Assembly: GCA_038154245.1 (NCBI GenBank) | Contig: JAYOZP010000008.1 | Coordinates: 1,831-65,830 of the forward strand | Source of the DNA: Nitrospinales bacterium | Lineage (GTDB): Bacteria > Nitrospinota > Nitrospinia > Nitrospinales > JAJDAT01 | Length of the DNA: 64,000 bases | Direction of reading: 5' to 3' | In this document: positions 1-64,000 of the stretch, piece by piece | Layout: every line of letters begins with the position of its first letter | Position numbering within the stretch: position 1 is the stretch's first letter | Notes under the pieces: model-generated | What the model was told of the DNA's origin: nothing | Database searches by the model: none | The model's input: the letters and a program-made list of their open reading frames with translations, nothing else | Translations under genes and position numbers: made by a program

Positions 1-139
1 TTCTATCCGACTTTTTACAGAAAGGATCGCAGAACTTTTGTTAAAAGGTCAGAACTTGCCGGATCCAATGGCTGATAATAATGAGGAATCTGATGCAGCT
101 ATTCCTTCAGAAGAAAATGCCGAGCCGGTAGCCAATTAA
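1..139 (+). CDS. rpsB: 30S ribosomal protein S2, C-terminal end (gene starts upstream of window)
   Basis: Frame 2 is open from the window edge to TAA at 137-139. It reads SIRLFTERIAELLLKGQ plus an acidic tail, which is S2-like. It lies directly upstream of tsf, as in the conserved rpsB-tsf pair. Confidence 0.7.
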   Translation, partial: SIRLFTERIAELLLKGQNLPDPMADNNEESDAAIPSEENAEPVAN

Positions 140-157
140 GAGAATTTCAAATAAAAA

Positions 158-200
158 CGCAGAGCTTCGTTTTAAACTAAAAAGTTAAACGAAGCTCGCG
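158..200 (+). terminator. Strong stem-loop after rpsB; possible terminator/attenuator between rpsB and tsf
   Basis: cgcagagcttcgttttaaac and gttaaacgaagctcgcg are near-perfect reverse complements (about 17 bp, two bulges) around the loop taaaaa. No clear U-tract follows. Confidence 0.35.
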
Positions 201-413
201 TAATCAATAATTTGAAAACTTGGAACACCCTTAAGTAAATCATAAATTTAAGCCTATTTTTGACGACTTTAAGGTTCCGCTCTATTTTCTTTAGGTTTTA
301 TAACTCGCTAAGAAGATACCGCTTGCCAAGTTCTACCTCTTAATTAAATCGAAACTAAAAGTTAAAAAACCAACGCCGAACAATTCGGCTGAACAGTAAA
401 GAAGAGGAATCTG

Positions 414-1007
414 ATGGAAATTACCGCAACAATGGTTAAAGAACTTCGAGAAAAATCTGGTGCTGGCATTATGGAATGCAAGCAAGCCCTGAAAGAAAAC
501 GAAGGAGATATTGAAGGGGCAATCACTTTTTTGCGAAAAAAAGGATTAGCCAAGGCTGATAAGAAAGGCGACAGGGAAGCTTCGGAAGGAGCTATTGGAA
601 CCTACATACACGCCGGCGCAAAGGTTGGCGTAATGGTTAAATTGCATTGCGAAACAGATTTTGTCGCCAACACTCAGGACTTTAAAGATTTAATCAAAGA
701 TATTGGAATGCACGTTGCCGCATCTAAACCAAGATTCATCTCAAGAGAACAAGTTACCGATGAAATTTTGGAAAAAGAAAAAGAAATATTCGCCCATCAA
801 GCTCGAGAATCTGGAAAACCAGAGAAAATTATCGATAAAATTGTCAGCGGAAAAATGGAAAAGTTTTACGAAGAAAATTGTTTGCTGGATCAAGCCTTTG
901 TAAAAGATCCAGAAAGCTCTGTACAAGACGTAATTAAACAAAAAATTGCTAAACTGGGGGAAAATATCATCGTTGGAGACTTTACCCGATTCGAAATTGG
1001 TGGTTGA
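414..1007 (+). CDS. tsf: Translation elongation factor Ts (short form)
   Basis: N-terminal UBA-like [24 protein letters not shown]; TDFVA motif; follows rpsB. Confidence 0.95.
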
Positions 1008-1740
1008 TAAAGAAACGAAAGCCCAAAAGTCAATATACCGCAGAGTCCTGTTAAAGCTCAGTGGAGAAATTCTTGCCGAGCAAGACGGGGCTTTCGGTAT
1101 TGATCAAGAAGCGCTTGAAGGAATTGCCTCTGAAATTATAGAAGCTAAAAACTTAGGAGTCGAAATTGCCATTGTAATTGGCGGTGGAAATATTCTAAGA
1201 GGGGCTACCTTTAGCGCCCTTGGAATGGAACGCGTAACCGCCGACCATATGGGAATGCTGGCGACAGTTATAAATGCCTTGGCTTTACAACACGCTTTGG
1301 AGAGCTCTGGTATTTCAACTCGCGTTCAAACAGCTTTAGAGATACACAAATTAGCGGAACCTTATATTCGGCGCCGCGCAGTTCGCCATCTTCAAAAGGG
1401 AAGAGTCGTGATATTTGCGGCTGGTACGGGAAATCCTTATTTTACTACCGACACCGCCGCTTCTTTACGCGCTGTCGAAGTTGAGGCGGAGGTTATTTTT
1501 AAAGCAACAAAGGTCGATGGAGTTTATTCGGCTGACCCTATGAAGGATGCCAGCGCAGTAAAATACGATTCTTTGTCTTATATTGAAGTTTTGCAAAAAG
1601 GATTGAAGGTAATGGATTCCACCTCTGTTTCTCTTTGCATGGATAATAAAATGCCGCTTGTCGTTTTTAACGTCCGCCAAAAAGGAAGCATAAAAAGAGT
1701 ATTACTTGGCGAAAAAATTGGCACCGTTGTGGGAGTATAA
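946..1740 (+). CDS. pyrH: UMP kinase
   Basis: [18 protein letters not shown] and FTTDTAA motifs. The track start at 946 is a TTG that overlaps tsf by 62 nt. In-frame TTG 997 or GTG 1000 would give a more typical N-terminus. Confidence 0.92.
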
Positions 1741-1743
1741 TTT

Positions 1744-2298
1744 ATGATCGACGCCTATATCGAAGAAGCCTCAACTAAAATGCAGCAATCCATTTCCCAT
1801 CTTCAAAAGGAGTTGGGGAAACTAAGAACTGGACAAGCTTCTTTAGCGCTTATTGACGACCTAAAGGTTGATTATTACGGCAACCCAACTCCAATAGCTC
1901 AGGTTGGCACTCTTGGAGTTCCGGATAGCCAAACTATTACTATACAACCCTGGGACTCTTCGGTTCTAAAAGATATCGAAAAATGTATTCAAGCTTCCGA
2001 CTTAGGATTAACTCCTAATAATGATGGAAAACTAATAAGATTGAATATTCCCCCTCTTACTGGAGAAAGACGTCAACAATTAGTAAAAATTCTCAAAAAA
2101 ATCGTCGAAGAAGGTAAAGTAGCCGCCAGAAATATCAGGCGAGATTATAACGATAAGATTAAAGGCTTGGAAAAAGAAAGTTATTCCAAAGATGATTGCA
2201 AAAAAGGTCAGGATAAATTGCAGGAAAAAACTGATAAAATAATTGCCGAAATGGAAAAACTTGGAGCGACTAAAGAAAAAGATATTCTAGATGTTTAA
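1744..2298 (+). CDS. frr: Ribosome recycling factor
   Basis: Full-length RRF-like sequence (LRTGQASLALIDDLKVDYYG, PPLTGERRQQLVK) in the pyrH-frr order. Confidence 0.95.
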   Translation: MIDAYIEEASTKMQQSISHLQKELGKLRTGQASLALIDDLKVDYYGNPTPIAQVGTLGVPDSQTITIQPWDSSVLKDIEKCIQASDLGLTPNNDGKLIRLNIPPLTGERRQQLVKILKKIVEEGKVAARNIRRDYNDKIKGLEKESYSKDDCKKGQDKLQEKTDKIIAEMEKLGATKEKDILDV

Positions 2299-2450
2299 AA
2301 AAAATTTAAATCTAAAAAATTTTAACTAATATTTTCAGCATAGAAGACTCAGTTATAAAAGACTCCCTTAGTTCTTAAAAATCATTATATAATTGGGTTA
2401 ATTGACGCGAACCATATCTTCAATATATAACTAATAATCCCAAAGACTAA

Positions 2451-3239
2451 ATGTCCTCTACCCAACCCGAATTACTTGAAAAGATTGATCGGGCACGGTT
2501 GCCCAGACATGTGGCCGTTATTATGGACGGTAATGGTCGTTGGGCAAAGAAAAATCTGTTGGCCCGAGTGCAAGGACACCGGGAGGGCGTGAAAACCGTC
2601 GACCGAATTGTTACCCTCAGTTGTAAGTTAAATTTAGAAGCCCTTACCCTTTATTCTTTTTCCGACGAAAACTGGAACCGACCCGATGCGGAAATAAAAG
2701 CTCTTCTTAAAATACTCGACCAATACCTAAGAAAAGAATTAGAGCGAATGCAAAAAGAAAATATTCGCTTTAACACCATTGGCCGCATTGAAGAGTTCCC
2801 CAACCCTATTCAAGAATTAATTGCGGACGTAAAAAACCAAACTAAAGGGAACACAGGACTGGTTCTAACTCTAGCTCTAAGCTACGGCAGCCAACAAGAA
2901 ATCTTAGATACCGTTAGAAAAATAGCGTTTAAAGTTAGCGAGGGTAGTTTGCGCCCCGAAGATATCGATTCGGACCTTTTTAAAAGTTTTCTATACACCC
3001 GCGACCTCCCGAATCCAGATTTACTGATTCGAACTAGCGGCGAAAGGCGAATCAGCAATTTCCTACTCTATCAAATCGCATATACCGAACTTCATTACAC
3101 CGACGTTTTTTGGCCAGATTTTAGTGAAAATGATTTTTTAAATGCCTTAATTGAATACCAAGGTCGCGAAAGACGATTCGGTAAAACTCAAGAACAAATA
3201 TTAAAAGAAAGTTCCTTGATGAAATCGGCAAATGCATAA
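2451..3239 (+). CDS. uppS: Undecaprenyl diphosphate synthase (cis-isoprenyl transferase)
   Basis: HVAVIMDGNGRWA and RTSGERRISNFLLYQIAYTEL signatures. Confidence 0.93.
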   Translation: MSSTQPELLEKIDRARLPRHVAVIMDGNGRWAKKNLLARVQGHREGVKTVDRIVTLSCKLNLEALTLYSFSDENWNRPDAEIKALLKILDQYLRKELERMQKENIRFNTIGRIEEFPNPIQELIADVKNQTKGNTGLVLTLALSYGSQQEILDTVRKIAFKVSEGSLRPEDIDSDLFKSFLYTRDLPNPDLLIRTSGERRISNFLLYQIAYTELHYTDVFWPDFSENDFLNALIEYQGRERRFGKTQEQILKESSLMKSANA

Positions 3240-3349
3240 TCATTGGAACGTTCCGGACGACGTCGTTTTGATTTGGTAGATATGTCTCCTAAAAGTTCAT
3301 TTCGCATTGTGTATTACCGTTTTCTTGAGGTCGTTAAGAGGTCGAGCTT

Positions 3350-4141
3350 TTGAAACGCGTTTTAAGCGGGGTGGTTTTTCTCCCGATTTTTTTTGCTATC
3401 GTTTATTGGGCTCCTCCCTACGTTTTTTTTCTATTAGCCGCTACCGCTTCTGTTATTGGTTGCTATGAGTTTTTTCAAATGGCTTCCCATATGGGAGTTC
3501 ACGGATTTCATAAAACCGGCATGGTCATGTCTTTTCTATTATGCCTTGGTTTTTATTTTGATCCTGGCTTAGCCTTCCCCATAATTTGCTTATCTCTTTT
3601 AGCCGCTTGCTTAACTTGGCTTATTACCGAAAAAAATATTAAAGTCGCAGCGGACCAGATTGCCTACACCCTTTTTGGAATAATCTTTGTCGCCGGGTTG
3701 CTGGGGCATTTTATTTTAATTAGAAACCTAGAAGCAGGAAGAGCTCTTATTTTTTTTAGTATCGCCATCGTTTGGGCGGGCGACACCGCCGCATACTATG
3801 GAGGTAGAGCATTTGGTAAAAGACCTTTGGCCTACATAGTCAGCCCAAAAAAAACTGTGGAAGGATCTTTTTTTGGCCTATTAGGAAGTCTTCTAGCCGG
3901 ACTCATAGCTAATTTAGTATTTACCATCGATATCCCTCTAAACCATTGTTTGATTATGGCGTTATTTTGCGGTATGATCGGACAATTCGGGGATTTAACC
4001 GAATCTATGATGAAACGAAACGCTGGAGTAAAAGATTCCGGTCAATTAATACCGGGTCACGGTGGGATTTTGGATCGCGTAGATGGCTTAATGTTTGGCG
4101 GACCTTTTTTCTACTATTACTACACGTATATAGTTGGTTAA
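3350..4141 (+). CDS. cdsA: Phosphatidate cytidylyltransferase
   Basis: Multi-TM protein with SMMKRNAGVKDSGQLIPGHGGILDRVDG (CDS signature). TTG start. Confidence 0.9.
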   Translation: MKRVLSGVVFLPIFFAIVYWAPPYVFFLLAATASVIGCYEFFQMASHMGVHGFHKTGMVMSFLLCLGFYFDPGLAFPIICLSLLAACLTWLITEKNIKVAADQIAYTLFGIIFVAGLLGHFILIRNLEAGRALIFFSIAIVWAGDTAAYYGGRAFGKRPLAYIVSPKKTVEGSFFGLLGSLLAGLIANLVFTIDIPLNHCLIMALFCGMIGQFGDLTESMMKRNAGVKDSGQLIPGHGGILDRVDGLMFGGPFFYYYYTYIVG

Positions 4142-4211
4142 TCTCCCTCTAACCGTTGGCTCTTTCTTTTAAAGCCGACGATAATCATTTCCAAGAAACC
4201 GGAAAATCGCT

Positions 4212-5363
4212 ATGAAAAAGATTTCCGTCCTCGGCTCCACCGGGTCGATAGGGGTTAATACTCTCGATGTTGCGAAGAGAAACCCTAACCAATTTAAAAT
4301 AATTGCTCTAGCTGGCGGCAGCAATATAGAAGTTCTAGCCGATCAAATAAATGAATTCCAGCCTAAGCTTGTATCCGTTTTAAATTCTGAAAATATTGAT
4401 CCTCTAAAAAAAGCTATCAAAGGAACTTCTCCGGAAATTTTGGCCGGGGAAGAAGGAGCGATTGCAGTCGCATCGATGGATGATGTAGATATGGTTGTTT
4501 CCGCGATTGTTGGAGGGGCTGGTTTGGCTCCAACTTTTGCAGCAATTCAAAACGGTAAAGACATCGCTTTAGCAAATAAAGAAACGCTTGTCATTGCGGG
4601 CGAAGTTGTTCTAAAAGCGGCTAAGGGAAAATGTGAAATTATTCCCGTCGATAGCGAACACAGCGCAATTCTTCAAGCTCTAAACGGAGAAAACCAAAAA
4701 CGCATCAAAAAAATAATCTTAACCGCTTCTGGCGGACCGTTTCGTACATACACTTTAGACCAGATGGAAGAAATCACGGTCAGTCAAGCGCTTAATCATC
4801 CCAATTGGTCTATGGGAGCGAAAATCACGATTGATTCCGCTACCATGATGAACAAAGGCTTGGAATACATCGAAGCTAAATGGCTTTTTGGTCTTGATAC
4901 CCCGGTGGAAATTGTCGTCCACCCACAGAGCATAATCCATTCTATGGTGGAATTTACGGACACATCCATAATGGCTCAATTAGGTCTCCCAGATATGCGA
5001 GTGCCAATTGCTTACGCTATGTCTTATCCAGATCGCTTTGAAGCGGATCTTCCATCCTTAGATTTTGCTCAATTATCTCGGTTGGATTTCGAAGCTCCCG
5101 ATTTCGAAAAATTTCCATGTCTTAAACTAGCGTTCCGCGCTTTGGAAACCGGTCACACCATGCCCGCAATCCTAAACGCCGCAAACGAAATCGCCGTTCA
5201 AGGATTTTTAGACGAAAGAATCGCTTTTAAAGAAATTCCAGAAATCATCAAATCCACGATGGACAACCACCAATGCAAACCCGTTAATAACATCGACGAC
5301 GTTTTAGAAGCGGACCGATGGGCGCGAGAAGAAGCGACTAAACTTTTAGCGGTGCCTCATTAA
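4212..5363 (+). CDS. dxr: 1-deoxy-D-xylulose 5-phosphate reductoisomerase
   Basis: GSTGSIG N-terminus; LANKE, DSEHSA and NHPNWSMG motifs. Confidence 0.95.
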   Translation: MKKISVLGSTGSIGVNTLDVAKRNPNQFKIIALAGGSNIEVLADQINEFQPKLVSVLNSENIDPLKKAIKGTSPEILAGEEGAIAVASMDDVDMVVSAIVGGAGLAPTFAAIQNGKDIALANKETLVIAGEVVLKAAKGKCEIIPVDSEHSAILQALNGENQKRIKKIILTASGGPFRTYTLDQMEEITVSQALNHPNWSMGAKITIDSATMMNKGLEYIEAKWLFGLDTPVEIVVHPQSIIHSMVEFTDTSIMAQLGLPDMRVPIAYAMSYPDRFEADLPSLDFAQLSRLDFEAPDFEKFPCLKLAFRALETGHTMPAILNAANEIAVQGFLDERIAFKEIPEIIKSTMDNHQCKPVNNIDDVLEADRWAREEATKLLAVPH

Positions 5364-5374
5364 TCGATTAGTTC

Positions 5375-5863
5375 ATGTTTAGAATTGGCAACGGATACGA
5401 CGTTCACCGACTAGTTTCAGGACGAAAACTAATTATCGGAGGAGTTGAAATTCCTCATTCTTTGGGTCTGGACGGCCATTCCGACGCCGACGTTTTACTT
5501 CACGCCATTTGCGACGCTTTGCTTGGAGCCTGCGGAGCAGGGGACATTGGCCAATACTTCCCAGACACAGATCCCCAATGGAAGGGCGTTTCCAGCGTTC
5601 TTCTTCTAGAAAAAGTTGGAGACATCTGCAATGAAAAAGGATTTAAGATTTCCAACATAGATTCCATCGTCGTTGCCCAAAAACCCAAATTATCGCCTCA
5701 CATGCAATCGATGAAATACAATATTAGAACTGCATTAGGCCTGGACGAAGACCGGGTAAACGTTAAAGCGACAACCACGGAAAAATTAGGTTTTGAAGGA
5801 AACGAGGAAGGTATTTCGGCGCACGCAATTGCGTTGTTAGAAAAAAATTCAAACGAATTCTAA
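5375..5863 (+). CDS. ispF: 2-C-methyl-D-erythritol 2,4-cyclodiphosphate synthase
   Basis: [10 protein letters not shown] and [11 protein letters not shown] motifs. The length is typical of monofunctional IspF. Confidence 0.95.
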
Positions 5864-5865
5864 AA

Positions 5866-6465
5866 TCATTCCATCTCCCTGCGGCCTTCGAGGGATTTTA
5901 ATAAAGTAACAGGATCTGCGTACTCCAGATCGGCCCCCACAGGCAAACCGCGCGCGATACGAGTGACCTTCACTCCCAACGGTTTTAATATCCGGGCAAG
6001 ATAAACCGCAGTCGATTCGCCTTCCATATTCGGATTGGTGGCCACAATCACTTCTTTAACGCCGCCCGCTTCAATTCTTAATTTCAAAGCGTCAATTGTA
6101 AGATCGTCTGGACCGATTCCATCTAAAGGAGAAATAGCGCCCATCAAAACATGGTAAGTACCGCGATACTCGCCAACATTTTCTAAAACAAAAACATCGT
6201 AAGGTTCCTCCACAACACATATCGAATCAGAAACTCGGGAAGGATCGGAACAAACATTACAAGTTTCGTTTTCTGAAATTCCATGACAAATAGCGCATAG
6301 AATAATCTTCTCTTTTACGTTCATTATGGACTTTGCCAAACGCTCGGTCTGATCTTTTGATCTGCGCATCAAAAAAAACGACAGTCTTTCAGCCGTTTTC
6401 TGGCCTATTCCAGGCAACTTTTTGAGTTCAGTGATGAGTTCCGAAACCGATTCTGGGCGTTTCAC
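5866..6465 (-). CDS. recR: Recombination protein RecR
   Basis: HhH N-terminus (LPGIGQKTAERL), Cys4 zinc finger (CAICHG...CNVC) and a Toprim region. Confidence 0.95.
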   Translation of the reverse strand: MKRPESVSELITELKKLPGIGQKTAERLSFFLMRRSKDQTERLAKSIMNVKEKIILCAICHGISENETCNVCSDPSRVSDSICVVEEPYDVFVLENVGEYRGTYHVLMGAISPLDGIGPDDLTIDALKLRIEAGGVKEVIVATNPNMEGESTAVYLARILKPLGVKVTRIARGLPVGADLEYADPVTLLKSLEGRREME

Positions 6466-6510
6466 AAATTAGGTAGGAAGGAAAAAGGGATTATTCGACT
6501 AATGCGAAAC

Positions 6511-6831
6511 TTAGCTGAACAATCCAGGGATTTTTAGGCCGCCGGTTAATTTAGACATTTCGGCTTGGGATAATTCTTTTACTTTTCTGTTCGCTTCATT
6601 GACCGCTCCAATAATTAAATCTTCCAAAACTTCGCGATCCTGCATGTTGATCAACTCATCGTCTATCTTAACCGACAAAATTTCGTTGAGACCGTTAGCC
6701 GTAACGCTGACCATACCGCCGCCGACGGAAACTTCTACTTTTTTTTGACCAAGTTCGTTTTGGACCTCGGCCATTTTTGCTTGCATCTCTTGGGCCTGCT
6801 TAAAAATACCGCCCAAACCTTTATTCAACAT
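6511..6831 (-). CDS. ybaB: Nucleoid-associated protein YbaB/EbfC
   Basis: GGIFKQAQEMQAKM N-terminus and about 106 aa, located between dnaX and recR. Confidence 0.9.
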   Translation of the reverse strand: MLNKGLGGIFKQAQEMQAKMAEVQNELGQKKVEVSVGGGMVSVTANGLNEILSVKIDDELINMQDREVLEDLIIGAVNEANRKVKELSQAEMSKLTGGLKIPGLFS

Positions 6832-6858
6832 CTTAAATCCAATTTAAAATTTGTAGGC

Positions 6859-8547
6859 TTATCGAATAACCTTACCGCCAAAAATATCCAGAGCGTCTTG
6901 GATGATCTGAATATCGTTTTGGTAACTACCTCCATTATATTCCTTTAATTCGCCGTTGTCCCCATCAATATTTGGGGTCGCTACGGGTTCTTCAACTTTT
7001 AGAGTTTTTTTTTCAACCAACTCAAGGTTAATCGCAGATCCAAAAAACTTACCCACAGATTCTTTAATCAAATCAAAATTAGAAGGGTCTTTAATTCGTT
7101 GAAAGGTCATCGAGTCGCCCACGTTGATAGTAAGCTTAGCGGGAGATTCGAATTCAGCTCGGCAGGAACCTAAATAAAGTTTAAAATTCGGCTTCTTTTT
7201 ACAAACATCGGCAACAGCTTCGCGCCATCTCGATTCCCAATCGTCAATTTTTGGGGCCGACTTAAGCGATTCCGCAGGCTCTTCGACTCTATCGGCCACA
7301 GGCTCGGACTTAATCTCCGCCGGTTCAGAGTTTGGCTGAGATGGAACCGGTTTCGCTGGCGGTTGACTTACCGGCGCAGTCTGAACGCTTGGCGCTGGAG
7401 AGGGCAAATCATCTTCCATTTGATTAATCTGCTCGATCATTGCTCCAATATCGTGGTAAGGCCGGACGTCTGTTAAACGAATCGCCGCCATTTCGAATAT
7501 GAGTTGTGGCAACGGACTTCGCCGCATATCTTCTTCCGCTTTAGCCAAAACCGAGAACGCTTGTCGGAGTCGGTCCGTTTCCAATTTCTCGGCGAGCGCT
7601 TTAACCTCGGAAGTGTCGCGACCCGAAGCGTTAGACAAAATCTCCGCTTTTGCGCCGGATTGTATCAAAATCAAATCTCGCACAAATTCCATCAGGTCGC
7701 GGCAAAAAATATTGAGATCTTTTCCCGACCGAACGATTTCTTGAATCTGCTCGATCAAACCCGGAGCGTTGCCATCGGCCAAGTTTTTGCAAAACCTCTC
7801 CAAAACATCTTGAGATACCGCTCCTAAAACCGTTTCGACCGCTTCGGAATTGATTTCCGATCCACAAAATGCAATGGCCTGGTCCAAAAAACTCTGCGAG
7901 TCGCGCATACTGCCGCCGCCGCTTTTCGCGATTTGTCGTAAACTGGTGGGATCGACCGAAATACCTTCCTCTTTACAAATCAAACCCAACTGCTCGGCAA
8001 CTTGTTCTCGGGATAGGGCCTTGTATTCAAAACATTGGCACCGGGAAAGGATCGTTTCCGGAATTTTTATCAATTCAGTGGTGGCAAAAATAAAGACCAC
8101 TTTCGGAGGAGGCTCTTCCAGAGTTTTCAAAAGAGCGTTGAACGCGCTCTTCGAAAGCATGTGAACTTCGTCGATCACATAGACTTTATAGCGACAAGAA
8201 GTGGCCGAATATTTCACTTTTTCAATCAGTTCTCGAACTTCGGCGACGCCGTTGTTGGACGCCCCGTCGATTTCCGTAACGTCCATACTGCGTCCCATTT
8301 TGATCTCTTCGCAGTTGACGCAATTGTCGCAAGGTTCAACAGCGGGACCTTTTTCACAGTTCAACGCTTTGGCAAATACCCTAGCCGTCGTGGTTTTTCC
8401 AACGCCGCGCGCGCCAGAGAATAAGTAGGCGTGCGCTACACGATCAGATTTAATTGCGTTTTGCAGAGTACGGATAATCGGTTCCTGTCCGACCATTTGG
8501 GCGAACTTTTGAGGTCGCCATTTAAGAGCGGAAACCTGAAAATCCAT
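6859..8547 (-). CDS. dnaX: DNA polymerase III subunit gamma/tau
   Basis: Walker A GARGVGKTT, DEVHML, a zinc module CDNCVNC, and the SRC sensor motif. Confidence 0.93.
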   Translation of the reverse strand: MDFQVSALKWRPQKFAQMVGQEPIIRTLQNAIKSDRVAHAYLFSGARGVGKTTTARVFAKALNCEKGPAVEPCDNCVNCEEIKMGRSMDVTEIDGASNNGVAEVRELIEKVKYSATSCRYKVYVIDEVHMLSKSAFNALLKTLEEPPPKVVFIFATTELIKIPETILSRCQCFEYKALSREQVAEQLGLICKEEGISVDPTSLRQIAKSGGGSMRDSQSFLDQAIAFCGSEINSEAVETVLGAVSQDVLERFCKNLADGNAPGLIEQIQEIVRSGKDLNIFCRDLMEFVRDLILIQSGAKAEILSNASGRDTSEVKALAEKLETDRLRQAFSVLAKAEEDMRRSPLPQLIFEMAAIRLTDVRPYHDIGAMIEQINQMEDDLPSPAPSVQTAPVSQPPAKPVPSQPNSEPAEIKSEPVADRVEEPAESLKSAPKIDDWESRWREAVADVCKKKPNFKLYLGSCRAEFESPAKLTINVGDSMTFQRIKDPSNFDLIKESVGKFFGSAINLELVEKKTLKVEEPVATPNIDGDNGELKEYNGGSYQNDIQIIQDALDIFGGKVIR

Positions 8548-8605
8548 AACGGGAAAGAATTCGGGAAGAAAAAACTAAAAAGGATTTATTTTGACTGTTC
8601 AAACT

Positions 8606-8726
8606 TAAAGGCAGAATTGCTGGGGAATCTCACAGCGCACAAAACGGATTGCTGCCGCTGCTTCCTTCCGGACCTGACGGGGTTCACAAAGGTCTCGCCG
8701 CGCGAGGCCCAACAAAACTGCCAAAT
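8606..8726 (-). ncRNA. ffs: Signal recognition particle RNA (small, 4.5S-type)
   Basis: The minus strand reads ...GUCAGGUCCGGAAGGAAGCAGC..., the conserved SRP domain IV motif. It is embedded in a long hairpin closed by GGCAG (8718-8722) and CUGCC (8610-8614). It lies immediately upstream of dnaX, a common synteny. Confidence 0.8.
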
Positions 8727-8802
8727 ACAGTCAGTCGATTGAATTAGGGACAAATTATCATATCCCGCATCCACAATCTACTGAAAATATTTTGGGGAAG
8801 GC

Positions 8803-9159
8803 TCAACGTTTTGTTTTTGATTTAGGAATTTTCTTTTTAACCCTCTTTAATTCTTTACGAATTGTTTTAGTTTTCATATGTTGGTTACCAAAAGCTCTTT
8901 CTAATATTTTTAAAGCTTCTTCATAGAGCGGTTCAGCTTCTGAAAAACGTCCTTGGTCTTTATATAGATTTGCTAAGTTGCCTAGGGAAGTAGCCATCAT
9001 TGAATGCTCTTCTCCTAATAACTTTTTATCCAATTTTAAAGTTTCCTTAAAGAGCTTTTCAGCTTCTGAATAACGTTTTTGGTTTTTATATAGATTTGCT
9101 AAGTTGCCTAGGGAAGTAGCCATCATTGAATGCTCTTCTCCTAATAACTTTTTATCCAA
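8803..9159 (-). CDS. TPR-repeat fragment; out-of-frame continuation of the upstream TIR-NB-ARC-TPR gene
   Basis: 42-aa TPR units (ATSLGNLANLYKNQKRYSEAEKLFKETLKLDKKLLGEEHSMM). This frame is open upstream to 9255 and overlaps the end of the 754-aa ORF. Confidence 0.6.
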   Translation of the reverse strand: MDKKLLGEEHSMMATSLGNLANLYKNQKRYSEAEKLFKETLKLDKKLLGEEHSMMATSLGNLANLYKDQGRFSEAEPLYEEALKILERAFGNQHMKTKTIRKELKRVKKKIPKSKTKR

Positions 9160-9212
9160 TTTTAAAGTTTCCTTAAAGAGCTTTTCAGCTTCTGAATAAC
9201 GTTTTTGGTTTT
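8961..9212. repeat. Perfect 126-bp tandem duplication (2 copies), one TPR unit each
   Basis: 8961-9086 and 9087-9212 are identical base for base. Diverged further copies flank them. Confidence 0.95.
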
Positions 9213-11449
9213 TGTAAATTATGTAATGAGGTAGCCACTTTAGGATGCTCTTCTTTCAACAACTTCTTCCTCATTTCTAAAGCTTTTTTATAAAGAGTTT
9301 CGGCTTCTGAATATCTTTTTAAGCCCTCATATGAGCTAGCCAAATTATTTAATGAGTCGGAAATATCGACATGCTCTTCGCCATAAATATTTTTCATCAT
9401 GGTAAAAGCTTCTTTTGCCAGTGGCTTTGCATTTTTATAACGACATTGTAAGTCGTATATTCTGGCTAAATCGTTAAGACTTCGAGCAACATCTTTATGT
9501 TGCTTGCCAAAGATATTCTTCCGCATTTGAAGAGAATCTTTTAAAAGCGATTCTGATTTTTCATAATTTCCTTCCCAACTTTCTAAAGCTCCAAAATAAT
9601 TCAAAGAACGAGCTAATTCCGGATGTTCTCCTAAATAACAATTTTTATTAATATCGTGGGCCTTTTCTAGAAATTTTCTGGATTCTTCATAAACACCTAT
9701 TTGCATCAAATAATATCCAGTCTGATTACAAATTTGACCCAGTTCAGGAATCTCCAAATCATTATCAGAGGTCAAGTCGGTTAAAGCTTTTACGGAAGGA
9801 AATAATTGTCTGCAAAGATACCAGTTTTCGAACTTTTCAGCGTCTGGAAATGCCCCATTCAAAGCTTTAATCGCTTTTTCCGCCCAAGATTTAGGATCTT
9901 GTAACCCATCTCGAAAAACTTGTTGTGCCAAACGATGAATGCGCAAAGATTCTCCCCTTTGATTTTCTTTTTGATCATTCGATAATGATTCTCCACTTTG
10001 GGTTCTTTTTATTAAAGAAAATTTGCTTGCCTTCGTTATTAACCCATTCCATTTAAATTCGTTTCCAGCAACCTCTTTCAACCTTTGACTTAAATGCTCT
10101 TTTCCTTCTTTAAAAATTATTTCTGGAATAGAATCGGCATCAAAAAAAGCGCATAATCGAATTAACTCCCCCGCTTCTGGACTCTCTTTTTCAGTTTTTT
10201 CCAGAGACATTGCAAAAACTTGGGCTACCGACTGCGGATAATCTTGCGTTTCGGGTTTTTCTTTTAAAAAATCTTTTCCAAAGGCTTCAAAAAGTTCTAA
10301 AAATTTTTCAAGATTTATCCCTGTTTCCTTTATATACGCCCCAGCTTGTTCAAGGGCCAGGGGCAACCCATCAAATTTTTTATTAATCTCTTTAGCATTG
10401 TTCAATGCTTCTTCTGGAGCTTTTTCAATTTCTTCCTTTTCACCAATCACTCCTGAACGTCTCAATAACAATAAAATACCTTCATCTTCCATTTCTTCAA
10501 CGTGAAGTTCATGGGCTTGCCCAGTTGCTCTACGACGCGTGGTTATTAAAACGCTTCCTAAAAAACCAGTAGGGACAAACTCGTTAAAAAACTTCATGTC
10601 GTCGACATTATCAAGAATGAGCAACCAAACTCTTTCTCTCTTCATCCAGTTTTTAAAGGAACTAAAAATAATTTCTTGCTCCTGAGATTTTTTTCCAGGT
10701 AGATCAATAGCCTCCGCAATTTCGGCAACGCTTTTCGCCAACGAAGCTTCATTTTCCGCGTTTATCCACAAAATTGAGTTGTAGGAATCCTTGTGGCGGT
10801 AGGCATACTCAACTGCTATTTGAGTTTTACCGATCCCCCCTAAACCCGAAATGGCTTGTTTTTGCGGTTGGGTCAACGCAGCCTTTTCACCCGGCTTCAA
10901 AAAATCTTCGATTTGTTTGATAAGGTTTTCCCGACCCGTGAAATATTCATTGCGATGATAGGGAACGGTGAAGGCTTTTGGTTTTTTGGGTAATTCGGAT
11001 GGAGCAGTGGGATTGAAACTGTTTAGATGATTTACTAACTTTTGAAATTCTTCAGGTCTATAAATATTGTAGATATTGCCCTGAGAAAGAATCGGCGGCA
11101 CATGCTCTCTATCTTCATCGCTAAGAGTGATGGGAATGAATTTTTCATTTTTTCCAAACTTGTCGTAAATTTCTTGTGAAATATATGTGGCTTCTCTAGT
11201 AACTCCTTTTCCTTCTTCGATTTCTCCTGAAAATATCTTTCCATACCTTTCGTTGCATACAGTAAGGACAAAATCAGCATCTTTGATTTGCTGCTCCATC
11301 CACTTCAGCCATCCTTGTACTGGAACAATTTCGTACTGATCAATCCAGCAGTTAAAGTTTTCTAACCGAAGGCGCTCGGAAAATTCATGAACATTTTTTT
11401 TATGCTCTTCCGAGTCATGGCTATAACTGATGAAGGCTTTTGTGGGCAT
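9185..11449 (-). CDS. STAND NTPase: N-terminal TIR-like domain, NB-ARC/AAA P-loop, C-terminal TPR array (candidate defence protein)
   Basis: AFISYSHDSEEHKK...FVLTVCNERY (bacterial TIR/SEFIR-like start). Walker A GLGGIGKTQIAVEYAY, Walker B WLLILDNVDD, and VLITTRRR. KLC-like TPRs (ARSLNDLARIY, LNNLASSY). Confidence 0.8.
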   Translation of the reverse strand: MPTKAFISYSHDSEEHKKNVHEFSERLRLENFNCWIDQYEIVPVQGWLKWMEQQIKDADFVLTVCNERYGKIFSGEIEEGKGVTREATYISQEIYDKFGKNEKFIPITLSDEDREHVPPILSQGNIYNIYRPEEFQKLVNHLNSFNPTAPSELPKKPKAFTVPYHRNEYFTGRENLIKQIEDFLKPGEKAALTQPQKQAISGLGGIGKTQIAVEYAYRHKDSYNSILWINAENEASLAKSVAEIAEAIDLPGKKSQEQEIIFSSFKNWMKRERVWLLILDNVDDMKFFNEFVPTGFLGSVLITTRRRATGQAHELHVEEMEDEGILLLLRRSGVIGEKEEIEKAPEEALNNAKEINKKFDGLPLALEQAGAYIKETGINLEKFLELFEAFGKDFLKEKPETQDYPQSVAQVFAMSLEKTEKESPEAGELIRLCAFFDADSIPEIIFKEGKEHLSQRLKEVAGNEFKWNGLITKASKFSLIKRTQSGESLSNDQKENQRGESLRIHRLAQQVFRDGLQDPKSWAEKAIKALNGAFPDAEKFENWYLCRQLFPSVKALTDLTSDNDLEIPELGQICNQTGYYLMQIGVYEESRKFLEKAHDINKNCYLGEHPELARSLNYFGALESWEGNYEKSESLLKDSLQMRKNIFGKQHKDVARSLNDLARIYDLQCRYKNAKPLAKEAFTMMKNIYGEEHVDISDSLNNLASSYEGLKRYSEAETLYKKALEMRKKLLKEEHPKVATSLHNLQKPKTLFRS

Positions 11450-11599
11450 CTCTTTTGGCGTTAAAAAAAATTATTCGATATAGGAGATTGGCTTAAGATA
11501 CTTAAACACTTAGAGGAAATCAATGGTTAATCGGCTTTGGTGGGTTGCAACAGAGCTAGAAAAGGTAGTCTAGGCTTCGAGAGCCTCAGCCTGACATTT

Positions 11600-11651
11600 T
11601 TTTACCTAGATCCTTCGTCGCCTCTTCCGAGGCTTCTCCAGGATGACGTCG
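11600..11651 (+). repeat. REP-like element, copy A
   Basis: ttttacctagatccttcgtcgcc...aggatgacgtcg shares an identical 23-nt 5-prime part and the ggatgacg 3-prime part with copy B. The arms atcct/aggat are inverted. Confidence 0.7.
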
Positions 11652-11719
11652 TTTGGGAGTTTAAACTTGAAGCAAAAATTTATTTCGAAAAACCTAGAAG
11701 CTATTTTCTTCGAGTGGTA

Positions 11720-11756
11720 GTCGCATTTCGACAGGCTCAATGCGACAAATTTTTTA
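11720..11756 (+). terminator. Intrinsic-terminator-like hairpin on the plus strand with no upstream plus-strand gene
   Basis: gtcgcatt (11720-11727) pairs with aatgcgac (11739-11746) and is followed by aaatttttt. Confidence 0.4.
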
Positions 11757-11806
11757 ATTATTGCAAAAATTAAACAGCTTGTTTTTCTTCGTTTTGGATA
11801 ATTATT

Positions 11807-12013
11807 CTAGGATTCGAAGTGGGTTGTGGAATTTGGAAGATTTTTTTCTTTTAATAATTCGATATGTTCTTCCATTCCCCATTTAGCTTTATAAAGACAA
11901 TCCTCTATGGAGTGACCAACGCCGCTAAAACCTTCTAACTCTTCGGAGTAAAATCCAAAAAAATCGGGATCTTCTTTAGCTTCAATAACTAAAGAATATT
12001 TAAGGTCGATCAT
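11807..12013 (-). CDS. hicB: HicB-like (UPF0150) antitoxin-family protein, orphan
   Basis: YSLVIEAKEDPDFFGFYSEELEGFSGVGHSIEDCLYKAKWGMEEHIELL matches the HicB N-terminal fold pattern. No HicA-like ORF is adjacent. Confidence 0.55.
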   Translation of the reverse strand: MIDLKYSLVIEAKEDPDFFGFYSEELEGFSGVGHSIEDCLYKAKWGMEEHIELLKEKNLPNSTTHFES

Positions 12014-12049
12014 TTTTTAATCTTTTATACTAAGGAATAAGATAAAAAC

Positions 12050-12319
12050 CTATTTTTTGCGCCAGCCGTGGCGGTACATGCATTTTTCATAATGGCGAGT
12101 TTCTTTATCGCCAGGAGTGGTTCCTGAGTAAGTTAAATTATTAAAAGTCCCAGCGCGTTTTTTAGCGATCACGTTGCATTTTTCTTTATCTCTTTTAAAT
12201 GCACCGCTCCTTTTATTGCGGTTCGCGTTTTTTACATATTTGTATTCGTAAAAATTCGCGCAACTGGCCAGGAAAAACACGGCTATGATGCTGGCAAGAA
12301 TCCATTTCATTCCATTCAC
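12050..12319 (-). CDS. Small basic lipoprotein, unknown function
   Basis: Signal peptide with lipobox FLASC; 89 aa. Confidence 0.6.
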   Translation of the reverse strand: MNGMKWILASIIAVFFLASCANFYEYKYVKNANRNKRSGAFKRDKEKCNVIAKKRAGTFNNLTYSGTTPGDKETRHYEKCMYRHGWRKK

Positions 12320-12356
12320 TCCTTTTTAAGGAACCTTGGCGTTTAATTATAGAAAA

Positions 12357-12407
12357 TTTTACCTAGATCCTTCGTCGCCACTCTGGGGCTCCTCAAGGAT
12401 GACGGCG
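12357..12407 (+). repeat. REP-like element, copy B
   Basis: ttttacctagatccttcgtcgcc...aaggatgacggcg, in the same orientation as copy A. Confidence 0.7.
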
Positions 12408-12674
12408 AACTAATCAACTACATTCTATAGAAACTTTACTTATCGAATAAGCCAATAAATTAGTTCTTTTGCTGCTTGGAGAATATCATAAGTGATCTAT
12501 CAAAAAAAAGAGTAGGGTTACCTCATCAACTAGAAACGCCCAATATTCCTTAATCGGATACTAAATTAAAACGCCACACACCCAAGAAAAATATCCGATT
12601 TTCATAAATTCCGCAAGGTAATATTTAATAGTTCGTCCCCGCTAAATTTGTTTCTAGCTCGCCTCTCGATTGTG

Positions 12675-12680
12675 TATAAT
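12675..12680 (+). promoter_or_regulatory. Candidate extended -10 box (TGTGTATAAT)
   Basis: tgtgtataat at 12671-12680 lies inside the track ORF start, which argues the CDS begins at ATG 12700 or 12712. Confidence 0.3.
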
Positions 12681-12699
12681 AATCTTAAAGATCACTTAT

Positions 12700-13212
12700 A
12701 TGGTATTCGCTATGCTGGACAACATTGGAAGCCTGAGCAAAATATTGAATTCGGTTTCTCAACCGTCGAAATCTAAATCGACTTCGACTTCGCAAAACGC
12801 TCCGACCAAAAACGACGATAACGTTAGCTTATCTACGGACGCCGTCGACCTGGTTAAAAAACAAGCCGAGACTTTACGCAACAACTTATCGTCGATCATT
12901 GCGAATTTTATTTTGGAACCGGTTTCCGGTGGAGTCTCCGCTATCAACCCAACGCAAGCTTTGCTGAATCAGGTGACTAATCCGGGAACAACCATATTGC
13001 AAAACTCCGAATTGTCTCCCGAGCAATTAGCGGGGTTTAAAGACGAAGTAAAACGCTTGGAAGCAGAGTTGCCTAGAATCATCTCTAGCGATTTACTCGC
13101 TCCAATCGGTTCCGACTCCACGAAAAGAAACGCTCTAAACGGCATTCTGCAAGATCTATCCACACAACTGACTGGTTTATCCAGCCTCATAACTCAAAAA
13201 GAAGTCGGCTGA
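12700..13212 (+). CDS. Hypothetical Ser/Thr-rich protein
   Basis: Open frame. The track start (TTG 12670) overlaps a TATAAT box, so ATG 12700/12712 is preferred. I recognise no family. Confidence 0.5.
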   Translation: MVFAMLDNIGSLSKILNSVSQPSKSKSTSTSQNAPTKNDDNVSLSTDAVDLVKKQAETLRNNLSSIIANFILEPVSGGVSAINPTQALLNQVTNPGTTILQNSELSPEQLAGFKDEVKRLEAELPRIISSDLLAPIGSDSTKRNALNGILQDLSTQLTGLSSLITQKEVG

Positions 13213-13263
13213 CCAAAAGCTTTTTCAATTTAACTATACATTATATATAAGCGACAAAAACTC

Positions 13264-14250
13264 ATGGGAACAGGATCCAATTTAATTGCGGTTGTCGAAC
13301 TCGACTCAAACGGTTTTAAATTCTCTAGCTTTGAAACCATTCACGCGGCAAAAAAACTTTCAAACGCAGACTCCGGCCCAGTAACAGCTGTGGCGTTTAC
13401 CGACAATAATAATCTGGATTGCGCAGAACTATTTCAATATGGAGCGGAAAAAGTTTTATTGCTAGTCAATCCTAGTTTTCAAACCTATAACCGATGGGCG
13501 ATGACTAAAGCTTTGGAATCGGTTATCGAACCCAACTCGACTATTCTAATGGGAGCCACCATTCACGGGAAAGAGCTGGCCGCGAGTTTATCTGCAGCTT
13601 TAGAAGCCGGATTAGCCTCGGATTGCATTGCGTTAGAACCTAACGAAAACGGTTCTTTAACAGCGCGCCGACCTGTCTATGCAGGAAAAGCTTATTCCTC
13701 TTTAACTTTAGAAGGCGATAAACATAGAATCTGCACTCTGCGAACAAATGTTTTTCGACCTGAAAATCCCGACATATCCCTTAGCGGCGAACCTGAAATT
13801 CAAGAAGTTTCTCCCACGAGCAATTTAGTAGAGAAAATTTTAGAAGTCTCTAAAAGCGGAGCTAAAAAAGATATTACCGAAGCTCGGATTGTCATCTCTG
13901 GTGGAATGGGAATGGGAGAACCAGGTAACTTTAAGTTGATAGAAGATTTGGCCGAAGTTTTGGACGCCGCTGTTGGAGCCAGCCGTAATGTGGTTGACGA
14001 AGGTTGGAGACCTTATTCCAACCAAGTTGGACAGACAGGTAGAACCGTTTCCCCGGATTTATATATCGCTTGCGGAATTTCTGGAGCTGTCCAACATATA
14101 GCGGGTATGTCCTCGTCCAAATGCATTGTCGCAATCAATAAAGATCCTTACGCTCCTATTTTTTCCATAGCCGATTATGGAATTGTTGGCGACGCGTTAG
14201 AAATTCTACCTCTCCTCACCGAAGAATTTCGCACCCTCTTAAAGTCCTAA
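13264..14250 (+). CDS. etfA: Electron transfer flavoprotein alpha subunit
   Basis: C-terminal FAD-binding region: VISGGMGMG, VGASRNVVDEGW, QVGQTGRTVSPDLYIACGISGAVQHIAGM. Confidence 0.9.
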   Translation: MGTGSNLIAVVELDSNGFKFSSFETIHAAKKLSNADSGPVTAVAFTDNNNLDCAELFQYGAEKVLLLVNPSFQTYNRWAMTKALESVIEPNSTILMGATIHGKELAASLSAALEAGLASDCIALEPNENGSLTARRPVYAGKAYSSLTLEGDKHRICTLRTNVFRPENPDISLSGEPEIQEVSPTSNLVEKILEVSKSGAKKDITEARIVISGGMGMGEPGNFKLIEDLAEVLDAAVGASRNVVDEGWRPYSNQVGQTGRTVSPDLYIACGISGAVQHIAGMSSSKCIVAINKDPYAPIFSIADYGIVGDALEILPLLTEEFRTLLKS

Positions 14251-14298
14251 AGTTTCTTACTACAAAGCCCTTATTAAAAATCACAAACGGCCTAATTT

Positions 14299-14940
14299 GT
14301 GGAAGAAAAAATTCTAAAGACATTCCAGGAAGCAGGTCTTGCCTTTAAGACAAAAGAAACCAAGAACTTCGTAATAGAAAAAACCCTCGTCTTTTTAGAA
14401 GAGCTGAATAAATGGAGTTCTAAAATCAGCCTAATTTCTAAAGGCGACCAAGGACACATCCTAGAGCGACACTTTGTCGAATCCTTACAATATTCAAGAG
14501 GTCTGGAAAACGCTAGTCGATTGGTGGACATAGGCAGCGGCGCAGGGTTTCCTGGAATCCCTTTAAAAATATTTTTCCCAGAGTTAAATATAGTACTTGT
14601 TGAAAGCCAAAGGAAACGAGTTGGGTTTTTGGAATCTGTGCTAAGAACAATGAATTTACAGAATATTCAAGTAGCTTTTGGGCGTGCGGAAGATATAAGC
14701 CTTAAAAAAGAATTCCAAAAGTCATTCGATTCCGCAACATTTAGATCTGTAGCTTCGTTAGAAGAATGTTTATGCCTCGGAGAACCTTTTTTAAAAGAAG
14801 GGGGGAAAGTTTTAGTTAAAAAAGAGCCGGAGACTGAATTCCAAGGACATGGCCGCATGATTTTATCCGAGGAGTTCTCCTTTGAGACAACCGATAAAAG
14901 AAAATCCAAATTGATGGTCTTTAAAAAGCGTTCCACGTGA
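14299..14940 (+). CDS. rsmG: 16S rRNA (guanine527-N7)-methyltransferase
   Basis: GidB-like: LISKGDQGHILERHFVESL, VDIGSGAGFPGIPLKI. GTG start. Located upstream of parAB. Confidence 0.9.
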   Translation: MEEKILKTFQEAGLAFKTKETKNFVIEKTLVFLEELNKWSSKISLISKGDQGHILERHFVESLQYSRGLENASRLVDIGSGAGFPGIPLKIFFPELNIVLVESQRKRVGFLESVLRTMNLQNIQVAFGRAEDISLKKEFQKSFDSATFRSVASLEECLCLGEPFLKEGGKVLVKKEPETEFQGHGRMILSEEFSFETTDKRKSKLMVFKKRST

Positions 14941-14944
14941 AACA
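14929..14944. promoter_or_regulatory. parS: parS centromere site (15/16 match)
   Basis: cgttccacgtgaaaca versus consensus TGTTNCACGTGAAACA. It overlaps the rsmG stop codon. Confidence 0.85.
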
Positions 14945-14985
14945 TTCAATGAATCCCCTGTTAATTAAAATTTAGTTCTGATATT

Positions 14986-15001
14986 TGTTCCACGTGAAAC
15001 A
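14986..15001. promoter_or_regulatory. parS: parS centromere site (perfect)
   Basis: tgttccacgtgaaaca, a perfect palindromic parS about 90 nt upstream of parA. Confidence 0.9.
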
Positions 15002-15092
15002 TTTATTTTCACTTGACCATCATAAACTGTTGGCCCGGCCGCAATTTTTCTATACAATGCGGTAAAACTAATATTTTATAAGATAATAAAAA

Positions 15093-15872
15093 ATGCCGAA
15101 AAAAATAGCCGTGGCAAATCAAAAGGGTGGAGTGGGGAAAACCACAACATCTGTCAACTTGGCGGCCGGAATGGCCTGGATTCATAAGAAAAAAGTCTTA
15201 CTGATTGATCTTGATCCACAAAGTAACGCCTCCTCTGGAGTGGGGATCACTGTCAAAGATGAAAACCCATCCGTTTACGACGTTTTATTGGGCGAGGAAT
15301 CTATTGAAAACGTTATAGAGCCTACCGAGATTGAAGGTTTATCCGTTTTGCCCGCAGCGCCCGATCTAGCAGGGGCTGAAATAGAGTTGGTGACTATAGA
15401 AAACCGCGAAAAAAGATTACTCCCAGCTTTAAACGGCGCCTGTGAAAATTACGACTTCGTTATTATAGATTGTCCTCCTTCTTTAGGACTTCTGACTCTC
15501 AACGCGTTAACGGTAGCAGATTCTGTTCTCATTCCAATGCAATGCGAATATTACGCTTTGCAAGGATTGCGTCATCTCCTAAAGACTTTAAAACTTGTAA
15601 AACAATCTCTTAATACCGCATTAACGGTTGAAGGGATTTTATTGACCATGTATGATGGTAGAACGTTATTGACGGCGCAAGTAAAAGATCAAATTTTAAA
15701 GTATTTTAAAGATTATTTACTAGATACTGTTATCCCTAGAAACATCCGTTTAAGCGAGGCTCCAAGCCACGGCAAGCCGGTCTTTTTATATGCGGACAAT
15801 TGCAAAGGGGCTGATTGCTACGCCGAGCTGGCAAAAGAAATAATCGAAAAAAATCAAATAGATATCGATTAA
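15093..15872 (+). CDS. parA: Chromosome partitioning ATPase ParA/Soj
   Basis: Deviant Walker A NQKGGVGKTT; DLDPQSNAS; IIDCPPSLG. Confidence 0.93.
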   Translation: MPKKIAVANQKGGVGKTTTSVNLAAGMAWIHKKKVLLIDLDPQSNASSGVGITVKDENPSVYDVLLGEESIENVIEPTEIEGLSVLPAAPDLAGAEIELVTIENREKRLLPALNGACENYDFVIIDCPPSLGLLTLNALTVADSVLIPMQCEYYALQGLRHLLKTLKLVKQSLNTALTVEGILLTMYDGRTLLTAQVKDQILKYFKDYLLDTVIPRNIRLSEAPSHGKPVFLYADNCKGADCYAELAKEIIEKNQIDID

Positions 15873-15951
15873 GTTTTAATAGATTATCAACCGACAAGTT
15901 ATCAAGCTATTAGAAGCGCATTAAAAATAAGTAAATAAGAGATCAAAAAAT

Positions 15952-16830
15952 ATGGCAAAAAAAGGGTTGGGCGGAAAAGGATTGAGCGCATTAATCCCCG
16001 ACTTTGAGATGGGGGTTCCTGAAGTTAATTCTAACGAAAGTATGCGTGAGTTACTCCTGGATGAAATCGTTCCCAATAAAAATCAACCTAGAAAGTTATT
16101 TGACGACTCTAAGCTTCAAGAACTAATCAATTCCATCAAAGAAAAAGGCGTATTGCAGCCTATTGTGGTGCAAAAGAGCGAAGATGGATATGAAATCATC
16201 GTGGGCGAACGTCGATGGCGAGCTTCAAAAAAAGCTGGACTCAAAAAAATACCGGCAGTAATTAAGGAAACCACCGACACAGAATCTTTAGAATTAGCTA
16301 TTATCGAAAATATTCATCGACACGATTTAAATCCCATAGAAGAAGGGATGGCTTATTCGAGGTTGGCGGTAGACTTTGGAATGAAACAGGAGCAAATTGC
16401 TAAAAGGGTCGGTAAAAACCGAGCTTCAGTCGCCAACTACATGCGATTGTTAAAACTATCGCGTCCAGTGCAGGAAGATATAGTGACTGGAAAACTTTCC
16501 ATGGGTCATGCCCGGGCTTTATTAGGGCTTGAAAGAGAAAAAGAAATTGAAGCTTTGCGTCAAAAGATATTGAAAGACGGCTTAAGCGTTCGACAAACAG
16601 AAAGCCTCGTTAAACAAACTGAAAATAGAAATAGTTCGAAAACTTCAAAAGCGAGCCCTTCATCCAAATCAAAAAATGTTTTTTTGAAAACCATGGAAAA
16701 AAGTTTAGAGCAACAATTTGGAACAAAAGTTGAAATTCTTCCTGGTAAAAAGGGAGGAAAGGTCGTAATTTCTTATTATTCAAACGAAGATTTAGAGCGG
16801 CTTCAGGAATGTTTTTTTTCTAAGACCTAG
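15952..16830 (+). CDS. parB: Chromosome partitioning protein ParB/Spo0J
   Basis: NQPRK, GERRWRA and an HTH region (QEQIAKRVGKNRASVANYMRLL). Confidence 0.93.
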   Translation: MAKKGLGGKGLSALIPDFEMGVPEVNSNESMRELLLDEIVPNKNQPRKLFDDSKLQELINSIKEKGVLQPIVVQKSEDGYEIIVGERRWRASKKAGLKKIPAVIKETTDTESLELAIIENIHRHDLNPIEEGMAYSRLAVDFGMKQEQIAKRVGKNRASVANYMRLLKLSRPVQEDIVTGKLSMGHARALLGLEREKEIEALRQKILKDGLSVRQTESLVKQTENRNSSKTSKASPSSKSKNVFLKTMEKSLEQQFGTKVEILPGKKGGKVVISYYSNEDLERLQECFFSKT

Positions 16831-16896
16831 GGTTGAGTTTATTTTCGTTTAAACTTTTAGTTCAAGATTCACCTTTTTATTTAGAAAGCGGGACCC

Positions 16897-17292
16897 ATGA
16901 AAAAACAAGGAGGCGACTTAAAAGCCTATCTTGGGGAAGACGCTGCCTTTCAAGGCACTCTCAATTTCGAAGGAGTAGTTCGAATTGACGGCAAATTCGA
17001 AGGCAAGGTACTAACCAACGATACACTGATTGTCGGAGAAACTGGTCAATTAATTGCCGAAATAAATGCTGGAACGGTTATAAATAAAGGACGAATCGAA
17101 GGAACCATAGTCGCTTCAAAGAGAATTGAAATTCATTCAAAAAGTCATCTAACAGGTAATATTAAAACCCCGTCCTTTTTCGTAGAAGTTGGAGCAATTT
17201 TTGATGGAAATTGCGATATGACCGGAAAAGAAGAAAAAGGACTTCATTTGGTTCAAAATGAAGAAGATCAAGAATCTGAGACAGGAAGTTGA
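16897..17292 (+). CDS. Bactofilin
   Basis: Beta-helical bactofilin repeats (FEGVVRIDGKFEGKV, IEGTIVASKRIEIHSKSHLTGNIKTPSFFVEVGAIFDGNC) and an acidic tail. Confidence 0.9.
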   Translation: MKKQGGDLKAYLGEDAAFQGTLNFEGVVRIDGKFEGKVLTNDTLIVGETGQLIAEINAGTVINKGRIEGTIVASKRIEIHSKSHLTGNIKTPSFFVEVGAIFDGNCDMTGKEEKGLHLVQNEEDQESETGS

Positions 17293-17343
17293 TTTTTTTG
17301 GCTTTAAACTCCTATTTTTCGCGGATTTTCGTTGTAAATAAGG

Positions 17344-18054
17344 ATGACGCCGTTTAAAATAAACAGCAGGGAAGGCGGAACTGTGGGAATGCTATCAATT
17401 GTTGGCACTCCCATTGGCAACCTAGGAGATTTCACATTTCGAGCCGCGGAAACCCTGGGAAGAGCCTATCTAATAGCGGCAGAAGACACACGCCGCACAC
17501 GAATTCTGCTTAACCATTACGACATCAAAACACCGCTCACAAGTTACAATAGTTATAACAAGGAGAAAAAAGGCCGAGAATTACTGGAGCTGATGAAAAA
17601 CGGTCATGAAATCGCCCTGGTCTCCGACGCTGGAATGCCGGGAATTTCCGATCCTTTATACCATCTAGTAAGGGGAGCCATTGAAGAAGACCTCTCAATT
17701 CAAACCATTCCCGGTCCCTCGGCTACATTAGCCGCTTTAGTTGTTTCCGGTCTGCCAATGGATCGATTTTCATTTGAGGGCTTTTTACCAAGAAAGAAAA
17801 GAAGAACTCAAACTCTTAAAAACTTAGCCGAAGACCCCAGAACAGTTATTTTATTTGAATCTCCAAAGCGCCTTAATAAAACGCTTAAAGATTTGTTAGA
17901 AGTTTTTGGCGACCGAGATATAGCCGTGGCTAGAGAGTTAACAAAAATGCATGAAGAAACTATCCGTGGAAAGTTATCAGAAATAGCAAGCCAAACCGAA
18001 AACAAAACATGGAAAGGGGAGGTCACTTTGGTTGTGGCCGGCCGACCTAAGTAA
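17344..18054 (+). CDS. rsmI: 16S rRNA (cytidine1402-2'-O)-methyltransferase
   Basis: LSIVGTPIGNLGD, SDAGMPGISDPG-like and ESPKRL motifs. The start may be the internal Met at 17389. Confidence 0.9.
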   Translation: MTPFKINSREGGTVGMLSIVGTPIGNLGDFTFRAAETLGRAYLIAAEDTRRTRILLNHYDIKTPLTSYNSYNKEKKGRELLELMKNGHEIALVSDAGMPGISDPLYHLVRGAIEEDLSIQTIPGPSATLAALVVSGLPMDRFSFEGFLPRKKRRTQTLKNLAEDPRTVILFESPKRLNKTLKDLLEVFGDRDIAVARELTKMHEETIRGKLSEIASQTENKTWKGEVTLVVAGRPK

Positions 18055-18197
18055 TATTAAACGGAAAGATTGAGGACCAACATCTTAACTTGGTCCTAAC
18101 GGAAACGAGTCTAATAGAGGAACACACTTTGCGTTGTTCGTTTTGCTATCCTCGTAAAATTGTAAACTGCGCTATTAAATTTAACTAGGAAAATTTC

Positions 18198-19568
18198 ATG
18201 GCGGTAATATCCGTAATCGGCCCCAAGGGGGGAATTGGAAAAACCACGCTATCAATCAACGCCGCTTCTGCGTTGACTAAAGCCTTAGGCTCTAGCTCGG
18301 AAAACAATCAAGTTTGTTTGGTAGATCTGGATTTACGATTGCCTACCATCTCCAGCCTTTTAGATAGCCACCCTCCAAAAACGTTTTTTGATCTTTTTGA
18401 AACGTTAGAAAATAAAACCTATCAAATCGACACGCTGAGAAATTTTTATCAAATCATCACCTGGTTTCAAGCATATCTGAATAAGGATATTAAAGAATCG
18501 GATAAAAACTTAGCGAAGTCTTTTTCCTTGTTTAAGAATATTAACACCGACTACTTTCGGTTTACGGATTTTGAGTTTGGCGACGTCCTTTACGAATTGA
18601 TATTGAATAGAGGCAAAATCACTTTGCCTAAAGATATCAAATCTCAAAAAAGTTTGATTATGGGATTAGACGCCCGCTCAATACGCAAAGTCTTAAAAGA
18701 ATGCGAAGGGAACTCCAGACCTTTGCCGGAAGATTATATAAATTACATTGAGGAATATGGTCTTTCCATTATTGGAGGAGAAGTTCCAATTTTGGGAAAA
18801 AGGCAACATCGTAAACGAATTAACGAGCCGGAGTTTCTTCTTTTATTTTTAGATTTTCTGCAAGATATTGTCGGACGTTTTGATAACGTCATACTGGATA
18901 CCCCCGCTGGCGGCGTAAACCATTTATCGTCTGTTATGAACTCCATAGACGAAGTGCTGTTCGTTTTTGATTTAAGTAATCAAATTGCCATTAACGGAAG
19001 CATCGATGCGCTACATTCTTTTATCGATTATTATGAAGATTTTCTGGACGATTTTATAAACGGTCGATTGAAAGGGCTGGATAAAGCTTTTGCCGACAAA
19101 TTAGTAGCGGAAAGAGGCGAAAAGGCCGTGATAGACTCGCTTCGCAATAAAAAATTTGGAATTGTTTTTAATCGTTTTCAAGGCGAAGAAGAAATCATAT
19201 CTTGTATAACTCAGATGAGAGAGTATCTCGATATCCTAGATAAGCTGGACGATTATAAAGACCGAATCCATATTATGGGCATGGTTCCTTTTTGCAAAAT
19301 TATTAATATCACAAACAATCGCGGCGTGATATTCTACGAAAAGGATCGAGATCTTTCTGGAAAAATGGATTTAATCTCCCGAAATATTCTTTCAAAAAAT
19401 AAATCTTGTCCTACGTTGTCCTGGAGAAATCAGGAAATTTTACGTTATTTGAACAAAAATGGCCGTTCCGGTATTTCTGGAAAAATTAACTGGCTTTCAA
19501 AAATTGTAGCGAACGATACATCAAATGGTAGAGAAAAAGCTAAAAAACCTCACTTTGAGCGAATATAA
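18198..19568 (+). CDS. ParA/MinD-family P-loop ATPase with a large insertion
   Basis: Deviant Walker A GPKGGIGKTT, then VDLDLRLPT, then Walker B VILDTPAG only about 230 aa in. The insert is about 170 aa relative to canonical ParA/MinD. Confidence 0.75.
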   Translation: MAVISVIGPKGGIGKTTLSINAASALTKALGSSSENNQVCLVDLDLRLPTISSLLDSHPPKTFFDLFETLENKTYQIDTLRNFYQIITWFQAYLNKDIKESDKNLAKSFSLFKNINTDYFRFTDFEFGDVLYELILNRGKITLPKDIKSQKSLIMGLDARSIRKVLKECEGNSRPLPEDYINYIEEYGLSIIGGEVPILGKRQHRKRINEPEFLLLFLDFLQDIVGRFDNVILDTPAGGVNHLSSVMNSIDEVLFVFDLSNQIAINGSIDALHSFIDYYEDFLDDFINGRLKGLDKAFADKLVAERGEKAVIDSLRNKKFGIVFNRFQGEEEIISCITQMREYLDILDKLDDYKDRIHIMGMVPFCKIINITNNRGVIFYEKDRDLSGKMDLISRNILSKNKSCPTLSWRNQEILRYLNKNGRSGISGKINWLSKIVANDTSNGREKAKKPHFERI

Positions 19569-20085
19569 TTTCCTAGAGGATAAAGACCCTCAGGGTATTT
19601 ACGACCGGGAAACGCGCGAAAAACTATACTGGATTATTGCGAAGCTTGAAAAAGATTCGGGCCGTAAGCCAAGTATCGAGAAAAAAATACTAAAAAAATT
19701 CAAAAAAGCCGATTTCGGTTTTTTAATGCCCAAAGATTCAGAATCGAACGGAACTTTGAATTTTGAGTCCGTGCTCCAAATCGAAGGCAAATTTCAAGGT
19801 GAAATTCGAGGACCACGCGTTTTGATTGTTGGAGCCGAAGCAACCATTGAAGCAAAAATTACAGCCGAAAATATTATTTGTCACGGTTCCATAATCGGAG
19901 ACGTTATCGGCCTCGAAAAAGTGGAAATTTTAAAAACTGGCCGTTTGATAGGCGACGTAAAATCGCCTTCTCTCTATATAGAACAAGGAGCGTTATTCAA
20001 AGGAAAGTGCCACATGCCAATTAATATTGAAAAATTGAATAACCCTCCTCAAAAAAGAAAAAGGCTATTCTTTTTAGCGGGTTAA
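19525..20085 (+). CDS. Bactofilin with a roughly 70-aa N-terminal extension domain
   Basis: C-terminal bactofilin core (FESVLQIEGKFQGEIRG...GDVKSPSLYIEQGALFKGKC). The N-terminal module is shared with the next ORF. It overlaps the upstream ORF by 44 nt. Confidence 0.8.
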   Translation: MVEKKLKNLTLSEYNFLEDKDPQGIYDRETREKLYWIIAKLEKDSGRKPSIEKKILKKFKKADFGFLMPKDSESNGTLNFESVLQIEGKFQGEIRGPRVLIVGAEATIEAKITAENIICHGSIIGDVIGLEKVEILKTGRLIGDVKSPSLYIEQGALFKGKCHMPINIEKLNNPPQKRKRLFFLAG

Positions 20086-20097
20086 TTAATATCGCTT

Positions 20098-21240
20098 ATG
20101 GAACGAAGCAAGCTCGAAGTATTAAACGTCACCGAGTACAATTTACTGGCCACAAAAGATCCCAGCGGCAGTTATGATCGCAAAACCCGGGAAAACCTAT
20201 ATTGGGTGATCGAAAAACTCCGGCAAAACGTTTCAAATCTCTCCCCTTTAGAAAATAAAATTTTCTATAAATTCAAGAACGCTCAATTCGAAGCGTTAGG
20301 CGAAAAAGAAAAAAAAGTAAAAATCGAAATCGCCAGATATCGTATTTCCAATAATTTAAAACAAACACTCAAAATAGCCGGCGCCGGATTAGGAGCAATC
20401 ATACTGGCTGCGGGCTTTATCTACCAATTCATTTTAGACGACGCAACTCAACAGAGGGTAGAAGTCGCTTATTATGAGGGACTCAATAGGGTCGGATTGG
20501 TTTCCAAGGAAGATTTTGAGCAAATTCGGGCTGATTTAGATTTAACCTTTTCCGAACTAGAAAAGGCGAAAAAAGAATCGGAAGAATTAAACGAAACCGT
20601 CGAAAGGATGATAGCGAATAATAAAGTTACCGAAAACCTCAAATACATTGTTAAGCAAATCTATAATAATCCAAGAGCAAAGTACATAAAAGACGACACC
20701 AAAGTCGCCTTAAACTTCAATGGAAAACCTATCGCCAAATATAAAAGAGATCCTAGCCTCTGGTACATTCTAGGAATTGTCGAAACAGGAGTTACTCGCT
20801 TGTATTACGACAATGAAGAGATTTTAGAGTTTCGCACAATTTTCGGGCGAAAAGGCGAAGAAACTCCTTTAGGCGAATACAAAATTAAAAATAGGGTGTA
20901 TAAACCAACATGGTACAAAAAAGAGATAAAAGAGGGTAAAACCCAAGTTCGAGCGATTCCATTTGGTCACCCGGAACATGAAATTGGTTTTTGGTGGTTA
21001 GGTTTAAAAAGAATGGGCGATCCTGTTCCAGGGAGTTATGGAATACATGGCGTTAACGTAACCAAAGTTAATGAGTTTTATAAAAAGAACTTCGATTGGC
21101 GAAATGGGAGCGCCGGTTGTCCCAACATCCAAGATTGGAATTTAAATTTTCTAGCGGAAGTTGTGCCCATTGGAACACCCGTGAATATAGTTTTTAAAGA
21201 TAAATGGGCCAACGGAAGCAATCCCGCCTCAGCCGCATAA
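20098..21240 (+). CDS. L,D-transpeptidase (YkuD) domain protein with shared N-terminal module, TM segment and coiled coil
   Basis: TM segment AGAGLGAIILAAGFIY. C-terminal YkuD-like region: PLGEYKIKNRVYKPTWY, YGIHGVN...GSAGCPN (catalytic His/Cys). Confidence 0.8.
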   Translation: MERSKLEVLNVTEYNLLATKDPSGSYDRKTRENLYWVIEKLRQNVSNLSPLENKIFYKFKNAQFEALGEKEKKVKIEIARYRISNNLKQTLKIAGAGLGAIILAAGFIYQFILDDATQQRVEVAYYEGLNRVGLVSKEDFEQIRADLDLTFSELEKAKKESEELNETVERMIANNKVTENLKYIVKQIYNNPRAKYIKDDTKVALNFNGKPIAKYKRDPSLWYILGIVETGVTRLYYDNEEILEFRTIFGRKGEETPLGEYKIKNRVYKPTWYKKEIKEGKTQVRAIPFGHPEHEIGFWWLGLKRMGDPVPGSYGIHGVNVTKVNEFYKKNFDWRNGSAGCPNIQDWNLNFLAEVVPIGTPVNIVFKDKWANGSNPASAA

Positions 21241-21402
21241 TTCCCAACGGCTTTAATATTCACACAACTATCGCTATCCATTTCTTTTCAAATTTTTAGC
21301 TAAAATACTTTCGAAAAATTTTAAAAAACTTCGTTAAAGACTTATAATCCACAATTCTCGCAATTTTTAATTTTTCAAAGTTTCATTAGAAAGGACTATT
21401 AG

Positions 21403-22791
21403 ATGAAAAAGCCTTGGGGCGGAAGATTTAAAGAATCAACCGACCAATTAATGGAACGGTTCAACGCCTCTATCGGCTTTGACAAAAAGCTATACGCCTA
21501 CGATATTGAGGGAAGTATCGCTCATTGCAAAATGCTGGCTAAATGCAAAATAATTTCTCTACCGGAATCCAAAAAAATCATTTCCGGTTTACAACAAATA
21601 CTGGGTGAATTTGAATCTGGAGAATTTCAATGCAGCGAAGCCTTAGAAGATATTCACATGAATGTGGAACGCCGATTATTAGATTTGATCGGCCCGGTAG
21701 GAGGAAAACTTCATACCGCTAGAAGCCGTAACGATCAAGTATGTTTGGACGTTCGCCTTTATTTACGGGCAGAGGCAAAAGAGATATTAAATCGCTTATC
21801 CCTATTAGAACAAACTCTACTATCGGTAGCCAAAGAAACCATAGATTTTATTATGCCTGGTTACACTCATTTGCAGCGAGCGCAACCAATTTCGTTATCC
21901 CATCATTTGTTAGCTTATCTTGAGATGTTTCGTCGAGACAAAGATCGAATTTCGGATAATTTAAAACGAATCGATATTATGCCTTTAGGCTCCGCTGCAT
22001 TAGCCGGAACAAATTTTCCCATAGATAGAAATTTTGTCGCTAAACAGTTAGGTTTCGCCGCAGTTTCCAATAACAGTATGGATTCCGTCGCCGATCGTGA
22101 TTTTATGATCGAGTTTTGCTCCGCCGCGTCGATTTTGATGATGCATCTGAGTCGTTTTTGCGAAGAAATAGTCCTTTGGTCTTCTAGCGAATTTGGTTTT
22201 ATTGAACTCTCGGACGCATTTTCCACAGGTAGCAGTATTATGCCTCAGAAAAAAAACCCAGACGCTGCGGAATTGATTCGAGGTAAATCTGGAAGGATAT
22301 ACGGTAATTTAATCGCGCTTCTGACTTTGATGAAATCCCTACCAATGGCGTACAACAAAGATCTTCAGGAAGATAAAGAGCCGCTTTTCGATACCGTTGA
22401 TACCGTAAAAATTTGTTTAGATGTCTTTTGCGGTATGATCAAAACCGCAAAATTCAAAAAAATTCCCGAAAAAGATATGAAATCTTCAGGATTTCTTACC
22501 GCCACAGATTTAGCCGATTATCTTGTACTGCGCAATATTCCTTTTCGCGACGCCCATGAGATCACAGGAAAAACAGTGGCTTACTGTTTGGAAAAAGGTA
22601 AAAACCTGGAAGAACTTACCCTCAAAGAGCTTTCAAAAATCTCTTCAGAATTTGACTCTAAGGTTTTCGAATATATTTCATTAGAAAATTCAGTGGATAG
22701 GAAAAACGTATACGGCGGGACCGCTAGAAACCAAATTAAAAAGCAAATCAGTCGATGGCAAAAAATTTTAAAGGAAGAAAAAGCAAAATGA
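21403..22791 (+). CDS. argH: Argininosuccinate lyase
   Basis: Fumarate-lyase signature GSSIMPQKKNPD, plus HTARSRNDQV and TGYTHLQRAQP-like motifs. Confidence 0.95.
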   Translation: MKKPWGGRFKESTDQLMERFNASIGFDKKLYAYDIEGSIAHCKMLAKCKIISLPESKKIISGLQQILGEFESGEFQCSEALEDIHMNVERRLLDLIGPVGGKLHTARSRNDQVCLDVRLYLRAEAKEILNRLSLLEQTLLSVAKETIDFIMPGYTHLQRAQPISLSHHLLAYLEMFRRDKDRISDNLKRIDIMPLGSAALAGTNFPIDRNFVAKQLGFAAVSNNSMDSVADRDFMIEFCSAASILMMHLSRFCEEIVLWSSSEFGFIELSDAFSTGSSIMPQKKNPDAAELIRGKSGRIYGNLIALLTLMKSLPMAYNKDLQEDKEPLFDTVDTVKICLDVFCGMIKTAKFKKIPEKDMKSSGFLTATDLADYLVLRNIPFRDAHEITGKTVAYCLEKGKNLEELTLKELSKISSEFDSKVFEYISLENSVDRKNVYGGTARNQIKKQISRWQKILKEEKAK

Positions 22792-22916
22792 AAATTCAAC
22801 AATTCCTAGTTTTGACATTATTGTTCTGCGTTTTAACGATCAGTTTAGGTTGCGGGAAAAAGGCTCCTCCAAAACCGCCGGAAGAAATATTAAATATCAA
22901 TCCTCTTTTCAAATAA
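22788..22916 (+). CDS. Small lipoprotein, LptM/YifL-like (42 aa; below ORF-track cutoff)
   Basis: Its ATG overlaps the argH stop (ATGA). It reads MKIQQFLVLTLLFCVLTISLGCGKKAPPKPPEEILNINPLFK, with lipobox LGC followed by GKK and a Pro-rich stretch, as in the small lipoproteins found next to arg/lys/dap genes. Confidence 0.5.
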   Translation: MKIQQFLVLTLLFCVLTISLGCGKKAPPKPPEEILNINPLFK

Positions 22917-23252
22917 CCTTTCCAAAGATTAGCAAAGCTACTCCACGGAAACATCCAATTAACGTATAAAAAGAACTTTGAGTTCCATTAAATTTACGAT
23001 ATTAGCTCCCCGTCAAACAAATTTATTAAAAGCGACTTTTACAACGAATTTTCTGTTTAAATTATTGATTTTTAATGATATATTTAAATTCGTTGCAGGC
23101 TCTGAGCGCTCTTCACGACCAGAGTTTTTCTACCCAGGTTTAATAAACGTCTCAAAATTTGATGCTTTTTTTAATGCCCCATTAATCCAGCTAGAAACTC
23201 AAGTTTTTGAGATATTCCTTCAATTTCGATCCATCCAAACTATTCCCAGGCT

Positions 23253-24515
23253 ATGGAACCCAAGTATTTTAAAGAAAAAGTCGCTATATTTTTGAACGAT
23301 CATCCAGAATTTTTTAATTTTTATCCCGATCTTTTGAAAAAAATCAAAACCATTGAAATGGAAGATCTTCCCTTGGCTCCGGCGCATTCGATGAGCATTG
23401 CCAATAAAATAATTCAAACTGTTCGCGACGACCGTGAGCACTACAAAGGCAAGCTTGAATGGTTCCTTGAAATTGCGAATAAAAACGAAATTATTCACAA
23501 CCACCTATACGAAATTGAAAAACTGGCTTTATCCAATTCCGATCTTCCCACGATGCTAACCCAGCTTAAAAAAGAGATCACTCAACGGTTTGATATCCAA
23601 TTTGTTGCGGTTTGGCTAGCGGACGATTTAAGAAATTCTTCAAATTTAGGCGTTGAAGATAGGTATCCCGAACCTATTGACGGTAGTTTCCGGTTTGTTG
23701 ATAGAGATATCCTCGAAGCATGGCTTGGCGACGATTTTGAACCTCAATTGCGAAGTGAAATTGATGGAGATTCTAGAGGATTTTATTCATCTCGAGATCG
23801 CGATAAAATTCAGTCTGAAGCATTAATCCCAATTATAATGCGCGACGAATTATCTGGTTTTTTGGCGCTGGGTAGTGAAAACCCATTCCATTTTTATGAA
23901 GAACTGGATTCCGGATTTTTAACAAAAATGGCCGGTAAACTTGCTGTAGCTCTCGAAAACATTTTTTTATGGGATCGGTTAAAAGAATTGTCCTATAAAA
24001 ACCCTATAACTGGCTTTTACGATAGAACCTATTTAGAAATAGCTCTTTCTAGAGAATTTGAACGCAGCAAACGTTATAGAAACTTTTTAACATGCGCCAT
24101 TATGTGCATTGACTATTTCGACAATCTCGATAATACTGGGGAAATCTCCAGGCAGGTTTTCGAGGAACTAACGCCGATTTTAGGCGAAGCATGCAGGTCC
24201 ATGGATATAGTTTTGCACTACGACGAACGGAAATTCTTTTTTATTTTCCCAGAAGCGTCGTTAGAAAGCGGAAATCAAATTGCCGAGCGAATTAGAAATC
24301 GTATTGAAAATGCGAAACTGGAGATACCTGGATTAGAGTCGGTAACTGCAAGTTTAGGAGTTTCCTCCTTTCCAAATGCAGCAGTTAAAAGCTGGAAAGA
24401 TCTAATTCAAAACGCCCTTAAAGGGTTAACCAAAGCTAATGAAAATGGCGGAAATCAAGCGGTTGCCTACTCTAGATTTTTTAAAGGCAAAATTGCTTCT
24501 GAAACTCACATTTAG
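23253..24515 (+). CDS. DUF484/GAF-like N-terminal domain fused to a degenerate GGDEF domain
   Basis: The N-terminus VAIFLNDHPEFFNFYPDLL is DUF484(YigA)-like. The C-terminus is GGDEF-like (NPITGFYDRTYLE) but has HYDERKF in place of GGDEF. RSMD lies five residues upstream at the I-site position. Confidence 0.75.
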   Translation: MEPKYFKEKVAIFLNDHPEFFNFYPDLLKKIKTIEMEDLPLAPAHSMSIANKIIQTVRDDREHYKGKLEWFLEIANKNEIIHNHLYEIEKLALSNSDLPTMLTQLKKEITQRFDIQFVAVWLADDLRNSSNLGVEDRYPEPIDGSFRFVDRDILEAWLGDDFEPQLRSEIDGDSRGFYSSRDRDKIQSEALIPIIMRDELSGFLALGSENPFHFYEELDSGFLTKMAGKLAVALENIFLWDRLKELSYKNPITGFYDRTYLEIALSREFERSKRYRNFLTCAIMCIDYFDNLDNTGEISRQVFEELTPILGEACRSMDIVLHYDERKFFFIFPEASLESGNQIAERIRNRIENAKLEIPGLESVTASLGVSSFPNAAVKSWKDLIQNALKGLTKANENGGNQAVAYSRFFKGKIASETHI

Positions 24516-24526
24516 ATCAAATTAAG

Positions 24527-25045
24527 ATGTTTCGCAAAGCGAATGAAAAAGATATCGAAGCTGTTTTTAGCTTAATCGACCAGTACGCTCAGCAAACGTT
24601 AATGTTGCCGAGATCTAGGTTAGATATCCGAGAAAATATTAACGAATTTTTTGTCTTTGAAGATGCGGGCGAAGTCGTTGGAACGGCAGCTTTAAAACTT
24701 GGCTGGGATCTTTTGGCTGAAATACGATCTCTGGCAGTCCGATCAGACAAATACAAGAAACAAATTGGAATGCAATTGGTAACAGGTTGTATTGAAGAAG
24801 CAAAGACCGCTAAAATGGAGAAAATCTTTGTTCTAACTTATGTAAGCCCTTTTTTCGAAAAGTTAGGGTTCCAAGTCACCAATAAAAGCGCCTTACCCCT
24901 AAAGGTTTGGGAAGATTGCATGGGGTGCTCCAAGAAGTATAACTGCGACGAAATTGCATTGATTAGAGAACTGACTCCAGTAGAAGTTGCCCCTCTGGCA
25001 TCTATTGGAACCCCTGGGCAATCCGAAAAATCCGTCTTATACTAA
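24527..25045 (+). CDS. GNAT-family N-acetyltransferase (ArgA-like short form)
   Basis: GNAT core (VGTAALKL...IRSLAVRSDKYKKQIGMQLV); 172 aa. Confidence 0.75.
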   Translation: MFRKANEKDIEAVFSLIDQYAQQTLMLPRSRLDIRENINEFFVFEDAGEVVGTAALKLGWDLLAEIRSLAVRSDKYKKQIGMQLVTGCIEEAKTAKMEKIFVLTYVSPFFEKLGFQVTNKSALPLKVWEDCMGCSKKYNCDEIALIRELTPVEVAPLASIGTPGQSEKSVLY

Positions 25046-25278
25046 TCCCCTCCTTCCAATTTTGGTTTTATACGAAATTTTTTGACGGAATAAAGTCGCT
25101 AAACTCAACTGTTTCTCACCCCGTATAACCGTTAACCTCAAAAAAATAATACCAATTTTTTGTTAAAGCGTTAAAATATAAGTATTAATAGTTTAAGAAA
25201 GTCTCTAAATATCCCTGTTTTTTTTGTTTGCTTTCACCTAACTCTTGATAACAAGGATTAGGCTCATCGCAAATCTTT

Positions 25279-25300
25279 ATTTTTAGAGGTTCCCTTAAAA
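25279..25300 (+). promoter_or_regulatory. 22-nt near-palindromic motif, copy 1
   Basis: atttttagaggttcccttaaaa is identical to 42208-42229. It ends 10 nt before the ATG of the rod-protein-like gene. Confidence 0.45.
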
Positions 25301-25310
25301 AAGAGTCGAC

Positions 25311-26024
25311 ATGATTAATGGTTTATCCAACGCATTATCGGGACTAAGAACAGCCGCAAAAAAGCTATCTAATAGCGCTAACAATGTGGCTAATGTCCGA
25401 ACCCCTGGATTTAAAGCGTCGAACGCCGATGCTGTTTCCATAGAATCCGGCGGCTCAAAAGTCTCTTCTATTTCGCGTTCAAATACTCAAGGATCGGTGA
25501 TCCCCACCTCAAATCCGTTAGATTTAGCAATTTCGGGAAATGGACTTTTTCAATTTGTTAACTCTGGAGGCGGAACCTCTTTCACTAGAGGTGGAAGCTT
25601 CAAAACAGACGGTAACGGACGATTAACCACAAGTAACGGAGAACCGTTAACTCCAGAAATTCAAATTCCGGGAAATTCGACTAACATTTCAATTTCCCAA
25701 ACTGGAGAAGTTTCAGCCCAAATTGACGGCCAAAACCAAAACCTGGGTCGGATCCAACTCGCTTCTTTTTCCAATCCAGCTGGTTTGACAGCCGAAGGCA
25801 ATAGTTCATTTGGCGAATCTGCCAGCTCCGGAGCTCCAATTACTGGCAATCCAGGAACGGGGGAATTTGGAAACGTGTTATCTGGATTTTTAGAAGAATC
25901 CAATGTCGATATCGCTAGCGAAGTCGTTGGACAAATTGCCGATGTCGCCGCATTCAAGGCTAACGCGGCAGTCATAAAAGCCATCGACGAAACAACAGGC
26001 TCCATCCTGGACATAAAAGCTTAG
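25311..26024 (+). CDS. Flagellar basal-body rod/hook family protein (FlgG/FlgF-like), isolated
   Basis: N-terminus LSGLRTAAKKLSNSANNVANVRTPGFKA; NPLDLAISGNGLFQF; FTRGGSFKTDGNGRL; C-terminus LEESNVDIASEVVGQI..FKANAAVIKA. Confidence 0.8.
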   Translation: MINGLSNALSGLRTAAKKLSNSANNVANVRTPGFKASNADAVSIESGGSKVSSISRSNTQGSVIPTSNPLDLAISGNGLFQFVNSGGGTSFTRGGSFKTDGNGRLTTSNGEPLTPEIQIPGNSTNISISQTGEVSAQIDGQNQNLGRIQLASFSNPAGLTAEGNSSFGESASSGAPITGNPGTGEFGNVLSGFLEESNVDIASEVVGQIADVAAFKANAAVIKAIDETTGSILDIKA

Positions 26025-26218
26025 TCGATAAAAGTTTTCTTCCTTTCATTATTCTCGATTTCCCATTATATAGCCGTTGATTCTAATGACTTAACTAGCT
26101 CAGCTTTAAATTTTTCAAAGTTCGGTTAATTAAAGTCTTCCCTCGACGGAATATTCCATTTATTATTGGGCAACAAACTACAAGTCGATTATTTAAACTT
26201 TTAATTTGATTTCACTTA

Positions 26219-26479
26219 ATGAGTTTCATTGAAGAAAGTAATTTAAGTTATCTCGCTCAAGTCGAGCAGTTTTTTCTTTCATTAAAGGATTCTGGGCTTT
26301 CGCTTTCCGCCGCCGATTATCATTTAATTTCTGATTGGGAAGACCGAGGAATACCTATTGAAACCCTTTGCCGGGCCATTGAAAAAGGAACTCTTCAGTA
26401 CTATAAATCGTCTCGGTTTGGAAGAATATCGCTGTCTTATCTAAAAGATTTTATCGAGGAGGAAATAAGTTCTCGATGA
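26219..26479 (+). CDS. Small protein, possibly DnaD/DnaB_2-like helicase-loading accessory
   Basis: The LSLSAADYHLISDWEDRGIPIETLCRAIEKG pattern resembles DnaD-type repeats. It is translationally coupled (ATGA overlap) to the DnaC-like gene. Confidence 0.35.
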   Translation: MSFIEESNLSYLAQVEQFFLSLKDSGLSLSAADYHLISDWEDRGIPIETLCRAIEKGTLQYYKSSRFGRISLSYLKDFIEEEISSR

Positions 26480-27327
26480 CTATAAAAGAAAATAACCACG
26501 TTGAAAGCCAACCGTATTTATTAAAAAACGTTCGCGGCGTTGTTAAAGGTAAATTGGCCAAAAGCGACGCCTGTGACTTATGCGGAGGAGAAGGTCGCGT
26601 ATATCGAACCGACGATAAAGGAAGATCGTTTGTCAACATTTGCGAATGCATTAAAAATCAAAAGCGACTAGAAATCTTAAACGCGGCGGGCATTCCCGGT
26701 AAATTTTTGGACGCAACTTTTTCTACTTTCGAAACGGGCAATCGAAAAAACGCTTCCGTATTCGCGAAAGCCGTAGCTGAAGATTTTGTCAAAGATTTTG
26801 GAAAAACCAATAAAGGATTACTGTTTTATGGAAACCCCGGTTTAGGAAAAACTCACCTCGCAATATCTATCGTTAAGGAACTAATCTTACGAAAAGGTAT
26901 CGATTGTAAATTCGTGGATTTTTTCCAATTGTTGTCCGACGTTCGTCATGGATATTCCGAAGAACGTTCCGATAGAGAAATGATCGATCCTTATATTAAC
27001 GCTAAAGTTTTGGTCATTGACGAACTGGCTAAAGGTCGCAATACGGAATGGGAATTAAACGTCCTTGATCAATTTATCTCATGTCGTTATAACGACGCTA
27101 ATAAAGTCACTATCTTCACAACTAATTTTCGTCCTCCCGCCAAAAACGAAAATAGAAAATCAGGGTCCAAAGTGGACACTTCTGTACGAAGTTATAAGGA
27201 TATGTTGACAGAAGAAACTTTGAGCGACAGAGTAGGACCAAGAATTTACTCCCGCTTGTTAGAAATGTGCGATCTTGTAGAACTTGAGGGAGAAGATCAC
27301 CGGGGACAAAACGCCGTTATTTACTAA
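26476..27327 (+). CDS. DnaC/IstB-like AAA+ ATPase with N-terminal zinc ribbon
   Basis: CDLCGGEG...CEC; Walker A GNPGLGKTHLA; Walker B VLVIDELAKG; TTNF sensor. Confidence 0.8.
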   Translation: MTIKENNHVESQPYLLKNVRGVVKGKLAKSDACDLCGGEGRVYRTDDKGRSFVNICECIKNQKRLEILNAAGIPGKFLDATFSTFETGNRKNASVFAKAVAEDFVKDFGKTNKGLLFYGNPGLGKTHLAISIVKELILRKGIDCKFVDFFQLLSDVRHGYSEERSDREMIDPYINAKVLVIDELAKGRNTEWELNVLDQFISCRYNDANKVTIFTTNFRPPAKNENRKSGSKVDTSVRSYKDMLTEETLSDRVGPRIYSRLLEMCDLVELEGEDHRGQNAVIY

Positions 27328-27333
27328 ATAATA

Positions 27334-28452
27334 ATGAAACGGTTTCTATTTTTAATTTTTCTTTTAAAATCATTAAATTTTTCCTTTGCGTGGGCCGAAG
27401 GTTCAAATAATTTCACTCAAGAGGAGTGTAAATACAGACCTTTTGTCGTAAATCTCCAGGTAGAAAACGATATGTTTGGCGGTTCTGACCGCCACTATAC
27501 TCACGGTCAACGTTTGGCATTCGTTTCCGATACAGAAGGCCCCTGTGTTCGAGAAAATACCGCCAAAATAGAAGGTTTATTTCTCTCTGCCGGAACTTGG
27601 ATTGAACAAAAAGTAGAACCCTTCATCAAAAATGTCAACCCAGCTTTTGAGGGTTTCAATACAAAAATCTCCATTTCCGCAGGTTTGAACATTTTCACTC
27701 CCGAAGACATCGCTGCGCAAAACTTAATTGAAGACGACCGCCCTTATGCTGGATGGCTTTATCTCGGGTTTGGCTTTATCAGCGACAGTAAAATAAAAAA
27801 CGTCAAATGGAATTTTCTCCGATCGTTATTCCCCCAAAAAGCCACCTTAGATAACTTTGAAGTTAATATCGGCATTGTTGGACCCTGGTCATTTGCCGAT
27901 GAAACACAAACCGAATGGCATGGTCTATTTGGATTACAGAAACCAAATGGTTGGAACCGGCAGCTAAAAAACGAGCCGGGACAGGTCCTCAGTTATGAAC
28001 GAAAATGGCGATTGATTCCAAAATCAAATTCCATATTAGAATACGACGTTACCCCCAACCTTGGAGCGTCTTTAGGCAATGTTTATACCAATTTGGTCAC
28101 GGGAGCCACTCTCCGAATTGGAAAAAATTTATTAACCGATTATGGTCCGCCTCGTATTCGGCCTGGTTTACAAGGCTCCGACTTTTTCCAAGCTCCCAAA
28201 GGTTTTAGTTGGTACTTATTCGCGGGAGCCGAAGGGAGAGTGGTTGGGAGAAACATTTTTCTCGACGGAAATACATTTGCAGACAGCCATGACGTGGAAA
28301 AAGAAAATTTAGTTGGCGACTTACAAACTGGAATTGTTTTTTCCTATAATAACCTTAGGTTTGGTTACACCAACATATTCAGAACCAAAGAGTTTGAAAA
28401 ACAAAGGGAGGAAGACGACTTCGGTTCATTTAATTTATCTTACCGTTTCTAA
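27334..28452 (+). CDS. lpxR: Lipid A deacylase LpxR-family outer-membrane protein
   Basis: Signal peptide; ENDMFGGSDRHYTHGQRLAF and DRPYAGWLYLGF motifs; C-terminal LSYRF. Confidence 0.7.
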   Translation: MKRFLFLIFLLKSLNFSFAWAEGSNNFTQEECKYRPFVVNLQVENDMFGGSDRHYTHGQRLAFVSDTEGPCVRENTAKIEGLFLSAGTWIEQKVEPFIKNVNPAFEGFNTKISISAGLNIFTPEDIAAQNLIEDDRPYAGWLYLGFGFISDSKIKNVKWNFLRSLFPQKATLDNFEVNIGIVGPWSFADETQTEWHGLFGLQKPNGWNRQLKNEPGQVLSYERKWRLIPKSNSILEYDVTPNLGASLGNVYTNLVTGATLRIGKNLLTDYGPPRIRPGLQGSDFFQAPKGFSWYLFAGAEGRVVGRNIFLDGNTFADSHDVEKENLVGDLQTGIVFSYNNLRFGYTNIFRTKEFEKQREEDDFGSFNLSYRF

Positions 28453-28525
28453 TCTACAGTTTTTGGAAATAATATGAACCCTCGGTAAAAGCTTTGCTCG
28501 CGCTCTTTCTGCAAAATAAAATATT

Positions 28526-29698
28526 TTGACTATTCAATCTTCAAATAAAAACCGCCCTGCAAGGCCGAAAAATGGGTTTGGTAACGTAATTATCTTTTTG
28601 GGGTCTATTATTTTTGCAATAATCCTGGTTGAATTTTTTCTGGGATTTTTAAAGACGGACCAAAGAAACCCAATTCCAGAAACTCCTTCATTCTTCCAGT
28701 TCTACCAGGCAAATTCACATTTTTTATTAAAAGGAAGTATTTTATACGTCGCTCAGGCTAAAAAAGAATTTCGAAATTTTGGATACAAATTTAAAACAAA
28801 TAGTTGGGGATTTAGAGAAAAAGAATTTACTGAAAAAAAAAAGAAAGACGTATTTAGAATTCTAGTTTTTGGAGATAGTTTTACTTTTGGTTTTGGGATC
28901 GATAACGATCATAGATACACAAATGTCCTAGAAGAAATTCTTAAAATTGAGGATATAAATTCTGAAGTATTAAACTTTGGAATGGGAGGATACTCAACAG
29001 ATCAGGAACATGATCTAATAAAGTTAGTTTTGAAAAATGTTGAGTGCGATTTAGTCATTATCGGGTTTTGCTGCGACGATTTGAATAAAACCACAAAAAA
29101 ATCCCTATTAAATTTTACCGATATTGGTAAATTCGATAAAGACGTTAAAGAAAATGAATTAATCCAAAATAAAAAATTTGAATTTAATGAATTCAGAAAC
29201 CTTGGAACGATTCCGCATAACGAGCCAAAAGAATTTTTTAAAACTAGGAAATGGTATCAAAAAACAAACTTGTACAGATTTTTCGAGGTCAGAACCAATA
29301 TTAATATTGAGGGGAAAATACCAAATCAAGCTCGTTGGAACAGCGCTCTCAATGAATTTAGAGGAATAAAGCGCCTAACCCAAAAACACAATCTTCCACC
29401 TCCAATTGCCCTTCTTCTTAACTATGGACTTGTCGACCCTAGAAAAAACGACTTTAACAAACCCAAAGGAGAACTTGCCCAAAATATCAACCTCTATAAG
29501 TTTGTGGGAAAAGAGCTAAAAAAAGAAGGTTTTCAAATAGTAGACACGCTTCCCCTTTTCAAAAAATATAGCGGAATGGCAATGGCAACTTCCGAATGGG
29601 AACATCATCCAAACTATTTGGGGCACTATATTTATGCAAAATCCCTTAAGGACTACTTACTAACTAACAATTTAATCCCCAACCATTTCAAAAATTAA
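28526..29698 (+). CDS. Membrane-anchored SGNH/GDSL hydrolase
   Basis: N-terminal TM segment; block I FRILVFGDSFTFG; block II FGMGGYSTDQE. TTG start. Confidence 0.7.
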   Translation: MTIQSSNKNRPARPKNGFGNVIIFLGSIIFAIILVEFFLGFLKTDQRNPIPETPSFFQFYQANSHFLLKGSILYVAQAKKEFRNFGYKFKTNSWGFREKEFTEKKKKDVFRILVFGDSFTFGFGIDNDHRYTNVLEEILKIEDINSEVLNFGMGGYSTDQEHDLIKLVLKNVECDLVIIGFCCDDLNKTTKKSLLNFTDIGKFDKDVKENELIQNKKFEFNEFRNLGTIPHNEPKEFFKTRKWYQKTNLYRFFEVRTNINIEGKIPNQARWNSALNEFRGIKRLTQKHNLPPPIALLLNYGLVDPRKNDFNKPKGELAQNINLYKFVGKELKKEGFQIVDTLPLFKKYSGMAMATSEWEHHPNYLGHYIYAKSLKDYLLTNNLIPNHFKN

Positions 29699-29712
29699 CT
29701 AAATTTATTTAC

Positions 29713-30792
29713 GTGTATTTAAAAAAAATAGTTCTAATCCCAATTTTATTATTGTTGACGCTCTTTTTCGATGTCGTCATAGCTTTTAGCTTAACGCAAC
29801 AAACAAAAAAAGACTCAATGGCTTTTACAAACACTCACAGCGATAATCGTATGCTGATAGTCATATCCGCTCCAACAGCGGATAACGATTATTATGCAGA
29901 TGTATACGACGATATAATTGCATTTGATATTGCTTACGCAAAAGCTGTCATGGGAAAAGATAACATTATAGTTTTGGGGGATAAAAAGGCATTAAATAAA
30001 CTTAGGAAAGAACTACCGGAAGACATTCTATTACACGCTTCAATGCGCGACATTTGGATGCGCGACTTCACTACCATCCATCCTTACACACCCATTCAGT
30101 TTCGTTATTCTGCCGCTGCGCAATCGGGAAGTCAGAAAAACGCCGACTGGGTTCAAGATGGATTCAACATTTTTGCTGAAAAACAAGGAGCCGATTTTCC
30201 ATACACAGATCTCATTTTAGATGGCGGAAACGTGGTGGATAATCATAAAGGAAAGGTCGTAGTAAGCGATCGCTTTTTAAAAGATAACAATTTAAACAAA
30301 GAACAAGCCAGACAAAAACTGAAAAAAACGCTTCATGCGACCCAAATCGCTATCATTCCAACAGACGACCCTGAGGGCCTAGCGCACGCGGATGGTATGT
30401 TAATGTTTATCGACGATAACACTCTTGTAGTAAATCGTTATGAAGAACCCTATCGAACAGAAATCATTCAAGAACTAAAAATGTCTTTCCCTTCTATAAA
30501 CATAGTGGAAATCAACGTAGAATGGGACGATTCCGTCTGGGATAAAAAATTTAGTTCCGCTTGCGGCATTTATGTCAATTCTCTTATGACTGAGCAAAAT
30601 ATTTATATGCCCACCTTTGGAAACCCGTTGGACCAAGAAGTCCACAGTCAAATAAACCGCCACACGTCTAAAAAAATCATTACTATACCGGCAGACAGAG
30701 TTTGCTTTATGGGAGGTAGCGTGAGGTGTTTGGGATGGCAACTTCATGGCAATATCGCTAAAGCTTTGATTGAATCGGCCCGTAATCGATAA
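29713..30792 (+). CDS. Secreted agmatine deiminase / Porphyromonas-type peptidylarginine deiminase family protein
   Basis: Signal anchor; IWMRDFTT, LDGGNVVDNHKGKVVVSD, AHADGMLMF and catalytic GGSVRCL motifs. Confidence 0.75.
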   Translation: MYLKKIVLIPILLLLTLFFDVVIAFSLTQQTKKDSMAFTNTHSDNRMLIVISAPTADNDYYADVYDDIIAFDIAYAKAVMGKDNIIVLGDKKALNKLRKELPEDILLHASMRDIWMRDFTTIHPYTPIQFRYSAAAQSGSQKNADWVQDGFNIFAEKQGADFPYTDLILDGGNVVDNHKGKVVVSDRFLKDNNLNKEQARQKLKKTLHATQIAIIPTDDPEGLAHADGMLMFIDDNTLVVNRYEEPYRTEIIQELKMSFPSINIVEINVEWDDSVWDKKFSSACGIYVNSLMTEQNIYMPTFGNPLDQEVHSQINRHTSKKIITIPADRVCFMGGSVRCLGWQLHGNIAKALIESARNR

Positions 30793-30872
30793 AACTTAAA
30801 CCATCCAACTCAACACAAAAACCGAATACTAAAAGTTCATATCTCAATACGTCTAATGGAGACAACATTTAG

Positions 30873-32840
30873 ATGGTCCGGTTCATAAAAATATTCTTTC
30901 GCGGGTTATTAATTCTTTTTGGAATTGTGTTATTAGGAGAAATTTTCCTTAGAATATTTTTACCACAACCACACTTTGATAATCGAACAACAGTCGCTTT
31001 CGGTCTACCTACTGCTTTTCAAAAAAACTTAAATATCGACGTAAATTTTGATAATTTTCCCTTCAAAATAATTACCGATTCGCACCGGCTCCGGTCTTTC
31101 CAAAAAGTCGAATATCAAAAACCCTCCGACGTTTTCCGCATACTATGCATAGGAGGCTCTATTTTCGCGGCTTCTGGAGTCAACAATGACGAGACTTTTG
31201 CATTCTATTTAAACAAGGTATTGCACGACCTTATTCCTGAACAAAAATTTGAAGTTATCAATGCAGCTAAAACTCTTTGGGAATTACCAGAATTTTATAC
31301 CTACTTAAAAAACGAAGGTTATAAATATAATCCCGATTTAGTCGTTATTTATGAGCATCGCGGCGAATTTTCCGCCTTGGAGTTAAAAAAGTACGAAGCA
31401 GAAGGATTAAAAGTCGAAAAAACTTCTGGAAATTCCGTCCGGATTTTTATTAAAAATTTTCATTTTAACTTTTATATTAATCAAGGCGCAGCTTCTGTTC
31501 TTAATTTCACCCATAACCTGCCTTTTTATAAAGAGCTATTTAAGTTTTTACATTCATTAAGATGGTTTGAAAAATTCTGGCGTGAACAATTAAATGAAAC
31601 CGAACCTGATATTCCAAAAAGCTCTAAAAGAACCAATATTCCCAAAGCTCTTTCGGGTTTGGGCCTTTCAGAAAAAAGTAAAACAGATTGGGCTTCGCCA
31701 AACGGAGAAATAAAGAGCTCTTTACTTAGAAATATAAAATGGGACGTTTATAGCCTAGCTCTTGATCAATTCATGAGCCTGACCGAAGATTTAAACTCCA
31801 AAACGCTATTTTTAAGGGTTGCTGCAAGAGAAGAAATTTTAAAACTAAACGAAAGAAGCGAAGGCGCTAACTTAACTTCTATTAAGGAAAGGAAAAATAG
31901 CTCCTGGTTAAATTTCTTTGAACCAATGACCCAATTTCAAAACGCCCAAGCTATCCCTCTAAACTTTCCCAATCATATACATTGGACGCCTGCCGGTCAT
32001 CGTTTAGCGGCGTTTCTAGCGTTTAATGCTTTAGTTGAAAAGAAATTAATCCCGATAAAAGGCAATACCGGAAAAATTAAAATTGATTTAACGGATTCCA
32101 AATGGATTGATCAAATTGCCTCTTCTAATTCAAGAATTCAATCCGTTTTGGATAGTATGGGTTATTCTCTTTTCTTCAAAGGAGTTTTTCAAAAAAACAA
32201 TAACCAACCTACAGAAGCTAAAAGAACTTTTCAAAATTATTTGGAAAAGTTTCCAAAGAACTTCGAAGCCAGATTACAATTAGCGCTCATTTTATTGGAA
32301 GAAAGAAACGCCGCCGGCGCTTTAAATTACTTAACGCCGATTTTAGATTTTAATAAAAGTCCAGGTTCTAGTTTTTCTTATTTGCTCGGGAAAACATATT
32401 TTAAATTGAAAAATTGGGATCAAGCCCTAACTCATTTTTTAAATTACAAAAAACAAAATCCCGAAGACCCTAATATCCATCACTTCTTAGGTTTAATCCA
32501 TTCCCAGAAGAAAAATTATTCTAAAGCCCAAGATTATTATTTGAAATCTATCGAACTTAAACCGGATTACACCCCATACATAAACCGGTTGGGAAGTTTT
32601 TATTTCGATTTAGGACAACTTGAATCCGCTCAAACTCAATTTCAACATTCTTTAGAATTAAATCCGAATCAATCCAAAATTTGGCTTCTCTCGGGATTAG
32701 CTTATATACGATTAAATAAATTGCGGGAATCGCTACAAAGTATGGAAAATGTTTTACGGCTAGACCCGAAAAACTCTATGGCAAAAGACATTTCGAATAA
32801 ACTAAAAACAGCGCTTAATAAAATACCCGACAAGTCGTAA
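30873..32840 (+). CDS. Membrane-anchored SGNH-like domain protein (GGS instead of GDS) with C-terminal TPR repeats
   Basis: TM N-terminus; FRILCIGGSIFAASG; HWTPAGHRLAA; TPR units in the last roughly 220 aa. Confidence 0.6.
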   Translation: MVRFIKIFFRGLLILFGIVLLGEIFLRIFLPQPHFDNRTTVAFGLPTAFQKNLNIDVNFDNFPFKIITDSHRLRSFQKVEYQKPSDVFRILCIGGSIFAASGVNNDETFAFYLNKVLHDLIPEQKFEVINAAKTLWELPEFYTYLKNEGYKYNPDLVVIYEHRGEFSALELKKYEAEGLKVEKTSGNSVRIFIKNFHFNFYINQGAASVLNFTHNLPFYKELFKFLHSLRWFEKFWREQLNETEPDIPKSSKRTNIPKALSGLGLSEKSKTDWASPNGEIKSSLLRNIKWDVYSLALDQFMSLTEDLNSKTLFLRVAAREEILKLNERSEGANLTSIKERKNSSWLNFFEPMTQFQNAQAIPLNFPNHIHWTPAGHRLAAFLAFNALVEKKLIPIKGNTGKIKIDLTDSKWIDQIASSNSRIQSVLDSMGYSLFFKGVFQKNNNQPTEAKRTFQNYLEKFPKNFEARLQLALILLEERNAAGALNYLTPILDFNKSPGSSFSYLLGKTYFKLKNWDQALTHFLNYKKQNPEDPNIHHFLGLIHSQKKNYSKAQDYYLKSIELKPDYTPYINRLGSFYFDLGQLESAQTQFQHSLELNPNQSKIWLLSGLAYIRLNKLRESLQSMENVLRLDPKNSMAKDISNKLKTALNKIPDKS

Positions 32841-32867
32841 TAATCATGAAGAAACCTATTCAAAAAA

Positions 32868-33488
32868 TTACGAGTTTTCAAGGTTAAAAATCTCTTCATC
32901 ACAGTCGATAATTTTGATTTTCGCGTTTTCTTGCTCCTGAAGGATATGAGATTTTTTCACCTTTAGGTTCTCTTTCTCCTGCATTAAGTCGCGTTCCTTT
33001 TGTTCGAATCCTATCTCATCTTGCCGTTTCAAGCGCTTGATTTTTTCTATATTTTCATGAAACTGTTGAGTTAAGGTTTCTATTTGATTTTCGAAACTCT
33101 TAAAGCTATTTACCCTCTCAGATTGAATGTCGTTTATTTTTTTATCTATTCCAAGGTCTCTTTTATTCAAAACATCCAAAGTCTCTTGTAGCGTTTCCAA
33201 TTTTCGGTTTATATTTTCTGATTTTATTTTTAATCTGTTTATTTCAAAAGTAGATGACTGAATCGAAATAATTTTAGGTTTAAAGGTATTTTTTGCAGTT
33301 GAAGAAGGCTTTTCATTTTCTACCTGAAGTGGGTTGCGGTCCTCTAAATATTTTTCGATGGCTATTCTCACCAAGGAAGATATGCTAGGTTTTCCTGTCA
33401 AAACATCTGAAAGTTCAACCAGCTCTTCCCATAACGAAGAATCAATCATTAAATTACGACGTGTACTATTCGATGTTTTAGGCGGCAT
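32868..33488 (-). CDS. Ribbon-helix-helix (CopG-like) N-terminal domain protein with long coiled coil
   Basis: NLMIDSSLWEELVELSDVLTGKPSISSLVRIAIEKYLE, followed by heptad-rich sequence. Confidence 0.55.
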   Translation of the reverse strand: MPPKTSNSTRRNLMIDSSLWEELVELSDVLTGKPSISSLVRIAIEKYLEDRNPLQVENEKPSSTAKNTFKPKIISIQSSTFEINRLKIKSENINRKLETLQETLDVLNKRDLGIDKKINDIQSERVNSFKSFENQIETLTQQFHENIEKIKRLKRQDEIGFEQKERDLMQEKENLKVKKSHILQEQENAKIKIIDCDEEIFNLENS

Positions 33489-33519
33489 TTGCTTTTTCCT
33501 CTAAAAACTTAAAATAAAT

Positions 33520-33801
33520 TCACGATTTGTCATTTAATAAATAAATTTTTATCACTTGCTTTATCCTATTTATAAACGCAGTATTAACTTTTTTTTCTTC
33601 TTCTTTTTTTTCTCGAGATTTTAAAACCTCTAAAACATCCGACCTGCTAACCCTTTCATGATTCTTTTTTTCCGCATTTTGCTCGGAATCTAAACAGAGT
33701 TTGTTTTCAAAATCTTCTACTACTTTTTTGACCTTTTTTTTTGCCGCACGTGAGTACTTCAATCTCCCTTTATCACGGGAACCATACTTAGGGCGTTTCA
33801 T
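33520..33801 (-). CDS. Small basic hypothetical protein
   Basis: GGAGG lies 5 nt upstream of the ATG at 33799-33801 (internal Met27 of the track ORF). The protein is K/R/E-rich. Confidence 0.4.
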   Translation of the reverse strand: MKRPKYGSRDKGRLKYSRAAKKKVKKVVEDFENKLCLDSEQNAEKKNHERVSRSDVLEVLKSREKKEEEKKVNTAFINRIKQVIKIYLLNDKS

Positions 33802-34287
33802 TTTTACCTCCCAAAAATGAAAAAGCGGTTCACCTGAAGACATGGGCATAATAATATCTTGGTATACCCCCATATACACATTATTACATCAATATACACA
33901 TATAAATACAACCTAATTTGGATGACAAACACTATACACTAATTTTCAGGTTATGTTCAAGAAAAATTTATACATATTTCTACACATTATTACTTACTAA
34001 TTAAATCTATATTTTTCAATTGGTTATATTTTTTCCCCCTACATAAACTTATATATCGGGAAATAAAAATTAAGGATTCTTTAATAAATTCTTGATTTCG
34101 AGAATTAGGCCACTTTTAGATTAAATGGGCCACACTCCCTACATACGCTGGTCGGAATGTTTTTATTTCAACTTGGGGAAATTTGAATCGGCTGAAGCTG
34201 AATTCCAACTTTTTCTAATAAGGAAGGACGCCACTTCGGCAAGCTTTGAGCTTAATAAAGAGAATTTAAAAACAAGAGTTGGAAAAA

Positions 34288-34815
34288 TTAAGAGGAAGCT
34301 CGTTCGATGGATTTTTTTATAAGCTCGGCGGCATGTTCTGCATCTTCCCACCCTCCCAGTTCGACCCATTTCCCTGATTCTAAATCTTTATAGTGACCAA
34401 AAAAATGAGAAATCTGGTTTAGTAAAGTTTTGGGTAAATCTGAATATTGCTTTACTTCAGCATAATAAGGATTTAGAGCGTCTACCGGAACAGCTAAAAT
34501 TTTTTCATCCGCTCCTTTTTCATCTGTCATTGTTATAGCCCCAACAGGTCGGGAACGAACGATGGAGCCAGACAAAAACTCTACAGGGGATGCCACTAAA
34601 ATATCAATGGGGTCGCCGTCTTCAGAAAGGGTATGGGGTATAAACCCGTAGTTGCAGGGATAACGCATCGATGTGTGCATAACCCGGTCCACATACAAAG
34701 CGCCGGATTTCTTATCCATTTCATATTTTACCGGTTCCCTGCCAAATGGAACTTCAATAATTACATTAATATCCCAGGGAGGCGCTTTACCGATCGGTAT
34801 TTCATCAATAATCAT
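34288..34815 (-). CDS. ppa: Inorganic pyrophosphatase (family I)
   Basis: NYGFIP, GDPIDILV and the DEKI..V motifs; 175 aa. Confidence 0.95.
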   Translation of the reverse strand: MIIDEIPIGKAPPWDINVIIEVPFGREPVKYEMDKKSGALYVDRVMHTSMRYPCNYGFIPHTLSEDGDPIDILVASPVEFLSGSIVRSRPVGAITMTDEKGADEKILAVPVDALNPYYAEVKQYSDLPKTLLNQISHFFGHYKDLESGKWVELGGWEDAEHAAELIKKSIERASS

Positions 34816-34926
34816 GTCAGAGAATTTTTTTAGAAAATGAGGGTTTCAAGACTTATTTTTAACCCGGAATTGAGTAAAAAATTGACTTGCTGAGGTGAAT
34901 CTTTTTATTCGCGCGTATCTCTATTT

Positions 34927-35013
34927 TGGTGCCGAAGAGAGGATTTGAACCTCCACGTCCTTGCGGACACATGAACCTGAATCATGCGCGTCTACCAATT
35001 CCGCCACTTCGGC
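34927..35013 (-). tRNA. tRNA-Leu (anticodon CAG), encoded CCA
   Basis: The minus strand GCCGAAG...CTTCGGCACCA forms a cloverleaf. The anticodon arm is CATGA-TTCAGGT-TCATG. It has a long variable arm and the T-loop GGTTCAAATCC. Confidence 0.9.
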
Positions 35014-35082
35014 AAAAAAAATCGGTTTTGATCGCACTAAAAATAACAGGAAAAACCATAAAATAAAAATAATTTTAATCGA

Positions 35083-36714
35083 TTAACAACCAGGCTTACC
35101 AGCGCCTCCGTTATCCAAAAAATCGGCTAATACAGAAACTTGTTTCGCTTGTTCTTCGTCTTCGATAATTTTTTCAATCTCTTCGTCGCTTTTATCAGCA
35201 AAAATTTCAAAAATGCGATCCACAACAGCGCCGCTACGAACGTCGGCAAATCTAGGATTTAACCGTCTTAACGCAGAAAACGGTATTTCACCTTCTAACA
35301 CTTCTTCAATAAACTCGGCTAAAGGGGATTCATTCGCTTCGGCAGCCGATACAGTTGTTGAGCGAATAGTGCGGTTATAACTTCCTCCATTTGTGATGAT
35401 ATTATCCGGATTATTTCCCGCTGGAGAAATTGCATTTCCAGTTATGTTTACATTTCCTCCTTCCGTTCTGATAAAACTATTTGAACTTAAATTGAAACCG
35501 CCGCCATCAGTTTGATCTGAATCGGCAACAGCGGTGAATGAACTATTAAATCCAGAAACATGGGCTTCAAAGCTCGACCCGGAAACAAAGTTGATATTTT
35601 CTTTGGCCGTTAGCGAAATGTTTTCATGGAATACTATATTAGCTCCAATTCCAAAAATATCGTCGCCAGAAATAAACTCAGTCTCCTTATGCCCTAAATC
35701 AACATCGCCGAAATTTATATTTCCTGAAGAATTATTTCCAACTGTTAATTTTTTGGCTCTTAATGAAATTATTTCATTTTGAGTAAGAACGATATTACAT
35801 CCAGTGGTCGCTATACAAATTGATCTATTCGATGAAAACGGCTTAATCGTAATCGTCCCAGAACTCGGACCGTTTATAAAAGAAAATGTATCCGTCGAAA
35901 TTGAAATGGGTACACCAAAGGTATCGCCTCCAGAACTTGTAAACCCGCTGAGCAAATCAATTTCGTTGGCAGTAACCGAAGCATTTCCTCCAGCGGTTGC
36001 GACAAAGATATTTGGATCTTGCTGATACTTCCCTGAAGCGGCGCTAGCGGAGTAGTTTCCCCCTCCAGTCAAAACATTACCTGTTAAATGCATAGAAGAA
36101 CCACTGAGATTCGTCGAAGTAGCGGACAAACTAACCGCTCCTCCTTTAGATTGAATCGGTCCCACAAAAACACCGCTAAAACCATTAATGCCAATAGTCC
36201 CTCCGCCTGAATTAATATCTTTCAATGCGGAAACGCTTCCACCTGTTGATGTTAAATCAATATTTCCGCCATTGGAATTGAGTTTTCCAAGAGTCAGACT
36301 CCCTCCCGCTTTGAAAGTAATAGCTCCACCATTCGTTCTAACAAGATCATTAGTATCGTTAAAAGTAATTGCGCCGCTTGTTGTTTGAAATCTTACAGAA
36401 TTATTTGAGGTTGTTTGTAAATTCAACTCATTATCGCTTAAATTTTGAATTGTGATCGTGTTATTCGCTTCCAAAACAATGTTATTTGTTGCATTTAAAG
36501 CTTCTAATGCGGATTCGGAAATATTAAAAGTTCCAGATCCATCTGCAAAAAGAACCACGTGATCGCCTGAAATTTGACCGTCGTCAGACGCCGAAGATCC
36601 ATCTTTTATTATGATATCGTCGGGATCTAAAAGTAAGGTACCGGTTTGTCCGTTAGCGGCTGTCGTAATAACCTCCCCATTAAAATCTAAAAATCGTTTT
36701 CCCGATACTTCCAC
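35083..36714 (-). CDS. TpsA-like exoprotein paralog 1, C-terminal part (same frame as 36910-37950, separated by one TAA)
   Basis: It begins within GGFVEVSGKRFLDFNGEVITTAANG..LLLDP, colinear with residues about 410 onward of the 951-aa paralog. The segment 36715-36909 is open in the same frame. Confidence 0.75.
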   Translation of the reverse strand: MEVSGKRFLDFNGEVITTAANGQTGTLLLDPDDIIIKDGSSASDDGQISGDHVVLFADGSGTFNISESALEALNATNNIVLEANNTITIQNLSDNELNLQTTSNNSVRFQTTSGAITFNDTNDLVRTNGGAITFKAGGSLTLGKLNSNGGNIDLTSTGGSVSALKDINSGGGTIGINGFSGVFVGPIQSKGGAVSLSATSTNLSGSSMHLTGNVLTGGGNYSASAASGKYQQDPNIFVATAGGNASVTANEIDLLSGFTSSGGDTFGVPISISTDTFSFINGPSSGTITIKPFSSNRSICIATTGCNIVLTQNEIISLRAKKLTVGNNSSGNINFGDVDLGHKETEFISGDDIFGIGANIVFHENISLTAKENINFVSGSSFEAHVSGFNSSFTAVADSDQTDGGGFNLSSNSFIRTEGGNVNITGNAISPAGNNPDNIITNGGSYNRTIRSTTVSAAEANESPLAEFIEEVLEGEIPFSALRRLNPRFADVRSGAVVDRIFEIFADKSDEEIEKIIEDEEQAKQVSVLADFLDNGGAGKPGC

Positions 36715-36909
36715 AAAACCGCCGTCGCCAGAATTTGCTCCACCTTTGGCTTCGATAGCTCCATAAAATCGAGTGGTGTCGTCGGCCCAGTAGATAACCC
36801 GGCCGCCATTGCCGCTGGTGATCGCATTGGCTTTAACAACTGTTTCGGAACCGCCAAAAGTTACCCTTGCGTTTTGTACCGATCCTTTGCCTTGGTAATC
36901 GCCGCCAAT

Positions 36910-37950
36910 TTAAACCTCGCCGCCGCCTTGGTTGCCGGAAACATCGACTGATGCCGTTCCAAACTGACCTACTTTTTCGCCCAAAATGTGAACGGTACCG
37001 CCAGTTTCTCCTGAATTGGTCCCTGAAGCATCCAATGTTCCTTCGTTCGTCGCGGTTCCATTTGGTCCCGCTTCTAAATATATTGCGCCATTCCTTTTAG
37101 AAACCGACTGCGCCCTGATAATTCCAGTATTATTCACTACGGATCTAACCATCTTTTGCGCCGTGTGCGCGGTCAATAAAACCTTTCCGCCATCTGCTTG
37201 AATCGTTCCTGAATTAAAAGCTCCGTTCTCGATGGTGTTGCCATCTTTATCCACAAACGAGCCATCGACAGGTTGAGTGATCGCAAAATTTATCAAACCG
37301 TCTCCGGAAAAATCCATTGTCGCCGCTTTACCCGAACCCAATGCTATTGAACCTAAATTCGCTGTTAACATTCCCCGGTTCTCGGTTCTTGCTCCCAACA
37401 ACCCGATATAATCTGAAGCGCTTATTTGACCTTCGTTAATTACAGAAGCTAACGGTTTAGACGGATCTTGAGTAAACCGATAATTACGATTCAAAAAATC
37501 CTGATCGGAAATCTGCAACGACGTCGCCATCAAACTACGTACGTTTATTATGGAATTCGGTCCAAAAAATACTCCCGATGGGTTTGTTATAAAAATTCTT
37601 CCGTTGGCGTTGAGCTTCCCTAAAATCGCCGTTGGGTCTTGACCAATGACTCTATTCAACGCAACCGAATTAGAGCTTGGCTGATTAAATTGTACCGATT
37701 CAGATTGGCCAATATTGAACCCTTGCCAATTGGTAATCATTTGGTTTGAAGATTGATTGATGACCATGTTTTGGCTATTGAGTTGTTGGATATTTCCATT
37801 CCCTCCGACTATTTGACCGTCTTGCGGCAAAGCAAATAACAAAGCAGGGAAATAGCTCATTAAAAAAACTAGAAACCCCACCCAAAATGGAACCAAATAA
37901 TAAGACAACGGTTTGATCGGTTTAAAATCTGTATTTATTTTCATCACCAA
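36910..37950 (-). CDS. TpsA-like exoprotein paralog 1, N-terminal part: signal peptide + haemagglutination-activity (TPS) domain; ends at premature TAA
   Basis: LLFALPQDGQIV...NQMITNWQGFNIGQSESVQFNQPS..ALNRV...NANGRIFITNPSGVFFG; about 90% identical to paralog 2. Confidence 0.8.
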   Translation of the reverse strand: MVMKINTDFKPIKPLSYYLVPFWVGFLVFLMSYFPALLFALPQDGQIVGGNGNIQQLNSQNMVINQSSNQMITNWQGFNIGQSESVQFNQPSSNSVALNRVIGQDPTAILGKLNANGRIFITNPSGVFFGPNSIINVRSLMATSLQISDQDFLNRNYRFTQDPSKPLASVINEGQISASDYIGLLGARTENRGMLTANLGSIALGSGKAATMDFSGDGLINFAITQPVDGSFVDKDGNTIENGAFNSGTIQADGGKVLLTAHTAQKMVRSVVNNTGIIRAQSVSKRNGAIYLEAGPNGTATNEGTLDASGTNSGETGGTVHILGEKVGQFGTASVDVSGNQGGGEV

Positions 37951-37977
37951 AAACTCAAAGATTTAAAATTTTATTAA

Positions 37978-40833
37978 TTAACATCCCGGATTAGGAGTAA
38001 CTTTATCCAAAAAATCATCCAAAACAGATACTTGTTGCGCCTGTTCATTATCTTCAACAATTTTTATAAACTCTTCCGGTGGTAAATCAGGGAAAAGGCC
38101 AAAAATAAGTATAGTTTCATCATCGATTGGAATATCGGGAAATAAAAATGGGTCCAAAATATTAGGAAACGGATCTTCCGGAAATGGAAACGGAAACGGA
38201 TCTTCCGGAAATGGAAACGGAAACGGATCTTCCGGAAATGGAAACGGAAACGGATCCTCTTCTAGAAAAAAAAATGGATCAAATGAATCTACACTGGCGA
38301 AAACTGTTGGTAGTTCTAATGTGGTTAGAACACCACCATTCGTATTAATTTGGCCAAAAACATCTACAAAATTACCGGTTAAATTGACATTACCACCTCT
38401 TGTGGTGATTGAACTGCTATTATCAATTGTAAAAACGCCGCCATTAAGTCCATCTGAGTCCGCTGTCACCGTAACAGACGCGCCAAAGCCCGAGACATGA
38501 GCCTCAATACTTGAACCTTTAGAATTGGAATCTATAAAAAAACTAACATCTTCTGCCGCGTCAAAGCTGATATCGTTATAAAAAAGGATATTAGCTCCAA
38601 GAGCCGTTATACTTTCACCAGAAATAAAATTAACCTTTTTTGGTCCTAAAATAACATCGCCTAAATTTATATCTCCGGTAAAAATATCTCCAATATTTAA
38701 TTTGGTGGTTCTTAAAGAAATTATCTCACTTTGGCTCAAATTGATAAAACAACCTGTTTTTCCAACACAAATTGAATCTCCTGGTATCGATGAAGCAATA
38801 GTGATACTATCGGTAGGTTCAGCGCCAGTATTAAACGAAGTTGAATAGGTATTAATGGACGAAGGAACTCCAAAAATATCATTTTTACCTGTAGAACCGC
38901 TAAGAAATTCAAAATCGGAAGCTAATAAGCTAACCGAACCGCCATTAGTTTTTACAAACATTGGGAAATCTTGAGTGTAGGTTCCCAAACCAGCATCGGC
39001 AGAAAAATTTCCACCTCCTGTCAAAATATTTCCCTTTACATTGATTCCAGAAAAAGCAAATAGATTGACATCGCCGCCTTTAGAATCAATACCCTTGGTA
39101 TCAATAGAAAACCCCGAGGTTAAATTTATATCGCCGCCATTCGATTTAAGCGTACCTAATGTCAAAGAATCGCCAGCTGAAAAAGTTATCGATCCTCCTT
39201 GTGTCTGAAGAACATCATTGGTGTCTTGAAAGGTGATTGACCCAAAACTAGCTTGTAAAGTTACGGAATGTCCAGATACTTGCTGAAGGTCCAACAAATT
39301 ATCGTTTAAATCTTGAATGGTAATACTATCCTCAGCTTGCAAAACGATATTGGTAGTCGAACTCAAACTTTCTAAGGTTAATTCTCCAATCTCGAAAGGT
39401 ACTAAACCTCCATCAGCTTCTAAAATCTCTCCAAGAGGGCTTCCTGTTGATATTTCTGGGTCGTCATCGGCAGTACCATTTACAATATCAATAAACTCCG
39501 GATCTAAGAGCAAAGTCCCGATTTCGCCATTCGCGGCTGTGGTTATAACTTCGCCATTAAAATCAAGGAATCGTTTGCCCGATACTTCCACGAAACCACC
39601 ATCGCCTGAATTAGCGCCGCCTTTAGCTTCAATCGCGCCATAAAACCGAGTGGTGTCGTCGGACCAGTAAATCACTTTGCCGCCATTGCCATTATTTATC
39701 GCGTTGGCTTTTACAACAGTGTCTGGACCGCCATAAGTAACCAGAGCGTTTTGAACCGTTCCTTTTCCCTGATAATCCCCGCCAATTAAAACCTCGCCCC
39801 CGCCCTGGTGGCCAGAAACATCGATAATAGCTTTGCCTAATTGCCCTACTTTATGACCTAAAATACGAACGCTACCGCCCGTCTCTCCTGAACCAGTTCC
39901 CGATGCGTCTAAAGTTCCTTCGTTTGTTGCGGTACCATTTGGTCCCGCTTCTAAATAAATCGCGCCGTTCCTTTTAGAAACCGATTGCGCTCGAATAATG
40001 CCAGTGTTGTTAACCACCGAGCGAACCATCTTTTGCGCCGTATGTGCGGTCAATAAAACTTTGCCGCCATCCGCTTGAATAGTTCCCGAATTAAAAGCAC
40101 CGTTCTCAATCGTGTTGCCGTCTTTATCTACAAACGAACCGTCAACGGGTTGCGTGATTGCAAAGTTAATCAAACCATCGCCAGAGAAATCCATCGTCGC
40201 CGCTTTACCAGAGGCTAAAGCAATCGATCCTAAATTGGCCATCAACATGCCACGATTTTCGGCGCGCGGTCCTAGCAAGCCGATGTAACCCGAAGCGTTT
40301 ATTTTTCCTTCGTTAATTACAGAAGCTAAAGGTTTCGAAGGGTCTTGAGTAAAGCGATAATTGCGGTTCAAGAAATCTTGATCGGAAATCTGCAACGACG
40401 TCGCCATTAAACTACCAACATTGATAATTGAATTTGGACCAAAAAACACTCCTGACGGATTGGTCACAAATATTTTTCCATTGGCGTTGAGCTTCCCTAA
40501 AATCGCCGTTGGATCCTGACCTATCACTCGATTCAATGCGACTGCATCGGCGCTTGGCTGATTAAATTGCACCGTTTCAGTTTGACCAATATTAAAACCT
40601 TGCCAGTTAGTAATCATCTGATTCGAAGATTGATTGATCACCATGTTTTGGTTGTTCGGTTGTTGGATATTTCCATTTCCCGCGACTATCTGACCACCTT
40701 GCGGCAGGGCAAATACCAAAGCAGGAAAATAGCTCATTAAAAAAACTAGAAGTCCAACCCAAAAAGGAACCAAATAATAAGGCCACGGCCTGAAAAATTT
40801 AGAATCTTTCTTACTATTCACAGTCAAAAACAT
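37978..40833 (-). CDS. TpsA-like large exoprotein paralog 2 (951 aa), intact
   Basis: Signal peptide and TPS domain as above, then the GGFVEVSG...LLLDP module, a beta-helix-like G/N/T/S repeat region, (PFPFPEDPF)n, and a C-terminal ...NPGC. Confidence 0.85.
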   Translation of the reverse strand: MFLTVNSKKDSKFFRPWPYYLVPFWVGLLVFLMSYFPALVFALPQGGQIVAGNGNIQQPNNQNMVINQSSNQMITNWQGFNIGQTETVQFNQPSADAVALNRVIGQDPTAILGKLNANGKIFVTNPSGVFFGPNSIINVGSLMATSLQISDQDFLNRNYRFTQDPSKPLASVINEGKINASGYIGLLGPRAENRGMLMANLGSIALASGKAATMDFSGDGLINFAITQPVDGSFVDKDGNTIENGAFNSGTIQADGGKVLLTAHTAQKMVRSVVNNTGIIRAQSVSKRNGAIYLEAGPNGTATNEGTLDASGTGSGETGGSVRILGHKVGQLGKAIIDVSGHQGGGEVLIGGDYQGKGTVQNALVTYGGPDTVVKANAINNGNGGKVIYWSDDTTRFYGAIEAKGGANSGDGGFVEVSGKRFLDFNGEVITTAANGEIGTLLLDPEFIDIVNGTADDDPEISTGSPLGEILEADGGLVPFEIGELTLESLSSTTNIVLQAEDSITIQDLNDNLLDLQQVSGHSVTLQASFGSITFQDTNDVLQTQGGSITFSAGDSLTLGTLKSNGGDINLTSGFSIDTKGIDSKGGDVNLFAFSGINVKGNILTGGGNFSADAGLGTYTQDFPMFVKTNGGSVSLLASDFEFLSGSTGKNDIFGVPSSINTYSTSFNTGAEPTDSITIASSIPGDSICVGKTGCFINLSQSEIISLRTTKLNIGDIFTGDINLGDVILGPKKVNFISGESITALGANILFYNDISFDAAEDVSFFIDSNSKGSSIEAHVSGFGASVTVTADSDGLNGGVFTIDNSSSITTRGGNVNLTGNFVDVFGQINTNGGVLTTLELPTVFASVDSFDPFFFLEEDPFPFPFPEDPFPFPFPEDPFPFPFPEDPFPNILDPFLFPDIPIDDETILIFGLFPDLPPEEFIKIVEDNEQAQQVSVLDDFLDKVTPNPGC
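38165..38258. repeat. 27-bp tandem repeat, about 3.4 copies, coding (PFPFPEDPF)n in paralog 2
   Basis: ggaaacggatcttccggaaatggaaac is repeated perfectly three times (38165-38245), followed by a partial copy. Confidence 0.95.
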
Positions 40834-40843
40834 AAAAATTAGT

Positions 40844-41881
40844 TTAAGGAGCGCACGTTGCCGCTACCGCAGCAAAAGGCACATTGACTGGCTTGGCAAA
40901 AGCCGCCCCGATATCCGGACCCGCTACGCTTACGAAGTCGGCTACAACGGAATCGCCTCCTCCCGCATTGGAATCCTGAGAACTTGAAGAATCTCCACCG
41001 CTAGGACTACTAGAACTTGAGTCAGAACTGGAACTGCCGCTCGATTGCGAAGTTGATTGCTGACCTGTGCCGCCTGAGCCTTGGTTAAACATAGAAGAAG
41101 GTAGGCTGGTTCCAATCCGGCCTAAAACGACAGTACTTATCGAATTAAAATTATTATTCGACATCGTCTGGGGAACTGTTGGCGCTTGTCCTTGCGGAAT
41201 TGTGCTGACGCTATTAGCTCCCACCAACTGATTACCCGCAATATTAGGATCGACATTGGAAGCGCTCATAGCTCCGGTCTTGTTGGCAACAATTGTTTTT
41301 GTGGCAGAGGAGCTAATAAAACCAAAGGTACCTCTAGACGATAAGTTTGCCGTTGGCGTTATAACCTTAAAACTCGAATCTTTATTTTTTTGGCTTTTAT
41401 TAATGATGTACATGGAAAGCCCTTTGGCTACATTGATCACTCCTTTTCGGAATTTTTGGGACTTATCCAATTGATAGGAACCTATAGACATGCGAGAGTT
41501 TGGTCCCAAAGCCAAAAGACTGTTGTCGTTAAATTTTATTTTTAATCGACTGCCTCTTTTTGTGCGGAAATTATCCGATGCGTAAACTTCTTGTTTGAAT
41601 TTAGCTTTTTGCCAAACCGCATCTGGATCAAAAGAAACTGGTTTAATACTTAATTTACCTGGAGCGGCCTTGGCTACAGGTTCAGAACCTCCCCCTGCTT
41701 TCATTTCCACGGTGCCAATGATTCCAATTATGGTTCCAATGGGTTTTTCTTCGGCAGCCCAGACAATCGACCCGAAATGTGAAACCGTAGATCCAAAATG
41801 GGAAACAAAGAGCGCAAAAATTACCGACCAAAACACTTTTAGACTAAAAATAGGACGCGAAAAGTTTGTGAAGTCCGTCAT
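40844..41881 (-). CDS. Secreted FecR-domain protein with Ser/Gly-rich tail (FecR-1)
   Basis: Signal peptide; GTVEMK...W..AKFKQEVYASDNFRTKRGSRLKIKFNDNSLLALGPNSRMSI and FKVITPTANLSSRGTFGF (FecR pattern); low-complexity C-terminus ending ATCAP. Confidence 0.8.
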   Translation of the reverse strand: MTDFTNFSRPIFSLKVFWSVIFALFVSHFGSTVSHFGSIVWAAEEKPIGTIIGIIGTVEMKAGGGSEPVAKAAPGKLSIKPVSFDPDAVWQKAKFKQEVYASDNFRTKRGSRLKIKFNDNSLLALGPNSRMSIGSYQLDKSQKFRKGVINVAKGLSMYIINKSQKNKDSSFKVITPTANLSSRGTFGFISSSATKTIVANKTGAMSASNVDPNIAGNQLVGANSVSTIPQGQAPTVPQTMSNNNFNSISTVVLGRIGTSLPSSMFNQGSGGTGQQSTSQSSGSSSSDSSSSSPSGGDSSSSQDSNAGGGDSVVADFVSVAGPDIGAAFAKPVNVPFAAVAATCAP

Positions 41882-42030
41882 TTTTCTCCCTCTATTAAAA
41901 AAAATGTCGAATAATTATTTATATTTAATTAAATTATTGTAAATTTAAACAAAAAAATCAAACTTATAATTTACGATTCAATCGCTTTTTAGTTTTATGT
42001 ACATTAATGATGCCAATTTCTCCAAAAAAT

Positions 42031-42046
42031 AAGGAGATAGATCACA
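42031..42046 (-). promoter_or_regulatory. 16-mer TGTGATCTATCTCCTT, copy upstream of FecR-1 operon
   Basis: The minus strand reads aaatgtgatctatctccttatttttt, 150 nt upstream of the FecR-1 start. Confidence 0.45.
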
Positions 42047-42207
42047 TTTCTTAAGATTTCTCAGGTTTATTTCGGGCTATAAAATAGAGTAACGCTAAGA
42101 ATTTTCGTCTAAAGTCCTCAATTAAGCGAGTCTCTAATAATTGGAGATTTTAGCTTGAGGCAACTCGCTTGCCTTTTGTTTGCAAAGGCAGCTCGTGGCC
42201 AAATTCA

Positions 42208-42229
42208 ATTTTTAGAGGTTCCCTTAAAA
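42208..42229 (+). promoter_or_regulatory. 22-nt near-palindromic motif, copy 2
   Basis: atttttagaggttcccttaaaa in the divergent FecR-1 / KAS intergenic region. Confidence 0.45.
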
Positions 42230-42373
42230 GCAGAAATAAAGAAATGGCTTGAAAAATACCCTTTCTATATGCTAATTTCTCCCTCTTTATCCATATTATA
42301 GTGGGTTCCAGGGCTGTAATGATTTAGCGCCTGTTTCCTAATGGGACGTTTGGCATTTTTACCTCGAAACTGA

Positions 42374-43624
42374 ATGGTTGACCAAAAAAACCCAGACTGG
42401 CGGATTGTCATCACGGGTGTTGGGCTAACCTCTCCTAACGGCAACAATCTCGCGGAGTACAGAGAAAATCTGCTCCAAGGAAAATCGGGTATTGAAAAAA
42501 TTGATATCCGGTATATGGGAGAAGTATTAGCCGGAGTTTGCAATTTCGACGAATTCAAATACCAAAAAAAGAAAGAACGAAGAAGAGGAACTCGGGCGGG
42601 TTCGGTTGGAATTTATTGCGCCCATGAGGCTATTTCAGATAGCGGAATTGAGTTTGATTCGTTCGATAAATCTAGAATAGGTATTTATTGCGGCGTCACA
42701 GAACATGGCAATGTTGAAACAGAAAACGAAGTTTTCAACATAAGCCAATACGATTACGACGTTAAATATTGGTCGCACCATCACAATCCGCGAACGGTAG
42801 CAAATAATCCCGCTGGGGAGATTTCTCTTAATTTAAAAATTACCGGTCCTCATTATTCGATTGGCGCTGCTTGCGCGGCTGGTAATTTAGGAGTGATCCA
42901 GGGATGTCAAATGTTGCGGCTAAAAGAAGTCGATATGGCTTTAGCCGGGGGTATTTCGGAAAGCATCCATACATTTGGTATCTTTGCTAGTTTTAAAAGC
43001 CAAGGAGCTTTGGCCTGGCATGAAGATCCAGAAAGGGCCAGTCGCCCTTTCGATTTAGATCGAAACGGAATTGTTTGTTCTGAGGGAGGATGTTTATATA
43101 CATTAGAGAGATTACCGGACGCTCAAAAAAGAGGAGCTAAAATTTACGGAGAAGTGGTTGGATACGGCGTTAACTCCGACGCGGTTGATTTTGTGCTACC
43201 CCAACCTAAAGGGCAAACCGATTGTTTAAATATGGCGTTAAATAATGCGGGGTTGAAAGCGGACGATATTAATATAGTAAATACCCATGCAACTTCGACT
43301 CCACAAGGCGATATCCAAGAATGTATAGCAATTCGCAACGTTTTTGGTAAAAGTAAGAATGTTTGGGTTAATAACACAAAAAGCTATATCGGGCATGCAA
43401 TGGGCGCCGCCGGAGCGCTTGAATTGGCGGGAAACCTGCCGGCGTTTGAAGATAAAATTGTACACCCTACTATTAATGTTGATAAATTGGACCCAGAATG
43501 CGCTTTGGACAACCTGGTTATTAACCAACCAAAACAGATTGAGCAGGTAAATTACATATTAAATAACTCATTTGGCATGCTCGGTATCAATTCCGCTTTG
43601 ATCGTGAAACACTTTGAAATATAA
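42374..43624 (+). CDS. Beta-ketoacyl-ACP synthase (KAS I/II type)
   Basis: Cys-His-His triad context: SIGAACAAG, NTHATSTPQGD, KSYIGHAMGAAG. Confidence 0.9.
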   Translation: MVDQKNPDWRIVITGVGLTSPNGNNLAEYRENLLQGKSGIEKIDIRYMGEVLAGVCNFDEFKYQKKKERRRGTRAGSVGIYCAHEAISDSGIEFDSFDKSRIGIYCGVTEHGNVETENEVFNISQYDYDVKYWSHHHNPRTVANNPAGEISLNLKITGPHYSIGAACAAGNLGVIQGCQMLRLKEVDMALAGGISESIHTFGIFASFKSQGALAWHEDPERASRPFDLDRNGIVCSEGGCLYTLERLPDAQKRGAKIYGEVVGYGVNSDAVDFVLPQPKGQTDCLNMALNNAGLKADDINIVNTHATSTPQGDIQECIAIRNVFGKSKNVWVNNTKSYIGHAMGAAGALELAGNLPAFEDKIVHPTINVDKLDPECALDNLVINQPKQIEQVNYILNNSFGMLGINSALIVKHFEI

Positions 43625-43668
43625 TAGGCGGTAAATTTGAGCAAGGAATCATTAGAGGAGTCTAATAA

Positions 43669-43932
43669 ATGACGAGAGACGACGTTAGAAATGCGGTCAT
43701 TAGAATTCTGGCCGATATTGCGCCGGACGAAGATTTTGATGGATTGAACGACGAAGAGAAATTGCGAGATCAGTTTGACTTGGATTCGATGGATTTTCTA
43801 GACATCGTTATGGAGTTGAGGAAACGATATAATATCGAAGTTCCCGAAGCCGATTACGAACGTCTCGTCACCATGACAAGCTGTATCGATTATTTACAAC
43901 CTCTTCTTAAAAACCAGCAAATGGCTAGCTAA
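43669..43932 (+). CDS. Acyl carrier protein
   Basis: 87 aa with the phosphopantetheine site DLDSMDFLDIV. Confidence 0.85.
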   Translation: MTRDDVRNAVIRILADIAPDEDFDGLNDEEKLRDQFDLDSMDFLDIVMELRKRYNIEVPEADYERLVTMTSCIDYLQPLLKNQQMAS

Positions 43933-44054
43933 AAAGCTCAATCTTCGGCTGTTCTTTCCCCCTATTAGAACAGCCTCGCCTCGAAAAATTTAATACCTAG
44001 CCGTGTTTTTTTACCCCTCCCCATAGAATTTTTACTGAAAGCTCATAATTAAAT

Positions 44055-45440
44055 ATGAAATATGACGCCATTATTCTCGGCGCCGGGTTATCCGGTTTGG
44101 CGGCTGGAATTCGATTAGCCTGCTACGATAAAAAAGTATGTATCGTAGAAAAACATGTCGAAATTGGAGGGTTGAACTCTTTCTATCAAATGGAAAATCG
44201 GTGGTTTGACGTTGGGCTTCACGCGATGACAAACTACACTCCAAAAGGCGTTCGCTCATCCCCATTAGGAAAGCTTCTAAAACAACTTCGATTTAAACAT
44301 GACGACTTTCAACTATGCCAACAAAAAGAATCGGAAATCAATTTCCCAGGAGTTTCTCTAAGGTTCTCCAACAATTTTGAACTTCTAAGACAAGAAATAT
44401 CGGAAAAGTTTCCAAATCAAATCGACGGTTTTGATCGATTGACTCAAAGAATTCGCGAACACGACGACCTTTCGCTAAAAAGCGGTTTTCTTTCCTCCCG
44501 ATCCGTTTTGGCGGAATACCTTACGGAACCCAAACTTGCTGAGATGTTATTTTGCCCATTAATGTTTTACGGCAATCCTCAGGCGGACGATATGGACTTT
44601 ACCCAATTCACAATCATGTTTAAAGCTATATTCCTAGAAGGTTTCGCGAAACCTTTAGGCGGAATGCGCCACATACTTAAACTGCTGGCCGACAAATACA
44701 AAAGCTACGGAGGAGAATTGAGGTTAGGGAGGGCCGTAAAATCTTTAAACTTAACAAACGAGGAAGTTAATTCAGTAACGTTAGCCAAAGGCGAAGAACT
44801 CCAGGCGGAAACCGTTATCTCATCGATTGGTTACGCCGAAACCATGCGGCTTTGCGCTCCTGGAAAGTTTTCCGAGGACTCTTTACAAGATGGGGAAATC
44901 TCTTTTGTAGAATCTCAATATGTTTTAAACATCCAACCCTCAAAAATTGGATACGATAAAAGTATCGTTTTTTTTAATACCAAGGACGAATTTAGTTATC
45001 GTAAACCCAAAGAAATGGTAGATTTATCATCGGGTATCGTCTGTTGCGCCAACAATTTTGATTATCCAGAAGAGCAAGAAGGTCTGGTCCGGTTCACTTT
45101 TTTAGCCAATCCGGATTTGTGGTTCGGGTTATCTCGGACAGAATATAAAGAAGCAAAGTCTTATTGGCAGAAAAAAACTTTGGAAGCTGTGGTCGGTTTT
45201 TTGCCCGATTTTCGCGATTCTGTGGTATTTTTAGATACTTTCACCCCAAAAACTATAAAAAAATTTACCGGACACGCTAATGGAGCCGTCTACGGATCGC
45301 CTGTTAAAATCCGAGATGGAAAAACTCCCTTGAAAAACCTATTTATTTGTGGCACTGACCAGGGTTTTTTAGGTATTATTGGAGCCACTTTGAGCGGCGT
45401 TACCGTGGCGAATATTTACGGGCTTAAAGCATCTTATTAA
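44055..45440 (+). CDS. FAD-dependent oxidoreductase, phytoene-desaturase (CrtI/COG1233) family
   Basis: N-terminal dinucleotide fold YDAIILGAGLSGLAAGIRLA..VCIVEKHVEIGG. Length is about 460 aa. Confidence 0.75.
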   Translation: MKYDAIILGAGLSGLAAGIRLACYDKKVCIVEKHVEIGGLNSFYQMENRWFDVGLHAMTNYTPKGVRSSPLGKLLKQLRFKHDDFQLCQQKESEINFPGVSLRFSNNFELLRQEISEKFPNQIDGFDRLTQRIREHDDLSLKSGFLSSRSVLAEYLTEPKLAEMLFCPLMFYGNPQADDMDFTQFTIMFKAIFLEGFAKPLGGMRHILKLLADKYKSYGGELRLGRAVKSLNLTNEEVNSVTLAKGEELQAETVISSIGYAETMRLCAPGKFSEDSLQDGEISFVESQYVLNIQPSKIGYDKSIVFFNTKDEFSYRKPKEMVDLSSGIVCCANNFDYPEEQEGLVRFTFLANPDLWFGLSRTEYKEAKSYWQKKTLEAVVGFLPDFRDSVVFLDTFTPKTIKKFTGHANGAVYGSPVKIRDGKTPLKNLFICGTDQGFLGIIGATLSGVTVANIYGLKASY

Positions 45441-45498
45441 ATAAGAGTTTAGATAAAGAAATTAAATTAGTTTTTAAAAATTTACTGTTGGAAAAATT

Positions 45499-46941
45499 AT
45501 GGCAAGGAATTGGTTAAAAGGAGCAAGGACTCGTTACGATAGCGTTGTAATAGGCAGCGGTTTAGCGGGAATGACCGCCGCAAACATGCTTGCGAAAGCC
45601 GGTCATTCGGTTTTACTTCTTGAGCAACATTACAATTTTGGCGGACTAGCTACCTGGTTTAAACGAAAAGGCGGACACATCCTAGATATTTCTCTTCACG
45701 GGTTTCCAATTGGGATGATAAAAACTTGCCGCAAATACTGGAGCAAAGAGATCGCCGATTCCATTGTTAGGCTCAAAGGAGTTCGTTTCGATAATCCTCA
45801 ATTCGCTTTTTCCACCACCTTTGACAAAATAGATTTTACCAACATTATGCGCGAGCGTTTTGGCGTGCTAAAAGAAGTGATCGACGATTTTTTTGTTACA
45901 GCTCGTCAAATGAACTTCTACGACAATCTTTCCATGACTACTCGGGATTTGTTCGAAAAGTTTTTCCCAGGAAGAACCGATATTCATCGGCTGTTAATGG
46001 AACCTATTACTTATGCGAATGGCTCTACTTTAGACGACCCCGCAGTAACCTACGGTATTGTATTTTCTAATTTCATGGACAAAGGCGTGTATACATTTAA
46101 GGGCGGGACCGACGCGCTTGTTAAAAAAATGAAAAAGGAAATGCAAAAAAATGGAGTGGACATTCGGAATCATTGCTTAGTAGACAAAATTTTAGTCGAA
46201 GATAAAAAAACTCGCGGCGTTCGGGTCAACGGTCAAGAAATTGAATCCGATGTTGTGTTGTCAAATTCAAGTTTACCGGCAACAATCCATAAGCTAACGG
46301 GAGACGAGCATTTTTCTCCAGAGTTTCTGGAAGAAGCGCGAAAAGTTAGAATGAACAACAGCAGTTGCCAAGTTTACATGGGAATAAAAAAAGGCGAAAA
46401 GATCGATTACGCCGGCGACTTGTTATTCACGTCTGTTGAAGACGAATTTAGCGCAAAATCTTTGTGCGATAAAAACGTTACCAGCAGAACATTCTCATTC
46501 TACTATCCAGAAATTAGACCGGGTTCCGATCAATACTCAATCGTTTCTTCAACAAACGCTAATTTTGAAGACTGGGCTAATTTAACTGAAGAAGAATATC
46601 ACGTCGAAAAAGATAAACTGATCGAAGACACTTTAAACGCTCTCGAAAAATACGTTCCCGACATTCGAAAGAAAGTAGATCATGTTGAAGCTTCGACTCC
46701 TAAAACGTTTAAACGTTACACCATGCACACGCGTGGATCTTCGTTTGGCACTAAGTTCGAAGGGCTCAAAATTAGTAAAGAGTTGCCCGAGCAAATTGCC
46801 GGATTATTTCATGCGGGATCGGTGGGAATAATTATGTCGGGTTGGCTGGGAGCCGCTAACTATGGCGTTATTGTTTCGAACGAGGTCGATCGATTTCTTA
46901 GAAAAATAAAATCGGAAAGATTAGAAACCGTAAGCGTCTAA
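45499..46941 (+). CDS. Second FAD-dependent oxidoreductase, phytoene-desaturase (CrtI/COG1233) family
   Basis: [37 protein letters not shown], with a C-terminal [10 protein letters not shown]-type segment. Confidence 0.75.
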
Positions 46942-47001
46942 TAACGCCGCGAAAGATCCCGTTTAGTGTAGAAACTTTTTCCCTTCCTTATAGTTATTTT
47001 T

Positions 47002-47745
47002 ATGCAATTTGATTTTTCCAACCAAACCGCCATCGTAACCGGCGGAACCCGCGGTATAGGTAGGAGCGTTTCAGAAGCGTTTTTAAAAGCAGGCGCTAAA
47101 GTTGTGGCAACTTACAAAAGTAATCACGAAGCGGCTGAATCCTTTTGCGAAGATAACTCTCAATATGCTTCTCAAATACAACTCGCGCCATTTGACGTTG
47201 CCGATAGCGAAGGAGTCGAGGGATTCTACAAACTTATGGAAGAAAAAAATGGACCCTTCCAAATTTTGGTCAATAACTCTGGAATTCGTAAAGATTCCGT
47301 TGTCGGAATGATGAAAGAAGAAGATTGGCGAGATGTTATTAACGCCAATTTAACCGGAACTTTTTTGATGAGCAAATTGGCGGTTCATCATCTTATGCGT
47401 CAAAGGTATGGACGCATCGTAACCATCACCTCTCCTATTGGGCGCATGGGTTTTGCAGGGCAATCCAATTACGCCGCTTCCAAAGCCGCGCAAGTTGCTT
47501 TCACTCAATCTTTGTCAAAAGAAGTCGCTAGTCGTGGGATCACCGCCAATTGCGTTTCGCCGGGCTTTATCGAAACGGACTTCATATCCGACCTATCTGA
47601 CAAACAGCGGGACGGCTATAAAGCTTTAGTACCGCTCAAACGATTTGGCAAACCTGAAGAAGTCGCCAATGCGGTATTGTTTCTCGCCTCCAAAGAAACC
47701 GCTTATATTACGGGAACCACTCTCGAAATATCCGGCGGACTATAA
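47002..47745 (+). CDS. fabG: 3-oxoacyl-ACP reductase (SDR)
   Basis: TGGTRGIGRS, NNSGI and YAASKAA motifs; 247 aa. Confidence 0.9.
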   Translation: MQFDFSNQTAIVTGGTRGIGRSVSEAFLKAGAKVVATYKSNHEAAESFCEDNSQYASQIQLAPFDVADSEGVEGFYKLMEEKNGPFQILVNNSGIRKDSVVGMMKEEDWRDVINANLTGTFLMSKLAVHHLMRQRYGRIVTITSPIGRMGFAGQSNYAASKAAQVAFTQSLSKEVASRGITANCVSPGFIETDFISDLSDKQRDGYKALVPLKRFGKPEEVANAVLFLASKETAYITGTTLEISGGL

Positions 47746-47756
47746 CAAATACCTTT

Positions 47757-47942
47757 TCACCGCAAAGACGCAAAGAACGCAGAGAAAAAATCAAAGACAA
47801 GACATTCAATTTCCTTCCAGAGTCTTTGTTTTCGCTTAATTAAGGATATTGAATTGTCGGTTCAGTAAATTTTAAAATAAATTATTATAGTTTTAGACTA
47901 CTCGTTTTTATCTTTCTTTGCGCCCTCTGCATCTTTGCAGTT
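47757..47942. repeat. Imperfect inverted repeat pair built from GCAAAGA/GCAGAG words, flanking about 120 nt (MITE/REP-like or bidirectional terminator)
   Basis: The left arm 47757-47789 matches the reverse complement of 47911-47942 at about 24 of 31 positions. It lies between the convergent fabG and DDAH-like genes. Confidence 0.35.
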
Positions 47943-47958
47943 CAGAAGTTTTTGGGCA

Positions 47959-48714
47959 TTAAAAAATCAACGAAAGGCAGGTTACGCCGCCATCGGCCTT
48001 TTCAAATTCGCTCATCGGGATTTGGATAACTTGAAAACCGAATTCGCGAATCCTGGCGGCTAGTTTTGGGTAACCCTGCGGAGCGATTACATAATCGCCC
48101 ACTACCAAACAATTGGCGGAATAACTTTCCTTAGAAGACACTTCAATAATTTGTAAATTTTTAAAAGCCGAAGCATCCACTCTGGAAGCGTCCAAAATAA
48201 TTTTTCCATCGCCTAGATAAGTCGCCGCGCTTTTTAAATGAAGTCCTTCCAAAACGGGAACAGCTGTAATGGTTTTTTTGGTAAACGCTTTTAAAACCTC
48301 AATACCTTCCAAATTTGTGCGCGCAGATTGCCCGATAAAAATTTCCTCATCCGTTTGCAACACGTCGCCTCCGTCTAACGTCGCCGGAGGAAGCATGTGA
48401 ACGACTGCCATATAGCGCTCGAGTTCGGCAACTATAGAATCGCCTTCGCCGCGTCGAGTTTCCGCTTTCATAGAACAAAGAACCGCTTTATCTTCTAATA
48501 TTACGACAGGGTCTTCGACAAAAGGAGCGTCTGGAAAATTTTCCTCAGGATCTAAGTGAATTACCGAAAGACCGGCGTTCGTTAAAGCGGAGGTGTATTG
48601 TCTATGCTGGTTAAGGGCTTTACCAAAGTCTATGCAATCGCTTTGGGGGTGATTAGAAATAGCGTTTGCAAAATCAGGGGTAGGTTCTCGAACTAAAGCT
48701 ATAGAACGATTCAT
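47959..48714 (-). CDS. Dimethylarginine dimethylaminohydrolase (DDAH)/amidinotransferase-family protein
   Basis: TLDGGDVL, GLHLKS and the C-terminal catalytic DGGVTCLSLIF. Confidence 0.8.
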   Translation of the reverse strand: MNRSIALVREPTPDFANAISNHPQSDCIDFGKALNQHRQYTSALTNAGLSVIHLDPEENFPDAPFVEDPVVILEDKAVLCSMKAETRRGEGDSIVAELERYMAVVHMLPPATLDGGDVLQTDEEIFIGQSARTNLEGIEVLKAFTKKTITAVPVLEGLHLKSAATYLGDGKIILDASRVDASAFKNLQIIEVSSKESYSANCLVVGDYVIAPQGYPKLAARIREFGFQVIQIPMSEFEKADGGVTCLSLIF

Positions 48715-48743
48715 GAATTAACCCCATTTAGCGTTACAAAAAC

Positions 48744-49217
48744 TTAATCGATGGTGGGAGTATTCATGAGCCGAGAGAAATTTAGCATATCAAAATTCTT
48801 TTTAGCCCCTCGATACTTTTTCATCATTTCTTTGGATGGTTTAAGATCTTCTTTGATCTTATCTTTCTGAGCGATGTAGACATAACCCTTTGTTTGCGAA
48901 AAATCGTGACGGGTTAGTTCCATAATTCTTCGATCATATTCGTCGGGATATTGGTAGTGACGATCCAGTTCGGCAAGTTTAGCCTCTTCCATTTCATATA
49001 CCATCCCGATCATCATTCCCAAATTGTCATGTGTCGGTTCAATATTGGCGTGGCCCAATCTTTCTTCCCCCCCATTATCCACGGGGATTTTATTAAAAAC
49101 CCGTTTCCAGGCCGAAAGGGTTACTGAATATTTAGTTGTGTAAGAAAATCCTAATTCTTTATAAATCTTTTCGTTGATCAGTTCATCATAAATAAATACA
49201 CGGACGATATTTGACAT
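48744..49217 (-). CDS. Gamma-glutamylcyclotransferase-like (AIG2/GGACT fold) protein
   Basis: VFIYDELIN..., GHANIEP, GMVYEM...LD..YQYPDEYDR, GYVYIA pattern. Confidence 0.55.
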   Translation of the reverse strand: MSNIVRVFIYDELINEKIYKELGFSYTTKYSVTLSAWKRVFNKIPVDNGGEERLGHANIEPTHDNLGMMIGMVYEMEEAKLAELDRHYQYPDEYDRRIMELTRHDFSQTKGYVYIAQKDKIKEDLKPSKEMMKKYRGAKKNFDMLNFSRLMNTPTID

Positions 49218-49392
49218 TCTTAGCTCTATATAAAGTAATTTTAAAAGACAAAAAATTACGAGGTTATTTTAATCTGTGTTAGGATGCTATATTAACAAAA
49301 TAACGCGATCAAATCTTTTTATATTTGCGTTTTTAAAGGATTTATAGATCCTTTTTTAATAAATTTAAAGTTACCTGGAAAGGAGTGAACTC

Positions 49393-49719
49393 ATGGCCGG
49401 CAATGTAGTTGAAGTTTCCGACGCCGAATTTGAATCGTCAATTATTCAAAGCGATAAGCCCGCTTTAGTGGATTTCTGGGCGGAGTGGTGTCAACCTTGT
49501 AAAATGCTAGCCCCGACTGTGGAAGAAATCGCAGGCGAATATATCGATAAAGTTAGAGTTGCAAAAGTAAATGTAGACGATAATCCACAAACCGCTACCA
49601 AGTTTGGTATTCGCGGTATTCCTACGCTTTTGCTTTTTAAAGAAGGAAAAGTAGTGCAACAAATGGTGGGCGTTAAACCTAAAGGCGATATCACCAAAGC
49701 AATCGACGAAATTCTATAA
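49393..49719 (+). CDS. trxA: Thioredoxin (active site WCQPC)
   Basis: LVDFWAEWCQPCKMLAP and FGIRGIPTLLLFK; 108 aa. Confidence 0.93.
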   Translation: MAGNVVEVSDAEFESSIIQSDKPALVDFWAEWCQPCKMLAPTVEEIAGEYIDKVRVAKVNVDDNPQTATKFGIRGIPTLLLFKEGKVVQQMVGVKPKGDITKAIDEIL

Positions 49720-49730
49720 AATTGGTTTCC

Positions 49731-49760
49731 CCGGCTTAAAGGTTAATAGCCTTAAGCCGG
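49731..49760 (+). terminator. Hairpin after trxA
   Basis: ccggcttaaagg / ccttaagccgg form the arms around the loop ttaatag. Confidence 0.45.
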
Positions 49761-49843
49761 ATTCGATTCATCCCGTTAGATCTCAATAACCTATATCAGA
49801 AATTCCGTAGGGCTTAAAAAGCCTTCATCCTCTGGAGTTTACG

Positions 49844-50548
49844 ATGTCGAAAAAATTGGAATGCCTCAAAAACGTTTCTATTTTTTCGGGAATGACCGAT
49901 GCCCACCTTGAAGAAATCGCTTCAATCGCCTTAGAAAAAAAATTCAAAAAAAATAAAGTCATTTTTAATAAGGGCGATCGAGGTAATGTCTTGTTCATTC
50001 TCACCACCGGAACTGTAAAACTATCTCTTTTTGACCAATCCGGTAAAGAAATGATCTTAAAAATGCTTTACAAAAACGATTTTTTTGGAGAAATGTCGCT
50101 ATTAGACGATTATTTTCGTTCAGCGACCGTCACCGCTGTGGAAGATTCAAACGCGCTTCTAATTTATAGAAACGAATTCATGCGATTGATTCACGAGTTT
50201 CCAGGTATCGCCTTGGAAATGCTGAAAGTTTTCATTCATCGTTTAAAAACAAGCGATAAAAAAATCGTTAGTCTTACTTTTTTTGACGCCTTCAGAAAAG
50301 TAAGTTCTACAATCATTGATTTAGCCGAAAAGACGGGTCGTCAAGAAGGAAAACACACCGCTATCGACTTGACATTGACGCGCCAGGACATGGCCAATAT
50401 GATTGGCTTAAGCCGGGAAACGTTAACCCGTATTTTACAAGAACTGCATTTTCGAGAGATTTTGAACGTTAGTAGGAAGAAAATAGTCATTCTCAACCCA
50501 AAAGCCTTGGAAGAAGAAGTTCAAAACGCCCGGGTTCCAAAAATCTAA
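49844..50548 (+). CDS. Crp/Fnr-family transcriptional regulator (CRP-like recognition helix)
   Basis: A cNMP-binding domain (FFGEMSLL) plus an HTH with SRETLTRIL. R, E and R occupy the positions of E. coli CRP RETVGR. Confidence 0.9.
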   Translation: MSKKLECLKNVSIFSGMTDAHLEEIASIALEKKFKKNKVIFNKGDRGNVLFILTTGTVKLSLFDQSGKEMILKMLYKNDFFGEMSLLDDYFRSATVTAVEDSNALLIYRNEFMRLIHEFPGIALEMLKVFIHRLKTSDKKIVSLTFFDAFRKVSSTIIDLAEKTGRQEGKHTAIDLTLTRQDMANMIGLSRETLTRILQELHFREILNVSRKKIVILNPKALEEEVQNARVPKI

Positions 50549-50614
50549 ATTTTGGCGATTTGCTTTCTAACCCTCCTTTTTTTAATCTCATCCAATCCTT
50601 TGCTTTTAAAAAAA

Positions 50615-50630
50615 TGTGATCTACCTCCTT
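50615..50630 (+). promoter_or_regulatory. 16-mer TGTGATCTACCTCCTT, copy upstream of FecR-2
   Basis: aaaatgtgatctacctccttttctt, 59 nt upstream of the FecR-2 start. Confidence 0.45.
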
Positions 50631-50688
50631 TTCTTAAGCAGCCTTCTTGTCGTATATTAGAATTAGATAATAATAAAATTTTCATTGC

Positions 50689-51789
50689 GTGCTTATGTTT
50701 TCGAATATCTTACAAATTTTAAATTCGAATAAATATAAAAAGTGGACTTTGCTTTCATTTTGGATGTTGGTCCTCTCGCTAAGTTGGTTGGTCGAAGCCA
50801 AAGCGCAAGAAAAACCGGTTGGAATAATCATTGGCGTTATTGGAGAAATTCAGTATAGATCCGCAGCCGACGCTCCGGACACTCCTGTTGCCGGTAAAGA
50901 AAAACCTGGCGACACAAAACTTGTTTCTTTTTCTCCCTGGGAAAAAGTTAAATTCAAGCAACCCGTTTACGCTAAAGACGAATTCAAAACTTCAAAGCGC
51001 AGTCGTCTTAAAATAAAATTTAGCGATAATAGTCTGATGGCTCTTGGTCCCAATTCTAAAATGCAAGTAGCCAAGTATGTTTACGATAAAAAAAAGAAGA
51101 TGCGCCAGGGAGTGATGAAAATTTCTTATGGGCTATCGATGTATATCGTTAACAAAAGTCAAAAAAATAAACAATCCAATTTTCAATTGGTTTCTCCAAC
51201 GGCTAATTTAGCGGCGCGCGGCACTCAGGGATATGTAAGTTCGTCTGATAAAATCACTTACTTGGCTAACCAAGCGGGGGCGATGGACTCCTCTAGTAGC
51301 GATCCAAATATTGCCGGCAACCAATTAGTTGGCGCGATGAAAAAAAATTCTATTCCAGCGGGAAAACCGCCAACCCCGCCTACAAATTTATCAAATAATG
51401 AATTAAGCGCCGTTAGAAATGTTGTTATGGGACCGATAGGTATTAACCCTAACAACCCTATAATTAAAGACTTAACCCAAACCGCGCCTGTGCAAAAGAA
51501 AAAGTCTAAAGAATCCAAAAAAGACGATAAAGGCGGCGGCGGCAAAAGCGACTCCGATAGTAAAGAAGGCGATGGCGGCGACTCGGGTGGAGACTCCGGA
51601 GGAGACAGCGCAGATTCTGGCGGAGGAGATTCCGGCGGCGGAGGTGGAGATTCTGGCGGTGGAGGAGGCGGAGGTTTTGCCGAAAGTTTTACCGCAACGG
51701 GTAGCTCCGCAGGCGGTGGCGGCGGCGGAGATTTCGCTCCAGTAAATAATCCATTTTCCCCTGCGGCGCTAAGTTCCTGTTCCGGCTAA
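50689..51789 (+). CDS. Secreted FecR-domain protein with Gly/Asp/Ser-rich tail (FecR-2)
   Basis: Paralog of 40844-41881 (KFKQPVYAKDEFKTSKRSRLKIKFSDNSLMALGPNSKMQV; FQLVSPTANLAARGTQGY). The tail ends SSCSG. Confidence 0.8.
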   Translation: MLMFSNILQILNSNKYKKWTLLSFWMLVLSLSWLVEAKAQEKPVGIIIGVIGEIQYRSAADAPDTPVAGKEKPGDTKLVSFSPWEKVKFKQPVYAKDEFKTSKRSRLKIKFSDNSLMALGPNSKMQVAKYVYDKKKKMRQGVMKISYGLSMYIVNKSQKNKQSNFQLVSPTANLAARGTQGYVSSSDKITYLANQAGAMDSSSSDPNIAGNQLVGAMKKNSIPAGKPPTPPTNLSNNELSAVRNVVMGPIGINPNNPIIKDLTQTAPVQKKKSKESKKDDKGGGGKSDSDSKEGDGGDSGGDSGGDSADSGGGDSGGGGGDSGGGGGGGFAESFTATGSSAGGGGGGDFAPVNNPFSPAALSSCSG

Positions 51790-51806
51790 GGATCATTAAC
51801 GGTAAA

Positions 51807-52121
51807 ATGTTACGCATGTTAAAAAATTCTTTCTTAATCATTGTTTTTTCTATCTTTTCAGCGCTAAATCTAGCTTCTGCTCAGACAAAAATTCCTCCAG
51901 CAGCCGAATCGGGCCTTGCCCTCAAAATGCTTAAAAAATCACAACCCGGTCGCTGGGAACCGCCTCCTCAACCTCAACCAGAAGAATTAATAATTAGAGA
52001 AGACGAAATTACTTCAAAACCCCCTTCCCCATCTGAAATAAATAAAACGATAGAGTTGGAAATTACCTCTCCGGATAAAAAATCCACAGAAAACTCGTCC
52101 AATCGCGACAAAGAGAAATAA
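51807..52121 (+). CDS. Small secreted Pro/Glu-rich protein
   Basis: Signal peptide FSALNLASA|Q. I recognise no family. Confidence 0.45.
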   Translation: MLRMLKNSFLIIVFSIFSALNLASAQTKIPPAAESGLALKMLKKSQPGRWEPPPQPQPEELIIREDEITSKPPSPSEINKTIELEITSPDKKSTENSSNRDKEK

Positions 52122-52168
52122 TATTTAAGCGGGCCTATAATAATTCATATTTTTACTAGTTTGCTATC

Positions 52169-52196
52169 GCCTAGCTCCTAGTTTTAAGAGCTAGGC
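52169..52196 (+). terminator. Hairpin after the small secreted-protein gene
   Basis: gcctagct (52169-52176) pairs with agctaggc (52189-52196), followed by tctt..atttt. Confidence 0.35.
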
Positions 52197-52211
52197 TCTT
52201 AGCAATTTTGA

Positions 52212-52233
52212 ATTTTTAAAGATTCCCTTAAAA
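52212..52233 (+). promoter_or_regulatory. 22-nt near-palindromic motif, copy 3 (2 mismatches)
   Basis: atttttaaagattcccttaaaa, about 190 nt upstream of the giant gene. Confidence 0.4.
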
Positions 52234-52310
52234 GTTGAGAAAATTCTTCAGAAAGACCTGAAAAAAGACCCACCAAAAACGATTGAATTTTCTCAAAAAA
52301 ACTTTGCAAA

Positions 52311-52326
52311 TGTGACGTATCTCCTT
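52311..52326 (+). promoter_or_regulatory. 16-mer TGTGACGTATCTCCTT, copy upstream of the giant TpsA-like gene
   Basis: caaatgtgacgtatctccttacttttt, 95 nt upstream of TTG 52421. Confidence 0.45.
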
Positions 52327-52420
52327 ACTTTTTAACCAAAAAAGCCGTACAATCTAGAGACTACATTAAGGTCTTTTTTCTCAAATTGAGACGGGTTATC
52401 AATTACCGAGGAAACTCTTT

Positions 52421-64000: not shown

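Follow-up and report, generated by a model that had tools for sequence, protein, structure and literature searches.

bSEFIR was described as a single-gene defence system from Bacillus sp. NIO-1130 (Millman et al. 2022). According to the published account, NAD+ is depleted via the N-terminal SEFIR domain, the exchange D40A abolishes defence and phage escape mutants map to the capsid; within that account, NAD+ depletion on infection and protection against phage are known only for the Bacillus protein. Proteins were included in the family by its authors when the N-terminal SEFIR match was stronger than the TIR match.

A related gene is located on the minus strand of the window, i.e. the whole stretch of 64,000 nucleotides from a Nitrospinales bacterium analysed here. 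It had been annotated initially as one gene at 8803-11449(-). Instead, two open reading frames of 754 and 118 amino acids are found which are parted by a frameshift, and the encoded protein is probably a damaged member of the already described bSEFIR family.

Domain architecture

The larger reading frame and the repaired sensor region comprise the following elements:

9185..11449, minus strand: 754-aa open reading frame encoding SEFIR, NB-ARC, winged-helix/DUF7779 region, four whole TPR units and the first helix of unit 5
11018..11440, minus strand: SEFIR domain, residues 4-144 (Pfam, profile search against the PDB, Foldseek)
11339-11341, minus strand: codon of D37, a residue kept here and in 113/113 homologs
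11192-11194, minus strand: codon of E86, likewise kept here and in 113/113 homologs, on predicted helix 81-96
10199..10867, minus strand: NB-ARC NTPase, residues 195-417 (Pfam 46.6 bits, cutoff 23.5)
10823-10846, minus strand: Walker A motif GLGGIGKT, read from the translation
10598-10624, minus strand: Walker B motif LLILDNVDD, read from the translation
9896..10195, minus strand: DUF7779/winged-helix region (Pfam, residues 419-518) with the MHD-like IHRL, H505 being invariant
8803..9739, minus strand: TPR sensor array, as repaired, of seven 42-aa (126-nt) units and a basic C-terminal tail

The 754-residue protein is identical to the database protein P0001, and its AF2 model has a mean pLDDT of 90.4. 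The peptides from which the initial annotation had derived its domain order, AFISYSHDSEEHKKNV, DADFVLTVCNERY, GLGGIGKTQ and LLILDNVDD, all occur in the translation of 9185-11449(-). The N-terminus, described there as TIR-like, belongs to the SEFIR class rather than to the canonical TIR domains. In Pfam, SEFIR is matched at residues 4-142 with 61.2 bits (1.8e-16) and TIR_2 at residues 6-127 with 50.7 bits (3.1e-13), the latter above its cutoff but below the SEFIR score, as in the bSEFIR proteins delimited by the rule given above. Profile searches against the PDB give the same ranking, with BcSEFIR at 4.8e-22, Act1 at 5.4e-14 and, as the best TIR domain, BtTir at 3.7e-5. For the AF2 model of the SEFIR domain (pLDDT 88.9), Act1/IL-17R and prokaryotic SEFIR structures are ranked first by Foldseek, followed by the NADase TIR domains of SPARTA, AbTir, TIR-STING and SARM1 (1e-4 to 1e-3).

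Alignment for the conserved glutamate, proposed initially as a check on the effector domain, reveals the family-invariant E86 together with D37. D37 would correspond to D40 of Bacillus bSEFIR. Because E86 is invariant and lies where the long helix αC begins, it appears to be the counterpart of the TIR catalytic glutamate. The canonical W-x-x-x-E motif is absent around E86, where the protein reads GKGVTRE and the residue four positions earlier is not a tryptophan. A gapless alignment to BtTir places the TIR glutamate near E78/E79 instead, alignments in this segment being unreliable. At position 77, where 83% of relatives have Glu, the present protein has Ile, with E76, E78 and E79 on either side.

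The NB-ARC module and TPR array proposed initially are both present (Pfam NB-ARC 3.5e-12, TPR_12/TPR_10 2e-31 and 3.5e-28). Besides the Walker motifs, the NB-ARC motifs TTR (ITTR), GLPLAL and the MHD-like IHRL can be recognized. The invariant NB-ARC columns G202, G205, G207, K208 and D280 are kept in the homolog alignment, and Walker A, Walker B, GLPL and the MHD-like histidine, all invariant in the family, are present as well. Foldseek searches with the full-length model retrieve NRC3 (3.6e-11), Apaf-1 (7.9e-11), CED-4 (4.6e-10) and ZAR1 (2e-9), with further matches to NRC4, Sr35 and Avs3. By Pfam score, motifs and fold match, the protein is a member of the NB-ARC (AP-ATPase) clade of STAND NTPases.

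Within the TPR array, units 5-7 contain half-units which are 100% identical at the DNA level over stretches of 55-75 nt. The ortholog P0003 possesses only four TPR units plus the tail, and P0002, P0003 and the sequence after repair have the conserved C-terminal capping unit with its basic tail in common. In comparison with the ortholog in locus L001, dN/dS is 0.10 for SEFIR, 0.06 for NB-ARC and 0.20 and 0.46 for the TPR region before and after the lesion, respectively, these values being rough because dS is saturated (>1).

Comparison with related proteins

The PADLOC search suggested in the initial annotation assigns the protein to bSEFIR (PDLC03957, 5.1e-39, 133 bits, residues 3-331 on profile positions 39-335 of 412). 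Thus, an effector/NB-ARC STAND/TPR protein with a putative NADase-type effector, as initially postulated, is retained, while the effector is a SEFIR domain and not a TIR domain proper. Like Bacillus bSEFIR, the gene stands alone and has no conserved partner. It keeps the Asp and Glu that are invariant among its homologs and that would correspond to the required residues of the Bacillus protein, and the profile match spans the SEFIR domain and the P-loop half but not the C-terminal sensor. Unlike Bacillus bSEFIR, the gene resides in the distant phylum Nitrospinota and its reading frame is broken.

With the Avs/AVAST proteins (Avs3, PDB code 8DGC; SIR2-, TIR- and NIR-Avs) the protein shares the logic of effector, STAND NTPase and C-terminal repeats, including a TPR sensor and the above match of the full-length model to Avs3, but its NTPase is of the NB-ARC type found in Apaf-1 and plant NLRs and carries a DUF7779 region. 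At E<=0.01 no Avs model of PADLOC was matched; apart from bSEFIR, the scan gave only a generic TPR model. Act1/TRAF3IP2, the IL-17 receptors and B. cereus SEFIR (5Y8E/5Y8F) provide the best N-terminal matches in both sequence and structure; the eukaryotic SEFIR proteins, however, are adaptors in helical assemblies which are not known as NADases, and lack an NB-ARC-TPR fusion. The flavodoxin-like STIR fold is common to the NADases SPARTA TIR-APAZ, AbTir, TIR-STING and SARM1, from which the present domain differs by a TIR match below the SEFIR match and by an additional helix peculiar to SEFIR domains (67-73) ahead of αC. Plant TIR-NB-ARC-TPR (TNP) proteins have their three parts arranged as in the present protein. 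The module of NB-ARC and TPR_12/TPR_10 is also present in the FxSxx-COOH TPR protein (NF040586) and in AfsR-type SARP-NB-ARC-TPR proteins; both lack a SEFIR domain, whereas the present locus lacks Fxs genes and a DNA-binding domain.

More than 4,600 proteins are matched when the SEFIR–NB-ARC portion is used as query, and nearly all of the best 120 of these have the same domain set. A metagenome scan for close orthologs yielded only one relative, with 23% identity. Since the family is known and its matches are this numerous, the conceptual gain is small, SEFIR-STAND defence proteins having already been described. What the locus adds is a record of the family from Nitrospinota, a group of uncultured marine nitrite oxidisers for which phage-host data are scarce.

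Gene neighbourhood and distribution among relatives

The flanking core genes are those named initially, namely dnaX (6859-8547), etfA (13264-14250), rsmG (14299-14940) and the SRP RNA. The immediate surroundings of the gene are:

8615..8714, minus strand: ffs, small SRP RNA (Rfam 63.5 bits), 89 nt downstream of the gene
11472..11535, minus strand: upstream region, presumed promoter/leader, conserved in L001 and kept at the empty site of L006
11807..12013, minus strand: orf68, small accessory ORF of 68 aa upstream of the gene, intact here
12050..12319, minus strand: orf89, predicted to encode a small lipoprotein; conserved in every relative, it delimits the variable site on the left as a fixed border

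On the right, this site is likewise bounded at a fixed point by the conserved block upstream of ffs, which starts at about position 8792. Scans for promoters and terminators gave counts at chance level. The surroundings in the window and in L001 have only the core genes orf89, ffs and dnaX in common.

Among six related Nitrospinia loci, the gene is present between orf89 and ffs in two, a deletion scar is found in one (L006) and the gene is lacking in three. The closest relative as judged by flanking genes, L007, is without it between orf89 and ffs. In L006, the empty site still holds the upstream region of the gene, joined directly to the final ~27-30 nt of the coding sequence, which speaks for ancestral presence and repeated loss rather than for a recent insertion. 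The pattern of presence, absence and scar indicates that the gene is accessory and being lost, and not part of a mobile island; orthologs are not syntenic core genes across the lineage, the gene being missing from the orthologous site in four relatives. Taken together, one locus displays a natural series, intact in L001, frameshifted in the window, reduced to a scar in L006 and replaced or absent in L005, L007 and L008, which illustrates the decay of a chromosomal defence gene.

Sequences at the site in the relatives differ. L005 carries a 345-aa ORF with weak coiled-coil-type PADLOC matches only, L008 contains fragments with generic P-loop matches only, and the region in L007 is full of stops. 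A frameshifted remnant of orf68 is present in L007, and orf68 is absent from L001, L005, L006 and L008.

The accessory nature implied by the term defence islet in the initial annotation holds for the gene, but the presumed islet consists of only this gene and one 68-aa ORF, with no mobility or other defence genes. The ORF in question, orf68, was proposed to be an orphan HicB; no Pfam, NCBIfam or PADLOC match was obtained, and the only hint is a HicB-like PHROG with E=0.13. Pfam at E<=10 returns only noise, no relative is found in the PDB, the sequence is dissimilar to the HicB beside the paralog P0008, and no HicA-like ORF is adjacent. The REP-like repeats amount to a ~52-nt sequence present twice (11600-11651 and 12357-12407), with no third copy in 64 kb. 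A reading as REP or MITE elements is not borne out either, the 20-nt core occurring twice in 64 kb and the hairpin z-scores of -0.5 to -1.3 being not significant.

Interruption of the reading frame

The frameshift originates from a short deletion within the TPR array:

9214..9215 (after 9215), minus strand: lesion, 11-nt deletion within the 126-nt TPR tandem array, unit 5
9185..9187, minus strand: premature TGA stop, product of the 11-nt frameshift
8803..9159, minus strand: 118-aa open reading frame with TTG start, the orphaned C-terminal 2.3 TPR units and tail of the original gene

On the gene strand the lesion reads ...CATAATTTA|CAAAAACC..., the missing sequence being most plausibly GCAAATCTATA, and the junction is spanned by ...CATAATTTACAAAAACC.... 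Spacing of the TPR units is 126, 126 and 115 nt, thus 11 nt short at the lesion, in agreement with the alignment of the units. Beyond the lesion, the 754-aa frame continues for nine out-of-frame residues before TGA, while the original frame is open from 9214 down to 8803. Restoring the 11 nt results in a single ORF of 885 aa which is colinear with the intact 877-aa ortholog P0002. Missing from the frameshifted product are ~2.7 TPR units at the end of the array as well as the conserved tail behind them.

Could the frameshift be an artefact of sequencing or assembly in a near-identical tandem repeat, the real gene being intact? The identical 55-75-nt stretches of units 5-7 speak for this, as does the fact that three Logan contigs break in the region, which is therefore hard to assemble. 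A mis-join of repeats, however, would be in register, i.e. by multiples of 126 nt, and not by 11 nt with a novel junction. Moreover, the sequence of the window recurs unchanged in the NCBI assembly, and the junction k-mers are found in three independent Logan assemblies from separate runs and read sets, each contig ending exactly 31 nt (= k) past the junction, as expected where a genuine junction is followed by repeated sequence. An artefact is hence quite improbable. A real but harmless lesion, leaving an allele that works either as a shorter sensor of 754 aa with ~4.3 TPR units or as a split sensor together with the 118-aa fragment, seems rather unlikely. The 754-aa product might retain activity given that P0003 naturally has four TPR units and tail; relatives of only 605-660 aa, in which TPR matches are few or absent, occur on long contigs (P0025, P0032, P0010), and the catalytic and switch motifs are all intact. 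On the other hand, the product is devoid of the capping unit and basic tail and ends in out-of-frame residues, the TTG start of the 118-aa ORF has no visible ribosome-binding site, and a deletion of 11 nt is not a reversible switch.

It is very improbable that the gene never served immunity and instead encodes a SEFIR scaffold or signalling STAND regulator, or the TPR component of an FxSxx-COOH RiPP system. The NCBIfam model FxSxx_TPR NF040586 scores 305.8 bits at a cutoff of 300, the closest solved NB-ARC by sequence is that of the transcriptional regulator AfsR, and SEFIR domains were first proposed as protein-interaction modules. Yet the FxSxx model covers residues 165-745 only, i.e. NB-ARC and TPR, with SEFIR outside, and a PGAP-style name 'FxSxx-COOH system TPR protein' would mislabel the gene. 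No radical-SAM-like ORF is encoded in the 64 kb, in which no ORF of at least 110 aa has CxxxCxxC within its first 200 residues, and the neighbours dnaX, ffs, orf68, orf89 and etfA, which are housekeeping genes apart from the accessory orf68, include none of FxsA, FxsB and FxsC. A DNA-binding domain is absent, and patchy distribution, tandem paralogs, a fast-evolving sensor and frequent loss fit a defence gene.

Proposed mechanism and possible turnover of the site

Most likely, the chromosome of this Nitrospinia bacterium carries a single-gene anti-phage system of the bSEFIR type that was inactivated recently; split by an 11-base deletion, it is an ordinary, probably recently disabled defence gene. 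In the intact protein, the C-terminal TPR array would act as the sensor, the NB-ARC ATPase as the oligomerisation switch and the N-terminal SEFIR domain as the effector. By analogy with Bacillus bSEFIR and with Avs and NLR proteins, recognition of a phage component by the TPR array would release autoinhibition, nucleotide exchange in NB-ARC would lead to oligomerisation, and the clustered SEFIR domains would hydrolyse NAD+, whereby infection is aborted. Loss of the terminal repeats presumably inactivated the gene, which may have been caught during the loss that already removed it from sister lineages.

On a broader scale, it is a tentative and rather doubtful proposition that the orf89|ffs site constitutes a Nitrospinia-wide hotspot of immune-gene turnover without mobile-element machinery, and that the TPR sensor diversifies by recombination at the level of units, with four versus seven units in orthologs and identical half-units in units 5-7. 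At such a hotspot immune genes may be swapped, degraded and deleted. More speculatively, the shortened protein with SEFIR and NB-ARC might operate together with the 118-aa TPR remnant as a split sensor. The 11-nt out-of-register deletion itself may be a by-product of such unit-level recombination in the TPR array.

Gene structure and domain organization

The initial annotation placed a single TIR-NB-ARC-TPR gene at 8803-11449. ORF calling resolves the minus strand of this interval into two reading frames instead, the longer of which contains all peptides that had been quoted:

9185-11449, (-), ORF of 754 aa
8803-9159, (-), ORF of 118 aa with a TTG start

Pfam matches of the 754-aa ORF
Domain; residues; E-value
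SEFIR; 4-142; 1.8e-16
TIR_2; 6-127; 3.1e-13
NB-ARC; 195-417; 3.5e-12
DUF7779; 419-518; 2.1e-10
TPR_12 / TPR_10; C-terminal; 2e-31 / 3.5e-28

The NB-ARC domain and the TPR array are thus confirmed, whereas the N-terminus is a SEFIR rather than a TIR domain; the 118-aa ORF matches nothing but TPR_12/TPR_10. In an alignment of 63 sequences, Walker A (G202, G205, G207, K208), Walker B (D280), the TTR and GLPLAL motifs and the MHD-like His505 show no variation, and all of them are intact in the window protein, the nearest solved NB-ARC of which is by sequence that of AfsR. The full-length AlphaFold2 model (pLDDT 90.4) matches the plant NLR resistosomes NRC3, NRC4, Sr35 and ZAR1 as well as Apaf-1 and CED-4 in Foldseek, with kinesin-light-chain TPRs and Avs3 also among the matches.

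The effector domain

The assignment of the effector domain as SEFIR, not canonical TIR, follows from the ranking in Pfam as well as in single-sequence, profile and structural comparisons. A single-sequence search with residues 1-184 retrieved the Bacillus cereus SEFIR domain (BcSEFIR, 5Y8F/5Y8E; 1.5e-11) and Act1 (5e-5) as best solved relatives, the best TIR domain reaching only 0.035. A 22-sequence profile gave 4.8e-22 for BcSEFIR, 5.4e-14 for Act1, 3.7e-5 for BtTir and 1e-3 to 2e-2 for PdTIR, AbTir, Cat1 and RPS4. Foldseek with the AlphaFold2 model of residues 1-165 (pLDDT 88.9) ranks Act1 and IL-17R SEFIR chains and 5Y8E/5Y8F at the top, followed by SPARTA TIR-APAZ, BtTir, AbTir, TIR-STING, MyD88 and SARM1. 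Between βC and the long helix αC (81-96) the model carries an additional short helix (67-73).

Among 113 homologous domains S8, Y9, D37 and E86 are invariant and F6, I7, H11, D12, H16, W50, Y69, G80, G82, N101, F104, P106 and P118 nearly so; the window protein retains every one of these residues. Located in the first turns of αC, E86 aligns with the glutamate of the BcSEFIR GVGTE motif and may be the counterpart of the TIR catalytic glutamate. A gapless sequence alignment with BtTir, however, places the TIR glutamate closer to E78/E79 than to E86.

Relation to known systems

PADLOC returned a known defence family: the one specific match is bSEFIR (PDLC03957, 5.1e-39), a published single-gene anti-phage system from Bacillus, with no match of the window protein to Avs or other STAND models. 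The alignment (residues 3-331 on profile positions 39-335) covers the SEFIR domain and the nucleotide-binding subdomain. The preprint defining the SEFIR system selected proteins whose N-terminal SEFIR match is better than the TIR match, a relation also found in the window protein, and demonstrated defence against phi29 that is abolished by D40A. Later summaries describe the system as a single protein whose N-terminal SEFIR domain depletes NAD+ to ADPR and nicotinamide. Later work reported that the phage NARP1 pathway counters the system; escape mutants are located in the phage capsid. The architecture is very common, with 4,616 of 8,000 scored candidates matching at E<=1e-3 and the same Pfam set in nearly all of the best 120 of these.

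The NCBIfam equivalog FxSxx_TPR (NF040586, FxSxx-COOH system TPR protein) also matches, at 305.8 against a cutoff of 300. This name would be a mis-annotation, as the match is confined to residues 165-745 and no radical-SAM-like ORF is found within the 64-kb window. Homologs in Methanoperedens MAGs already carry the name, and NF040586 likely over-annotates NB-ARC-TPR proteins systematically.

A frameshift in the TPR array

The C-terminal region is built of tandem TPR units of 126 nt (42 aa) each. From one start to the next, the last units are 126, 126 and finally 115 nt apart, and in an alignment of the units, unit 5 is 11 nt short. On the gene strand the deletion junction lies between ...CATAATTTA and CAAAAACC..., after window position 9215; the frame continues for nine residues to a TGA at 9185-9187. 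Adding back 11 nt yields one ORF of 885 aa, in which seven TPR units are followed by a basic tail; it is colinear with P0002, the closest homolog that is intact (877 aa, likewise with seven units and tail; 72% identity over 861 residues).

Since a repeat collapse would be in register rather than an 11-nt deletion, an assembly artefact is unlikely, and for the sampled population the frameshift is taken to be real. NCBI and three Logan assemblies (SRR26337559, SRR26337550, SRR26337551) contain the 754-aa product in identical form. The contigs of these three independent assemblies match the window at 100% identity and contain the junction, each ending exactly 31 nt past it, one base after the premature stop, as is expected of a k=31 de Bruijn assembly where a real, unique junction meets a repeat. 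The Logan "754-aa gene" is complete only by the coincidence of frameshift stop and assembly break.

Selection and functional state

dN/dS between the window and L001, the related locus encoding P0002 (rough values, as dS is saturated at >1)
SEFIR; 0.10
NB-ARC / winged helix; 0.06
TPR before lesion; 0.20
TPR after lesion; 0.46
dnaX (control); 0.10

Through most of the window-L001 divergence purifying selection has clearly acted on effector and switch, from which it follows that the frameshift is recent. The sensor is the fastest-evolving part of the gene and varies by entire units, the ortholog P0003 having four units and the tail. At 8908-9274 units 5-7 share half-units identical at the DNA level (the 3' halves of units 5 and 6, and the 5' 75 nt of units 6 and 7), whereas the corresponding units of P0002 are mutually diverged; together these are signs of recent conversion within the gene and of changing unit number in the sensor. 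With a dS of ~1.3 (8803-11449 against L001:10001-12634) the gene is about twice as diverged at synonymous sites as the adjacent dnaX (~0.63), which may reflect a weaker constraint on codons, or alleles that are older or were exchanged.

Most likely the locus encodes an NLR-like abortive-infection sensor of the bSEFIR type and was disabled only very recently. A minority possibility is a 754-aa product that remains functional: its unit count is about that of P0003, but it is devoid of the conserved capping unit and the tail, and no translation signals are evident for the 118-aa ORF. The gene is a damaged new addition to an already known family; the initial observation is partly confirmed and its interpretation partly supported.

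The orf89-ffs site and its neighbourhood

8615-8714, (-), ffs, small SRP RNA gene (Rfam, 63.5 bits)
11600-11651 and 12357-12407, ~52-nt direct repeat flanking orf68-orf89, core TACCTAGATCCTTCGTCGCC
11807-12013, (-), orf68, small ORF
12050-12319, (-), orf89, small predicted lipoprotein gene

The described core-gene setting stands, with ffs, dnaX, ybaB, recR, ispF and dxr on one side and etfA, rsmG, parA and parB on the other. As for the proposed defence islet, neither an integrase nor a flanking target duplication nor any further defence gene is present, and in GC content (0.34-0.39) the gene falls only slightly below its surroundings. The supposed orphan HicB, orf68, has no significant match, and the REP-like repeats reduce to the two ~52-nt copies, absent elsewhere in the 64 kb and without significant folding; L001 has one copy (9698-9755).

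Relatives retrieved with DnaX are Nitrospinota/Nitrospinia MAGs. In all five related loci compared with the window orf89 and ffs-dnaX are conserved, while the content between them differs:

Content between orf89 and ffs
Window; orf68 and the frameshifted gene
L001 (JGI, 1.18-Mb contig); intact 877-aa ortholog
L005; unrelated 345-aa ORF on the opposite strand, L005:8441-9478 (-), coiled-coil/TM-like, weak LeoC/ZorA-type PADLOC matches
L006; ~300 nt
L007; ~630 nt with a frameshifted orf68 remnant (L007:9200-9832)
L008; 2.2 kb of broken ORFs including a P-loop fragment, GPEGSGKTK (L008:300-2540)

The gene is accessory, and the site behaves as a turnover hotspot. The distribution is patchy, as the gene is absent from L007, which in its flanking proteins is the closest relative (DnaX 89%, EtfA 91%, ParB 94.5%), but present in the more distant L001. 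In L006 the conserved upstream region (homologous to window 11472-11535) runs directly into a stretch homologous to the final ~27-30 nt of the coding sequence, behind which comes the block upstream of ffs. The arrangement resembles a deletion scar, according to which the gene would be ancestral at the site and later lost; the tract being short and A-rich, the scar is suggestive, not proof.

Paralogs and further observations

The family is multi-copy in the Nitrospinia clade. MAG OFTM166, the source of L005, lacks the gene at the ffs site and has two tandem SEFIR-NB-ARC-TPR paralogs elsewhere (L010:7633-9618 and L010:10001-12469; 661 and 822 aa, at 46-48% identity to the window protein), adjoining priA and a SpoU methylase gene. 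Another large contig of the L001 metagenome encodes the paralog P0008 (921 aa). Its surroundings (L011:7917-13548) resemble a defence island: SIR2 and HD-domain genes flank it on one side, and a HicB-HicA pair flanks it on the other.

Elsewhere in the window, a giant ORF of >3,860 aa (52420-64000, (+)) runs past the window end; its N-terminal TPS (two-partner secretion) domain and DUF5649 repeats identify it as a filamentous-haemagglutinin-like exoprotein.

Follow-up and report, generated by a model that had tools for sequence, protein, structure and literature searches.

An N-terminal module common to a bactofilin and a putative L,D-transpeptidase of Nitrospinota, a candidate scaffold-docking head

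In Nitrospinota, a bactofilin and a putative L,D-transpeptidase (LDT) encoded by adjacent genes begin with homologous modules of about 68 residues. The pair analyzed here lies in a 64,000-nucleotide stretch of Nitrospinales DNA (hereafter the window), and we propose, with a probability of roughly 45%, that the module serves as a docking head by which the LDT is coupled to an assembly of bactofilin and MinD/ParA-like ATPase, as a variant of the BacA-LmdC and BacA-PbpC partnerships. Our observations comprise the homology itself, its phyletic restriction, the two protein architectures, the conserved gene order, and the predicted fold and topology. Nitrospinota are the main marine nitrite oxidisers, with shapes from straight rods to helices, and their cell biology is, to our knowledge, almost unstudied; the manner in which bactofilins select and position client enzymes is, as far as we know, still poorly understood.

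The module and its two host proteins

The gene for bactofilin 2 (bac2) occupies positions 19,525–20,085 of the forward strand (186 aa), and the LDT gene (20,098–21,240, forward strand; 380 aa) begins 12 nt past it. BLASTP of the full proteins aligned residues 1–71 of one with residues 1–71 of the other, colinearly and without a gap, with 34 of the 71 positions identical (48%; E = 7e-18), and returned no further alignment outside them. A module HMM detected both copies in 31 of 36 related genome loci, at the N-termini of proteins of ~183–192 aa and ~374–386 aa, and 69 modules fit 70 alignment columns essentially without gaps. The similarity is thus real and not a local accident, in agreement with the preliminary description, whose estimate of about 45% identity was slightly low. 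The module of about 60 residues outlined there also stands, with the qualification that the last ~5–7 shared residues (F64-G-x-L67) coincide with the first β-strand of bac2. The span then given, 19,546–20,292, opens with the bac2 module and closes with that of the LDT, and therefore includes the whole bactofilin core. We assign residues 1–68 of each protein to the module, at 19,525–19,728 in bac2 (BLASTP and AF2 model) and at 20,098–20,301 in the LDT (BLASTP, HMM and orthologue alignment), both on the forward strand. With either module as query, tblastn found no third copy in the whole window, the next match having an E value above 1.

The possibility had been raised that the module might prove to be a common, already annotated domain. 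Neither Pfam nor NCBIfam returned a significant family, the profile search of PDB sequences reached E = 0.11 at best, and the Foldseek comparison of the predicted fold with the PDB gave a best E of 1.8 and a TM of at most 0.45, which leaves the module without a named family, as first supposed. We found no description of it in the literature on bactofilins with Nitrospina, YkuD, LD-transpeptidase or ParA-like proteins. The positions invariant in both module classes (L9, L34, I38, L41, F59, F64 and L67) look mostly like core residues, and hence no common binding surface is evident from them; G24, Y26, T30, R31 and E52 are further invariant residues. The module is basic (pI about 9.2–9.4) with a conserved Lys5 near its flexible N-terminus, and the net charge is positive in every copy (+1 to +11; pI 7.8–10.1).

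Beyond the module the two proteins are unrelated, as had been noted, with a bactofilin core in one and a YkuD domain in the other. The bac2 core (residues 69–162; 19,729–20,010, forward strand) matches PF04519 at 84.8 bits (cut-off 27.9; E = 5e-24). Its AF2 model (pLDDT 94–97) has the Thermus thermophilus bactofilin 6rib as top Foldseek match (TM 0.92, rmsd 1.1 Å) and also matches BacA 2n3d (TM 0.88), so that the core is predicted to be the right-handed β-helix of bactofilins. The C-terminal tail (20,011–20,085, stop codon included, forward strand) is basic and then hydrophobic (KRKRLFFLAG) and is predicted to be disordered, with pLDDT below 50 for residues 170–186; at least 90% of the 32 orthologues retain its terminal glycine. 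In the model, the module consists of three helices (11–18, 28–43 and 50–59) and a terminal strand (65–68) that continues into the β-helix, and F64 and L67 at this strand are conserved in both module classes. AF2 gave pLDDT 82 and pTM 0.63 for the module alone, and 86.5 and 0.75 for full-length bac2 from an alignment of only 21 sequences. Within the full-length model the module scored 88–93, with lower values only in residues 1–10 (71) and the loop 41–50 (78). To judge from the pTM and the strand pattern, the module is predicted to pack against the "head" of the β-helix, at its N-terminal end, its last strand serving as the first strand of the bactofilin, and in this place it might alter in bac2 the nucleotide-independent polymerisation that characterises bactofilins. 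The protein has no hydrophobic segment. The usual membrane-targeting peptide of bactofilins, with the consensus MFSKKKK, is common and not universal (PMC12448750); bac2 has no peptide of this type and starts with MVEKKLKNL, followed directly by the folded domain.

In the LDT the module is followed by a conserved basic juxtamembrane segment (residues 69–89, KKVKxExARYRxS; 20,302–20,364, forward strand; 72% mean orthologue identity) and by a single predicted transmembrane segment (about residues 90–113; 20,365–20,436, forward strand). Every orthologue has this one hydrophobic segment, the sole 19-residue Kyte-Doolittle window above 1.6, and in all 36 of them 4–6 Lys/Arg residues flank it on the N-terminal side and 1–3 on the C-terminal side. 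This is the pattern of an N-in segment, which places the module in the cytoplasm. Since bac2 has no membrane segment, the earlier view of the module as cytoplasmic in both proteins is borne out by the predicted topologies. A charged periplasmic spacer (residues 114–232; 20,437–20,793, forward strand; 58% mean identity) has no Pfam domain above threshold and, by its composition, may be helical. The catalytic domain (residues 233–364; 20,794–21,189, forward strand) belongs to the YkuD family (PF03734; 63.5 bits, cut-off 23.4; E = 4e-17). It averages 80% identity among orthologues, and its catalytic His (IHG) and Cys (SAGC) are invariant in all 36. The canonical YkuD motif is GC(I/V)R, in which an Arg follows the catalytic Cys; this motif is absent from the LDT, which has SAGCPN(I/V) instead, invariant across orthologues. 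The PDB holds no solved structure close to the LDT by sequence. We refer to the enzyme as a putative L,D-transpeptidase, for which 3-3 cross-linking, LD-carboxypeptidase and lipoprotein-attachment activities are all possible.

Gene neighbourhood and evolution of the module

When 1.84 billion representative proteins were searched with a profile of the module, 39 matched, 36 of them being the bactofilin or LDT architecture or fragments of these. It is this exhaustive search, together with the genome scan, that defines the family; a word-indexed protein search gave four fragments, a strong under-count. The 36 related loci recovered are nearly all labelled Nitrospinota, and across the sequences searched the module is specific to that phylum. 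Their gene order is parA-parB-bactofilin1-rsmI-ATPase-bactofilin2-LDT-argH, headed in the window by parA (15,093–15,872) and parB (15,952–16,830), both on the forward strand and identified by Pfam and by synteny in the 36 loci. Bactofilin 1 (bac1; 16,897–17,292, forward strand; 131 aa; PF04519, E = 1e-26) has no module, is 38% identical to bac2, to which it is homologous from bac2 residue 62 onward, and is present in the cluster (64% mean identity) wherever the upstream sequence suffices. The bac2 and LDT genes adjoin in 31 of the 36 loci. The other five have no bac2 at the locus and keep the ATPase and the conserved LDT module, which is present in all 36. When these five loci were searched with tblastn for a relocated or degraded bac2, the only matches were bac1 and the LDT module. 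The gap between the ATPase and LDT genes is 14–96 bp in four of these five species, and the 480-bp gap in locus L007, also bac2-less, is non-coding.

Where bac2 is present, the ATPase-bac2-LDT junctions are short or overlapping, and in the window the 3′ end of the ATPase gene overlaps the start of bac2 by 44 nt. The open reading frames of 456, 186 and 380 aa were identical in independent gene calls on Logan assemblies. Spacing and conserved order suggest an operon; in a promoter and terminator scan of 14.5–23.5 kb, the counts equalled the shuffled expectation. As a separate observation, bac2 and the LDT gene share one reading frame, with a stop codon and four codons between them.

The gene immediately upstream of the module genes in all loci long enough to show it, the five without bac2 included, encodes an orphan MinD/ParA-like ATPase (18,198–19,568, forward strand; 456 aa). 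The adjacency pointed out at the outset is therefore general, and it is consistent with the ATPase being a partner of the module. The P-loop matches Pfam AAA_31/CbiA/ParA and NCBIfam KGGVGR/MinD, and FleN and MinD were matched in the PDB (E = 2e-5). The deviant Walker A (GPKGGIGKTT) and Walker B (VILDTPAGG) sequences, invariant in 34 orthologues, fit the ParA/MinD P-loop patterns KGGxGK[ST] and hhhDxP. None of the named subfamilies (MinD, ParA, FlhG, MipZ) was matched over the full length, and NCBIfam scores were far below the cut-offs (minD, 32 against 212.9). The subfamily matches span only the first ~70 residues, after which comes an insertion of ~170 aa, and an amphipathic C-terminal stretch (W.SRF.RIASSLG) is reminiscent of the membrane anchors of MinD.

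The bac2 and LDT modules of one genome are 29–50% identical, and bac2 and LDT modules taken from different genomes average 39%. The equivalence of these values indicates that the duplication is ancient and that both copies have been maintained; gene conversion between the copies was considered and rejected on the same grounds. The linkage of the pair appears to predate the radiation of the sampled Nitrospinota. The evolutionary rate of each module matches that of the protein that carries it, and the LDT modules are the more conserved (mean identity 67% against 47%; 32–37 LDT orthologues), on a level with the ATPase (65%). The polar positions N15, K20, D21, S25, R28, E32 and N33 are invariant in LDT modules and variable among bac2 modules. 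By this pattern of conservation the two copies are not equivalent.

Possible roles of the module

In the proposed mechanism we infer the partners and every step of binding, a role for the ATPase in positioning, and the consequence for the cell, as follows. By giving the LDT the same head as the bactofilin, the module would recruit the enzyme to a cytoplasmic bactofilin assembly, by pairing homotypically with the bac2 module, by docking on the head of a bactofilin (bac2 or possibly bac1), or by both. Peptidoglycan remodelling of the L,D-transpeptidase type in the periplasm would thereby take place only at sites designated from the cytoplasmic side, and the upstream ATPase would position or regulate the bactofilin-LDT assembly. 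Because bac2 has no MFSKKKK peptide, its membrane-anchored client could also supply its attachment to the membrane, as overproduced PbpC does for another bactofilin. The equally conserved LDT module in the five of 36 species that lack bac2 means that contact with the bac2 module cannot be its sole function; in those species the proposal would have to rely on bac1, on self-association or on the ATPase. The polar residues held in LDT modules and varying in those of bac2 also count against a symmetric homotypic interface. We are doubtful of a fuller version, a three-part patterning of peptidoglycan in which the ATPase positions the bactofilin and the duplicated head lets scaffold and LDT co-assemble homotypically.

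The preliminary description had favored a different arrangement, in which the module is an adaptor that docks the bactofilin and the LDT on the same partner, most obviously the adjacent ATPase. The ATPase would then position both, with no direct contact between the two through the module. We regard this as possible, if tentative. The ATPase gene lies directly upstream throughout and comes within 100 bp of the LDT gene in most of the bac2-less species, and the similar conservation of the LDT module and the ATPase fits a highly conserved partner. Its intact Walker motifs and MinD-like C-terminus suggest that it could work at the membrane, where the modules are. Partners of ParA/MinD proteins frequently bind through basic peptides at their N-termini, and FliM and FliY have in common an N-terminal motif recognised by FlhG, a precedent that a basic module with a conserved Lys5 near its flexible N-terminus would suit. 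That most bac2 modules do not retain the polar surface positions invariant in the LDT argues, however, against one common binding surface, and mirror-tree residual correlations over 20 genomes (modules, ATPase, bac1 and housekeeping genes) were noisy and showed nothing specific: 0.26 for the LDT module and the ATPase and −0.39 for the bac2 module and the ATPase, with 0.70 for the ATPase and 0.64 for parA against the LDT periplasmic domain. No ParA-like ATPase is known to us to bind the tail of a peptidoglycan enzyme, whereas direct binding of a client by a bactofilin has been documented twice elsewhere. In the light of those two precedents, established by experiment for BacA-LmdC and BacA-PbpC, direct docking of the LDT head on a bactofilin is no less likely than a shared ATPase partner.

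An unlikely reading, self-association, has the module dimerise the LDT and, in bac2, replace or modify the head-to-head polymerisation contact, with no cross-talk between the proteins. Retention of the LDT module where bac2 is absent would be expected, as would the evolution of each module at its host's rate, and the module is predicted to sit exactly at the bactofilin head, which is one of the two contacts in non-polar bactofilin filaments, as seen in the T. thermophilus structure. This reading leaves unexplained why, among 1.84 billion representatives searched, the domain is carried solely by these two adjacent and co-oriented genes, and why the linkage is so old. Still less probable is binding of the membrane or its lipids, whereby the module would substitute for the targeting peptide of the bactofilin and merely stabilise topology in the LDT. 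The positive charge of every copy and the missing MFSKKKK-type N-terminus speak for it, but a bitopic membrane protein has no need of a lipid-binding domain, the model is a compact helical domain and not an amphipathic helix, and the invariant residues are mostly hydrophobic core together with the five further residues named above, not an amphipathic surface. A three-helix basic domain encoded downstream of parAB could also suggest an HTH-like nucleic-acid-binding domain that connects the two proteins with the ParABS machinery for chromosome segregation encoded nearby. We consider this highly improbable: Foldseek matched no HTH or other fold at E below 1, and the helix 2 of 16 residues and the 6-residue loop to helix 3 are unlike an HTH. 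Nothing consistent emerged from the PDB profile search, the Foldseek search of the PDB or a scan of 46 modules against Pfam at E values up to 10, in which no DNA-binding family recurred, and the DNA-binding assignment was therefore rejected.

The docking-head proposal attaches a function to a previously unannotated region that is apparently universal in the sampled Nitrospinota and belongs to a family confined to one phylum. It would tie an orphan MinD/ParA-like ATPase to cell-wall remodelling, and the piece competent for interaction would be a construct of 68 residues.

Comparison with known bactofilin systems

The module is, to judge from our searches, undescribed, and we propose that the type of recruitment is a variant of known bactofilin-client pairs. 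Among bactofilin systems elsewhere, the bactofilins BacN, BacO and BacP (BacNOP) of Myxococcus xanthus are linked functionally to a ParA-type ATPase and parAB through the ParB-like adaptor PadC, which is described as binding the long C-terminal tail of BacP, the cargo being the chromosome segregation machinery (Lin et al. 2017, cited in PMC12448750). The same source cites the N-terminal domain of a chlamydial bactofilin (Lee et al. 2023) and a transmembrane form of Proteus mirabilis CcmA, lineage-specific N-terminal extensions that alter localisation or assembly and resemble the architecture of bac2; these extensions are not reported to be common to a client enzyme. Proteins of the chlamydial-bactofilin or P. 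mirabilis CcmA type were not among the matches to the module profile in the 1.84 billion representatives. The Nitrospinota cluster also has no PadC-like gene, its extras being the orphan ATPase and the cell-wall enzyme. Between the Helicobacter pylori proteins CcmA and Csd6 we know of no shared domain, direct fusion or gene adjacency, unlike the case of bac2 and the LDT. The resemblance of the CcmA-Csd complex lies in function, for a bactofilin and peptidoglycan-trimming enzymes of YkuD fold, the LD-carboxypeptidases Csd6, Pgp2 and Bd1075, both shape cells (PMC9507126, PMC8938487).

The closest parallels are with BacA. In LmdC, a cytoplasmic tail is followed by a transmembrane segment, a coiled coil and an M23 domain; its gene adjoins bactofilin genes in many species, and its tail binds BacA in Hyphomonas neptunium and Rhodospirillum rubrum (PMC10945521). 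In both cases a bactofilin gene adjoins that of a bitopic peptidoglycan enzyme with a cytoplasmic N-terminus, one transmembrane segment, a spacer and a C-terminal catalytic domain, so that the bac2-LDT pair has, on its sequence, the makings of a bactofilin-client module. The differences are that the catalytic domain is M23 in LmdC and YkuD in the LDT, that the tail of LmdC has 38 residues with a β-hairpin whereas the LDT is predicted to have a folded helical domain of ~68, that the bactofilin itself carries a homologue of this domain at its N-terminus, and that the cluster always includes a MinD/ParA-like ATPase gene. In Caulobacter crescentus, the N-terminal cytoplasmic peptide of PbpC binds polymerised BacA, and overproduced PbpC gives membrane attachment to a bactofilin that lacks the targeting peptide (PMC12448750). 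The likeness is a membrane-anchored cell-wall enzyme with a cytoplasmic region at its extreme N-terminus, which in PbpC recruits the enzyme to polymerised bactofilin. PbpC, however, is a class A PBP and binds through a peptide of 13 residues, which contacts the core of the bactofilin close to its C-terminal polymerisation interface; a folded domain is absent, and client and scaffold are not homologous. Recruitment through a folded domain that scaffold and client have in common would differ in principle from the use of short, unrelated peptides by PbpC and LmdC, and a client that mimics the scaffold's own end would be, if true, a principle undescribed for any pair of bacterial cytoskeleton and cell-wall enzyme.

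A module shared by a bactofilin and an L,D-transpeptidase

The N-termini of two adjacent gene products, the 186-residue bactofilin bac2 (19525-20085, + strand; Pfam Bactofilin at residues 69-162, E 5e-24) and the 380-residue L,D-transpeptidase LDT (20098-21240, + strand; Pfam YkuD L,D-transpeptidase at residues 233-364, E 4e-17), were compared by BLASTP of the full proteins. Residues 1-71 of each aligned without a gap, with 34 of 71 positions identical (48%, E 7e-18), and there was no further alignment outside this segment. The shared N-terminal module proposed in the preliminary description is thus real, and neither module found another copy by tblastn in all 64 kb of the window. The preliminary description could assign it to no named family, and our searches agree. 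The first ~68 residues of the two proteins matched no Pfam or NCBIfam family, a Pfam search with 46 modules (E up to 10) gave no consistent family, a module profile reached at best E 0.11 against PDB sequences, and Foldseek comparison of the predicted fold with the PDB returned no match with E below 1.

The question of which other proteins carry the module was answered by scanning genomes with an alignment of five module sequences; this returned 36 loci in 36 species-level genomes, with two architectures across Nitrospinota. All but two loci are labelled Nitrospinota, Nitrospina, Nitrospinaceae or Nitrospinales; the others are labelled Nitrospirae and "uncultured bacterium", have the same gene order, and the former clusters with the Nitrospinaceae loci L026-L030. 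The module of the top locus is 97% identical to that of the window, which places the window in Nitrospinota. On six-frame ORFs of the 36 loci, the module HMM matched only the N-termini of a 174-193-residue bactofilin and of a 374-386-residue YkuD protein (a few module-bearing ORF calls run longer, owing to upstream start codons), encoded by neighboring genes in the same orientation. When 1.84 billion representative proteins were searched exhaustively with a module profile, only 39 matched at E up to 1e-3, and 36 of these had the bactofilin or YkuD architecture or were contig-end fragments of such proteins. The remaining three were short partial matches, one (P0038) within a tandem-repeat protein and two (P0039 and P0040) within proteins of 1,600-2,000 residues, so that no third architecture was found in this search. 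With LDT minus its module as query, 629 relatives were retrieved; the best 120 of these were all ~380 residues long. The named ones belong to Nitrospina, Candidatus Nitromaritima and Candidatus Nitrohelix, and their annotations go no further than "L,D-transpeptidase" or "ErfK/SrfK". Relatives of bac2 carry no annotation beyond "CcmA (bactofilin family)". Literature searches found no published description of the module. The shared domain is undescribed and phylum-restricted.

Predicted fold and conservation

AlphaFold2 modeling of bac2 residues 1-72 (31-sequence alignment; pLDDT 82, pTM 0.63) predicted helices at residues 11-19, 28-43 and 50-60, with small bridges at 25-26 and 65-66. The full-length model (21-sequence alignment; pLDDT 86.5, pTM 0.75) retained the three helices, followed by a four-residue strand (65-68), the beta-helix (73-159) and a tail predicted to be disordered (170-186). 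Its core superimposed on the bactofilin of T. thermophilus (TM-score 0.92; rmsd 1.1 Å, 101 columns) and on that of C. crescentus, BacA (TM-score 0.88). The pTM of 0.75 suggests that the helices are held in place at the head, the N-terminal end of the beta-helix. Since BLASTP homology to the canonical bactofilin bac1 begins at bac2 residue 62 and the strand spans 65-68, the last residues shared with LDT (F64-G-x-L67) correspond to the first strand of the bactofilin fold. At the opposite end, the predicted disordered tail (20056-20082) is basic and then hydrophobic in bac2 and its orthologues, and nearly always ends in glycine (KRKRLFFLAG, ..QLFRAG, ..KKTG); this peptide could bind the membrane or a partner.

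The 69 module copies aligned essentially without gaps over 70 columns. Invariant or nearly so in both classes are L9, G24, Y26, T30, R31, L34, I38, L41, E52, F59, F64 and L67, and all copies are net positive (mean pI about 9.2-9.4). Mean pairwise identity is 67% among LDT copies, about 46% among bac2 copies and 39% between the classes, and in each class the module keeps roughly the evolutionary pace of its host protein (bac2 core, 45%; LDT juxtamembrane segment, 72%; spacer, 58%; YkuD domain, 80%). The corresponding means are 64% for bac1 and 65% for the ATPase encoded upstream of bac2. The polar positions N15, K20, D21, S25, R28, E32, N33, S49 and K58 are fixed in the LDT copy and variable among bac2 copies. 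The bac2 copy is no closer to the LDT copy of its own genome than to those of other genomes; the duplication is therefore older than the sampled radiation, and gene conversion between the copies is ruled out, as within-genome identity is no higher than cross-genome identity.

The conserved locus and its enzymes

Upstream of bac2 on the + strand are bac1 (131 residues, 16897-17292), rsmI (17344-18054) and the ATPase, an orphan MinD/ParA-like P-loop protein of 456 residues (18198-19568). The order parA-parB-bac1-rsmI-ATPase-bac2-LDT-argH is kept in every locus of sufficient length. The window shows a 44-nt overlap of the ATPase ORF with bac2 and a spacing of 12 nt between the end of bac2 and the start of LDT; independent gene calls in Logan assemblies match these ORFs. 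A consensus scan for promoters and terminators across 14.5-23.5 kb gave nothing above chance. In the clade of the window (L001-L004) the ATPase has 456 residues, compared with 438 in most orthologues, and its 18-residue C-terminal extension produces the overlap (19525-19568); outside this clade the two genes lie 0-10 nt apart. The bac2 and LDT genes share one reading frame, with only the bac2 stop and four codons (LISL) between them (20083-20100), and read-through of this stop, if it occurs, would yield a bactofilin-LDT fusion. A DUF484-GAF-GGDEF protein (23253-24515, +) is kept downstream of argH in many loci. In the window, an FlgE/F/G-type flagellar rod protein is encoded further downstream (25311-26024, +).

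In five loci (L005, L007, L011, L018 and L036), bac2 is absent from its place between the ATPase and LDT genes. The gap is 14-96 bp, except in L007, where it comprises 480 bp of non-coding DNA, and tblastn found no bac2 remnant in these loci, matching only bac1 and the LDT module. Their LDT modules are conserved to the same degree as elsewhere. In the module alignment they fall into at least three separate groups of relatives, so that bac2 was probably lost more than once. Its absence from these loci is the main point against coupling of one module to the other.

A single strongly hydrophobic segment, at residues ~90-113, is present in each LDT orthologue; the 15 residues preceding it include 4-6 K/R, compared with 1-3 on its other side. 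By the positive-inside rule, this excess would place the N-terminus in the cytoplasm and the YkuD domain in the periplasm, the latter in agreement with the location of the substrate. A conserved basic linker (KKVKxEVARYRLS) joins the module to the transmembrane segment, and a charged spacer follows it. The catalytic residues, His (in IHG) and Cys (in SAGC), do not vary. YkuD enzymes usually read SxGC(I/V)R, whereas LDT has PN after the catalytic Cys; its active site GSAGCPN(I/V) (21100-21125, residues ~335-343) is invariant in 36 orthologues and may point to an unusual substrate or activity. No solved structure close to LDT in sequence was found, and the enzyme may cross-link, trim or attach proteins.

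The ATPase has an invariant deviant Walker A motif (GPKGGIGKTT), a DLDLRLPT motif and a Walker B motif (DTPAGG). An insertion of ~170 residues (18375-18890, residues ~60-230) separates the Walker A region from the remainder of the ParA/MinD fold; this insertion carries its own invariant motif, GGEVPILGK..HRKRINEP, and matched no Pfam family. A C-terminal amphipathic stretch, W.SRF.RIASSLG in most of 34 orthologues and GKINWLSKIV in the window (about 19470-19510), resembles a MinD-type membrane-targeting helix. The only solved relatives by sequence were FleN/FlhG and MinD, in the P-loop region, and no named NCBIfam subfamily was reached.

Elsewhere in the window, a reading frame open for more than 3,870 codons (52390-64000, +) begins with a two-partner secretion (TPS) domain (E 1e-34) and continues past the window end; across it, G+C increases from about 0.40 to some 0.50. 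The opposite strand (37981-40863 and 35086-36909, -) carries a second ORF with a TPS domain. A 761-residue ORF (9188-11470, -) combines SEFIR/TIR, NB-ARC and TPR domains in a STAND-type architecture, typical of defense or signaling proteins. A bacterial small SRP RNA (63.5 bits) and one tRNA are found at 8615-8714 (-) and 34930-35013 (-).

Proposed role of the module

We tentatively favor, at a probability of roughly 0.45, a model in which the module on LDT would be a docking head that couples the enzyme to a bactofilin assembly, with the upstream ATPase positioning or regulating the bactofilin-LDT assembly. The preliminary description had instead read the module as an adaptor docking both proteins to a common partner, with this ATPase as the obvious candidate. 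Its module proved genuine and phylum-wide, and its interpretation is supported in part; the common-partner reading, with bac2 and LDT as separate clients of the ATPase, now ranks as the main rival, which we regard as less likely. The universal ATPase-LDT linkage, the persistence of the LDT module after loss of bac2 and its conservation to the same degree as the ATPase all argue for separate clients, yet the two classes of module now have divergent surfaces, and we know of no precedent for such an interaction. Rate covariation singled out no specific partner. Among lesser rivals, self-association of the module, independently in each protein, is improbable, binding to lipid more so, and binding to nucleic acid very improbable indeed.

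The docking model draws on two known clients. The cytoplasmic tail of the M23 peptidase LmdC binds BacA (PMC10945521); LDT likewise has a cytoplasmic head by prediction, a transmembrane segment, a spacer and a catalytic domain, and its gene lies beside a bactofilin gene. The first 13 residues of PbpC bind polymerized BacA, and PbpC is able to anchor a bactofilin that has no membrane-targeting peptide (PMC12448750). The layout of LDT recalls PbpC, and the bac2 N-terminus has no MFSKKKK-type membrane-targeting peptide. We favor docking because of these likenesses. The new feature is that the heads of client and scaffold are homologous, including the strand that opens the bactofilin fold, so that LDT should engage whatever the bac2 head engages. 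The lineage-restricted module pair, with the putative function proposed here, offers a clean and easily tested hypothesis on scaffold-client recognition. A bactofilin with a client cell-wall enzyme, as we infer this locus to encode, is of an already known kind; new here are the shared domain and the associated orphan MinD/ParA-like ATPase.

What the first reader, a model, noticed from the sequence alone, without database searches (positions are those of the whole stretch)
35083..41881. FecR-domain protein + tandem TpsA-like exoproteins as one operon, with no TpsB transporter gene in 64 kb
The minus-strand genes are packed with gaps of 10 and 27 nt: a secreted FecR-domain protein with an S/G tail, then a 951-aa protein, then a paralog. 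Both large proteins begin with a signal peptide ending VFALPQ and a haemagglutination-activity (TPS) domain (NQMITNWQGFNIG, FNQPS, ALNRV, NPSGVFFG). That domain is the hallmark of two-partner-secretion passengers, which normally sit beside an Omp85/POTRA TpsB. No ORF in this window looks like a TpsB.

The same FecR + TPS-protein pairing recurs at 50689-64000, so the association is duplicated rather than accidental. The two paralogs are about 90% identical over the first roughly 430 aa, diverge in the middle, and reconverge in the last roughly 25 aa.

FecR domains are textbook periplasmic sensor / anti-sigma modules, not partners of TPS passengers. I do not recognise this arrangement as a characterised system. 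It could be a distinct surface-fibre or secretion module in which the FecR-like protein is a chaperone, anchor or usher-like component.
Basis: partly seen in the sequence, partly recalled or inferred. Interest (0 to 1): 0.8.

Follow-up and report, generated by a model that had tools for sequence, protein, structure and literature searches.

The report
Three-gene two-partner secretion module, transporter elsewhere
This is a transporter-less copy of a three-gene surface-fibre secretion module found only in Nitrospinota (outer-membrane transporter, periplasmic FecR-like protein, giant exoprotein); its transporter is encoded elsewhere, probably just past the window end, and the undescribed FecR-like partner may hold the fibre on the cell through a cysteine bridge.

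Summary
There is no TpsB in the 64 kb.

Three things were missed:
- The second paralog has an in-frame TAA at 36907-36909, where seven homologues encode Leu.
- A conserved 104-aa ORF (51807-52121) copies the N-terminus of TpsB.
- The missing TpsB is probably an effect of where the window ends.

In Nitrospinota genomes, 24 of 32 FecR-like genes with enough upstream sequence have a TpsB directly upstream, and 30 of 33 have a TPS gene downstream. The exceptions are the two window-type modules plus one borderline locus. In a related MAG, the ortholog of the window's giant passenger is followed about 1 kb later by a tpsB. By synteny, one is expected about 5 kb past the window end. Two related MAGs hold further complete triads on other contigs.

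So FecR does not replace TpsB. It is a conserved third partner, and I found no paper describing it.

One new signature stands out. FecR-like proteins have a single mature Cys two to eight residues from the end. Complete TpsAs nearly always end in an unpaired Cys. I propose an intermolecular disulfide that anchors the fibre. This is inferred, not shown.

The parts
40844..41881 (-). FecR1. A secreted FecR-like protein with a signal peptide (cleavage predicted after VWA), a FecR-fold beta domain (about residues 44-255), a disordered Ser/Gly/Asp linker (257-309), and a conserved tail DFVSVAG...PVNVPF...ATCAP that holds the only Cys (C343).
   Evidence: Pfam FecR 2.1e-10. AF2 model has pLDDT above 90 for residues 90-250. 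Foldseek matches PupR CCSSD 6OVK and anti-sigma factor BDI_1681 4M0H at E of 5e-8 to 9e-8. Cys count. Family alignment.
37978..40833 (-). TpsA1. A 951-aa two-partner-secretion passenger with a signal peptide ending VFALPQ, a TPS domain at 53-307, 3x EDPFPFPFP repeats near the C-terminus, and a conserved tail QQVSVLDDFLDKVTPNPGC ending in an unpaired Cys (C951). C689 and C695 form a CxxxxxC pair.
   Evidence: Pfam TPS 7.5e-33. TIGR01901 4e-21. Cys positions. Tail conservation.
36910..37950 (-). TpsA2, N-terminal ORF (346 aa: signal peptide plus TPS domain). It is ended by the in-frame TAA.
   Evidence: Pfam TPS 1.7e-32. About 88% identical to TpsA1 over the first ~450 aa.
36907..36909 (-). In-frame TAA stop codon that splits TpsA2.
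   Evidence: GGGEV*IGGDY. TpsA1 and six homologues in L003, L010 and L012 have Leu (TTA or TTG) at this codon.
35083..36906 (-). TpsA2, remainder (608 codons in the same frame). It has no TPS domain of its own and ends ...VSVLADFLDNGGAGKPGC.
   Evidence: Same frame as the upstream ORF. No Pfam family. Family tail and terminal Cys.
41914..41943 (-). Best sigma-70-like promoter match upstream of FecR1 (TTTACA-18-AATAAT, 10 of 12). This is a consensus match only.
   Evidence: Promoter-like sites in this region are not enriched over shuffles.
49844..50548 (+). Crp/FNR-type regulator directly upstream of FecR2, syntenic in relatives. It is a candidate regulator of module 2.
   Evidence: Pfam cNMP_binding 6.6e-22 and HTH_Crp_2 2.3e-16. 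Synteny in L003, L052 and L053.
50689..51789 (+). FecR2. The second FecR-like protein (366 aa), with tail GFAESFTATGSS...DFAPVNNPFSPAALSSCSG and a single Cys (C364).
   Evidence: Pfam FecR 5.2e-10. 57% identical to FecR1 over the domain. Cys count.
51807..52121 (+). A 104-aa secreted ORF that is a stand-alone copy of the TpsB N-terminus (signal peptide plus IPPAAESGLALKMLKKSQP...PPPQPQPEELIIREDE).
   Evidence: tblastn to TpsB N-termini in nine loci, E from 1.5e-8 to 5e-3. Conserved beside FecR2 in L003, L010, L012 and L014. dN/dS 0.13-0.19 over codons 1-67 at dS 0.7-1.0.
52420..64000 (+). TpsA3. A giant passenger of at least 3860 aa, cut by the window end, with a TPS domain at the N-terminus and DUF5649 repeats. 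By comparison with the ortholog in L051, about 1285 more codons, a ...GGGC terminus and then a tpsB are expected beyond the window.
   Evidence: Pfam TPS 8e-35 on the first 500 aa. DUF5649 5.4e-53. Colinear 66.6% match to L051. L051 gene order.

Best explanation
The locus at 35083-41881 is module 1 of four paralogous type Vb (two-partner) secretion modules in one Nitrospinota lineage. The family unit has three genes: tpsB (an Omp85-type transporter), a FecR-like gene, and one or two tpsA genes. Module 1 has lost, or never had, its own tpsB.

What is shown:
- The domain identities of all the proteins.
- The three-gene rule in relatives.
- The absence of tpsB from the window.
- The presence of tpsB-bearing modules elsewhere in related genomes.
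- The C-terminal cysteine signature in both FecR-like proteins and TpsAs.

What is inferred by synteny: module 2 in the window (FecR2, small ORF, giant TpsA3) ends in a tpsB about 5 kb past the window end. The module 1 passengers would then be exported in trans by that transporter or another paralogous TpsB. Their TPS domains are 53-59% identical to the window's TpsA3 and to the passengers of the TpsB-bearing modules 3 and 4 in relatives.

Proposed mechanism, which is inference only:
1. The Sec system exports the FecR-like protein and TpsA to the periplasm.
2. The TPS domain docks on the TpsB POTRA domains, and the passenger is threaded out and folds into a beta-helical fibre.
3. The conserved TpsA tail, with its single terminal Cys, stays on the periplasmic side or in the pore.
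4. That Cys is oxidised to a disulfide with the single Cys in the tail of the FecR-like protein.
5. The folded FecR-type domain cannot pass the pore, so it acts as a periplasmic stopper on a long disordered tether and keeps the fibre on the cell.

This would be an intermolecular version of the disulfide-loop anchor of HMW1 and HxuA.
For: Domains:
- FecR and TPS hits pass the Pfam cut-offs.
- The FecR1 AF2 model matches the PupR and BDI_1681 periplasmic domains at E of about 5e-8.

The three-gene rule:
- 24 of 32 distinct FecR-like genes with at least 1.9 kb upstream have a TpsB within 2 kb upstream on the same strand.
- 30 of 33 have a TPS ORF starting within 1.3 kb downstream.
- The genes are often separated by 0-60 nt or overlap.
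- The TpsB-less cases are the window-type modules 1 and 2 in L003, L010, L012 and the window, plus L019, which has only 1955 nt upstream.

TpsB in trans:
- MAG JAJDAT01 has modules 1+2 on contig 32 and two complete triads on contig 25 (L010, L018, L025).
- MAG CAYFMN01 has the same layout (L012, L017, L034).
- The ortholog of the giant in CAYFMN01 is followed by a tpsB, with no FecR-like or TPS gene after it.
- A published review states that some TpsBs export more than one TpsA (PMC5422565).

Cysteine signature:
- 136 of 145 subfamily FecR-like proteins have a Cys in the last 8 residues. Most exceptions are fragments.
- 127 of those 136 have exactly one Cys after residue 45, and 8 have three.
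- 25 of the 27 complete TpsAs in the census end in Cys as the last residue and one ends ...GCS. Once Cys in the N-terminal signal region are set aside, the other Cys come as close pairs, so the terminal Cys is the odd one out.
- TpsBs have no conserved mature Cys.
- Controls: only 10 of 107 next-best FecR-domain proteins have a Cys in the last 8 residues. Only 1 of 86 DUF5649 homologues ends in Cys, and that one is the giant's ortholog.
- The precedent of a C-terminal disulfide anchor in HMW1 and HxuA comes from the same review.
Against: - The tpsB beyond the window is inferred from one related MAG (66% aa identity). The window's own downstream sequence could not be fetched.
- MAG bins can mix genomes.
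- No experiment or complex model links the two cysteines. They could form homodimers, or bind another partner or a cofactor.
- One FecR-like gene often serves two TpsA genes, so the stoichiometry is unclear.
- The test for module-specific similarity between FecR tails and TpsA tails was weak. Permutation p was about 0.016, driven by one low-complexity pair.
- TpsA2 carries a premature stop, so part of module 1 may be inactive in this genome.
- It is not known whether the TpsA C-terminus stays in the periplasm in this family.
Confidence: 0.55

Rival explanations
1. The FecR-like protein is a periplasmic chaperone, pilot or gatekeeper. Its FecR-fold domain would bind the TpsB POTRA domains or the unfolded TPS domain, much as FecR/PupR binds the periplasmic signalling domain of its outer-membrane transducer. 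It would control or assist secretion. The terminal cysteines would serve something else, such as homodimers or cross-links in the extracellular matrix.
For: The fold matches the PupR C-terminal cell-surface signalling domain, which was solved in complex with an outer-membrane protein domain (6OVK). The gene sits strictly between tpsB and tpsA, often overlapping the end of tpsB. Accessory third genes are known in other TPS operons, such as bcpO, cdiC and HMW1C.
Against: It does not explain why the single C-terminal Cys is the most specific signature of both partners, nor why generic secreted FecR-domain proteins lack it. The match to PupR covers only about 141 columns, so the STN-like subdomain that contacts the transducer may not be present.
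Confidence: 0.25
2. Module 1 is a decaying, non-functional duplicate. It has no transporter, one passenger is already hit by a stop codon, and it is kept only by drift.
For: There is an in-frame TAA in TpsA2. No tpsB lies next to module 1 in any of four genomes.
Against: FecR1, TpsA1 and TpsA2 are intact in L003, L010 and L012, with conserved order, conserved tails and terminal Cys, at 73-79% FecR1 identity. The TPS domains of the module 1 paralogs in the window and L010 are 88-93% identical. The TAA is one base change in one assembly and could be an error.
Confidence: 0.08
3. One reading: the FecR-like protein replaces TpsB as an usher, anchor or secretion component in a TpsB-independent surface-fibre system.
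For: No tpsB in 64 kb. Module 1 lacks one in four genomes.
Against: The FecR-like protein is a soluble beta-domain protein with no membrane barrel. 24 of 32 family loci have a TpsB directly upstream. The giant's ortholog is followed by a tpsB. The passengers keep full TPS domains, whose known role is TpsB recognition (PMC5422565).
Confidence: 0.03
4. The FecR-like protein is a signalling sensor of the cell-surface-signalling kind. It would report the state of the TPS machine or the fibre to a regulator, for instance the Crp-type protein encoded beside FecR2.
For: It has a FecR fold. A Crp/FNR-type gene is syntenic upstream of FecR2.
Against: There is no transmembrane or cytoplasmic anti-sigma segment. 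The genes directly flanking FecR1 and FecR2 that were scanned include no ECF sigma factor or TonB-dependent transducer, and none is listed in the three triad loci. The Crp gene accompanies only module 2.
Confidence: 0.07

Closest known systems
Classical two-partner secretion (type Vb): FhaB/FhaC, ShlA/ShlB, HMW1/HMW1B
   Same: The passengers have a Sec signal peptide and an N-terminal TPS domain (PF05860, TIGR01901), followed by long repetitive regions. In relatives the transporter has POTRA_2 and ShlB domains. Cases of one TpsB serving several TpsAs are known.
   Different: A third gene, encoding a secreted FecR-fold protein, sits between tpsB and tpsA in almost every family locus. The module in the finding has no adjacent tpsB. 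All passengers end in a single unpaired Cys.
C-terminal disulfide anchor of HMW1 and HxuA (Buscher et al. 2006, as summarised in PMC5422565)
   Same: The cysteine chemistry sits at the extreme C-terminus of a TpsA. In HMW1 and HxuA, that cysteine chemistry keeps the protein attached to its transporter instead of being released.
   Different: HMW1 and HxuA have two Cys that form an intramolecular loop. Here there is one terminal Cys in TpsA and one in a separate periplasmic protein, so any bridge would have to be intermolecular. This was not tested.
FecR/PupR-type anti-sigma regulators of cell-surface signalling (PDB 6OVK, 4M0H)
   Same: The periplasmic beta domain has the same fold (Foldseek E of about 5e-8, about 145 aligned columns) and hits Pfam FecR.
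   Different: There is no cytoplasmic anti-sigma domain and no membrane anchor; the protein has a cleavable signal peptide instead. No ECF sigma factor or TonB-dependent transducer gene lies alongside. The C-terminal half is a disordered linker plus a Cys tail rather than an STN-like subdomain.
Accessory third genes of TPS operons (bcpO, cdiC, HMW1C)
   Same: An extra gene inside a TPS operon that the passenger needs or uses.
   Different: These are unrelated folds and roles: a lipoprotein or cytoplasmic protein, an acyltransferase, and a glycosyltransferase. None has a FecR domain.
Leptospira FecR-domain surface proteins LipL45 and Lsa33
   Same: They are secreted FecR-domain proteins that are not anti-sigma factors. 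They give weak NCBIfam hits at E of about 1e-7.
   Different: Scores are 29-31 bits against cut-offs of 350-420. Those are lipoproteins, and TPS linkage is not known for them.

Membership tests
TpsA passenger of two-partner secretion (type Vb) | N-terminal TPS (haemagglutination-activity) domain | tested here: met
   PF05860: 114.9 bits (TpsA1), 113.8 bits (TpsA2 N-terminal ORF) and 121.4 bits (giant, first 500 aa), against a cut-off of 33.5. TIGR01901: 74.7 bits against 29.1.
TpsA passenger of two-partner secretion (type Vb) | Sec signal peptide ahead of the TPS domain | tested here: inconclusive
   A hydrophobic N-terminal segment ending ...VFALPQ is visible in all three and is conserved in relatives. 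No signal-peptide predictor was available.
TpsA passenger of two-partner secretion (type Vb) | Cognate TpsB transporter encoded in the same operon | tested here: not met
   None in the window. None next to module 1 in L003, L010 or L012. It is met for the family at large (24 of 32 loci), and for module 2 in a relative.
TpsB transporter (Omp85 superfamily; POTRA_2 + ShlB barrel) | A gene with POTRA_2 and ShlB domains within the window | tested here: not met
   tblastn with four family TpsBs gives only a 40-aa N-terminal hit, to the small ORF (E=3.5e-4). Pfam scans of the ORFs around both modules and of most other large ORFs show no POTRA or ShlB domain; dnaX and argH were named from their translations only.
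TpsB transporter (Omp85 superfamily; POTRA_2 + ShlB barrel) | A tpsB just beyond the window end | not testable with these tools
   The window's contig could not be fetched past the giant gene. In L051 the orthologous giant is followed by a TpsB of 577 aa (ShlB 6.3e-22, POTRA_2 2.3e-12).
FecR-type anti-sigma regulator of cell-surface signalling | Periplasmic FecR domain or fold | tested here: met
   PF04773: 41.3 and 40.1 bits against a cut-off of 24. Foldseek matches 6OVK and 4M0H at E of 5e-8 to 9e-8.
FecR-type anti-sigma regulator of cell-surface signalling | N-terminal cytoplasmic anti-sigma domain and a transmembrane anchor | tested here: not met
   The conserved domain starts about 44 residues from the N-terminus, right after a signal-peptide-like segment with an AxA site. 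Pfam finds no other domain.
FecR-type anti-sigma regulator of cell-surface signalling | Adjacent ECF sigma factor and TonB-dependent transducer | tested here: not met
   The neighbours are TpsA genes, a ketoacyl synthase, a Crp-type regulator and a thioredoxin. None is listed in the three triad loci whose gene tables were returned (L004, L006, L008).
HMW1/HxuA-type C-terminal anchor | Two cysteines in the last ~20 residues forming an intramolecular loop | tested here: not met
   There is only one Cys in the tail, the last residue. The other Cys in TpsA1 and TpsA2 lie about 240-260 residues upstream as a CxxxxxC pair.
Nitrospinota TpsB / FecR-like / TpsA triad (family defined here) | FecR-like protein with a linker and a DFxxVNxPF...Cxx tail holding the only mature Cys, followed by a TpsA ending ...GC | tested here: met
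   FecR1 (C343 of 345), FecR2 (C364 of 366), TpsA1 (...PNPGC) and TpsA2 (...GKPGC).
LipL45 / Lsa33 (NCBIfam NF033165, NF047849) | Score above the curated cut-off | tested here: not met
   29-31 bits against cut-offs of 350 and 420.

The most novel reading that the evidence does not exclude
Nitrospinota use a three-component type Vb system. A periplasmic FecR-fold protein becomes covalently joined, Cys to Cys, to the C-terminus of the exported fibre and acts as its cell-side stopper on a disordered tether. A separately encoded copy of the transporter's N-terminal plug segment (the 104-aa ORF) would tune or gate a TpsB in trans. That would be a new way of anchoring and controlling two-partner secretion, and a new role for the FecR fold outside sigma-factor signalling.
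Probability: 0.3. Interest if true: 0.75.

Novelty: new variant of a known kind. Interest (0 to 1): 0.55.

Why it matters
- Two-partner secretion is usually presented as the simplest secretion route, with one passenger and one transporter. A whole phylum of marine nitrite oxidisers that always inserts a third, FecR-fold partner with a matched cysteine signature would add a component class to type V secretion.
- It would also give the FecR fold a role unrelated to iron signalling.
- The cysteine-pair hypothesis can be tested directly with three genes in E. coli.
- Nitrospinota carry up to four such modules, including passengers of more than 5000 aa. These fibres are probably a major part of their cell surface, and so of aggregation or particle attachment in the ocean.
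- There is a practical lesson too. 'No transporter in the window' was an effect of where the window ended.

Tried and rejected
Reaching the end of the giant gene:
- The metagenome scan with the last 500 aa in the window found only a 38%-identical locus that is itself one open 7369-aa ORF.
- A homolog search with 3370 aa timed out.
- A 1000-aa query returned no full-length giant; the longest hit was 1741 aa. It did yield P0057, which led to L051.

Fetching the window's own contig:
- Look-ups of FecR1 and the small ORF gave only short Logan contigs that break inside the passengers.

Relatives outside Nitrospinota:
- The profile search listed only the tight subfamily.
- The genome scan's five Caulobacterales-type hits (four Caulobacterales, one unclassified Pseudomonadota) are short generic FecR proteins with no TPS or TpsB neighbour.
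- The exhaustive HMMER run shows a gap after 46 cluster representatives.

Module-specific co-variation of FecR tails and TpsA tails:
- Permutation p was about 0.016, but one low-complexity pair carries it, so I treat it as inconclusive.

Operon signals:
- The promoter and terminator scan showed no enrichment over shuffles.

TpsB as the cysteine partner:
- Rejected. TpsBs have no conserved mature Cys.

Other points:
- My recollection that cyanobacteria carry FecR/CHAT/TPS/ShlB clusters could not be checked here and is not used.

Full report
**1. What is in the window.** On the minus strand, three genes lie 10 and 27 nt apart: FecR1 (40844-41881, 345 aa), TpsA1 (37978-40833, 951 aa) and a paralog at 35083-37950.
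- Pfam gives FecR for FecR1 (2.1e-10, 41 bits against a cut-off of 24).
- Pfam gives TPS for TpsA1 (7.5e-33) and for the paralog's N-terminal ORF (1.7e-32). TIGR01901 agrees.
- The paralogs are 80-100% identical over most of the first ~450 aligned positions, 26-59% in the middle, and alike again over the last ~40.
- The paralog is not one open frame. Codon 347 is TAA (36907-36909), where TpsA1 and six homologues in three related genomes have TTA or TTG. It is either a nonsense mutation or an assembly error.

**2. The second module.** On the plus strand lie a Crp-type regulator (49844-50548), FecR2 (50689-51789, FecR 5.2e-10), a 104-aa ORF (51807-52121), and a giant ORF from about 52420 that runs off the window.
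- The first 500 aa of the giant ORF score TPS at 8e-35.
- Its body is made of DUF5649 repeats.

**3. No TpsB in the window.** tblastn with four TpsBs taken from relatives finds nothing except a 40-aa match of the TpsB N-terminus to the small ORF (E=3.5e-4). The seven ORFs of 450 aa or more are unrelated proteins; five were scanned with Pfam and two (dnaX, argH) were named from their translations only.

**4. Organism and relatives.** FecR1 homologues are named Nitrospinota or Nitrospina wherever a name exists. A syntenic locus in a 1.18-Mb JGI contig (L003, FecR1 79% identical) has the same order, FecR / TpsA / TpsA / pyrophosphatase, and on the other side Crp / FecR2 / small ORF. Both of its TpsAs are intact.

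**5. The family rule.** More distant FecR-like homologues sit between a POTRA_2+ShlB gene and a TPS gene (L004, L006, L008). I scanned one genome per species with a profile of the FecR-like family and got 39 loci:
- 34 come from MAGs labelled Nitrospinota, including two labelled otherwise that are probably mis-binned.
- The other five (four Caulobacterales, one unclassified Pseudomonadota) hold short generic FecR proteins with no TPS neighbours.

I then searched all ORFs with my own HMMs for the three proteins:
- Of 32 distinct FecR-like genes with at least 1.9 kb upstream, 24 have a TpsB within 2 kb upstream on the same strand.
- Of 33 with downstream sequence, 30 have a TPS ORF starting within 1.3 kb.
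- The TpsB-less cases are the two window-type modules in L003, L010, L012 and the window, plus one borderline locus (L019).

**6. Where the transporter is.**
- MAG JAJDAT01 carries modules 1+2 on contig 32, and two complete triads on contig 25 (L010, L018, L025).
- MAG CAYFMN01 does the same (L012, L017, L034).
- The best hit to the last 1000 aa of the giant that lie in the window, P0057, ends ...QSTFVSSFTSNGSSSGGGC and lies at the end of CAYFMN01 contig 5.
- The window's giant aligns colinearly with that locus: aa 2517-3655 at 66.6% identity and aa 3663-3843 at 63.5%. Window position 64000 therefore corresponds to L051 position ~3926.
- There, the giant ends at 7782. After 970 nt comes a 577-aa TpsB (ShlB 6.3e-22, POTRA_2 2.3e-12). 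No FecR-like or TPS gene follows it.
- By synteny, the window's giant should end about 3.9 kb past the window, with a tpsB about 4.8-6.6 kb past it.
- This rests on one related MAG. I could not fetch the window's own downstream DNA.
- That TpsB is 60% identical to the module 3 TpsB and 47% to the module 4 TpsB.
- The TPS domains of TpsA1 and TpsA2 are 53-59% identical to the window's TpsA3 and to the module 3 and 4 passengers in relatives.
- A review states that some TpsBs export more than one TpsA (PMC5422565).

**7. What the FecR-like protein is.** The family alignment shows four parts:
- a signal peptide with an AxA site;
- a conserved ~215-aa domain;
- a variable acidic or Ser/Gly-rich linker;
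- a tail, DFxxVNxPF-x(6-8)-C-x-x.

The AF2 model is confident for residues 90-250 and disordered for 257-309. Foldseek matches the periplasmic domains of PupR (6OVK) and of the anti-sigma factor BDI_1681 (4M0H) at E of 5e-8 to 9e-8 over about 145 columns. The protein has no cytoplasmic or transmembrane part, and no sigma factor or TonB-dependent transducer gene beside it. It has the FecR fold but is not a FecR-type regulator.

**8. The cysteine signature.**
- FecR1, FecR2 and their homologues have exactly one mature Cys, usually third from the end and always two to eight residues from it.
- In the global set, 136 of 145 have a Cys in the last 8 residues. Of those, 127 have one Cys after residue 45 and 8 have three.
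- Of the 27 complete TpsAs in the census (full-length, with a stop), 25 end in Cys as the last residue and one ends ...GCS. Once Cys in the N-terminal signal region are set aside, the other Cys come in CxxxC or CxxxxxC pairs, so the terminal one is unpaired.
- TpsBs have no conserved mature Cys.
- Controls: the exhaustive HMMER search finds 46 cluster representatives at E<=1e-30, then a break to generic secreted FecR-domain proteins. Only 10 of 107 of those have a Cys in the last 8 residues, and 62 have none at all. Among 86 DUF5649 homologues of the giant from many phyla, only P0057 ends in Cys.
- Both tails also share a short F-x-x-x-F element upstream of the Cys. A test for module-specific matching was not robust.

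**9. Mechanism.** The architecture is well supported. This is a three-gene variant of type Vb secretion, and the finding is a copy without its own transporter.

The mechanism I favour is inference. The single Cys of the TpsA tail would form a disulfide with the single Cys of the FecR-like tail in the periplasm. The folded FecR domain, on a disordered tether, would then act as a stopper that keeps the fibre attached. HMW1 and HxuA are reported to be held by an intramolecular C-terminal disulfide loop, which gives a precedent for the principle but not for this form.

The main rival is a chaperone or gatekeeper that binds POTRA or TPS domains.

**10. The small ORF.**
- It is conserved beside FecR2 in four other loci.
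- It matches the mature N-terminus of nine family TpsBs.
- Its dN/dS is 0.13-0.19 over codons 1-67 while synonymous sites are near saturation.

It is therefore a maintained gene. It encodes a free copy of the segment that in FhaC-type transporters forms the N-terminal helix and linker. That assignment comes from general knowledge of FhaC and was not tested here. Its role is unknown.

**11. Novelty.** Six full-text searches found no paper linking FecR-domain proteins to TPS systems as partners. The only overlap is the PUMA3 signalling system of P. aeruginosa, a classical anti-sigma case. I rate this a new variant of a known kind.

Noticed in passing
window 36907-36909: An in-frame TAA splits the second TpsA paralog. 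Seven homologous genes have Leu (TTA or TTG) at this codon. It is either a real nonsense mutation or an assembly error.
   Followed up: partly
window 51807-52121: A 104-aa secreted ORF that copies the N-terminus of the family's TpsB (signal peptide, IPPAAESGLALKMLKKSQP, a Pro-rich linker, IIREDE). It is conserved in four other genomes, with dN/dS 0.13-0.19 over codons 1-67. Function unknown.
   Followed up: partly
window 52000-64000: The giant passenger gene is 46-52% G+C, against about 40% for the rest of the window. This could reflect the amino-acid composition of the repeats or a foreign origin.
   Followed up: no
window 9188-11470 (-): A 761-aa protein with SEFIR/TIR, NB-ARC and TPR domains. 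It is a STAND-type NTPase of the kind seen in conflict systems.
   Followed up: no
window about 38190-38240 (-): TpsA1 has three tandem EDPFPFPFP repeats just before its conserved tail. TpsA2 lacks them. The repeats also produce duplicate terminator-like hits in the scan.
   Followed up: no
window 49393-50548 (+): A thioredoxin gene (108 aa, read as having no signal peptide) and a Crp/FNR-type regulator lie directly upstream of FecR2. They are syntenic in L003, L052 and L053. The regulator is a candidate controller of module 2.
   Followed up: no
L051 7783-8754: The 970-nt spacer between the giant TpsA and tpsB in the related MAG holds two copies of a roughly 110-nt direct repeat (...GTTCTTRATGAGATTCTTCACC...).
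   Followed up: no
L051 2-7782: The orthologous giant gene is broken into three reading frames (2-3526, 3528-4757, 5044-7782). These are frameshifts from repeat mis-assembly or from real decay.
   Followed up: no
L004 7873-10053; L027 315-2660; L034 7681-10002: Module 4 TpsBs are 726-790 aa and carry a ~200-aa Lys/Glu/Ser-rich N-terminal extension that the ~580-aa TpsBs of other modules lack. In L004, L027 and L034 they overlap the start of the FecR-like gene by 13-61 nt.
   Followed up: no
L030 1793-7434: One locus has the order TpsA / TpsB / FecR-like instead of TpsB / FecR-like / TpsA. Its TpsA still ends in Cys (...QQHVC).
   Followed up: no

Follow-up and report, generated by a model that had tools for sequence, protein, structure and literature searches.

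Results

A five-gene operon with two flavoenzymes

The window (the whole 64-kb stretch of DNA analysed, from a Nitrospina-like Nitrospinota genome) carries five co-oriented, intact open reading frames on the plus strand between positions 42374 and 47745. The operon opens with a FabF-like β-ketoacyl-ACP synthase of 416 aa (KAS, 42374–43624; Pfam ketoacyl-synt N and C domains), followed by a private ACP of 87 aa (43669–43932; Pfam PP-binding, 29.6 bits) bearing the phosphopantetheine-attachment motif DLDSMD. Two FAD proteins come next, flavoenzyme F1 of the CrtI/amine-oxidase superfamily (461 aa, 44055–45440; Pfam Amino_oxidase and NAD_binding_8) and flavoenzyme F2, with a predicted CrtI/PDS fold (480 aa, 45499–46941; Pfam Amino_oxidase/NAD_binding_8 and NCBIfam matches). 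The final gene is a FabG-like 3-oxoacyl-ACP reductase of the SDR type (KR, 247 aa, 47002–47745; Pfam adh_short_C2 and KR), after which lies a convergent DDAH-like gene (47959–48714, minus strand); annotated genes for ~20 kb to each side of the cluster are unrelated. A preliminary description had reported a KAS–ACP–two flavoenzymes–FabG cluster at exactly these coordinates, and its account of the reading frames, strand, domains, Cys-His-His triad and DLDSMD motif is correct throughout. Purifying selection on all five genes is strong (dN/dS 0.017–0.044, measured against a 97% relative from the same five-gene lineage).

The catalytic Cys-His-His triad of KAS is intact, its residues aligning with those of the S. 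aureus and P. aeruginosa FabF proteins (structures 2GQD and 4B7V). Against the fabF model TIGR03150 the protein scores 335 bits, below the equivalog cut-off of 494, and its gating loop reads GMLG (found also in one Planctomycetota copy) rather than the GFGG of FabF. The ACP falls under the cut-off of all NCBIfam ACP models (33 versus 70 bits for the housekeeping AcpP model, TIGR00517), displaying only a generic PP-binding domain and the DSM(D) serine motif. KR passes the FabG subfamily model NF009466 (256.5 versus 222 bits) and lies narrowly under the strict equivalog TIGR01830 (278 versus 298 bits).

Relationship of F1 and F2 to carotenoid enzymes

The two flavoenzymes, paralogues at 24% identity (E = 3e-30), each have a GxGxxG motif at the N-terminus. 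Enzymes of the CrtI, CrtD and CrtISO family work on long hydrophobic chains beside existing double bonds, and the best NCBIfam matches of both proteins are to this family (carotenoid isomerase, CrtD and crtI_fam), all far under the respective cut-offs: on crtI_fam (TIGR02734, cut-off 238) F1 reaches 55 bits and F2 87.5, and the best scores on the CrtISO (TIGR02730) and CrtD (TIGR02733, NF045637) models are 78 bits for F1 (carot_isom) and 100 bits for F2, against cut-offs of 587, 550 and 580 bits, respectively. Homologues of F1 carry generic annotations only. Judged by these scores, neither F1 nor F2 attains any curated carotenoid family, and the two are not carotenoid genes, in agreement with the preliminary description, which had read the pathway as something other than a carotenoid one; the cut-offs that both proteins miss by far include every curated CrtI, CrtD, CrtISO and HpnE model. 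Orthology with the anammox "ladderane" flavoproteins Kuste3336 and Kuste3607 can be ruled out, identity over 400 aa being 22–27%, no nearer than to Pantoea CrtI.

An AlphaFold2 model of F2 (pLDDT 80, pTM 0.82) finds as its top Foldseek matches the carotenoid desaturase 4REP, 3KA7, the CrtI structure 4DGK and the PDS structure 5MOG, at ~16% identity and with TM scores of ~0.6–0.7 against 4REP, 4DGK and 5MOG. The model thus predicts a CrtI/PDS fold, composed of a FAD-binding Rossmann domain and a CrtI/PDS-type substrate domain. F2 has the Rossmann motif and overall fold in common with CrtI, CrtD and CrtISO; the carotenoid gene context of those enzymes is absent from the neighbourhoods described below.

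A seven-gene cassette conserved across phyla

The complete form of the cluster is a seven-gene cassette, KAS–ACP–F1–F2–KR–DH–ER, in which a dehydratase (DH) and an enoyl reductase (ER) directly follow the ketoreductase. Nitrospina gracilis and Ca. Nitrohelix carry it, as do dozens of genomes of several phyla, with gene order and strand preserved in Nitrospinota and in several others; the carriers beyond Nitrospinota are MAGs or isolates labelled Chloroflexota, Nitrospirota, "Deltaproteobacteria" or Planctomycetota (MAG labels being the submitters' own). Within a collection of species-representative genomes F2 has at least 557 matches and the cassette is patchily distributed, while being nearly universal in Nitrospinaceae. 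F2 is the most conserved of the cassette genes (62–76% identity across phyla), F1 is less so (41–61%), and the window KAS is 63–74% identical to cassette KAS genes of other phyla. DH is FabZ-like (NF000582, 132 versus 113 bits); ER is FabI-like, under the curated housekeeping cut-off and 58–79% identical across phyla.

Only the sub-lineage of the window (loci L085, L086, L087 and L010) stops after KR, and a tblastn search of the whole 64 kb found no cassette-type DH or ER. The window cluster is a derived, trimmed five-gene form of the cassette, so the lack of a dehydratase and an enoyl reductase, which the preliminary description had noted, is a local derived state.

ACP–F1–F2 forms the invariant core: at 62 of 82 loci F2 is directly preceded by F1, at 54 of 59 an ACP is encoded no more than 700 bp upstream of F1, F1 and F2 are always positioned between ACP and KR, and the core is kept even at loci without an adjacent KAS. 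Because the order recurs in dozens of independent genomes, with these adjacencies and with purifying selection on the genes, the arrangement is far beyond chance. The preliminary description had tied the flavoenzymes to a private ACP and KAS, a link that orthologous clusters never joined to ACP or KAS genes would have contradicted; the neighbourhood comparison found the opposite, F1 and F2 being locked to a private ACP, and usually to a KAS, across phyla.

The recurrent partners of the cassette are ole genes and an Sfp-type PPTase (appended at 14 loci) only. The cassette has no thioesterase or acyltransferase, and the conserved neighbours of its loci include no radical-SAM partner, no phytoene or squalene synthase gene (84 loci, and likewise the annotated window genes) and no cofactor-pathway genes (89 loci).

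Linkage to olefin biosynthesis genes in relatives

Outside Nitrospinaceae the cassette often adjoins genes of the Ole olefin pathway. At nine Chloroflexota-labelled loci an OleA homologue lies directly upstream of KAS; its NF006720 score is 448 bits (cut-off 285), and its best PDB matches (3ROW etc., which we take to be X. campestris OleA entries, the PDB label reading '3-oxoacyl-[ACP] synthase III') reach 239 bits versus ~85 for the best FabH. In Planctomycetota, one Nitrospinota MAG and unclassified MAGs the cassette is bordered by OleC-like and OleD-like genes, whose products both score under curated equivalog cut-offs (623 versus 900 and 393 versus 580 bits, respectively). The most complete association is in a Nitrospirota MAG (L088), where a single 11-gene operon with overlapping stop and start codons runs oleA–oleB–oleC–oleD–KAS–ACP–F1–F2–KR–DH–ER; L089 is arranged similarly, and many other loci have OleA alone or OleC and OleD alone. 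The related loci carry, in canonical order and fused to the cassette, counterparts of the OleABCD system of X. campestris and S. oneidensis (an OleA homologue, an OleB resembling haloalkane dehalogenases, and OleC-like ligase and OleD-like reductase proteins), whereas the 64-kb window itself has no ole gene and no PPTase.

Ole genes within reach are likewise lacking at all Nitrospinaceae loci, and ~30 Nitrospinaceae genomes keep ACP–F1–F2 with none inside 10 kb. Since linked ole genes are lacking in Nitrospinaceae, and since none of the 120 best homologues of the OleC-like protein from the Nitrospinota MAG bears a Nitrospina name, the Ole connection may not apply to the organism of the window.

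Comparison with known systems

The idea that CrtI-like enzymes desaturate acyl-ACP within fatty-acid-synthase clusters is not new: it was proposed in 2009 for anammox bacteria and Desulfotalea and is still a hypothesis (Rattray et al, 2009, PMC2649909). The cassette itself is conserved but previously uncharacterised. The fatty acid synthase II clusters of the anammox bacteria and Desulfotalea psychrophila (Kuste3336, Kuste3607; DP1860, DP2405, DP2406), assigned to a proposed ladderane or polyunsaturated-lipid pathway (Rattray et al, 2009, PMC2649909; Javidpour, 2016, PMC4790861), combine, as here, a type II KAS, an ACP and a reductase/dehydratase with CrtI-superfamily flavoproteins, and acyl-ACP desaturation is a hypothesis for both. 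In contrast to those clusters, the cassette is accompanied by no radical-SAM or methyltransferase gene, KS/CLF pair or phenylacetyl-CoA ligase, follows another gene order and is linked to ole genes instead. The sole tested analogues, Kuste3336 and Kuste3607, failed to make lycopene (Javidpour, 2016, PMC4790861).

A second parallel is provided by the Pfa synthase, which feeds OleABCD to give hentriacontanonaene in Shewanella and Photobacterium (PMC6463001; PMC3098273). Both systems couple a dedicated KS/ACP/KR/DH/ER set to the Ole head-to-head pathway, genomically and, putatively in the case of the cassette, also functionally, for the supply of a special acyl precursor. Pfa is a multidomain type I megasynthase with tandem ACPs, in which cis bonds are introduced by FabA-like DH domains, whereas the cassette encodes separate type II proteins, among them a FabZ-like DH and the two flavoenzymes of CrtI type. 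We can rule out that the cassette is itself a Pfa PUFA synthase, all of its proteins being discrete and single-domain and KAS scoring 93 bits on omega_3_PfaA against a cut-off of 1010. An aryl-polyene (APE) cluster is likewise ruled out; only the DH of relatives touches ApeI-like/ApeP-like Pfam models, and the other APE components (KS/CLF pair, two ACPs, adenylating enzyme, LolA/MMPL export) are absent from the conserved neighbourhood.

UfaD, from the furan fatty acid pathway of Rhodobacter, reportedly desaturates a fatty acyl chain beside an existing double bond, acting on phospholipid-bound chains together with the methylase UfaM and with UfaO; its partners are not a KAS and an ACP, unlike those of F1 and F2. 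UfaD is described as a CrtI-like desaturase acting on fatty acyl chains (PMC7380195) and offers a precedent for such chemistry by a CrtI-superfamily flavoenzyme.

A candidate module for double-bond chemistry on acyl-ACP

We propose that the cassette is a dedicated type II fatty-acid-synthase-like module in which F1 and F2 modify the double bonds of ACP-bound chains, yielding a special unsaturated acyl precursor; we regard the chances of this reading as evenly balanced. As family membership suggests, the FabF-like KAS would elongate a chain on the private ACP and the FabG-like KR would reduce its 3-keto group, with the FabZ-like DH and FabI-like ER completing the cycle in most relatives; in the window genome these last two activities would come from unlinked or housekeeping genes. 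F1 and F2 may introduce double bonds into the ACP-tethered chain by desaturation and/or shift them by flavin-dependent isomerisation, and the product we infer is a special unsaturated, possibly polyunsaturated, acyl chain. In ole-linked phyla this chain would most likely be a dedicated substrate for head-to-head condensation to long-chain olefins; in Nitrospinaceae it may enter a membrane lipid or an unlinked Ole pathway. Counting against the proposal are the FabI-like ER of the full cassette, which points to full reduction in at least some cycles, the absence of DH and ER from the window, and that of linked ole genes from the window and the Nitrospinaceae loci. We know of no demonstration that acyl-ACP is a substrate of any CrtI-family enzyme. 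The preliminary description had suggested an unusual, perhaps polyunsaturated, lipid, with which the oleABCD linkage in other phyla is consistent.

By analogy with Shewanella, where Pfa feeds Ole, the cassette would be the dissociated equivalent of a Pfa synthase. A fuller version of this reading, which we advance only tentatively, makes it a type II, flavin-dependent Pfa counterpart with F1 and F2 as the first CrtI-superfamily acyl-ACP desaturases/isomerases, supplying OleABCD for polyunsaturated hydrocarbons in several phyla and an undescribed lipid in Nitrospinaceae.

F1 and F2 could instead act on a finished neutral lipid, the Ole olefin, extending its unsaturation outward in the manner of CrtI while KAS, ACP, KR, DH and ER only supply chains of defined length. 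With a cis double bond at the centre of a long hydrocarbon, the Ole product formally resembles 15-cis-phytoene; such a route would suit the predicted fold of F2 (nearest to carotenoid and phytoene desaturases), the co-operonic oleABCD genes and a complete reducing set whose FabI-like ER fits saturated chain supply. We hold it to be unlikely, given that the tightest linkage of F1 and F2 is to ACP and not to ole genes, that both always sit between ACP and KR, and that the ~30 Nitrospinaceae genomes keep the core with no ole gene within 10 kb. A role in primary metabolism is distinctly unlikely too: organisms lacking FabA/FabB would use the cassette to make ordinary monounsaturated fatty acids by another route, one flavoenzyme dehydrogenating acyl-ACP, the other isomerising the trans-2 to the cis-3 bond and the dedicated KAS elongating the cis intermediate. 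FabX of Helicobacter offers a flavoenzyme precedent for such a route, and the high cross-phylum conservation of KAS, F2 and ER, the complete elongation enzyme set and the strong purifying selection are all consistent with it. Against it stand the scores of ACP, KAS and ER, each under the curated housekeeping cut-off, the private ACP and Sfp-type PPTase (hallmarks of specialised pathways), the operonic fusion with oleABCD and the patchy distribution.

We consider it improbable that F1 and F2 are saturases/reductases of RetSat type, or that the cassette makes a non-lipid product, with the ACP carrying a small precursor of some cofactor or metabolite. In favour of this, database annotation names some homologues all-trans-retinol 13,14-reductase, the CrtISO/CrtD branch that gives the best NCBIfam matches includes isomerases and saturases, and the cassette is without thioesterase or acyltransferase; yet the retinol saturase annotation is automatic, with scores far under any cut-off, cofactor-pathway genes are not conserved nearby across 89 loci, and the recurrent partners are ole genes and PPTase alone. 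Least credible by far is a conventional carotenoid (CrtI/CrtD) or ladderane-type pathway with fatty-acid genes as chance neighbours. The database name 'phytoene dehydrogenase' would favour it, and 'ladderane' calls of the antiSMASH kind are often made outside anammox bacteria (PMC9902471), but F1 and F2 reach 55 and 87 bits of the 238 required by crtI_fam and at most 100 of the 550 or more required by the CrtD/CrtISO equivalogs, neither a phytoene/squalene synthase nor a radical-SAM partner is conserved in the neighbourhoods, and identity to Kuste3336/Kuste3607 (22–27%) is that seen with Pantoea CrtI.

The role of CrtI-like flavoproteins inside fatty-acid-synthase clusters has been a question since 2009. 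Its small size, high conservation and freedom from radical-SAM complications make the cassette the simplest setting for testing whether such enzymes desaturate or isomerise acyl-ACP. Its fusion with oleABCD makes it a candidate supplier of special acyl chains to Ole in bacteria without a Pfa synthase, with relevance to membrane adaptation, to sedimentary polyunsaturated hydrocarbons as biomarkers and perhaps to hydrocarbon bioengineering. If the Pfa-counterpart reading is true, the cassette would represent a previously undescribed route to polyunsaturated acyl chains. Nitrospinaceae are the main marine nitrite oxidisers and of global importance, and an unrecognised lipid of theirs could serve as a biomarker.

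The divergent intergenic region

KAS is separated from the divergent FecR-1 gene (minus strand) by 492 bp (41882–42373), in which a repeat search identified families D9, I3 and I4. A functional tie of the cluster to the FecR/TpsA genes, as advanced in the preliminary description, has no comparative support, that neighbourhood occurring only in the window and its 97% relative; promoter-like matches in the intergenic region are not enriched over shuffles. The shared intergenic motifs noted there are real, as the repeat search and the reading of the sequences both indicate: the motif AAATGTGAyCTAyCTCCTT (42026–42052) is oriented toward FecR-1, and a 49-nt repeat at 42191–42239, 135–183 nt upstream of the KAS start, has a second copy at 52195–52243.

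A ketosynthase–carrier protein–flavoenzyme operon

The five co-oriented open reading frames of the preliminary description are present at exactly the coordinates claimed there. They encode, on the forward strand, a beta-ketoacyl synthase (KAS, 42374–43624), an 87-residue PP-binding carrier protein with a DLDSMD motif (ACP, 43669–43932), two Amino_oxidase/NAD_binding_8 flavoproteins (F1, 44055–45440; F2, 45499–46941) and an SDR (KR, 47002–47745), as assigned by Pfam and NCBIfam. Intergenic gaps are 44–122 bp, and a convergent DDAH-like gene makes KR the last gene of the operon. A FecR-domain gene and TPS-domain genes lie upstream of KAS on the divergent strand; the remaining genes within ~20 kb of the cluster are unrelated housekeeping or envelope genes. 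Rfam detects no structured RNA near the cluster (across the window, only a bacterial small SRP RNA, 8615–8714, and a tRNA, 34930–35013, pass the gathering threshold, both on the reverse strand and elsewhere), and a promoter/terminator scan gave matches no more frequent than in shuffled sequence.

The Cys-His-His assignment of KAS stands, in that the triad aligns with the corresponding residues of S. aureus and P. aeruginosa FabF, and the enzyme is predicted to be elongation-competent. KAS scores 335 bits against TIGR03150 (fabF), missing the cut-off of 494; the private ACP falls below cut-off on every NCBIfam ACP equivalog, and KR passes the FabG subfamily model NF009466 while narrowly missing TIGR01830. 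NCBIfam holds no model specific to any cassette protein. At the KAS C-terminus (window 43540–43600), the gating loop aligns as GMLG where FabF has GFGG, and this loop may affect the choice of acyl chains admitted by the enzyme. The same replacement is seen in cassette KAS copies from both Nitrospinota and Planctomycetota (L037:20–442, one of the compared loci), and could be used as a family signature.

F1 and F2 are remote members of the CrtI superfamily

F1 and F2 share 24% identity (E = 3e-30) and are mutually closer than either is to any characterized protein; searches of NCBIfam, Pfam, PDB sequences and Foldseek for a characterized homologue returned only remote CrtI-superfamily matches. 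Scores against curated models are low throughout: 55 and 87 bits for crtI_fam (cut-off 238), 78 and 100 bits for CrtISO (cut-off 587), at most 100 bits for CrtD (cut-offs of at least 550) and 34–37 bits for HpnE (cut-off 283), with PDB sequence matches marginal (E ~1e-6 to 1e-8). The AlphaFold model of F2 (pLDDT 80, pTM 0.82) has as its nearest Foldseek structures the carotenoid desaturase 4REP, 3KA7 (an archaeal oxidoreductase without an assigned function), CrtI (4DGK) and plant PDS (5MOG), all at ~16% identity and TM 0.6–0.7. F2 accordingly has the CrtI/PDS fold, and F1 belongs by sequence to the same superfamily. The two proteins make up a separate clade with no characterized member. We considered, and rejected, orthology to the anammox flavoproteins Kuste3336 and Kuste3607: over the first 400 residues, taken from Table S6 of PMC4790861, identity is 22–27%, the same as to Pantoea CrtI.

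An ACP–F1–F2 core is conserved across phyla

The best 120 homologues of F2 (70–99% identical) and of F1 (59–94%) carry the names Nitrospina, Nitrospinaceae or Nitrospinota, or none, which places the window in a Nitrospinota genome. The impression of a narrow family given by a 50%-representative library is an artefact, arising because orthologues more than 50% identical collapse to one representative, and was overturned by scanning one genome per GTDB species with an F2 alignment: at least 600 stretches matched, at least 557 of which encode a relative. The best 80 loci extend, at 62–70% identity (from tblastn best segments), to genomes labeled Chloroflexota/Dehalococcoidia, “Deltaproteobacteria”, Nitrospirales and Planctomycetota, the labels of metagenome-assembled genomes (MAGs) being those of their submitters; among the Planctomycetota carriers are cultured strains of Planctomicrobium (SH668, SH527 and SH661) and Maioricimonas (JC845).

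Nitrospina gracilis and Ca. Nitrohelix vancouverensis possess a seven-gene cluster, KAS–ACP–F1–F2–KR–DH–ER, in which DH is a FabZ-like dehydratase (NF000582, 132 bits against a cut-off of 113) and the last gene, ER, is FabI-like. By tblastn synteny, this order and strand are kept in Nitrospinota, in 12 of 12 Chloroflexota-labeled loci (as far as contigs extend) and in delta- and Nitrospirota-labeled loci. Phycisphaerae and Pirellulales cassettes mostly lack KR, and some Planctomycetaceae have a solitary F2 in variable and uninformative contexts. The neighborhood comparison proposed in the preliminary description ties the flavoenzymes to the carrier protein across phyla: F2 is immediately preceded by F1 in 62 of 82 loci, and 54 of 59 loci have an ACP no more than 700 bp before F1. 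KAS is not adjacent in ~9 Nitrospinota loci that still contain ACP–F1–F2, and these three genes are the invariant core of the cassette.

The absence of a dehydratase and enoyl reductase, remarked upon in the preliminary description, is true of the window (tblastn with the cassette DH and ER proteins gives zero matches across the 64 kb) but not of the cassette, whose seven-gene relatives carry both. The cluster likewise ends at KR in the window's 97% relative (compared loci L085 and L086), in an 80% relative (L087) and in L010; the five-gene form is therefore a derived state of one sub-lineage. Between the window and the 97% relative, dN/dS is 0.017–0.044 for all five genes, and the short form is not decaying. 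One assembly of N. gracilis 3/211 (GCA_000341545.2) shows the cassette KAS as two pieces of 290 and 76 residues (L001:6879–8174); GCA_021845485.1, with an identical F2 protein, has an intact KAS of 414 residues (L002:6930–8174), and the split is probably an assembly frameshift.

The cassette is joined to olefin biosynthesis genes in other lineages

All-against-all clustering of ORFs from 84 loci identified only an Sfp-type PPTase and genes of the ole pathway as further recurrent neighbors, with no conserved acyltransferase, thioesterase or transporter beside the cassette; a WS/DGAT-like gene (weak match) occurs in 4 loci. The PPTase comes 3′ of ER in 14 loci. A 349-residue thiolase immediately precedes KAS in nine Chloroflexota-labeled loci, and three Planctomycetota loci have it close to the cassette. 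Its top PDB matches (239 bits, compared with ~85 for the best FabH) are 3ROW, 3S21, 4KU2, 5VXD and related entries, labeled in the PDB only as “3-oxoacyl-[ACP] synthase III”, which we take to be X. campestris OleA; it also clears NF006720 (448 bits vs. 285).

Genes resembling oleC and oleD adjoin the cassette in the Nitrospinota MAG locus L052 and in L056, L057, L073, L075, L079, L080 and L082. The OleC-like ligases clear PRK09274 (717 bits vs. 478) and reach 592–623 bits on olefin beta-lactone synthetase models, missing the cut-off of 900; the OleD-like reductases reach 387–393 bits, missing a cut-off of 580. The clearest case is L088, a Nitrospirota-labeled MAG with an 11-gene operon on one strand, oleA–oleB–oleC–oleD–KAS–ACP–F1–F2–KR–DH–ER, with overlapping stop and start codons. 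Its oleB encodes a hydrolase of the haloalkane-dehalogenase type expected of OleB. A further locus, L089, reads oleABCD–KAS–ACP–F1.

No ole genes are within reach of the cassette in the window or in any Nitrospinaceae locus, and no Nitrospina-named protein is among the best 120 homologues of the OleC-like protein of L052; these names are suggestive of Nitrospinaceae lacking ole genes.

Three Chloroflexota-labeled loci (L032, L043, L049) have doubled OleA-like–KAS pairs upstream of F1, in the order OleA–KAS–ACP…OleA–KAS–F1–F2–KR–DH–ER–PPTase. With OleA present and OleB, OleC and OleD absent within 10 kb, these systems may therefore stop at the 2-alkyl-3-keto acid or ketone, or rely on genes located elsewhere. 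Some Planctomycetes contain a C31:9 hydrocarbon.

A proposed role in making a specialized unsaturated acyl chain

The cassette combines a private ACP, KAS and KR, in most relatives also DH and ER and sometimes a PPTase, with two FAD-type proteins locked to the ACP; in other phyla it is fused into one operon with oleABCD. We regard it as a specialized type II FAS-like lipid cluster. CrtI-family enzymes desaturate or isomerize long hydrophobic chains beside existing unsaturation. We propose that the cassette carries out cycles like those of FAS on its private ACP, with enoyl intermediates that would provide the unsaturation that CrtI-type chemistry needs, and that F1 and F2 insert or shift double bonds in the chain while it is tethered, giving a special unsaturated acyl product. 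Where ole genes are attached, head-to-head condensation would use this product as its dedicated substrate; in the window lineage, DH and ER must be unlinked, or their steps supplied by housekeeping FabZ and FabI. We hold the central proposal, action of F1 and F2 on an ACP-bound chain toward such a product, to be about evenly poised between right and wrong, and any specific chemistry for the two enzymes to be far less secure.

Other readings are open to the same loci. By analogy with phytoene, F1 and F2 could desaturate the finished olefin instead, which we think unlikely. A little less likely again is that the cassette makes ordinary unsaturated fatty acids by another, FabX-like route, and saturase activity or a non-lipid product strikes us as improbable. 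That these are true carotenoid or ladderane genes is hardly credible: F1 and F2 miss every curated carotenoid family of NCBIfam widely, and the earlier view that this is not a carotenoid pathway is borne out.

The general notion behind our preferred reading, an ACP-bound chain modified by F1 and F2, is old: acyl-ACP desaturation by phytoene-dehydrogenase-like proteins of FAS II clusters was proposed in 2009 (PMC2649909), the only result on the anammox flavoproteins being that no lycopene is made (PMC4790861). Unlike the anammox-type clusters, the cassette is compact and radical-SAM-free, has an ACP–F1–F2 core with flavoproteins of a distinct clade, and is fused to oleABCD. The proposed acyl supply to Ole would parallel the coupling of Pfa (polyketide-type PUFA synthase) to Ole established in Shewanella and Photobacterium (PMC6463001; PMC3098273). 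We found no description of the cassette, or of ole genes linked to a CrtI-like/FAS II cassette, in the open-access literature searched. Besides being widespread and highly conserved, the cassette is found in nearly all marine nitrite oxidizers and lends itself to experiment.

The FecR/TpsA neighborhood is a local feature

The intergenic sequences noticed in the preliminary description are indeed shared. A motif of ~19 nt, AAATGTGAyCTAyCTCCTT, lies upstream of FecR-1 (42026–42052, reverse), FecR-2 (50609–50635) and the giant TpsA-like gene (52298–52333), oriented at each site with the respective gene. Given the TGTGA half-site in its sequence, it may be the operator of the Crp/Fnr-family regulator whose gene (49844–50548) is located just before FecR-2. 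On the KAS side, the divergent region has a single shared element, a 49-nt direct repeat (76% identity) at 42191–42239, upstream of KAS, and 52195–52243, upstream of the giant gene.

The FecR/TPS neighborhood is confined to the window and the 97% relative, the flanks of the cassette being different in every other lineage. The main motif also faces the FecR/TpsA genes, and the functional tie once suggested between these and the cassette is not supported as a conserved link; co-regulation may occur in the window's lineage alone. In other Nitrospinota loci, a FecR-like gene recognized by eye (L024:7154–7927), another from a weak tblastn match (L010:18563–18820) and ShlB/TPS genes (L003:19198–21446) occur within 1–9 kb of the cassette, none syntenic with the window; this may be no more than a sign that such genes are common in Nitrospinota genomes.

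Other features of the window

The giant gene (52420–64000, forward strand, running off the window end) encodes at least 3860 residues with a TPS/filamentous-haemagglutinin-type N-terminus, and is preceded by FecR-2 (50689–51789) and a 104-residue ORF. Its GC content is ~0.50, compared with ~0.40 elsewhere in the window, and its AT skew is strongly positive. Three tandem genes on the reverse strand (35083–36714, 36910–37950 and 37978–40833) have long direct repeats in common (families D1, D2 and D4, spaced ~2.9 kb); Pfam finds a TPS domain in the two longer genes and no match in that at 35083–36714, and a 27-nt tandem repeat lies within the set at 38165–38259. The arrangement looks like a recent duplication with a cassette-like organization of TpsA N-termini. 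Several arginine-related genes lie dispersed on both sides of the cluster (47959–49217, reverse; 29713–30792 and 21403–22791, forward); their products are a dimethylargininase of DDAH type, a GGACT-like protein, a PAD_porph-type deiminase and argininosuccinate lyase. A homologue of the lipid A deacylase LpxR is found at 27334–28452.
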